From: Reclinomonas americana ATCC 50394
Taxonomy: Eukaryota
Assembly: GCA_048213135.1 (NCBI GenBank)
Contig: PS015042.1
Span: forward strand, 18,786 to 52,938
Length of the DNA: 34,153 nucleotides
Direction: 5' to 3'
The notes below the pieces were generated by a model. The model was not told the DNA's origin, made no database searches, and saw only the letters and a list, made by a program, of their open reading frames with translations. Positions 1 through 34,153 of this stretch are shown here, in pieces. A program made the position numbers and the translations under genes. Each line of letters starts with the position of its first letter. The first letter of the stretch is position 1.

Positions 1-420
1 TGCCGAGGGGGAGGAGCTTGCGGTTGGGCGCGCGGCGGAAGGGGCCAGGCTGGGAGGGGGGTAAGGGGGTAAGAGGGGGAAGGGGTGAGAGGAGGAAGGG
101 AGAAAGAGGGAGAAGGGATAGGGAAAGAGGGAACAGGGAAGAGGGAAAGGGGGGGGGGGAGGAGGGTAAGGGGGAAGAAGGGAAGAGGGGAAGAGGGGGA
201 GAGGGGAAGGGTGGAAGGGGTGAGGGAAATAGGGGAAGAGGGGAAGAGGAAAGTGGCGAAGGGGGTGAAGGGGTGAAGGGGGTGACGGGGGACGGAAAGA
301 GGAGAAGAGTGGAAGAGGGGAAGAGGGAAGTGGCGCAGGGTGTGAAAAAGAGGCAAGTACAAGAATGCAGAGAGAAAGAGGGACGAGGACAAACTGGGGG
401 CACATGAGAGAAGTGGAACT
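1..420. repeat. Purine-rich (G/A) low-complexity tract
   Basis: Almost exclusively G/A (ggaagagggg-type degenerate units); the ORFs here are G/E/R/K low-complexity translations. Confidence 0.8.
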
Positions 421-569
421 GGAAGGGTGAATGATGAGCGGCGAGGGGAGAAAGATCAAGCGCCAAAGGGCGATTCTTCAACTGAAGATTGAGCAGAGAG
501 GGATGTCAACAATACTTGACAAAGAGCAGCGGATGACAAGAAAAGTGAACAGACATCAAGAAAGAGGAC

Positions 570-728
570 AGCAACAACAGCAACGACGACGGCGCAACGA
601 CAACTACGACGACACGACGACGAGAGCAGCAGAAGTATGGGAACAACAACATCGAAGCAACAGCACAACAAAAAACAACAACAACGACAACAACAACAAC
701 AACAACAGCAACAGCAACAACAGCAGCA
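570..728. repeat. (CAA/CAG/CGA)n trinucleotide microsatellite region
   Basis: caacaacaacaacaacagcaacagcaacaacagcag and acgacgacg runs. Confidence 0.85.
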
Positions 729-844
729 TGCTCAAAAGAGAAGCATGGAACACAAGGAGGAAGAATGCATGAGAAAGAGAAGAAGAAAGACGGTCTTTGA
801 CGAATGCAAGCCAATCGTAGTCAGACTCTCATTTCGACGCACAA

Positions 845-3800
845 TTATCTCAGCATCCGACGACGACCGAGGAACTCTCGGCGGTAACTGCACTCCACCT
901 GCACCTGCACAGCATCTGCAATCAGCACCGAGCCTCAAAGGCACGACGACAGCCAAACTCGCCCACAAACCCTCATTCAATCGCGCTGTCCCCTGATTGC
1001 CCCACACATTGATGGTGGTGGTCTCCGGCAGGGCACGCGCCATGGGATCCCGTGGCGGCTGTGGACCACGCGGGGTGATGCGCCTCTTGCTGTTCTGTCT
1101 CCTCCTTCCGCTGCCCTCGGGTGGCGTGCGCACAACACCAAACTCGTCGGTGAGCCCTCCCGCCGCGGCTGCGCAGCACGCTGATGATCAGCATCTCCCT
1201 TCAACAAAGACTTCAACATTCAGCAGACACGCAACAAGCCGGGCGCCACACTGGATGCATGGCGGACGTTGCACGACTATGCACAACAGGTACTGGTTCG
1301 GGGACCAGACGACTGAGCAGCTCACGCATCTCGGCCACAATTGGCTCGAGCACCTCCAGTCGCTCCGCTTGCTCGTCGCCCTCGGTGGCATTCAGTGTGG
1401 CCCAGCAATTGCGTTCCATGTCGGTCAGCGCCTCGTTCCACAACGCCTCGAGCTCGTCGTCGTCGTCCAGCTCGCGTGGCAACGAGCTGCCATTGTGTTG
1501 CACGGAGTTGTCACGCAGCTGCGCGAGTCGTTCCACCTCCAGATTGCACTGCACGCAGAAATCGGCAAACTGCTCCATTCGCCGACCCAGGTCGCTCAGG
1601 TCCATGTCGCCCCCGCTGACAACGCCACTGTACCGCGTGTCGAGGCTCATGCCGTCCGGCAGCATCGACTCGAACGGCTCGGCGCGCCTCTTGAGCGAGC
1701 GATCCAGTAGGAGACCGCGAAAGAGTCGCCCGCGGAGCGAGTGCGGGACGGCGCTCCAGATGCGCGTGCCTTGCTCGCCATTGTCTGGCGAGAGGAGGGT
1801 GAGGAGAAGGAGGACAAGGGAGGGGAGGGAAAGAGTGACAAAGTACCTGTCGACAACTCCACGCGCCCCATGTCTGTAAACTCGGCCTTGGTGTGATGCA
1901 CGTCCAAGAGCACCGGTTGGGCGGCCGTGTACACGTCGTGCGTGATGAGAATTTGGCCACCGTTGGCAGCCGCCGCCATCAGCGACACGTCGCGCACAAT
2001 CGGCCCATAATAGTACACGCGATTGGTCATGGCTGGATCCAGGAACCTGCGTGTGCACATACAAGGTCAGGCAGCCAGCGCGTGCAGACGAGTGCGGTGT
2101 GAGTAGGCACTGACCATAGTGGCTCGCCATTGAGCACCGACATGCGCACGCGCACGCCGTGGAAGAGGAGTCGGTCGTCCGCCGATCTGTGGTGTGCGTT
2201 GGTGAGCGGGAGAACAACAGGAGCAGCGAGGAGAGAGGCACGCACTTGAGTGCCTGGAAGCACGGGGCCTGCTCGTCGAGGTCGGCTGGCCAGTCCACAC
2301 GCAAAAGTTGCTCTTGCGCGCGCAGGCAAAAGAGGACGGCGTCGGTGGGGCGACTGGCCACCAGCAGCATGCGGTTGCCCTTGGAATGGACCTCCACGCA
2401 GGAGTGCTACGACGAGGGAAAGGGGGAAATGAGGAGAAGGAGTGGAGAGAGAGGGGGGAGGGGGGAGAGGGGAGAGGGAGAGGGAGGACAAGGGGGAGGA
2501 AGGAGAAGAGACAGACAGAGAAAGAGAGAGGGAGCAAATGTTGCAAGAAGAGAACGAGAAGAACAACAAGAAAGAAAAGAAAAGCAAAAGACAATATGAA
2601 ACAAGGCGCACAGCGACAGCCGGAGAGAGAGAAAGAGAAACGCGCGAGAGAAGAGGGACGTATGAAAACGCTGCCGTACCGTAACGCAAAGAGAGTGAGC
2701 AAGAGAATGCGAACAATTCATGGGACTGAGGAACGCAACATGTGTGACGAGAGACAGAAGGAGTGAGACAGAGACAGAGACAGAGACAGAAAGGGGGCGA
2801 ATGATGCAAGAGGAAGAACAACAGCAAGAAAACGTATAGCAGGAAAGATGAGAAGGAAACAAGGCAAGCAGCGACAGCAGGAGTGAGAGAAAGAGAAACG
2901 CGCAATAGAAGAGGGACGTGTAATACCATAGCTGCATTACAAGGAGAGTGAGCAACAGAATGCGAACAATTGATGGGACGACAGAGGAAAAAGGAGAAAG
3001 CGAGAGGGTGAGAAGGACACGCGAGTGTAGCACAAAGTGTGAGACAGTTGGAGTGCTGAGAAAAGCATTGAAAGGAATCACGAGAAGGAAAGGAGCACAG
3101 GACAACAACTTGAGTGACAGAGAATGAAACATCTTGAGAGAGAATCGCCGTTGAAATCTTCGAGAAGCACCGAGACGGTAGAGAGGACGCGATAAACACC
3201 GCCGTGAATCAAAGAGAATGAAAGAGGGAAGTCATACGCTCCAAGAATGAGAGAGAAGGCAGTCGCTTGCACCACATTGACAAACATACCGCATGCGCCA
3301 CTTGTCGTAGGCACGAGTACAACAGACGGAGGCACGTCACCGCCAGAAGAGGCGAGGTCTCCCACAGTTTCTTGATGCCCTCGGCCTCTGCAAGCGACAT
3401 GCGTGAGGCAGCGAAAGGAGACTAAGCTCACATTGATAAACACACCAGTGGCAATCAGTGTCACCGGCACGCCGGCGGGCGGCATGCGAGCCTTGTCGCG
3501 CAGACGGCACACAAAGTAGGACATTTCGTCGGCCAGGTGGCACTGCAGGTAGCGGTAGAGGGCGTTGAATTTGGTGTGCCAGGCGCTGCTGTGAGTGGCC
3601 AGCTTGCGGCGGAGGGTGGTGTTCACTGCGAAGGTGGGGAAAGGAGGAGGAGGAGAAGGAGAAGAGGAGAAGGAAATGAGCACGAACAAACAAAGAAGAA
3701 CAGCAGAAGAAGGCAAGAATAAGGAGAGCAATTGAAAGCAGAGGAAAGAAGGCAACACAGGATCCAGCTATTGTAAGGAAGAGAAGAATATATGCACAAC

Positions 3801-6076
3801 CAAGTGGGAACGGCAATACAAGGAAGAGAGCGCGGCCCGGCGAAAGAAGCGAACTCTAGTATGTTCAAGCGAGCACGAATCAACATAAAGACAGGAGAAC
3901 GAGGAAGTAGGAGGAACCCAGCAAAGGGCGAAAGAAGACCATTTGCACAATGATGCGTGCAAGCGGGAAATGGCCGCCAGGAGAGGTAGAGAGCTCTTGC
4001 ACAATCGCATGCGCACAAGAACCATAAAACACAGCACGAGAGTGTGGAGAGAGCAGGGCCCCGCCGAGAGAGAAAGAGAACCACTCTCGCCCCACCACCA
4101 CCACCTGCCTTTCTCTGTGGTCTCCAGCTCCCGCTCCAGCTGCCGAATCTGCATTTTGAGTTCCTGCAGCTGCATGGCCCCCGTAACCTGTTTGCGAATG
4201 GCGCTGTCCTGCTCCTCGCGCCACCCTTCCACATCGCCCCACTCCTCCGTCTTGAATTCGGTGAGCTCGCCGATATCCACGTCAAGGTACGACAGCGTCT
4301 TGCGCAGCAGCACATTGTCCTTGAGCAGCGAGTCACGCATAATCTCCACCGCGCGCGAGTTGTACTGGAGGCGTGCGTCTCTGCGTGCCAACTCCTCCTC
4401 CAGCGCTCGATTGCGCATCTCCAGTTGCTGCCAAAGACGAGATTACACAATGAGTCACGGCTTGCATGAGGAGCGTGATGAGAGAAAGCAGACCATGACT
4501 TGCGCTCGCAGTGACACCAGTTGTGGCGAGAGCGACGACGACATGGCCTCGGAGATGGGACTGCACGCGCGACTGACGGTGGCCGGAGGTGGCGTGTCGT
4601 CAAAGGTTGGCGGCTGCAGCGGTGTGGGCGATTGTGGGCTGGCGATGCAGGGAGTGTGTGCGGATTGTGGGTTGCTGGTGACGTCGCCACCAGTGGCGGA
4701 TTCGGCGTGGTGGCCGAGGAAGGGCCAGCCCGCTGTGGGGGAGAAGAGGAGAAGGGATGAGGCACAAGGAAAAGGATGGGAGAGAGAGAGAGAGAGAGAG
4801 TGAGGGTGATGAGGGAGGGAGGGAGGGAGGAGAACGGCAGAAAGGGATAGGTGCTTCACGAGAGGAATGGAGGAGAGGATGGCTGAATGGTGTGGGGACA
4901 AGGAGAGAGAATGAAAGAGAAAGAGATGAGGGAGGGAGGGAGGGAGGAGAAAGAGATGAGAGAGGAGAAGATAGAATGAAATCTTCGGGCAGACGCCTAC
5001 TGATCTGAAGAAGGGAGAGGGCGGATGCATGGCGCGGGGGCCGGACGAGAGGAGTGAGTGAGTGAGTGAGTGTGAGTGAGTGTGAGTGTGAGTGTGTGTG
5101 TGTGCGTGGTGTGTGAGAGAGAGAAAAGGGAAAAAAGAGAGGACGGTGGAGAAAGGCAGAAGGAACGGCTGGAAGCAAGTCGCCTTATGAGAGGATGCAT
5201 GAATGACGCGAGAACAAGTGCAGAGAAAGGAAGAGAAAGAGAACTCGGAGCGAGGGAGGGAGGGAAAGAGCACGAGTGAGAGAAAGAATGAGAGCACACA
5301 GCAGAGAAGCAAGAGGTGAGAGAGTAGTCTTGTCGATGGGAAGCAGCAGACTAAGATGGAGACAAACGAAGCAGGTCCACATGCTTCGAGCACAACACCT
5401 CGATAAACGGCTGATAAACGATGCAATCTCCATCTGCGCGCAGCTATCACAACGACAAAGCAAAATGGTGCACAGACACTCATCGTACACAGAAGACGCG
5501 ATGTACAAAGCTTGCAAAACGAAGAGAGAAACAAAAAAGAGAGATGATCGGACATATTGCGATCAATGCAATCGGACATGCGCGAAGGAGGAAGATCAAG
5601 GGCGAGTGAGAGAGAACAAGGGAAGGAAGAAAGGAGAGAAGGGAAGTGAAGGGGGGAGGGCGAGAAGCAGAGGAGCGATCTGTGTGAGAAACGGAACAGA
5701 GAATGGGAGTGTGTGTGAGACAGTGTGTGTGAGAGAGAGAGAGAGAGAGAGTGAGTGAGTGAGTGAGTGAGTGAATGAGTGAGAGAGAGAGAGAGAGAGT
5801 GTGTGTGAGAGAGCGAAGAGAGAGCGAGAGAGTGTCCAAGTGTGTGCAAAGATATCGAGCCTCCATTCTTCTCTCTCTCTTCTCTCTCTTCTCTCTCTCA
5901 CCTGCGCCCGCGGGCAACAACGGCGAAAACACGGCCTTTTCTCTGCGATCCGACTGCGCAGTAATGGTGCTTCTCTCTTCATCGTCGCCTTCTTCCTCGT
6001 CAGAGTCGGTGCACGAGGCGCCAATGGAGGCGTCCTGTGAGGCGCTGCGTGCGTGTGGAGAGAGGAGGAGACTCAT
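845..6076 (-). CDS. Multi-exon coiled-coil protein with a degenerate class III adenylate/guanylate cyclase domain (fungal/trypanosomal AC-like); 3' exons uncertain
   Basis: Manual splicing gives: exon 1 MSLLLSPHARS...AGA (6076-~5902); a Ser/Pro-rich exon (~4734-4496); a coiled-coil exon LEMRNRALEEELARR...LERELETTEK (~4427-4107); then VTLIAT|EAEGIKKLWE (3446|3387), HSCVEVHSKGNRMLLVA (from 2406), LFHGVRVRMSVLNGEP and DPAMTNRVYYYGPIVRDVSLMAAAANGGQILIT. These align with the AC motifs VFTDIxxSTxLWE / YEVKTEGDAF / GLxVRMGIHxG / DYxGPxVNxAARV / GGQI. Splice phases are compatible through the domain. The stop at 845 is a tentative reconstruction. Confidence 0.8.
2598..2980. repeat. Degenerate ~130-bp direct repeat (2 copies) in an intron
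   Basis: acaaggc..cagcgacagc..gagaaagagaaacgcgc..agaagagggacgt...gagagtgagcaa.agaatgcgaacaatt.atgggac occurs at ~2600-2726 and ~2859-2979. Confidence 0.75.
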
Positions 6077-6940
6077 GGTCTCTGAGAGAGAAGGAGGGAG
6101 GGAGAGAGAGAGAGAGGCAAGGGAGTCAGTGCTCTCAGAATTGCGAACTTCGTGTGTCCTGAGAGCTTGAGTGTGTTTTTGGTGAGTGTTTGGTGAGTGT
6201 CTGGTGTGTGTTTAGTGTGCCTATGTGTGGGGATTCGTCAGTGTTTGTGCTTGTGAGGCGCAGAGACTGTTCATGTGATTTTGTGTGACGTTTGTTCGAA
6301 GTTCTGTCTATGTGTGTGATTTGGTGTGTGTTTGGTGAGTGTTTAGTGTGCCTGTGTGTGGGGATTCGTCAGTGTGTGTTGCTTGTGAGGCGCAGAGACT
6401 ATGTCATGAGTATTTGTGTCTTTGTTGGTGCACGAGGCGCCAATGGAGGCGTCTTGTGAGGCGCTGCGTGCGAGTGGAGAGAGGAGACTCATGGTCTCTG
6501 AGAGAGGTGGAGAGGGAGAGGCAAGGGAGTAAGTGCGCTCAACGAAAGAGTGATTGCGAACGTCGCGTGTCCTGACAGTGTTTGTGTGTTCTTTTGGTGT
6601 GCGTTTGGTGAGTGTTTGGTGTGTGTTTGGTGTGTGTTTTGTGTGCCTGTGTGTGGGGATTCGTGAGTGTGTGTTGCTTGTGAGTGCTTCTCGCTTGTTT
6701 AGTGTGATTTGTGCATTTGTAAAGTTCTGTCTATGTGAGTGTTTCGTGTGTGTTTGGTGTGTGTTTGGTGTGTCTGTGTGTGGAGATTCATCAGCGTGTG
6801 TTGTTTGTGCTTCTCGCTTGTTTAGTGTGATCTGCGTGCATCTGTACGAAGTTCTGTCTTTGTGAGTGTTTCGTGTGTGTTTGGTGAGTGTTTGGTGTGT
6901 GTTTTGTGTGGGGATTCGTCAGCGTGTGTTGATTGTGAGT
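6008..6940. repeat. ~420-bp tandem duplication covering the first-exon start of gene 1, plus nested ~120-130-bp TG-rich tandem repeats
   Basis: ggtgcacgaggcgccaatggaggcgtc.tgtgaggcgctgcgtgcg.gtggagagagg...agactcatggtctctgagagag at 6008 and 6427; a gtgtgtggggattcgtcag-type unit recurs at ~6225, 6355, 6650, 6778 and 6905. Confidence 0.85.
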
Positions 6941-6999
6941 GCTTTTGGCTTGTTTGGTTTGGTGTTCTGATTGATTTGCGTGTGTTTCAGTGTGTTCTT

Positions 7000-7978
7000 A
7001 TGGAGCAGGCGCTGCAGTATGTGCGAGAGGTGCCGGTGCATCGGCAGAGGATTATCAAGGCGGAGAGAGAGGTTTGGAGGAGAAGAAGACAGGGAACGCT
7101 TGTCTCTGCCGCTTTCGTATGCCACGAAGGCAGGGAATGCACGATCGAGGCGCAAACAGACGTGTTCTCCCTCTCCTGACACAGGGAGACACAAACGTCT
7201 TCCATGCTGCCCTTCTGTTCCTCGGAAACAGGCTTCTCCACTCCTCCCTCCCTCTTCCTGTGTGGACCTTGGGACCTCATTGTGGGAGACGCAGCGTATG
7301 GCCACTCGCACTCATTCGTCTTCATTCTTTGTCTCTTTCGATTCCACGAACAACGTGGGAGACACAGGTCCTTCTCCCTGCTGTCTCCTTGGTGTCCCTC
7401 GGAGACAGGCTTCTTTCATTCTGCTCTCTCTCCCGCCTTCCGTTAACTTGGGGAGACGTTGTGTGTGGCCGCTGACACTCCTCGTAGTTCTTTCTTTCGT
7501 CTCTTTTCGGTTCCATGGAAACTGAGAGATGCAGAGCCTTCACCGAGCTCTGTTTCTCCGAGACAGGCTTCCTTCGCTCTCTCTCATTGTCTCATTTCAT
7601 CTTGCTCTTCTCTCTTTTGCTTATGGAAACGGGTCAACATGCAGCATGTTTCCTCCACTTCTCCCTCTCCTTCTCCCCCCTCCCTCACCATTCTACCTCT
7701 CCCAGATCGCCACGGTGAACGCGGAAATCGCCGAGCTGCGACAAGTCGGAGCGCGACGGGTGAGTCTTCCCTCCACCCTCCTCCTCTTCCCACCCACCCA
7801 CCCACCCTCACCCTCTCCTGCCTTCCTGCAGGAGGTCTACGAGAAGCGCGGAGAAATCTTCTTCCTCGCCTCCACACCCTCCTCCTCGCTGCTCGAATCA
7901 CGCGCACAGCGGGTGGACGAGCTGCGCAAGGTGGTCGCCGAGAGCACGCCGCTGGCCAGACCACGGCCCTTCAATTGA
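7000..7978 (+). CDS. Small beta-prefoldin-like protein (ASDURF/PDRG1-like), 90 aa, 3 exons
   Basis: Exons 7000-7071, 7706-7759 and 7832-7978, all joined by phase-0 GT-AG introns: MEQALQYVREVPVHRQRIIKAEREIATVNAEIAELRQVGARREVYEKRGEIFFLASTPSSSLLESRAQRVDELRKVVAESTPLARPRPFN. The helix - VY..xIFFLA hairpin - helix pattern is typical of beta-prefoldins. Confidence 0.7.
7184..7575. repeat. Degenerate tandem repeats in intron 1 of the prefoldin-like gene
   Basis: gggagacac...ctcgga(a/g)acaggcttc recurs at ~7185-7236, ~7357-7413 and partially ~7550-7572. Confidence 0.6.
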
Positions 7979-8033
7979 ATAGCTAACAGTCGTAAAGTTC
8001 ATCCGAATATTTAATGACACTGGCGAGACCTGA

Positions 8034-11000
8034 TCAGAATAAGCGGAAGGCAAAGCTGATGCCCAAAATGATGCCAATGACCACCACAATGGCGATACAC
8101 ACGACGATGGCGATGATGATCATCTTTTTCTGTGGGGGTGGTGAAGGGAACGGGAAGGCGAAGTGAGCATGTATTGATGAGTGCACGCGCCTCGTGCCCC
8201 GTGTCATCTGACAAGACAGTTCGCCCCTTCAAGATGTTACTCTCGCCCTCCTCTATTTACAGTCAACTCTCATCGATGAGAATTGTCTTGCACGCGCCTC
8301 GTGACCCGTACTAACTGACAAGACAGTTCGCCCCTTCAAGATGTTACTCTCGCCCTCCTCTCTTGACAGTTAACCCCCTCCAGTTGGCATCGATGAACAC
8401 TTCCCTCCTCGCCCCTCTATCCCCTGTATCATCCGCCAAGACAATCTCCTCCTCTCATGCGCACTTTTACGCCGCACAACTCGCTCTGTCCTGTACCAAG
8501 TCACTCGCTTTCCACTACTGCACTACCGATATCCAACATCTGCTTACATGGCAATCGACTCGCTTCCGAAACACTACACTGTCTCCCGCACATGATTCCT
8601 CCGCAATCTTCTCCACATCTAAGATGACAAACTACTGTATCTCGCACCCAACAAGTCCTTTCCCGTTCGTCACACAAACGATTTGAGGAAGTACGACAGC
8701 CCCTCTCCAAATTCCTTCTCCCGTTACCGACTCACCTTATTTGCCTTCTTCTTATACTTGGCGGCCGCCACCAACGCCTTGTAGCCTTGTTCCACATAAT
8801 TCGCAGCCTTGGCTATATTATTGGAGATTTTGTTCACCAGTGCTCCTTGCTGTGCGGCGAGATGAAGAGGTGAGGAACACGGAGAGGAGCAAAAAGGGAA
8901 TGCGCTCGCTGTCGCAACTGTGAACACGAGGTTGCTGAAATCCACCATCAGCTCGTGCAGCTCCTCCAGACTCTGCTCGAGTTGCAGAAGGTCGCGATAC
9001 TTTTCCACCGCCTGTCACAGACCCCTTTCGTAAGAGAGAGCTGCGCTGCATCACCACAGGGACACGCGCCGCGGACAAACCAACTCATACGTCGTTCGAA
9101 TCGTGACGGCCGAAGCAGAGTTGGAGAACAGCATGTCGGCAAACAGATTCGATTGTCCGGCGTTCAAGTACGCCTCGACTTGCTCATTCGAGGCCGTCGG
9201 ATCCGCTGCGAGAAGAATGAGTCCGGAGTCGATTGCCTTGCAGGAGAAGCGCGCGGCATGCTCTCACCGATTTCAATCTCGCCCTTCAGCTTCTGTCGGT
9301 ACTGCATCGCAAACACACTCTCCTGCTCCTGGACCTTGCCGGTGAGGTCGATGAGCCTACGAAAGGGGAAATGAGCGGCTGTGACAAAGGCGTGAGCAGT
9401 GTACAAAACCACGCAACGAGCTCGCCAAAGCTTCGAATTGACTCTGCCGCATACGCTGCTCGCCGCTCCCACCCTTGAATTCCCTGTTCTCGGCCTCGAT
9501 TTTCCGCAGACCTGATTGTGCCTGCCGGATGTTTTCGTTGGTCGAATCGAGGAGCTCTTGCAGCTTCTCGTGAAGTCCTGAAATGAGGAAGGGAGTGAGC
9601 GAATAGGGAAAGGCGAAGGGACTGCATTCCCCGTTCTCGCTGCAACCAGCTTCGTCAATAATTTGCGCTCCTCTCTGATCAACAGCTGCGTTCTCTTCTC
9701 CAACAGAAACTCTTTCCTCTCTTCCACACCACTGCACATACACGCACACTCCTCTCTTTTCCCTCGCTCTCTCTCTCTCTCCTCTCTCTNNNNNNNNNNN
9801 NNNNNNNNNTGTTTTCTCTCCCTTTCTTAATCTCGCACTCACTCTCTCACTCACCAACTCTCTCCCTTTCCCTCTCTCTCAAACACACTCTGCGTTTCTC
9901 TTCCACGGCGCATGGTTCCAAGCTCATCACTACTTCTCTCCTTCCCCTTCTCCCACTCTCCCTCCCTCCCTCTCTATCCGCAACTCTTCACATCGGCCAG
10001 TGACGACGCCGCTACTCTCTCAGTGTGAATTGCCCGCATCTTGTCCAGATTGCTCTCCACCATGGCAAAGTTGCCCTTGATCTGGAAACCAGCACATTTT
10101 GAGCCACGCACCACCAACATCCTTCCTCCCTGCGTACCTGGTTGACTTGCCCGAGGAAATGCTGCCGTGCCTCCAGCGTGGCCGGATCGCGCGAGTATGG
10201 CACACCCTTGTTGTCGCTCGTCTCGCCCGGCTGCAGGTGCTCGTCCATCGGTCCCATCTCAATGTCGCTGACCGACACGGGGTCCTCGCTGGTGAACCCG
10301 CGCCGCTTGACCCTTGGATCCACTCCTGCACCGTCATCGGCGGCGGCCGCTGCTGCAGGACTGGCCGCGGGGGCCGCCGATGGTCGTCGCGTGGCGCGCT
10401 TGGCGGTCTCCCAGCTGCGGGGGCACGAAAGGAGTGAGTGCTGAGAGGGGGAGGAGAGAGGGCGTGGTGCACGAAACGAGCCGCCAGCTGCTGCTGCTGG
10501 TCTTGCGCGTGCTCTCGACGAGGCGGCCGAAGATGCCACGGAGGTGTCGTCGGAGGCGGCGGCCGACGCGGTGGATTTGGTGGAGACGACGGTTTCTGTG
10601 CGGGCAAAGCCGGTGCGTCGGCTTGATTTGCCTTCCCAGGGGGTCTGTGGTGGGTGGGGGGAAGGTAGGGAGGAAAGGGAGGGAGGGAGGGCGGGAGGAA
10701 AGAGGAATGGAGGGGTGTGAACGAGACTGGGGAGATGAAGAACGCAGGAAGTGCGCAGAAGGGATGATCATGACTCTACGATGCCAAAGGAAGCGAAGAA
10801 CGAAGAGTGCGCGATCGCAGATCAGGAGCTCTGCCTGAAGCAACATCAGCACTCGTGCTTGTGCCACCAATGGCGGAGGTGTTGCGGCTTCAGGGAAAGG
10901 ATGAGCACTTGCTTGTGTCTGCATAATTCTATGAAGAGGAACAGAAGAGCTGAGGGGGCGAGCGCACGCTGGGAGCTCTGCTTGAAAGACAACATCAGCA

Positions 11001-12375
11001 CGGCAGACGAATCGAAACACAGAGGGCGGCTTCAGGGCAAGGATCAGCACATGCATGACCTCACCAGGCCACAGGAATTGAAGAAGGGCGTGTTAGAGCA
11101 GATGGAGATACCAGCACGTAGTGCGTGCATGGCTCTACGACGCCAGAGGAAACGAAGCATGAAGAGTGGGCGAGTTGAAGGGAAACATCAGCAGTCGTGC
11201 TTGAGACAACTATGACAGCGGTATTGCAGAACGAAGGGCGGCTGCAGAGAAAGATCAGCACTTGCATGACTCCATAATGACAGAGGAACTGAAGAAGGGC
11301 AAGCGCTTGTGCTGCATTCGCCCCCCGAGAGACAAAACGGCGTACAATAACACGAACGAACATCTGCACCTCAAAACAATCGACGGGAAGACGAGGAGCG
11401 AATCACGATCTTCCTTTCGCTCATGACACTCTCTCTCACACACGTACACACTCTCTGGCTGCCTGTCTGTCTCACTGTCTCTCTCTCTCTCTCTCTCATC
11501 TCTTGCCGTCTCACGCTTTCTCTCCNNNNNNNNNNNNNNNNNNNNNNNNNNNNNNNNNNNNNNNNNNNNNNNNNNNNNNNNNNNNNNNNNNNNNNNNNNN
11601 NNNNNNNNNNNNNNNNNCTTCTCCCTTACCCTGCACTGCACTCTCCCTGCACTCACTCATACTCTCTTCCTCACCTTATTCGACGGTGGTGGTGGCGCCA
11701 CATCATCCCCTCCATCATCGTCGTCTCCATCGCTCTCTCGCACAGCACCTCGCCCGCGCTGAATCAAAGAAAGAGAGAAGAAGAGAAGTGTGTGTGAGAG
11801 AGAGGGGGGAGAGAGGAGAAGGGCAGTGAGTGAGAGTGTGAAAGAGACAAGCAAGTGCGTGTGGAGAGAAGAAGGGAAGAGAGGGCGAGAGAGACAGTGA
11901 GAAAGGTGTGACAGACTGAAGAAGGAATTGTCTGTTTGAGAGAGAGAGAGAGAGAGTGAGAATAGAGAGAGTGAGAGTGAGAGTGAGTGTGAATTCAAAT
12001 TGAAAGACTGGTAGAGGAAAAGAGGAGTGTGAGTGTGTGTGAGTGTGTGTGAGAGAGCATGTGAGAGTGCATGAGTGTGTGTGAGTGAGAGAGTGAGTGA
12101 CTGAAAGTGACTGAGAATTCAATTTGAATGACTTCTTGTGAGAGAGAGAGAGAATGAGAGCAGAGTGTGTGAGCGTGAGTGAAGAGAGAGAGAGAGTGAG
12201 TGTGTGAGAGAGAGAAGAGAGAGTGTGTGAAAGAGTGAGTGAGAGAGTGAGTGACTGAAAGTGACTGAGAATTCAATTTGAATGGCTTCTTGTGTGAGAG
12301 AGAATGAGAGCAGAGTGTGTGAGCGTGAGTGAAGAGAGAGAGAGTGTGTGTGTGTGAGTGACGCACGCGCGGCAT
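8034..12375 (-). CDS. Syntaxin (Qa-SNARE, plasma-membrane syntaxin-1/SYP1-like), ~11 exons, long N-terminal extension
   Basis: The spliced product contains a DIEMG motif, Habc helices (FLGQVNQIKGNFAMVESNLDKMR...; LHEKLQELLDSTNENIRQAQSGLRKIE; EQRMRQSQFEAL), the SNARE motif KYRDLLQLEQSLEELHELMVDFSNLVFTQGALVNKISNNIAKAANYVEQG and a C-terminal TM KKMIIIAIVVCIAIVVVIGIILGISFAFRLF* (TGA at 8034-8036). The start is inferred at aaaaATGCCGCGC|gtgcgt (12375). Confidence 0.92.
8180..8420. repeat. ~108-bp tandem duplication in the last syntaxin intron
   Basis: gcacgcgcctcgtg...ctgacaagacagttcgccccttcaagatgttactctcgccctcctct is near-identical at ~8183-8253 and ~8290-8361. Confidence 0.85.
10840..11310. repeat. 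Degenerate tandem repeats in a syntaxin intron
   Basis: aacatcagca.tcgtgcttg (10842, 11185); gatcagcac.tgcatgac (11042, 11253); ggaa.tgaagaagggc (~11073, ~11284). Confidence 0.6.
12083..12345. repeat. ~154-bp tandem duplication in syntaxin intron 1
   Basis: gagtgactgaaagtgactgagaattcaatttgaatg.cttcttgtg...aatgagagcagagtgtgtgagcgtgagtgaagagagag present twice. Confidence 0.85.
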
Positions 12376-12574
12376 TTTTATGTGAGTTGTTTGATAAGGA
12401 CAGAGACAATCACCGCTCGCGCGCGGCGACTGTCCACACACGCGTTTTTTTCGCCTTTGTTGTTTTGTGCGCGTGCTCTCTTTGTGCTCTCTCTGTGTGT
12501 GTCTCTTTGTGCTGTGCAGTGTGTGTGCTGAGCGCTGTGTGTGAGTGCGTGTGTGTGAGTGTGTGTGTGTGAAC
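12376..12574. promoter_or_regulatory. Putative bidirectional promoter between the syntaxin (-) and kinase (+) genes
   Basis: The inferred start codons diverge only 199 bp apart. This is a positional inference; no motif was verified. Confidence 0.5.
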
Positions 12575-12886
12575 ATGAAGGAGGGAGATGTCGAGTTGGG
12601 CGACCCCGTGGGCAAGGGCTCTTATGGAACAGTCTATGGAGGGTGAGAGACGACACACACAGAGGCACACACACACTCATTGTTGTGCGCAGTGTGTGTG
12701 AGAGAAAGAGTGATCATGACTGTTTTCGTTTTTGTTTGTTTTGTTTGTGTGGGCAATAGGCGGTGGGTGACGCGTGGTAACAAGCCGGTTGCTGTCAAGG
12801 TGTTGGAGTTGGATAACATTGGAGGTGAGGAGAAGGGGAGAGAGAAGAGTGGGAAGAGTGGGAGGGAGAAGAGAAGGGAGGGTGAG

Positions 12887-12976
<90 letters not shown>

Positions 12977-13223
12977 NNNNNNNNNNNNNNNNNNNNNNNN
13001 NNNNNNNNNNNNNNNNNNNNNNNNNNNNNNNNNNNNNNNNNNNNNNNNNNNNNNNNNNNNNNNNNNNNNNNNNNNNNNNNNNNNNNNNNNNNNNNNNNNN
13101 NNNNNNNNNNNNNNNNNNNNNNNNNNNNNNNNNNNNNNNNNNNNNNNNNNNNNNNNNNNNNNNNNNNNNNNNNNNNNNNNNNNNNNNNNNNNNNNNNNNN
13201 NNNNNNNNNNNNNNNNNNNNNNN

Positions 13224-13280
<57 letters not shown>

Positions 13281-15756
13281 GTACAAGATCTGCTCGCTGT
13301 GCAAGGCAGAGAGGAGAGGCAGCACTACGGGTTAAGCTTGTGTGTCATGATGATTTCCGATGCTGTTGTCGATTCGCATGTGTGTGCGAGTGAGAGGTAT
13401 GATGAGTGCAAGATCCGTTCGCTGTGTAGGGCGAGACGGCAGTGAGAGAGTGAGGTTTGTGAGGCATGATGATTTCGCGTATGTGCATGTGCAGAGAGAC
13501 TGTGAGAGCAAGGAAACGTGAGCCGTGGTTTTGAACGCGGGCAAGGCGAGGCTGAGACTGAACGCTGAGGTTCTCTTGTCATCTCTCATAGAGAGAGAGA
13601 GAGAGAGAGATTGATTGCATGCGTGCGCATGTGTTTGTGAGAGGGACAGAACAATCCAGAAGCAACTGTTAGGAGCTGTGTTTTTGAATGCATGCGTTGA
13701 CAAAAATGCAGACGTTCTCTCGTCCCTGCCCACAGAGAGAACTCTGTCTTACCTCTCTTCTCGTCCTCTTCTCTTCTCTTCTCCATAGTGTGCAGATGAG
13801 ATCTGATCGGCGTGCTTGTTTCCGCACACAAACATGCCTGTCGTTCTTTGACATCCGCAGAGTTATGCAGGCCGCCACTGAATGCGAAGCAGTTGAGATC
13901 ACGATTATGTTTGATTGAGCAAGACGTATAGCAAGCGAGTATTTGTGATCCAGTGTGTGAGAGACATTGTCACCGTTTTGCAGGCAGCATGATGGCTGAG
14001 TGCGAAGTAGTTGAGGCCACGGTTCTGTTTGCATAGCGAGCGAATGTTTGTGCTTGTTCGTGATCTAGTGTGTGAGAGATATCGTCAGAGTTCTGCACGT
14101 CACCCTGACTGCGAAGCAGTTGACGTCAAGGCGCATAGCGAGCGAATGTGTGCGTTTGTTCATAATCCAATGTGTGAGAGACATGTCACAGTTCTGCAGG
14201 CAGCATGATGGCTGAGTGCTAGGCAGTTGAGGCCACGATTCTGTTCGCATAGCGAGCGAATGTGTGTATTTTTTTCGTGATCCAGTGTGTGAAAGACATT
14301 GTCAGAGATATGCTCGTCGCCCTGAATGCGTAGCAGTTGACATTACGAAGTGCAACTGCATCCTTTGTTCCTCTTGTCGGGGAACTGTTGTCAGACCGTG
14401 CTTTCCATCATCCTGCTCACGCCCATTGCTCTTCCGACAGACGATCTCGAGGACATTCAAAAGGAGATCCGCAACATGTGGGAGCTGAAGGCGTCGCCGT
14501 ACGTCACGCAAGTGTACGGATCATACGTGGTCGGCGATCAGTTGTGGTGAGTCTCCCTTCTCTCTCCCCTCTCTCCGTCTCTCCCCTCCCTCACCCCGTC
14601 TCCTACTCCGCAGGATTGTCATGGAGTTCCTGGGCGGCGGCAACATCCAAGAGCTGGTGCGTCTATCCCTTCAGCATTCTCTTACTTCTCCCATCTCACT
14701 CCTTTCCGCATTCGCAGCGGAGAAACTTCAAACTCCCAGAACAAGCCATTGCCATTGTGTTACGCGAAACGTTACTCGGCCTGCAATACCTGCACGCGGA
14801 GAACAAGATTCACCGCGACATCAAAGGTCTCCCTTTTCACCCTCTTCTCTCCTTGGCGGCGCGTGGCACTGACTTTGTGACTCACACAGCCGCCAACATT
14901 TTGCTGTCCGCCGATGCACACGTCAAGCTTGCCGACTTTGGTGGTGCGTATGTGCTGTAGAAGACGGTGTTGGATAAGCGCCTCGTCTCACTTTTCGTCA
15001 TGCAGTGTCGGCCCAACTGTCGGACTCGATCAAGAAGAGGCACACGATGATTGGATCTCCGTTTTGGTGCGTGCATGCACGAGAAGGGGGGGAAAGAGGT
15101 GTGCATCGCAATTCGTGCTCACCTAGAGACACAGGATGGCACCCGAGGTCATCATGGAGACCGGTCACCACGTCAAGGCCGACGTGTGGTCAGTGGGCAT
15201 CACTGCGCTGGAGATGGCCGACGGATTCCCGCCGTACTACAAGGAAAATCCGATAACAGCCATTATGGCCATTCCGACGCGACCTGCACCTGTGCTGCAA
15301 GGTGCGTGGCGGGCGAAGCGTGATGTCTCCATGATTGGTGCTGCTGTTGCTGCTTCATTGCCTGTTATTGTTCTCCTCTCTCCCCGGCCCACTCTCCTCT
15401 CTTTCCTCTCTCGCTCGCTGTCTGTCTGTCTGTCACTCTTTCTCACTCCTTCTCACTCCCCTCACCTCCTCTTCTCTCGTTCTCTCTCTCTTTCTCTCTC
15501 TCTCCTTGTCATTCTCCTCCCCTCTCCTTCTCTCTCCTTGCCATTCTCCTCCCCTCTCCTTCTCCCTGTCTCTCTCCTTCTCTGTGCATGTGTGTCTGGC
15601 TGGCTGGCTGGCTGGCTGTCTCTCTCTTTCGTTCTCTCTGTCTGTCTATTTGTCTGTCTCTCCCTGTCGCTCATTCTCCCGTCCTCTTTTCTCTCTTTCT
15701 CGCTCTCTGTGCCCCTGTGTCTGTGTATGTGTGAGTATTGCGCTTGCGTGTGGGTT

Positions 15757-15820
<64 letters not shown>

Positions 15821-16296
15821 TTCTCTCCCTCTCTCTCCCTCACTCCTCTCCTCCTCCCCCCCCCCCTCCCCTCTCCTTCCCCTTTAATCCCTTTCCCCCC
15901 TTTTTCCCTCTTTCCCCCTCTTTCCGCCCGTGCCCCCTTGCCCCTTTTACCTTCTTCCCCCTTCTTCTCACTCTGCTCACAGGCGACTGGTCACCCGAGT
16001 TCAAGGACTTTGTGCGCGCCTGCCTGCAAAAGAACCCCGACCAGCGACCGTCGGCCGCCGAGCTCCTCGACCATCCGTTTGTGGAAAGGGCTGGCCCCGT
16101 GGAGTCGCTGTACGACCTTGTCGGCGAGCACATGAAGATCACGTTTGTGGGTGGTGAGAGTTCGGGCGAGACGCTGAGGTGAGTGGTGGGAGGAGGGAGG
16201 GAGTGTGAGTATAAGAGCAGGAGAGTGTCTGTGTACTCATTCCACTAATGCAGACGAGGCGAGGTCGCCGTCAGCGACGACGCATGGGACTTTTGA
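12575..16296 (+). CDS. STE20-family (GCK/MST-like) Ser/Thr protein kinase, 10 exons
   Basis: Spliced exons give [124 protein letters not shown] and a tail ending SDDAWDF*. All catalytic motifs are intact and the splice phases are consistent. Confidence 0.95.
12889..13279. repeat. (GT)n/(GA)n microsatellite spanning an assembly gap, in kinase intron 2
   Basis: Long perfect GT runs on both sides of the N-run. Confidence 0.9.
13865..14345. repeat. ~215-230-bp degenerate tandem repeat in kinase intron 2
   Basis: tgcaggcagcatgatggctgagtgc...gttgaggccacg.ttctgtt.gcatagcgagcgaatgt at ~13980 and ~14195; ctga.tgcg.agcagttga at ~13878, 14106 and 14322. Confidence 0.8.
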
Positions 16297-16437
16297 GAAG
16301 GACAGCAGAACGATTGACGAGCGAGGAACCGCCACGACGCTGCTCTTCTGTCTCTCTCTACCTCTGTGCTCTCCCTCTCGCTCCCAGTGTCGAGAAATGT
16401 ATTCAATGAGTCGCGATAAGCGTTGCCTGGAAGCAGA

Positions 16438-16610
16438 TCAATATGCGTCGTACGCAACCACCGCTCCAGTGTTCGTTCGGATCTTCTCCACCAGCTCGGC
16501 ATACTTCGCCAACTTGCGGTCGTACGCCTTCTGCAGTGCCTCTTCGTCCTTCGGGAACGCCACGGTGAGCTCCACAAGCAGCACCTTCGTCGCCTGTGCA
16601 TCGGTCGAGT
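16438..16610 (-). mobile_element. Fragment of a restriction-like endonuclease (RLE) domain from an R2/NeSL/Utopia-type non-LTR retrotransposon (relic)
   Basis: Translates as ATKVLLVELTVAFPKDEEALQKAYDRKLAKYAELVEKIRTNTGAVVAYDAY*. This matches the RLE C-terminal pattern hhh(D/E)hTV(P/A)F...A...KxxKY..L. No upstream PD motif, CCHC knuckle or RT is seen on this strand. Confidence 0.6.
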
Positions 16611-17704
16611 CACAGCCACAATGTCTGGTTTCAACTGTGTTTTGGACGTGAGAGGACTTGGTCATCATAAGGCAGCAGTACAACAACTTTACAAACAAAA
16701 ACACGTGCACAGCTGCATGATGAGCTCGAGTCGGCACCAGAAACCGTTGCGAGGAAACTGCAACCACTGTGAGAAAGTCGAGATGCCACACATAAGGAAA
16801 CTTTCTGCTGCCCTCAAGATTGGTGTTTGTGTTGATGTTTTCGATAGACTTGGTCATCAAGGCTGCTTTGCTTGTTGTTTGCCAACCCTTGTCGACGGAA
16901 TCTTTGAATCTTTTTGTCCCTATTCATTTACTCTGACAGACTCTTTGTGAGAGTGAGAGCAAGCATGGACCCTGAAGACGAGACAGTGCCCGGCGCACAC
17001 GAGCAGGACGACGCCGACACGTGGCACGTGCGATGCAGGGGAACACCAGCAGTGGAGCACATTATCGCGTGTGTGCATGGCGCGTGTGCGGTGCCAGTCG
17101 ACGATGGATCATGTTGAGAGCCTCGTGTGTGTGTGTGTGTGTGTCACTCTCAGTGTGTAAGTGTGTGTGTGTGTGAGAGAGAGAAGGGACACGCAAGTGA
17201 ATCGAATATGATGTTGGCAGAGGTGATTCGCATATGCGCATGTGCGGTCTTGTGTTGCTCTCTCACGCACACACGTGTGCACTCTCGTTCTCTCTCAGAC
17301 GCACACACATGCAAGCTCTGTGTGGCAGTGCGTGTGAAGGGAGTGTCTAGTTATTTTCGTGGTTTGTTTCTTGTTGGTTTATTGTTCTTGGTGTTGCATC
17401 AGTGCTCGTGTGTGTGTGTGTGTGCTTCCTCTCTTGTGTGCCCATGTCATGTGACACACTGCGAGAAGTGACACACTGCGATGCGAGATATCGAAAGTCA
17501 AATGTCCGAAGCTTGCGCTGTTTCCCTCTTGTGATGGCGATGATGTCGCATAGGATACAGGCCTTGCAAGCTCGCTGGATTGCCCTAAAGTGTGCGCTAT
17601 ATGTGTAGAAGAGTAGAGCACAAGACTCAAGAGGCGACTGAAGAACCACGGGACTCCTGCATCAACGTTTACACTGCTGCTGTCGAAGTCGCGTGCCTTT
17701 GTGA

Positions 17705-19489
17705 TCAATTACTGTTTACATTTACCTCTCCTTTCCCTCTCGCTAGCGGCTTCACGTCGGGAAACAAGACGCCAGTGATGCCCCCCAGATCCTTTCCCAC
17801 ATTGAACCACGCACTCGCCTCCAGGTCCGCAATGAGCTGCTCCGACAGCTCCGTGAGCGTCACCAGGTGCGTCAGAATGTCGACAAACTCCAACAGCGCG
17901 TACACTTCGGCCGCGGCGAGACGCTTTGCCACGGAGGCCAGCAGCGCCTCCAGGTACTGCCGTTTGGTGTCAGAGAAGGAGCAACCAAAGGGAGGGAGAT
18001 GAAGGGCAATCGCAACTTCGGCGACGGAGCCTCCACCGCACTCAGCATGCGCGAGGTCACTCTGGAAGCGCTGGAACACCGTGCGCAGCGTGGAGATCAC
18101 CTCCACCAGGCTGTTTGTGTTGTTGTAGTTCACACACGGACCCGGCAGACACACTCCCGAGCCATTGGGATCGCACGTGCAGATGCCTGGCATGCCGGGA
18201 TCCACAATCGTGCACGGCATGCATGCGCCGTAACCCACTGCAGGCAGGCGACAGTACTGCGAGGCGCAATCAGTAGAGTTCTTGCACAGCGCCAACTCGG
18301 GCAGGAGCTGGCAGTCGCTCGGCAGCTGGTTTTCACGCCCGACAAAAGGTGAGTGAGCGAGAGAGAGAGGGAGAGAACGAGAATGAGCGATGAACACGCA
18401 CATTGCTCGGCGGGCTGCTGGCGGCATGATGAATGAGATCAATGAGATCGCCGAGTGCCTGGTTGACGGAACACAAACAGGTGGCGGGATCCACTTGTGC
18501 CACGCCCGACACGAAGCCCGCAAAGAGCGTGGCCACGGAGAGACCGGCAGGGTCTGCACGCACAGTGGCATCAGCGGCGAAAGGTAGCAACTCCTCCGTT
18601 CGCTCTCCCTCGCATGTTACCGGCGAATGCACAGGCTTGGAATCGCGTGTGCTCCTGAATCACCGCGCCATTTGGGAACTTGTCGCCACAAAGGCCACCA
18701 GAATGGCAGTCGGAGTCAAAGCCCGCGCAAAAGGGTCCACTTGGAATCCCGCACTGGCCTGTCAGGCTGCACAGTGGAGCGAGACAGTGAGCGGATTGAC
18801 ATGGCACCACAGTGTTCGAAGTCAAGCAAGCGCACACACATGATCGACTTATCGCTGGCGAGGAAAAACGTGCCACCGGGTGTCTCTGGCAGGAAGCACG
18901 TGTCGAGACTCCATACTGGGCCAAAGTCACCCCTGTCGATCTCGACATTGCAGCTCTTGTCGCCAGTGCGGGTCTGTGCAAGCACGAGGTGGGGGGAGAA
19001 TGAGACACAGAGAATTGGAGGGAGAGAGAAGAGAGAAAGAAGGCAAGCGAGTAGAGCTGAGGGCAGAGGTCTGTGAGTCGCCAATCCTCACTCTCCTTGC
19101 ACTCACCCAAATGCGCGGACTGTTGACATCGACAAACACAAACGGATCTGGCATGGATGTCGTCATGCAGCCAGCTCCCAAGCAGTTGCCTCCTTGAGCT
19201 GGTGACGAGAGACAACACAAGGATGATCATGATTGATTGCAATCACAATCCGAACACGCCCACTCTCTCTCACAGAGAGAGAGAGAGAGACGACGTGTGC
19301 GAGTGTGCGTGTCTGGCATTCCCACACGCGCCACGCACCATAAGCACCCACATATGAGAAGCGATACAAAGGAGCATTCTCCATCTCCACTCTGCGACGA
19401 ATATGCGATCGTGGCACTGTGGGAGAGAAGCAGCTGACAGCGGCAACAAGCACAAAGAGAGAGGCCACGAGCAAGAGAGCGCGACGCAT
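17705..19489 (-). CDS. Secreted cysteine-rich protein of unknown function, ~7 exons
   Basis: Signal peptide MRRALLLVASLFVLVAAVSC. Phase-compatible exons encode GGNCLGAGC..., CGIPSGPFCAGFDSDCHSGGLC, CKNSTDCASQYCRLP...CMPC...CTCDPNGSGVCLPGPC, and an amphipathic helical C-terminus ending WFNVGKDLGGITGVLFPDVKPLARGKGEVNVNSN*. Confidence 0.75.
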
Positions 19490-19595
19490 GAGACTCGGAA
19501 AAACGTTCGCTTGTCCTGTTCGCCCAAAGCTGTCTCCTGGCTCAGCTGCTGATGCTGGCAAGCAGCTTGTAACACTATTCGACGATCACAAGAGC

Positions 19596-20168
19596 ATGCT
19601 CGACAACGACCTTGTGAGCTTTGTCTCCAGAGGGCTCGTCGGAATTCGAATTCGAAGAGTAGATCTAGATTGCGGTCTTGGTTTGCTATCCGTGGCGCCA
19701 TCGACCAAGGAAGCTATTAGCATCGCCCATGTGGATAGCAACGCCGCCTTTGTTTCTCTGTGCACCTTCCCTTTCGAACCAACAACGTCGCAGAAATCAA
19801 CGTCGACGTCGCCAAAATGATCTGGAGAAAAAGCGAAACGACGCCGCACTCGCTCCACACTCACCTACACTCTCCATTCTCACTCTCCTCTCACCTCACC
19901 ACCCACCCCACACATCTCGAATACCGTCCCACCACTCGTGTCCGCGACGGACGACTTCTCGCAGCATTACACCACGCTCGCGATGAACGAGCCCACCTCC
20001 GCCGCCCCCGACATGCTGGCCATGTGCTTCAGCTGTGAGATGGAGCCTACTCCAGGCGACACCCCAGCCACTGTCGAGTCAGGCGACGCACAACCGCGCG
20101 AACTCAAGCAGGACCGCGAGGGCGGCCGACCCGGACTCTTCATGGACGGCAAAGACTGGCTCTTCTGA
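19596..20168 (+). CDS. Small hypothetical protein (tentative 2-exon model, ~73 aa)
   Basis: GC3-rich terminal ORF ...MNEPTSAAPDMLAMCFSCEM...GLFMDGKDWLF* (stop 20168). A possible first exon MLDNDL|gtgagc joins in phase 0 to ctcgcag|CAT at ~19965. Confidence 0.35.
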
Positions 20169-20211
20169 GAGAGAGAGAAAGTGTACATGATCTTCCTTGT
20201 CTTTTTCATCA

Positions 20212-20874
20212 CTACTTGCTGCGTGGCTTTTGCGGGGCGCGAGCGGGCGCGCACAATCGTTTGGCCGTGTCCTTCAAATCGACGCCGAGCCAGCGCGCAA
20301 TGACGTGGCGAGCCTCCGCGCAGCGCAGCTCTCCGCCGCATGCGCTTGCTGAGGATGCGGCGGCGGATTCCAAGGCGAGGGTGAGCGGATAGGCNNNNNN
20401 NNNNNNNNNNNNNNTTCGCGCAAGGCGGCGATTAGGTGCTTGGATTGCTCCAGGGTCCACGGATCGCCGACGCGGAAGTCGCCGACGAGCTGGCGACGTG
20501 TGGGCAGTGTGAGGCCGCTCTTCTCGGAGTGCGCGCGCAGGAAGTGCGGGCCGACCATGAGGCGGGTGTCGGGTGGCGCAGGCAGCGAGTTGAACCGCCT
20601 ATTAGCATGTCAGCCTCTGCGCGAAAGAAGAATCTGCCTGCATGTGTGCGTACCTGATCTCGGTGAGCTCGGCGACCTCGGCCGAGTAGTAGCGCTTCAG
20701 TGTCTCCTCGTTCTCGTCTGTGGCCTTTTTCACTTTCTCCAGCACCTCCTCGCGGGCGCTCTCCTGCGTACGGAGCTCCTGCTCGAGGGAGGTGGTGGTG
20801 GTGGTCAGCTGGTCGCTCAGTTGCGCGCAGAGGGCGGCCATGTCGGCCTGCATCTTTTCGAGGGCGTTGCTCAT
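20212..20874 (-). CDS. Hypothetical protein with an N-terminal coiled coil (contains an assembly gap; 3' end uncertain)
   Basis: Exon 1 is MSNALEKMQADMAALCAQLSDQL...EVAELTEIR|gtacgc. Exon 2 is RFNSLPAPPDTRLMVGPHFLRAHSEK...LIAALRE, then the gap, then AYPLTLALES...LKDTAKRL. Codons are GC3-rich. Confidence 0.6.
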
Positions 20875-21039
20875 TATGGGGGGGAGGGATTCAGTTCTCA
20901 CGGACAAGTGGAAAGCGGCGATATTTTTCGGTTTTTGTGAGAGAGGAAACGGATTTTTTTACAGTTAACTTATTTCCACCTTAACTTCTCTCCTCCTCTG
21001 TTCCTTCCTCTCCTCCGTTGCTCCTGGGGTTTTATGGTT

Positions 21040-21261
21040 GGTGGTGTGCAATCGCGCATGTTTCGCTCACTGGGTAGTGTCGCGGAAGTTGTGTCTCCTC
21101 CCTTTCCCCCTCTCATCCTCTCTCCACCGCCCCCCCCCCCGACCCCCTCTTTGCTCTCTTGAAGTTTTCATGGCCGAGTGCAATCGCGCGGGCTAAACGT
21201 GAAGACGCTGGTGACACACAGTCCAACCTATGGTCGCTGCGGTGGTGTGCAATCGCGCATG
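21040..21261. repeat. Triplicated short motif GTGCAATCGCGC in the intergenic region
   Basis: ggtggtgtgcaatcgcgcatg at 21040 and 21241; gtgcaatcgcgc at 21178. Confidence 0.7.
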
Positions 21262-21371
21262 CGTCACTCACTCAGAATGTTGAAACACACTGTGCAACCT
21301 CCTCCTCCCTATCCCCTTCTTCTTCCTTTCCCCCTCCAGAAACAATAACAAGCATTCCATTCACCATCACC

Positions 21372-24300
21372 TCATTCCGCATTTTCTAACAATGGCTCAT
21401 GCAGCGTGCTGTGCGACAGCATGCGCGGCGCCATATTCACCATTCCCAATTCTACACCATCGGCCTCCTTTGGCTCGTTCGCCTCTGTGGCAGCTGTTGC
21501 GTTGAGAAAGCAAAAACTCGCCCAAGCGACACAAAAGAACTCTCTCACCTTGCCGCGATTTCTTTCGTCGCAACGACGCACTCTGGCACCACCGCTGCAG
21601 GCGTCTGAGCAACTGAAGCACCTTTGGACCGGCCAGCACCACGGACAGTACGACCAGCAAGACGATGCCGGCGGTGACCTTGAAAGGCGGCGACACTTGC
21701 GAGGCAAAGATGGTGGCGATCACCAGCAGGCCGCCCAAGCCGATCGCCTGTGAATTCACATTATCAGCCGAAGCAGCAGAAGTAGCAAGAGGGAGTGGGA
21801 AAGAAGCAGCTCTCTCATCTCTCCACCACGCTCGCCACTCCCTTCTTTCCTCCACTCTTCTTGCTCTCTGTCGCTCATTTGTTTCTCAACATCGACAACA
21901 CACTTAAACAGTTTTAGTTGTAGAAGGAATGCACACGAGACTTGTTGGCGATCACTGGTTGATGCTCATTGTTGTGTATGGATCAGTGAAGTTTCTATTA
22001 TTATCACTCGCTCTCCCGTAACCGCTCACAATCCACACTCAAACAATGCTTCCATCGCCTGTCACTCCCTTTCACTCTGCATCTTCCATCGCACTCTACA
22101 ACTAATCCGCATTCTCCTCAACTTCTTCCCTCCACCTCCCTTGCTCAGTCTCTCTCTCTCTCTCTCTCTCTCTTCCTGAGACGAGTCGAATAAGCAAGCA
22201 TGGATAAGCTACAATGGCGAATGAGACTTGAAGGGGAAATGCGAGGATGGTGGGGAGAGAAGAAGAAGAAGAAAAAACGGTGGAAGAAGTGAAGACTAGT
22301 GCATGTCAGTGTTAAATGAGCGGCGCCTCACTCATTATCACCCCTCAACCATGCCACATTCTCATTCACCCTTAATGCAACTGCCTTCATCCCTCCACTC
22401 TCCTTGCTCTCTGTCGTACATTCATTCACTCGCTCACTCGTAAACGCTCACAATCCACACTCAAACAACGACTCTCACTCCCTCTAACTCTGTATCCGCC
22501 ATCGCAACCTGCAACTAATCCACATTTTCCTCAACTTGCACTCCCGTCGCCACTCCGTTCTTCCCTCCCTGCACTCTCTGCCGCTCATTTTCTCCCTTCC
22601 CCCTGCCCTTCCCCTTCTCCTACCCCCTTTTGCCCTTCCCCCCTTTGCCCTTCCCCCTTGACCCCTTCCCCTCTTCATCCCCTTTCCCCTCCACCTGCTC
22701 ACCTCCATCACATTATCCCGAGCAACTCGGTACGGCCGCAGCGCCAGATGCACCGCCAAAAACGACGACAACACGAGCCACAACGCCAGCGGCAACGCCG
22801 ACCCTTGATTCGCACCCGCCATTGGGAAGAACACCACCAACAGGGCCAGGCGGCGAGCCAGCTGGAACGCTGCATTGTTTCTATTTTAAGCAGTGCGAAG
22901 AAAACAGAAACGCACACACAGAGAGAGGACTCTCACCCTGGAACCAGACGTATTGCGGCTTGAAGTGGTGGTAGAGAATGCCGAAGCGACGATGCACCTG
23001 CGAAGCAGCAGCCAGTGAACAACAAACAATCGCGACCGGACAACAGCTGTTCCACACACACACGCACCGTCGGCACCTCCAGCTGCTCGCGTTTTCGCAA
23101 CCTCACCATCGCCATTGTGAGCAGCACCGGAATAATGACCAGCACGCAAAGGAGCACCGCAAAGAGCGGCAACATGCGGCTCCAACTGGGACGATTGCTC
23201 GCCAATCAGCACCATGAATCCCTCCCACACACAAAGAGACACAGAAAAGGTACGCAACACTCCCTCAAAGCACATGATACTGGGTGAAAATAGCACCACG
23301 TGTGACTCGCCGACTGAGGTACATGAAAAGTACGTGCCCACCGCCTCCGCCAGTCCCTGGTACAGCGCAATGGCCAGCACGAGAGTGGACTGGAGGTACT
23401 TTTCGGCGTGCGACATGCGATCGAACCAGCGCAACAGACGCGTCCAGCGTGTCACCGGCGCACCGCCGTCGGGTCTGCGCGCCACATACGGGCGCACCAA
23501 CAAGCGCACCAACACGAGGTGGAGTAGGAACGTAGTCCACAGTACTCCCACCGACACCAGCGGCGACAGGATGCGCGCCACCAAGTCGCCAAAGGCGTCC
23601 AGGAAAATGGGGCATTGCGACGACGAGGACGGTGGCATGAACAAACTGACCAGGCGACCGAACGTGAGCAGCTGCACATTCGGGTAGAACAGCAGTGCCG
23701 TGGTCTGCACAAAGAAGATGACCATTTCCATGGTCGCTGCGCGCACAGATATCAGAGGAAAACAAGAGAAGAAAGTCGTGCCATACGCAACACTCACCAT
23801 CCTTGCCGCCCTGCGCAGAAATGTGCGTGAACAGCACCAGTCCCCAGATCTTACCAATGGCCTCCAGCCGAGCTACCGACGACGTCCCCTGGCAGGCAAT
23901 GCAGCTGCCTTGCCATTGCGAATAGTTATCCTGCAGCGAAACACTGTATTAGAAACCATAATATTGCACACCACGTGCCTGCGAGATGACTGCCAGGCAA
24001 GCTGCACAAGAACGATGCGTGAAAGAGGAAAAGAGAGAACGACGCATGAGATCGGCCAGTCCTCGAAAGAGAGACATTTCTGAGCAAGATGGAGAAAGTC
24101 GCTGCACGAGATCAGCCTGTGCTCGAAGAGAGATGACTAATCGCTTCTCCTTCCCTCTCGGTACGTGATCAACTTCTTATGAATATAGACGAGGTCAACG
24201 CCCTCTTGATCTCCCCCTTCCCTTCCCATCCCACCCTCGCTCTCTTCTCTTCCCCCAACCCTTGACCCGTCACACGCAGTTTTCATCGAGTAGACAAAAG

Positions 24301-27300
24301 TGGGGAAGAAACATATCATGTCTTCCTCTTCCCTCTCCTTATGTGTTCTACTTCTCTTGCCGCTGCGTGAATAACGTGGTCCTTTCTCGTTCTCTACCTA
24401 TCCATTTCTTCTCTTCCCTGTCCTCCTCCCTTCCCCTACCTTCCCTTCGCCACCCATTAACTCTCCCTATGTTACCGGTTGAAAGAGTGGGGGAGTTCTA
24501 GAAGCGCGAACACCATGGCCACGGCCAAGCGACCCCTTGACCTCCCTTCTCCCGTCCAATTCGTTTCTTCCTTCCTCGCTCTCTCTTGCGCAACCCTTCT
24601 TTCGATGTCTTTCCTTTTTGCTTCCTCCTTCCCCTCCCCTTCTTTTCTCTTTTTCTTTCTCACCTCTCGCTCCCTCCCTATCTCCCTTCCTTTCCTTCCT
24701 CTCCCTCCCTTTCTCTCACACTCCCCTTCCCTTTAACCCCCTCCCCTTTTCTCCCCCTTCCCCTTCATCCCCCCCTCCCCCTCTCCTTCCCCCTACCCAC
24801 CTCACACGCTCCACACAACGGCGAATCGGCGAGTCGATGACTCTGCGGATTGCAATAGTTCGCCCCCGGCACCATCTCCGTGGACGACGACGTATCGCAA
24901 AAGTCGTACGGACACGCGTAGGTAATCACGAGACCGCTGGCCGACGGCACCACGGTGGATCCCGAAGATCCACGAGCCAACACCGGCACAATCGTCATGT
25001 TGGCGTTGACGGGGAAGGCCCAGCTTTGCGACTCGACAAAAACGCCCTGACCGCCATTGGAGGTGCTCTGGCACACGGCGCCGTTGGGGCACGAGACGCA
25101 CGATTGGTTGAAAGCCTGGCCCGGCAACGAGTACGTCCCCGGTCCGCACACTTGACAGCCGACGCCGGGCGTGTAGGCCAGGCCAGCGGGACAGGCGGTC
25201 ACATCGAGCGTGAGCTGCGGCGCCGGTCCGGCAAAACTGCCTCCGTCGCTGGTGCCCACCGACAGCGTCATGTCGGTGGCCCTTGTCGCCAGTGTCGGGA
25301 CAGACCGAGTGCCGCTGGTGGTGGTGGACGGCTGGCCTTGCACAGTTACCGACAGTTGGAATGTGGCAGTGCCACCGACTGTGGCTTGTGCTTGCGATCG
25401 AGTCTGCACGACAGACACTACGTGTGAGAACTGCCGTCACAACTCAGAGCAAGACAATGCGACGACGACGACGACGCACTCCGGCACTGCACCCGGGGCA
25501 ATTGAGCAGGAGCAGCGTCGCGTCCAGTGTGGTCATCAGGTGACCAAACACGTCGGTGGCATTGACCAGCACCGTCCGTGGCGTCTTTGGCGACGGGTAC
25601 GACGGACCGGCAACCACCTCAAGAGCCGCGGAATAGAGCGCTGCGACACAGCAACCAAATTAGATGCACCGCGAGAACAAAAATCAATTAAAAACGGTGC
25701 GCAACTGCTGGCCACATCACTGGCCTCCAAATTCGTGGCGCTATTGCCATACACCGACACTCCATTCTGCGCCGCCCACTGCGTCCATCCGCCACTGGCT
25801 GCAAAGGTGGCTGCCACCGTCGACAGCTGCTGTGGATTGCCGCCGCCGTCCCAAAAAATGCCACCGCCAGCACCCTCACCAAGGACATGGGCCGCCCCTG
25901 TGCGCGCCAGCGCCTGATTGCCAAACACGGCCACGTTGAGCAGGGTGACGCCCACTGGTACGACCGCCGCGGTGGGGGTCGAGTTGGCGGTCACAGTCAT
26001 GTTCACCGCGAGGCCACCACCACGACTGCCCGACACGTTCTCCGCAAACGTGCAATCGATCAGCTGCGTCAGCGTGCTGTTGACAATCGATGCGCCACCT
26101 CCGTCGCCAAAGAGTGCCACGTTGCCGAGCAACTGACAGCTCTCGCACGACAGCGATCCGGAACCCGCAGCAAAGACACCGCCGCCGGCAGCCAGCGCGC
26201 GATTCTTCACCATCTGTGAGTTTTGCATCGCCACCGCCGCCGTGTTGGCCATTTGCAAACCGCCGCCGTACTGCGCCGAGTTTGACACAATGTTGACTCC
26301 ATTGGCGGAGAGCTGTGCCGTTTCGCTCACCGATAGCGCGCCACCACCTCCAGCCAACACCACATTGTTCGCGAGGGTGGTGAGGTAGAGGTTGACGGTG
26401 GAGTTGCTGGCGGCGTACACAGCGCCGCCCAGCAGCACTGCACTGCCGCCCGACAGCGTGCTTCCGGTGTCGGACCACGTGACCAAGCCACGCGCACTGA
26501 CGTGACCGCCAGTCGTCGTGGCGGTATTGTTCAGCAGACGTGACACGGTCGATGTCACTTGCGCGAGTTGGGCCAGGTAGACCGCACCACCGGCCAGCGC
26601 CGCGTTATTGCCAGCCACTGTACAGTTAATAACGCGCATGGTGACGACGCCATCAGCGTACAGGCCACCACCATCGGCTGCGGTGGCATTGTTGCCAGTG
26701 ACGGTGCAATTCGTCAGCACATGACTGCTCTCCTCGCCACCGTACAATCCACTGCCAAACGATGCCGTGTTGCCGACCATGGACGCGTTGGTCCACTCGG
26801 AGGCCGACTGCGAGTTGGAAAACAAGCAGCCTCCGAAACGCCCCGCCTGATTGCTCTGCATGCTTGATCCGCGTTCCACGGACAGCACAGCAGTGTCGGT
26901 GAGGTGAGCGCCGCCACCGTTACGCACAGCGGTATTGCCGCTGACGCTGGAGCCGTCTGTCACCACCAGGCTCGCATCGTCAGCTCGCAGTGAGATGCCG
27001 CCGCCGTACGCCGCCTTGTTGCCCGACACCACTGTGGCGATAATGGCGGCCAGCGAAGCCTCCTCGTTCATGACAACACCACCGCCGTAGCCACCGAGCG
27101 CTGTGTTGCCGGTGATTGCCGATGCACGCACCGCAGCATCGCTGCCGACGAATGCCACTCCACCGCCGGCGAATTCAGCCTGGTTGTTCGACACTGTGGA
27201 CAACGACAGACGGGACTGGGTGCCGATAAGCACCCCGCCGCCAGTCATCAGAGCACCGGTGACAGAGTTGCCCGAAATATCACATTGAGTGGCGCTGCTG

Positions 27301-30300
27301 GCATTATCCAACAACATGGCACCGCCGCCAGAAGCACGACCAGCAATGACTTTGGTGGTCGTGGAGCCGGCCGAGTTGCCGCTGAACGAAGACATTGAGA
27401 CGGTGGCGTTGTTCAGCATCAGCAATGCGCCGCCGCCGCAAAAGCTGCCAGACAAGTACGACTGGCTTCCGGAGCCAGCATTGAGAGCACGATTGTTGAT
27501 GAAACGACTGCTTGTCACCGACGTTGGGTTGATAAGCAGCAGCGCGCCGCCGCCATTGTGAGCGCTGCCTTGACCACTCAGTGTGTTGTTCACGCCGCCA
27601 GAACCGTCGCCGTTCGACAGATTGCTGTCAAACGTGCAGTTGGTGATGGCATATGGAGCCTGCCAAGACGACACAGCACATGAAAGGTGAGGTAAATCGC
27701 GAGTGACTCGGGATTCACAAGCATCGGTGACATACTTGCAAAGACGGGGCAGAGGCAACAATCAACGCGGCACCGCCGCCAGCCAAACCACCAAACGACG
27801 CGCCCATCTGTGTGGAGCTGCCACCCGCACCGTTGAATGAGGAAGTGTTGGCGGTGAAGGTGGAATTGCTTGTGCTCTGCGCGTGCGTACACATTCGCTC
27901 AGCAAAACCCGCAAAGAAAAGTGAGGCTCGCCTCAGCACGAGGAGATGAGACGCACAAACATGGAGCCTGCTTGCGCAGTGAAAATCAAAAGAGCTCCAC
28001 CGCCCGAGTACGTTGTGGAACTGAGCGCGGCGAGTAGCGTATTGCTGCCGCCGTGACCTGCAGAACAGCACGCCGGTGAGGCGCCATGTTGGAAGAACAG
28101 ATGCGAATAAACACCCACCATTTCGCGCAGCCGTGTTGCTGACAAAGCGAGTTGAATTCACCTGCCACACACGCACACACGTTACTAAACATGCACTGCA
28201 TCAGTTGATAGCTGGACGGGGGGAGGAACCTGCAGCACACTGGAGGCTAATTGCACCAGCAGAGCGCCGCCACCGGCCACACTTCCAGATGAATCGGATC
28301 GCCCATACTGGGTAGTGCCGCCGGCAGTGTTTCCCACTGCGCTGTTTTGCAGAAATTGCACCTGCTGCACACTCACCTGCGCAGAAAACGAACCATGGTT
28401 AGTAGAGGCACAAGGGACAACGAATGAATGAGTGACTGACCACAGAGGAACCAGTGGCTCGGAGGAGCAGCGCACCGCCGCCGTTGATGATTCCTGTAGA
28501 CACAGCAGATGAACCGCTGCCACCTACGCCATTATCGCTCGCCGTATTGTTGGTGAATGTGCAATTTGCAATCGTCGCAAGCTGCAGTAGCATGTGTGAT
28601 GAACGACGCACAGCAGCGGGGCACAAAGCTGCGAGACGGCATTATATACCATCGAGGCAGAGTAATACGCCGCTAAAACGCCGCCGCCATTGACAGAGCT
28701 CGAACTGTCGGTCGATCCAGCGGCGGAGACTGTGGAAGAGAGTGAGTGAATCAAGTGCGTGTAGAGTGATGACAATTGATTGAGAAAGACAGAGCATGCA
28801 ACAGTAGTTGAGCGGTGCACACCGAGAAGGATGACAGGTCTGGAACAACAACGAGAGAGAAAATGAGCAATGTAAAGTGCGCGATACCTCCGCCAGCTCC
28901 ATTGCCCTGAGCCGCATTGCCGACAAAAGTACTGTTCACAATCATCTGCGACACGCCAGCTCAATCACGCGCACGTACATCACGGAGAGATCTGCAGCAG
29001 TGCAGTCGTGACACTTACGTGACTGCCGCCGCCTCCAAAGCCAACGATGATGGCTCCTCCACCATTGTTCCCACTCGTGCAGTCGGCGCTCACAATACCT
29101 ACACTTTGCAGGTCAATGCCCTGACAGCCAAAGCATATAGAAAATATAAAAAAGACTCTCTTCGCACCTTGAGCGGTGCCTCCCGAGCCGTTACCAATGG
29201 CCGTGTTGTTCACAAATGTGCTGGAAGCGATCGTCTGCGGCGATCAACAGTGTGAGCAACATCGTGTCCCGCTGTATACACACACACAGACCGTCGTGAG
29301 AGAGTTACCTGACTGCCGGGAACGTTGTTGAAAAACGTCAGCAACGCTCCACCACCGTTCTGATGACCTCCACTATTGGCATCGCCACCGATATCTGTTG
29401 CAATATCATGGGTTAGATGATCGAGCACAGCAAATCTGGAAATACAGCCATGTAAAGCAGACCGCTGTCAGCGAAACCGCCATTTCCATTGCCGGCGGCG
29501 GTGTTGTTGATGAAGGTTGACCCAGCAATGAGCTGGGAAGGACGAACGTGAGCAGCCCAAGACGCGTTCGTTATGAATGCATCTGTGTGCACAAACCTGA
29601 CTGCCTCCGCCGTAGAAAAATGCACTTAGCACACCTCCGCCATTCAAGTAGGCCAGCGACGAAGCCGTGCTGCTGCCGTTGCCTTCACAACGCGCGGTAT
29701 GAGAAGCGTGGGCAAAGGACGATCACGCACACAAAGACAGCTCCCCCGCTCACCTGACACCAAAGCAGTTCCTCCCGCACCGTTCGACCGAGCGGCATTG
29801 CCAATAAACGAGCACGAGTTGAACGTCTTCTCATCATGTAAGCGGAATAGAACGCAGCAGGGATCGGGAGAAAGAGCCTTCACTTACCTGCGTGCCGAAT
29901 GCCGAGAAAATGACTGCAACCGCACCACCACCGTTGCCTGAGCCAGATGCGTCGGCCTGGTTGCCACCACGTCCACTGGCCGTCACTGCTCTCCATGTCA
30001 GCTCTCGACAAGGAGTAGCGACGAACTCACTGCCCATCACGTTGACTGACCTGTACGAGGTTGCGCGGTACCACCACTGGCGTTGCCACTGGCTTCATTG
30101 CCGTAAAATGTACTGCTTGAAAACGTCTGCACAGAGAGTATGTGAGGCGTGCGGACTTCACTTCGACCGACGAGTGTGTGCGCACGAACCTGATATCCAC
30201 CACCGGTGAAGACAGAGAACAGGGCACCACCTCCATTATTGGAGGTGGAACTCAGTGCGAAGGCGCCAACTTGAGAGCCCTCTGAGATGGAATCGACATG

Positions 30301-30779
30301 AGCTTGACAACATGTCAACACGCACACTTGCAAAGTTGCACGCAACCAGTGGGCAACGTGGCTATTCCGCCGACGCCGTTCTGGTTCGATCGGTTGCTCA
30401 CGAACGAGCAACCGGTAACCATCTGCGTTCATGGCGTTTCAATTAATGCACACTTGACACCCCGACAACAGTTCCACTTTCAACAAATCAACGCCTCACT
30501 TGAACTCGCACCCAACAACCAAACAGAACAGATATCTGAGAAGAAGCACGGTACCTGTGTTGATGTTCCCAAGAAAATTGACCACATAGCACCACCGCCG
30601 TTGCCTGTGGAGCCAACACTGTTGGCTGTTGCACATCCGTATACGTCGAGCATCCCGGCACCTGCGCGCATGACGCAACAACTCAGCGTACAGTCACATG
30701 ACTCGCCTGGCTGGCGCGCCTCACCTGCGTTGCTGTTTCCAATGGCAGAGTTGTTGAAGAATGTGCTGCCCGTCAACAT

Positions 30780-30845
<66 letters not shown>

Positions 30846-31445
30846 CGTCGTCGTCGACACACGACGACGAGACGACGTAGTGGACGGACGACGACGAAGT
30901 ACGTACGTACGTTAACGAACGGACGAACCGTACGTCGTCGTCGTGTCGACGAACGAACGTAACTAACCGAACCACTACGTCGCCCGACCCGCCGTACCGT
31001 ACGTCCGGCCCGNNNNNNNNNNNNNNNNNNNNNNNNNNNNNNNNNNNNNNNNNNNNNNNNNNNNNNNNNNNNNNNNNNNNNNNNNNNNNNNNNNNNNNNN
31101 NNNNNNNNNNNNNNNNNNNNNNNNNNNNNNNNNNNNNNNNNNNNNNNNNNNNNNNNNNNNNNNNNNNNNNNNNNNNNNNNNNNNNNNNNNNNNNNNNNNN
31201 NNNNNNNNNNNNNNNNNNNNNNNNNNNNNNNNNNNNNNNNNNNNNNNNNNNNNNNNNNNNNNNNNNNNNNNNNNNNNNNNNNNNNNNNNNNNNNNNNNNN
31301 NNNNNNNNNNNNNNNNNNNNNNNNNNNNNNNNNNNNNNNNNNTCGGTCGTCGCGCGCCGTCCACCTACGCGTCGTCGTGTTCGTTACTAGTACGACGAGT
31401 AGTTGTTAGTAAGTAAGTAGTCGTCGTCCGTCCGTACCGACACTA

Positions 31446-31512
<67 letters not shown>

Positions 31513-32551
31513 CGCGTTGGCACACACGGCAGAGACCATGTGGGACAGCAGATGCATTCGAAGACGAACCTGCGTCGTGTTGCAGGCAAATGAAACCCAC
31601 ATTGCACCGCCGCCATTGCCGCCGCCAAGACTGGAAGTGTCCGACGCGCCGAGACCTGCCGACGACTTGCTCCCTCAGCACGGAGGGATGAATAAAGCAA
31701 ACATGAGAATACAACTTGCTGACCTCCGCTTCCGTTGGTATTGGCTGTGTTGTCGACAAACGAGCAGTTGCTCACGGTCTACCAGCTTCAACCGTCAGCG
31801 ACGAGGGTCGTGATCAGATGCACAGCGCACGAATGACAAGACCTGATAGCCGGCGATGGAGTAGAACCGCACCCAGACGGCACCACCTCCGCCGTAAGTC
31901 CCCGAGCTCGTGGACACGACGTTACTGAATCCATTTCCTGCATCGCGAAGAAATATGAATCGAATTTGTTAACACTGCAAGCCGCACAGAATGAATGTAC
32001 AGTACCGCCACCAAGGTTCAAATTTGCCGAGTTTCCATTAAAAGTGGAGTCCGTAAGAGTCTGCACACTGCCGAGTAAACACTCCCGTGAAATCATAAAT
32101 ATGGCACGCGCAAGTTCGCACACCTGATTTCCAGAGCCACTGAAAAACGTCCACAGCGCACCACCGCCAACGTTTCCACCGCTGTTGCTGGACTCGCTAA
32201 AGGCAGAACCTACCCAGGATAACATGCGCACTTAGCGGTTGCTCCAGCAGGAAGACGATAGACTAAGAGCTCACCCCCCGCATTGCCTCCAAAGCTATTG
32301 CCATTGGCAGCGTTGTTGGTGAATGTGGAGTTGTGAATTGTCTGCAATCCAGTATGAGGTCGGATACGCTGTGGATAGCATCTGCACGTACATTACTCAC
32401 CTGCACACCCGTGCAACCAGAATCGAAGCATACTGAGACCACACCAGGCTGGGCTTGGCAGAATTTGGTCCACAGAGCGCCGCCGCCCAAGAAAGACGCA
32501 GAACTCCGAGCAACGTTGAAACCACCGCCTGCAGAGAGAAACACAAGATAT

Positions 32552-32588
<37 letters not shown>

Positions 32589-34087
32589 CAGTGAAGGGAA
32601 GGCAGCATACGGCGCAGTTTCGACGACACATCAGAGAGACAGATAATACAGCGAATAATGAACGAGAGGCTGGCAAACAAAGAAGAAGATGTGTGCGGAC
32701 CCAGAAGAACTGCATACAAGTAGAAAATCACTCCACACTCACCGCCGGCGTACTGCGTCATGCCATTGTTACTCGCCGAGTTGGCGACAAATGTCGAGTT
32801 GGAAAGCGTCTGCACCACCGCACGTTTCAATAATCTCCACAATAGTAGCTCTGGTAGATCTGACGGCAATCAAACCTGATTTCCTCCGCCCTCCAGCCAA
32901 AACCACACCGCACCTCCTCCACACGCCGTTGAGGAAGTGTCCGCGGTACTCACCGAGTTCTCTGCTCAAAGAACGTCAGAGGGGGGCTCATGCAAGTCGA
33001 CAGCCAAGTAAGTCACCAGACGTCGTGGCAAACCCGCCAACGCAGTTGGAGTTTGCCATGTTGTTTGCGAATGTGCTCCTTGTTAGCGTCTGCGACGACA
33101 TGGGTCGGTTACATGGACACTGAAACAATCCTTGGTGTATACAAAGACGCACTTGAAAACCAACTCCGCCTATAACACCAAACACGGCACCACCTCCATT
33201 GTTGCTGGCCGTGGTCGTTGCGTTCACGGCAAGTGCACCTGTGACAGAGAAATGTGAGTGACCTCACCGCCGCGCAGAAAGCCCAACGACACCGCTCCAG
33301 ACCAGAGGCGATGTTGGCAGCGCCATTGCCACTCGCGGAGTTGCCACTTAATATGCAGTCATCGATCGACTGGCAAAAAAACGCACAAAGTAAGTTACCT
33401 ATCTATTCAGCGACTGCGTTTATCGACACTCACCTGCCCTCCCGCAGCTCCAGCATAGAACCACAGTGCGCCACCACCACTGTACCCGCCTGAACTGGCA
33501 GCAGCCGTCAGTCCACCGCCTACATACACCATTCACCGTTGAGCACACAGCGCGGGCATGCGACAAAGCTTGAGTTGACCCTACCGCCACTGGCATTGAC
33601 GTTCGCAGTGTTCCCGGTAAACAGCGTGCGGGTAACAGTCTGCAGCGAGAGTAGCGCAATGAGACAACAAAGCTGAGGCATGGACTGCTGCATATACTAC
33701 TAGCATCACCTGGTACGCGTTGACAACAGAATACATTAACACAGCGCCACCGCCGTTAAACAGGCCAGCGCTGCTTGCGTCACCCATGAGGGAACCCGAG
33801 GGAGCTGCTCAACAGTCAGTGACGAGAACAGAGGAGAGAGATGACGAAACGACGTGGAATACGCACCGTTAGCCACGCCGCCAATTGAGTTGCTGGAAGC
33901 GGCATTGCTGGTAAATGCGCTATTTGTAATAGTCTGTATTCGTAGTGAATCAGAGCGAGTCCTCGGCCGAGAAGAATATGTATCCGAAACATACAAACCT
34001 GGTAACCGGTACCAGCCCCGAATACCGTCCACACCGCGCCACCGCCAGCATTCATTGCCGTGCTGACTGCCGTAGTTGTGCCATAAC
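21372..34087 (-). CDS. Very large Pmp-like (FxxN / GGA[ILV]) beta-helix repeat transmembrane protein with a Cys-rich juxtamembrane region and a multi-pass (~7 TM) C-terminus; 5' end lies outside the window
   Basis: >35 small repeat exons (34087-27735); one ~2-kb exon (27659-~25710) with many N.A..GG[GA] repeats; then ACPAG...CQVCGPGTYSL...SCVSCPNGAVC and CPYDFC...C...SPLCGACE...SCIAC. TM segments follow (IFFVQT, SQCP, YFSC..V...SPSIMC, RFGILYHHFKPQYVWFQ, RPYRVARDNVME, final TM pair). The tail ends HEPLLENAE* at 21372. Splice phases are consistent throughout. Confidence 0.9.
21835..22560. repeat. ~420-bp-spaced degenerate direct repeat in a late intron of the large gene
   Basis: cgta.acgctcacaatccacactcaaacaa (~22017 and ~22439) and ccatcgca...caactaatcc.catt.tcctcaactt (~22085 and ~22499). 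Confidence 0.75.
27735..34087 (-). repeat. Tandem array of ~19-20 exon cassettes, each encoding one long Pmp-like repeat
   Basis: Period is ~280-300 bp. Exon A is T/M-x-x-(N/S)-(S/C)-T-F-x-x-N-x-A-x-x-N-x-x-G-G and exon B is ...N-G-G-G-A-hydrophobic strand...Q. Confidence 0.85.
30783..31508. other. (CA)n microsatellites and low-quality sequence flanking a 330-N assembly gap, within an intron
   Basis: CA runs at 30783-30843 and 31448-31508; cgtcgtcg/acgtacgt noise next to the N-run. Confidence 0.8.
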
Positions 34088-34153
34088 CTGACACGGGAGC
34101 GGTGGGGTGTGCGGTCGATACAAAAGTCAGTGGCAACCGGGAAGGGCGTGCTT

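Follow-up and report, generated by a model that had tools for sequence, protein, structure and literature searches.

The window analysed here is a 34,153-nt stretch of Reclinomonas americana ATCC 50394 (contig PS015042.1, 18,786-52,938), and all positions are given in window numbering. Region 27736-34087 belongs to a single, very large eukaryotic gene encoded on the minus strand, of which it is the intron-rich 5′/central part. Inside the window the predicted gene comprises no fewer than 46 exons and 2,314 codons (a count of 3,021 is also given), and its 5′ end lies outside the window. The region holds an array of one leading B exon, 16 A/B exon pairs and three fused A+B exons, and the reading frame runs on past the array to a single terminal stop at 21372 on the minus strand. 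The exon model is a prediction from genomic sequence only, built by hand from the minus-strand letters and then checked by script. The array exons below rest on this splice and phase check and on HMMs of the A and B parts; phases are given from exon start to exon end, and a slash within a motif marks the splice border.

33999..34087, minus, B0: 89 nt, phase 1 to 0, AG acceptor, CAG/GT donor, B-part HMM 24.3 bits; its A partner lies outside the window edge
33867..33933, minus, A1: 67 nt, phase 0 to 1, HMM 24.0 bits
33710..33804, minus, B1: 95 nt, phase 1 to 0, tandem GAGCAG acceptor with an alternative start 3 nt upstream
33585..33639, minus, A2: 55 nt, phase 0 to 1
33434..33519, minus, B2: 86 nt, phase 1 to 0
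33303..33369, minus, A3: 67 nt, phase 0 to 1
33153..33238, minus, B3: 86 nt, phase 1 to 0, CAA end
33017..33089, minus, A4: 73 nt, phase 0 to 1
32876..32961, minus, B4: 86 nt, phase 1 to 0
32743..32809, minus, A5: 67 nt, phase 0 to 1, followed by a 214-nt intron with (CT)n
32401..32528, minus, B5: 128 nt, phase 1 to 0, 14-aa Cys-containing extension past the GGGA strand
32275..32341, minus, A6: 67 nt, phase 0 to 1
32124..32209, minus, B6: 86 nt, phase 1 to 0
32006..32060, minus, A7: 55 nt, phase 0 to 1
31843..31937, minus, B7: 95 nt, phase 1 to 0
31724..31778, minus, A8: 55 nt, phase 0 to 1
31570..31655, minus, B8: 86 nt, phase 1 to 0
30780..31569, minus, B8-A9 intron as assembled: 790 nt, (GT)n tracts and a 330-N gap (31013-31342)
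30725..30779, minus, A9: 55 nt, phase 0 to 1
30555..30661, minus, B9: 107 nt, phase 1 to 0
30347..30422, minus, A10: 76 nt, phase 0 to 1, donor GTTGCG
30190..30281, minus, B10: 92 nt, phase 1 to 0
30051..30126, minus, A11: 76 nt, phase 0 to 1; end uncertain by whole codons because several in-frame G/GT donors lie upstream
29888..29985, minus, B11: 98 nt, phase 1 to 0
29754..29826, minus, A12: 73 nt, phase 0 to 1
29597..29682, minus, B12: 86 nt, phase 1 to 0
29463..29532, minus, A13: 70 nt, phase 0 to 1; 55 nt with the donor at 29478
29309..29394, minus, B13: 86 nt, phase 1 to 0
29168..29234, minus, A14: 67 nt, phase 0 to 1
29019..29098, minus, B14: 80 nt, phase 1 to 0, CAC end
28888..28945, minus, A15: 58 nt, phase 0 to 1
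28650..28729, minus, B15: 80 nt, phase 1 to 0, ATG end
28441..28581, minus, F1, fused A+B: 141 nt, phase 0 to 0, HMM 32.8 (A part) and 24.6 bits (B part)
28230..28376, minus, F2, fused A+B: 147 nt, phase 0 to 0
28119..28161, minus, A16: 43 nt, phase 0 to 1, HMM 14.4 bits
27957..28057, minus, B16: 101 nt, phase 1 to 0, TTT end
27736..27876, minus, F3, fused A+B: 141 nt, phase 0 to 0, CAA end

The 37 exons from 34087 through the long exon that follows the array have AG acceptors (37/37) and GT donors (36/36) throughout, and their 1714 codons are free of stops. All 16 A exons (43-76 nt) run from phase 0 to 1 and end in G, all 17 B exons (80-128 nt; 86 nt in seven) run from phase 1 to 0, and the three fused exons (141, 147 and 141 nt) keep phase 0 on both sides, giving units of 46-65 aa. 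A Gln codon (14 CAG, two CAA) terminates 16 of the 20 B and fused exons. A preliminary description of this DNA had noted just this pattern, i.e. repeats bounded by phase-0 introns, usually after Gln (CAG/GT), and split by a phase-1 intron after a G. The leading B exon, the one further pair and the three fused exons it named were all recovered in the rebuilt model, and its two example exons, A (33933-33867, 67 nt) and B (34087-33999, 89 nt), agree exactly with that model. Two of the A starts it listed needed correction by one base (33639 instead of 33638; 32060 instead of 32059), the others being right. Its 15 "consecutive" A/B pairs are present, the run being broken by the assembly gap of 330 N inside the B8-A9 intron. 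More units could be hidden there; part of the array is concealed by this gap and by the missing 5′ end.

The array is far more regular than expected by chance, with the qualification that its units are mutual duplicates and hence not independent events. In 15 of 16 A exons the Phe of FxxN lies 6 aa from the exon start, and in 11 of 17 B exons 11 aa separate GGGx from the exon end. Between the internal intron and GGG there are 13 aa in nine of the 17 B exons (range 11-20). Length varies mostly at the 3′ end of the A exons, and in the unit alignment the internal intron falls after NG, after GG, or 4-7 residues further on. In large part, the terminal Gln of the units and the Gly-type codon where the internal intron lies mirror the splice-site consensus (CAG/GT, G/GT). 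The 35 introns without N have a median length of 65 nt, and 32 of them measure 55-80 nt. At least one extra in-frame GT lies within 30 nt in 31 of 36 introns and an extra in-frame AG in 15 of 36; because of these alternative sites, the predicted borders may shift by whole codons, the phases remaining unchanged. The repeat is strand-specific, with 30 GGxA-type motifs in minus-strand versus two in plus-strand frames, and 16 versus five of the FxxN type.

Downstream of the array the gene continues with a 1.9-kb intronless exon in which the repeat goes on, a Cys-rich stalk and no fewer than seven hydrophobic segments, in line with the multi-pass membrane protein proposed earlier:

25721..27659, minus, long intronless exon: 1939 nt, phase 0 to 1; three more long units, then beta-helix coils of ~26 aa
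25480..25640, minus, X1: 161 nt, spacer after the beta-helix
24801..25403, minus, X2: 603 nt, Cys-rich stalk with CxxC...C motifs; Pfam gives weak DUF matches only
23855..23930, minus, X3: 76 nt, final Cys-rich piece
23259..23736, minus, X4: 478 nt, first portion of the multi-pass membrane domain; the ESM Atlas clusters nearest to it comprise unnamed eukaryotic proteins
23068..23185, minus, X5: 118 nt, strongest hydrophobic segment
22937..22997, minus, X6: 61 nt
22703..22869, minus, X7: 167 nt, more hydrophobic segments
21549..21747, minus, X8: 199 nt, two hydrophobic segments and a basic tail
21372..21493, minus, X9: 122 nt, C-terminus and TGA stop

These features indicate that the predicted product is a surface protein with a long right-handed beta-helix rod (coils of the Pmp type, FxxN / GGGA) that is followed by a Cys-rich stalk and anchored at the C-terminus by a multi-pass membrane domain. 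An AlphaFold2 model of the 1939-nt exon (646 aa, 27-row alignment) reached pLDDT 80 and pTM 0.85, with pLDDT of at least 90 at 357 of 646 residues and the regular three-strand period of a solenoid. Its low-pLDDT stretches (16-39, 61-78 and 100-107) coincide exactly with the excursions of the three long units of this exon. The top Foldseek matches are all beta-helix proteins (Ag43, pertactin, PL6 lyases, tailspikes), and relatives sharing the repeat carry PF13229 and PF02415; the Pfam scores of the window protein itself fall under the cut-offs. None of the 150 best matches from 1.84 billion representatives exceeds 41% identity. AlphaFold2 is said to over-predict beta-solenoids for repeat sequences (bioRxiv 10.1101/2024.10.30.621056). 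The model and the matches indicate a right-handed beta-helix as the predicted fold class, which agrees with the Pmp-like ectodomain of the preliminary description. In the array coils, a long Gly/Ser/Asn/Thr-rich excursion would sit between strands 2 and 3, with the phase-0 intron between coils and the phase-1 intron within the excursion. Because of these intron positions, an A exon would encode strands 1-2 together with the loop's first half, the remaining loop and the GGGA strand being left to a B exon.

Dscam genes harbour mutually exclusive exon variants for the same protein segment, which rely on conserved intronic pairing elements. The window gene likewise has tandem related exons with compatible phases; unlike in Dscam, however, its units form consecutive coils of a single rod, and its introns share no sequence. 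Chlamydial Pmps have beta-helix passenger domains with the PF02415 repeat. In them FxxN and GGA-type motifs alternate, and each pair makes up one right-handed beta-helix coil (PMC11166332, PMC10715098). The window gene shares this alternation with one pair per coil, but it is eukaryotic and intron-split, its anchor is a Cys-rich stalk with a multi-pass helical domain instead of an autotransporter barrel, and its array coils have an additional 20-30-aa loop, which none of the 256 proteins fetched for comparison was found to contain. Its overall layout recurs in eukaryotic beta-helix membrane proteins. P0001 (EukProt, 2,596 aa) has a long beta-helix repeat region followed by Cys-rich motifs and several membrane segments, although its coils are plain and of ~27 aa, unlike those of the array. 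The same layout is seen in Mesostigma P0080 (Pectate_lyase_5 and TRP, PF06011) and, reportedly, in Pmp-like surface proteins of Trichomonas (PMC6701047). The beta-helix regions are homologous (E = 1e-51; 3.2e-52), with an identity of just 26-29%; the stalk and membrane parts gave no significant BLASTP similarity.

The units are old: A parts have a mean amino-acid identity of 0.44, and B parts one of 0.41 (120 pairs each). All-against-all comparison of 35 introns yielded just matches of 9-11 nt (E >= 0.024), and nucleotide similarity among exons is confined to 14-22 nt around the GGGA motif in five pairs. Five copies with 60-72% identity make up the best DNA repeat family of the array, and neither DNA comparison nor the repeat-family search found near-identical cassettes in the window. 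HMMs of the A and B parts recovered 19/19 A-type and 20/20 B-type exon pieces among 1,039 six-frame pieces; nothing else in introns, on the plus strand or in the rest of the window scored above 4.7 bits (E >= 2), so that this six-frame search of the window revealed no dead or antisense cassettes. GGGAxW occurs in eight of ten motifs in the 5′ half of the array versus none of ten in the 3′ half (Fisher p = 0.0007), and units are weakly less similar the further apart they lie in the array (r = 0.17-0.18, p = 0.05-0.07). This positional block structure is consistent with local duplication and speaks against free mixing. No correlation was seen between A-part and B-part similarities (Mantel r = 0.04-0.05, p = 0.34-0.40); since the two halves of a single exon show just as little correlation (r -0.16 to 0.13, p >= 0.20), such a congruence comparison cannot discriminate between the scenarios.

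It is reasonable to propose that the array probably results from an ancient tandem duplication of a two-exon unit and is constitutively spliced, i.e. that it is an ordinary repeat gene. One ancestral unit would have been duplicated many times long ago, and every copy would have inherited both intron positions and phases before the copies diverged; as any shift in phase would disrupt the reading frame, the phases remain locked. The intron-to-GGG spacing on the B side is what inheritance from one ancestral intron predicts. The internal intron may have been lost later from the three 3′-most fused units and the 1.9-kb exon, or may never have been there. Alternatively, the repeat could have expanded without introns, followed by independent insertions at proto-splice sites (CAG/R between coils, G/GT in the Gly-rich loop). 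This scenario is suggested by the intronless repeat over 1.9 kb, the three units lacking the internal intron and the differing alignment columns of that intron, as well as by Gln at 16 of 20 unit ends where introns exist versus one of four, judged by eye, among the first intronless units of the last exon. We nevertheless consider it unlikely, as it requires ~35 independent insertions yielding a perfectly regular pattern, whereas the spacing of 13 aa in nine of 17 B exons points to inheritance, and no common intron sequence points to a mobile introner. A 3′-biased intron loss accounts equally well for the intronless 3′ part. The varying column of the internal intron counts against duplication in that independent gain or sliding could also yield it. 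It is extremely improbable that the open spliced frame does not represent a functional gene, be it an unexpressed or decaying locus or an exon model that is partly an artefact of frame-keeping site choice. Such a view may appeal to an exon model predicted from genomic sequence, to the frequency of alternative in-frame GT or AG sites and to the lack of closer relatives among the 150 best matches, but it is at odds with 46 exons (3,021 codons by this count) free of internal stops with all borders canonical, with the conserved motif spacing and with the coherent order of rod, stalk, membrane anchor and stop codon.

The preliminary description had suggested a candidate diversity system, in which unit skipping, regulated non-adjacent A-B joins or genomic reshuffling would give rise to many ectodomains of varied length and loops. 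Its arithmetic is correct: as all A exons are 0 to 1 and all B exons 1 to 0, any A can join any later B in frame. Judged from the structural model, an A/B join would lie inside a low-confidence solenoid loop, where a chimeric coil should be tolerated, and variation in length and sequence is centred on this loop. Shuffling also predicts uncorrelated A and B parts, yet the within-exon controls match that result. Nothing found in the window sequence supports such a system. The introns lack mutual similarity and thus candidate docking or selector elements, near-identical, inactivated or antisense cassettes are absent from the window, exon lengths are non-uniform, and a positional gradient is kept along the array. 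Very short introns favour splice-site pairing across the intron, and exon skipping is uncommon there. A precedent is offered by the brown-algal ROCO LRR exon arrays, for which both shuffling and alternative splicing are described (PMC3341825; PMC11378527). Like the window gene, the ROCO (LRR) and NB-ARC-TPR genes of Ectocarpus encode a solenoid repeat of a putative receptor by tandem phase-compatible exons. There, one exon of constant length (72 nt; PMC3341825) encodes each repeat, and the two sources report intronic inactivated or antisense repeat exons, family pseudogenes and alternative splicing (PMC3341825; PMC11378527). Shuffling of the ROCO genes is argued from two hallmarks, a constant exon length and intronic cassette copies that are inactivated or antisense (PMC3341825); both are absent from the window array, where a unit consists of two exons of variable length without spare or near-identical cassettes in the window. 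Modular exon structure alone is no evidence of shuffling, because LRR-kinase genes with modular exons reportedly lack it (PMC3341825). We regard a diversity system as very unlikely.

Splice-site pairing across introns of ~65 nt would probably lead to constitutive splicing and one long rod, with a likely role in adhesion or sensing at the cell surface. Five of 35 introns are a multiple of three and open if retained, and four of 36 have tandem NAGNAG acceptors; therefore, some isoform variation is possible.

The exon model of the array was built by hand from the minus strand and then checked by script, and its borders are predicted from the DNA. In this model an A exon carries the FxxN side of a coil and a B exon the GGGA side. 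The parts of the gene and the gap that interrupts it lie as follows.

34087-27736, minus strand: the array, which comprises, in this order, a B exon, 15 A/B pairs, two fused A+B exons, one A/B pair and a third fused exon
31342-31013: assembly gap of 330 N, within the intron between B8 and A9
27659-25721, minus strand: exon of 1,939 nt with the same repeat and without introns (the last exon), into which the array's final intron leads
21374-21372, minus strand: TGA, reached through nine further exons (X1-X9)

All 37 acceptors of the array and the last exon show AG and all 36 donors GT, and the joined reading frame runs through 1714 codons with 0 stops. Each of the 16 A exons leads from phase 0 to phase 1 and has G as its final base, and each of the 17 B exons leads back from phase 1 to phase 0. 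The 16 pairs therefore read 0-1-0 and the three fused exons 0-0, i.e. they are tandem phase-compatible repeat exons. A Gln codon stands at the 3' end of 16 of the 20 B and fused exons (14 CAG, 2 CAA). The repeat units are 46-65 aa long, with A exons of 43-76 nt and B exons of 80-128 nt; the modal length of 86 nt is found in only seven of the 17 B exons. The N-free introns (n = 35) have a median length of 65 nt, and 32 of them measure 55-80 nt. Thus, the series of A, B and fused exons set out in the preliminary description, with its phases and Gln ends, proved to be almost exact. Two of its A-exon starts were off by one base (correct: 33639 and 32060), and the 15 pairs it had called consecutive are all present, but the gap breaks their run.

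An alternative in-frame GT occurs at 31 of the 36 introns and an alternative in-frame AG at 15. The predicted borders may move by whole codons while the phases remain unchanged. Tandem acceptors of the NAGNAG type (GAGCAG or GAGAAG) were seen in four of the 36 introns, at B1 (33804), B4 (32961), B11 (29985) and A12 (29826), where a one-codon difference would be possible. Five of 35 introns have a length divisible by three and lack an in-frame stop: those between B3 and A4 (33152-33090), B6 and A7 (32123-32061), A9 and B9 (30724-30662), B10 and A11 (30189-30127), and A14 and B14 (29167-29099). If retained, each would add 21-23 residues with the frame intact. The gap may hide more repeat units. 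Its flanks (30844-31012 and 31343-31450) consist of (GT)n tracts and ACG/TCG-rich low-complexity sequence atypical of the locus, and they may represent poor-quality assembly.

The array belongs to a single very large gene, whose 5' end falls outside the window. Its second half comprises 1308 codons with a terminal stop only, and every border is GT-AG. The protein parts specified by the 3' exons are a spacer, a Cys-rich stalk (X2 and X3), in which CxxC-type motifs occur in pairs, and at least seven hydrophobic segments. The array translation (1007 aa) is dominated by Gly (21%), Ser (14%), Ala (13%), Asn (10%) and Thr (10%) and contains 22 N-x-S/T sequons; this composition and the sequons fit an extracellular, probably glycosylated, domain. 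Two long minus-strand introns, 23931-24800 (870 nt) and 21748-22702 (955 nt), are purine-rich on the coding strand, and the latter holds a 46-nt direct repeat of 85% identity (21834-21879 and 22377-22422).

Matches to GGxA-type motifs number 30 in the minus-strand frames versus 2 in the plus-strand frames, and those to FxxN-type motifs 16 versus 5. FxxN and GGA(I/L/V)-type motifs can be aligned across all 19 units; in chlamydial Pmps, FxxN and GGA motifs have been reported as marks of the beta-helix coils (PMC11166332, PMC10715098). A Pfam search with a 707-aa exon translation retrieved no family at E ≤ 0.1, and pieces of 166-180 aa scored below threshold throughout (PF13229, 22.3 bits at a cut-off of 25.9; PF02415, 10.7-14.9 bits at a cut-off of 20.6). 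An NCBIfam search of the window protein gave no match. At E ≤ 1e-3, 687 proteins are related; among the 120 that were listed, the majority have PF13229, PF02415 or both. As a group, these relatives are repeat proteins of the right-handed beta-helix type. A larger search, against 1.84 billion representatives, yielded 21,152 at the same threshold (best 9.7e-82). Identities range from 26 to 41% among the best 150 matches, with none listed above 41%. The top matches are mostly long uninterrupted ORFs on metagenome contigs, and of 10 top clusters two are named, one as a beta-helix protein from a bacterial MAG and the other as a 'hypothetical protein'. A metagenome scan revealed a single distant locus, L001, at 29% identity, and a sequence search among solved structures found no relative.

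For the translation of the last exon (646 aa, alignment of 27 rows) AlphaFold2 returned a model with a pLDDT of 80 and a pTM of 0.85, in which 357 of 646 residues reach a pLDDT of at least 90. Its coils of about 26 aa have three short strands apiece, and the top Foldseek matches are all beta-helix proteins (Ag43, pertactin, PL6 alginate lyases and phage tailspikes), albeit with a best E-value of only 1.1e-3. The predicted fold is a right-handed parallel beta-helix. As a preprint cautions, AlphaFold2 can over-predict solenoids on repeat sequences (10.1101/2024.10.30.621056); here, the fold is consistent with the family of the sequence relatives. Together with the hydrophobic segments, the model and the relatives support the gene type originally proposed, in which a Pmp-like beta-helix ectodomain is combined with a multi-pass anchor.

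The product of the array gene would putatively function in the manner of adhesins or receptors with a Pmp-type beta-helix. Chlamydial Pmps differ in that they have an autotransporter beta-barrel in the bacterial outer membrane, whereas here a eukaryotic gene with introns encodes a Cys-rich stalk and at least seven hydrophobic helical segments, and no barrel. Eukaryotic proteins of the type of P0001, a EukProt beta-helix protein of 2,596 aa, are alike in overall layout, but homology can be demonstrated only for the beta-helix part. Pfam finds nothing in the membrane domain. When the stalk and membrane parts were compared by BLASTP with P0001 and P0080 (a Mesostigma protein with Pectate_lyase_5 and TRP domains), no E-value fell below 0.1, and the lowest, 0.13, belonged to the Cys-rich stalk, not to the membrane domain. 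Word-based searches with the membrane exon gave no relatives at the 'longer' and 'near' lengths. Its nearest entries in the ESM Atlas are unnamed eukaryotic clusters, most often haptophyte, at 0.96, followed by a TRP cluster at 0.81, all of which are leads only. In the literature on eukaryotic Pmp-like multi-pass proteins and their exon structure only chlamydial and trichomonad work was found, which does not prove that the structure is unpublished. We found no description there of such an exon structure in Pmp-like eukaryotic genes. The gene belongs to a familiar type, that of repeat genes in which each exon set encodes one structural unit.

The last exon opens with three long units, each modelled with exactly three strands. 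Between their FxxN and GGGA strands AlphaFold2 places low-confidence excursions (residues 16-39, 61-78 and 100-107). The unit alignment puts the array's phase-1 introns inside this excursion and its phase-0 introns at the boundaries of neighbouring coils. Strands 1 and 2 plus half of the presumed loop would thus fall to an A exon, and the other half plus strand 3 to a B exon. The insert, of 20-30 aa, may be a loop or an additional, degenerate coil. The long-loop unit was seen in none of 256 fetched proteins. Around the core of the units, spacing is conserved: six residues separate the A-exon start from the Phe in 15 of 16 A exons, 13 residues lie between the phase-1 intron and GGG in nine of 17 B exons, and 11 between GGGx and the B-exon end in 11 of 17. 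The distance from the FxxN Asn to the A-exon end is variable (5-15 aa), and that between FxxN and GGGA neither rises nor falls with position in the array (Spearman rho = -0.02). As to the residues at the borders, Gln closes 16 of the 20 intron-bounded units (27736-34087) versus one of the first four intronless units of the last exon (27100-27659, by eye). The unit-end Gln seems to depend on the CAG|GT splice consensus, not on the fold; the Gln and Gly at the borders can probably be put down for the most part to the consensus sequences CAG|GT and G|GT.

Had duplication, conversion or shuffling been recent, one would expect stretches of similar DNA. An all-against-all comparison of 35 introns gave nothing beyond matches of 9-11 nt (E ≥ 0.024) and thus no intronic elements common to exons, as in Dscam-type mutually exclusive clusters. 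Mobile introns (introners) were rejected for the same lack of similarity. Exon DNA is similar over 14-22 nt around GGGA in five pairs, and the best DNA repeat family within the array has five copies with 60-72% identity. At the protein level the A parts show a mean identity of 0.44 and the B parts one of 0.41. HMMs of the two parts recover 19/19 A-type and 20/20 B-type exon pieces; applied to six frames of the whole window, they gave nothing above 4.7 bits (E ≥ 2) outside the modelled exons that would qualify as a spare, inactivated or antisense cassette. Nor were closely related exons seen at different positions within the window. Similarities among A parts do not correlate with those among B parts (Mantel r = 0.04-0.05, p = 0.34-0.40), but neither do the controls, same-exon halves and odd versus even columns (r = -0.16 to 0.13, p ≥ 0.20). 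Since the sequences are saturated and the controls carry no signal, A-versus-B congruence says nothing for or against shuffling. Positional structure is nevertheless present: GGGAxW accounts for 8/10 motifs in the 5' half versus 0/10 in the 3' half (Fisher p = 0.0007), and unit similarity declines weakly with distance along the array (r about 0.17, p = 0.05-0.07). Such a pattern agrees with local tandem duplication and can hardly be squared with free mixing.

The array probably arose by ancient tandem duplication of a two-exon unit, with inherited introns and constitutive splicing into one rod. A single ancestral unit would have been copied in tandem long ago, and the copies, each retaining the two introns in their phases, would later have drifted apart, with the internal intron now absent from the 3'-most units and the last exon; constitutive splicing over the very short introns would make one long rod. 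If the introns had instead been gained in parallel at proto-splice sites, one would understand why the internal intron is scattered over alignment columns and why the 3' part has none. Yet this scenario is unlikely, as B-side spacing is conserved, the introns share no common sequence and many separate events would be required. That the locus is non-functional, or the exon model an artefact, is hardly credible in view of 3,021 stop-free codons in the 46 exons of the whole model.

The preliminary description had put the array forward as a candidate diversity system based on combinatorial splicing or exon shuffling. On that reading it would be truly modular. Every A/B join lies inside a predicted tolerant surface loop, so that skipping or non-adjacent joining would give varied rod lengths and loop sets; retention of the five open introns and alternative in-frame donors at Gly codons would add variants. 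However, no sign in the DNA speaks in favour of this reading, which we regard as very improbable. At this level the shuffling proposal found no support on several counts: introns are dissimilar, near-identical or spare cassettes are missing, exon lengths are unequal and positional structure is kept. In the ROCO genes of Ectocarpus, the argument for shuffling was built on 72-nt exons of fixed length, on introns containing inactivated and antisense copies of exons, and on pseudogenes; no shuffling was seen in LRR-kinases with modular exons (PMC3341825). The likeness to brown-algal ROCO and NB-ARC-TPR arrays is limited to phase-compatible repeat exons; here exons are unequal in length and the window holds no inactivated or antisense copies. 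As judged from the sequence, the diversity-system idea is without support, and several expected signatures are absent. The importance of the locus would be far greater only if transcripts used units combinatorially, of which the DNA gives no hint; regulated skipping or non-adjacent joining would then provide a protist with a splicing-based surface-receptor repertoire whose scaffold is a beta-helix.

At this locus gene structure neatly mirrors protein structure: one intron falls between coils and one inside a variable predicted surface loop, and more than 16 old duplications have left this pattern intact. The locus is of use in annotating giant repeat genes of intron-rich protists and in tracing the influence of the splice-site consensus on protein sequence, as at the border Gln and Gly.

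As a whole, the window abounds in microsatellites and low-complexity sequence; among these are (GT)n, (GA)n, (GAGT)n and runs rich in C/T. There are five N runs (9790-9809, 11526-11617, 12977-13223, 20395-20414 and 31013-31342). Tandem G/T-rich repeats of about 130 nt occur at 6171-6961 in 4-6 copies with 65-90% identity, and nearby direct-repeat pairs at 8182-8374 (86 nt, 91% identity) and 13968-14274 (91 nt, 88%). On the plus strand at about 14334-16182, ORF pieces with protein-kinase-like motifs (APE and DVWS-type, by eye) are interrupted by CT/CTGT-repeat-rich introns, and this region looks like a neighbouring kinase gene.
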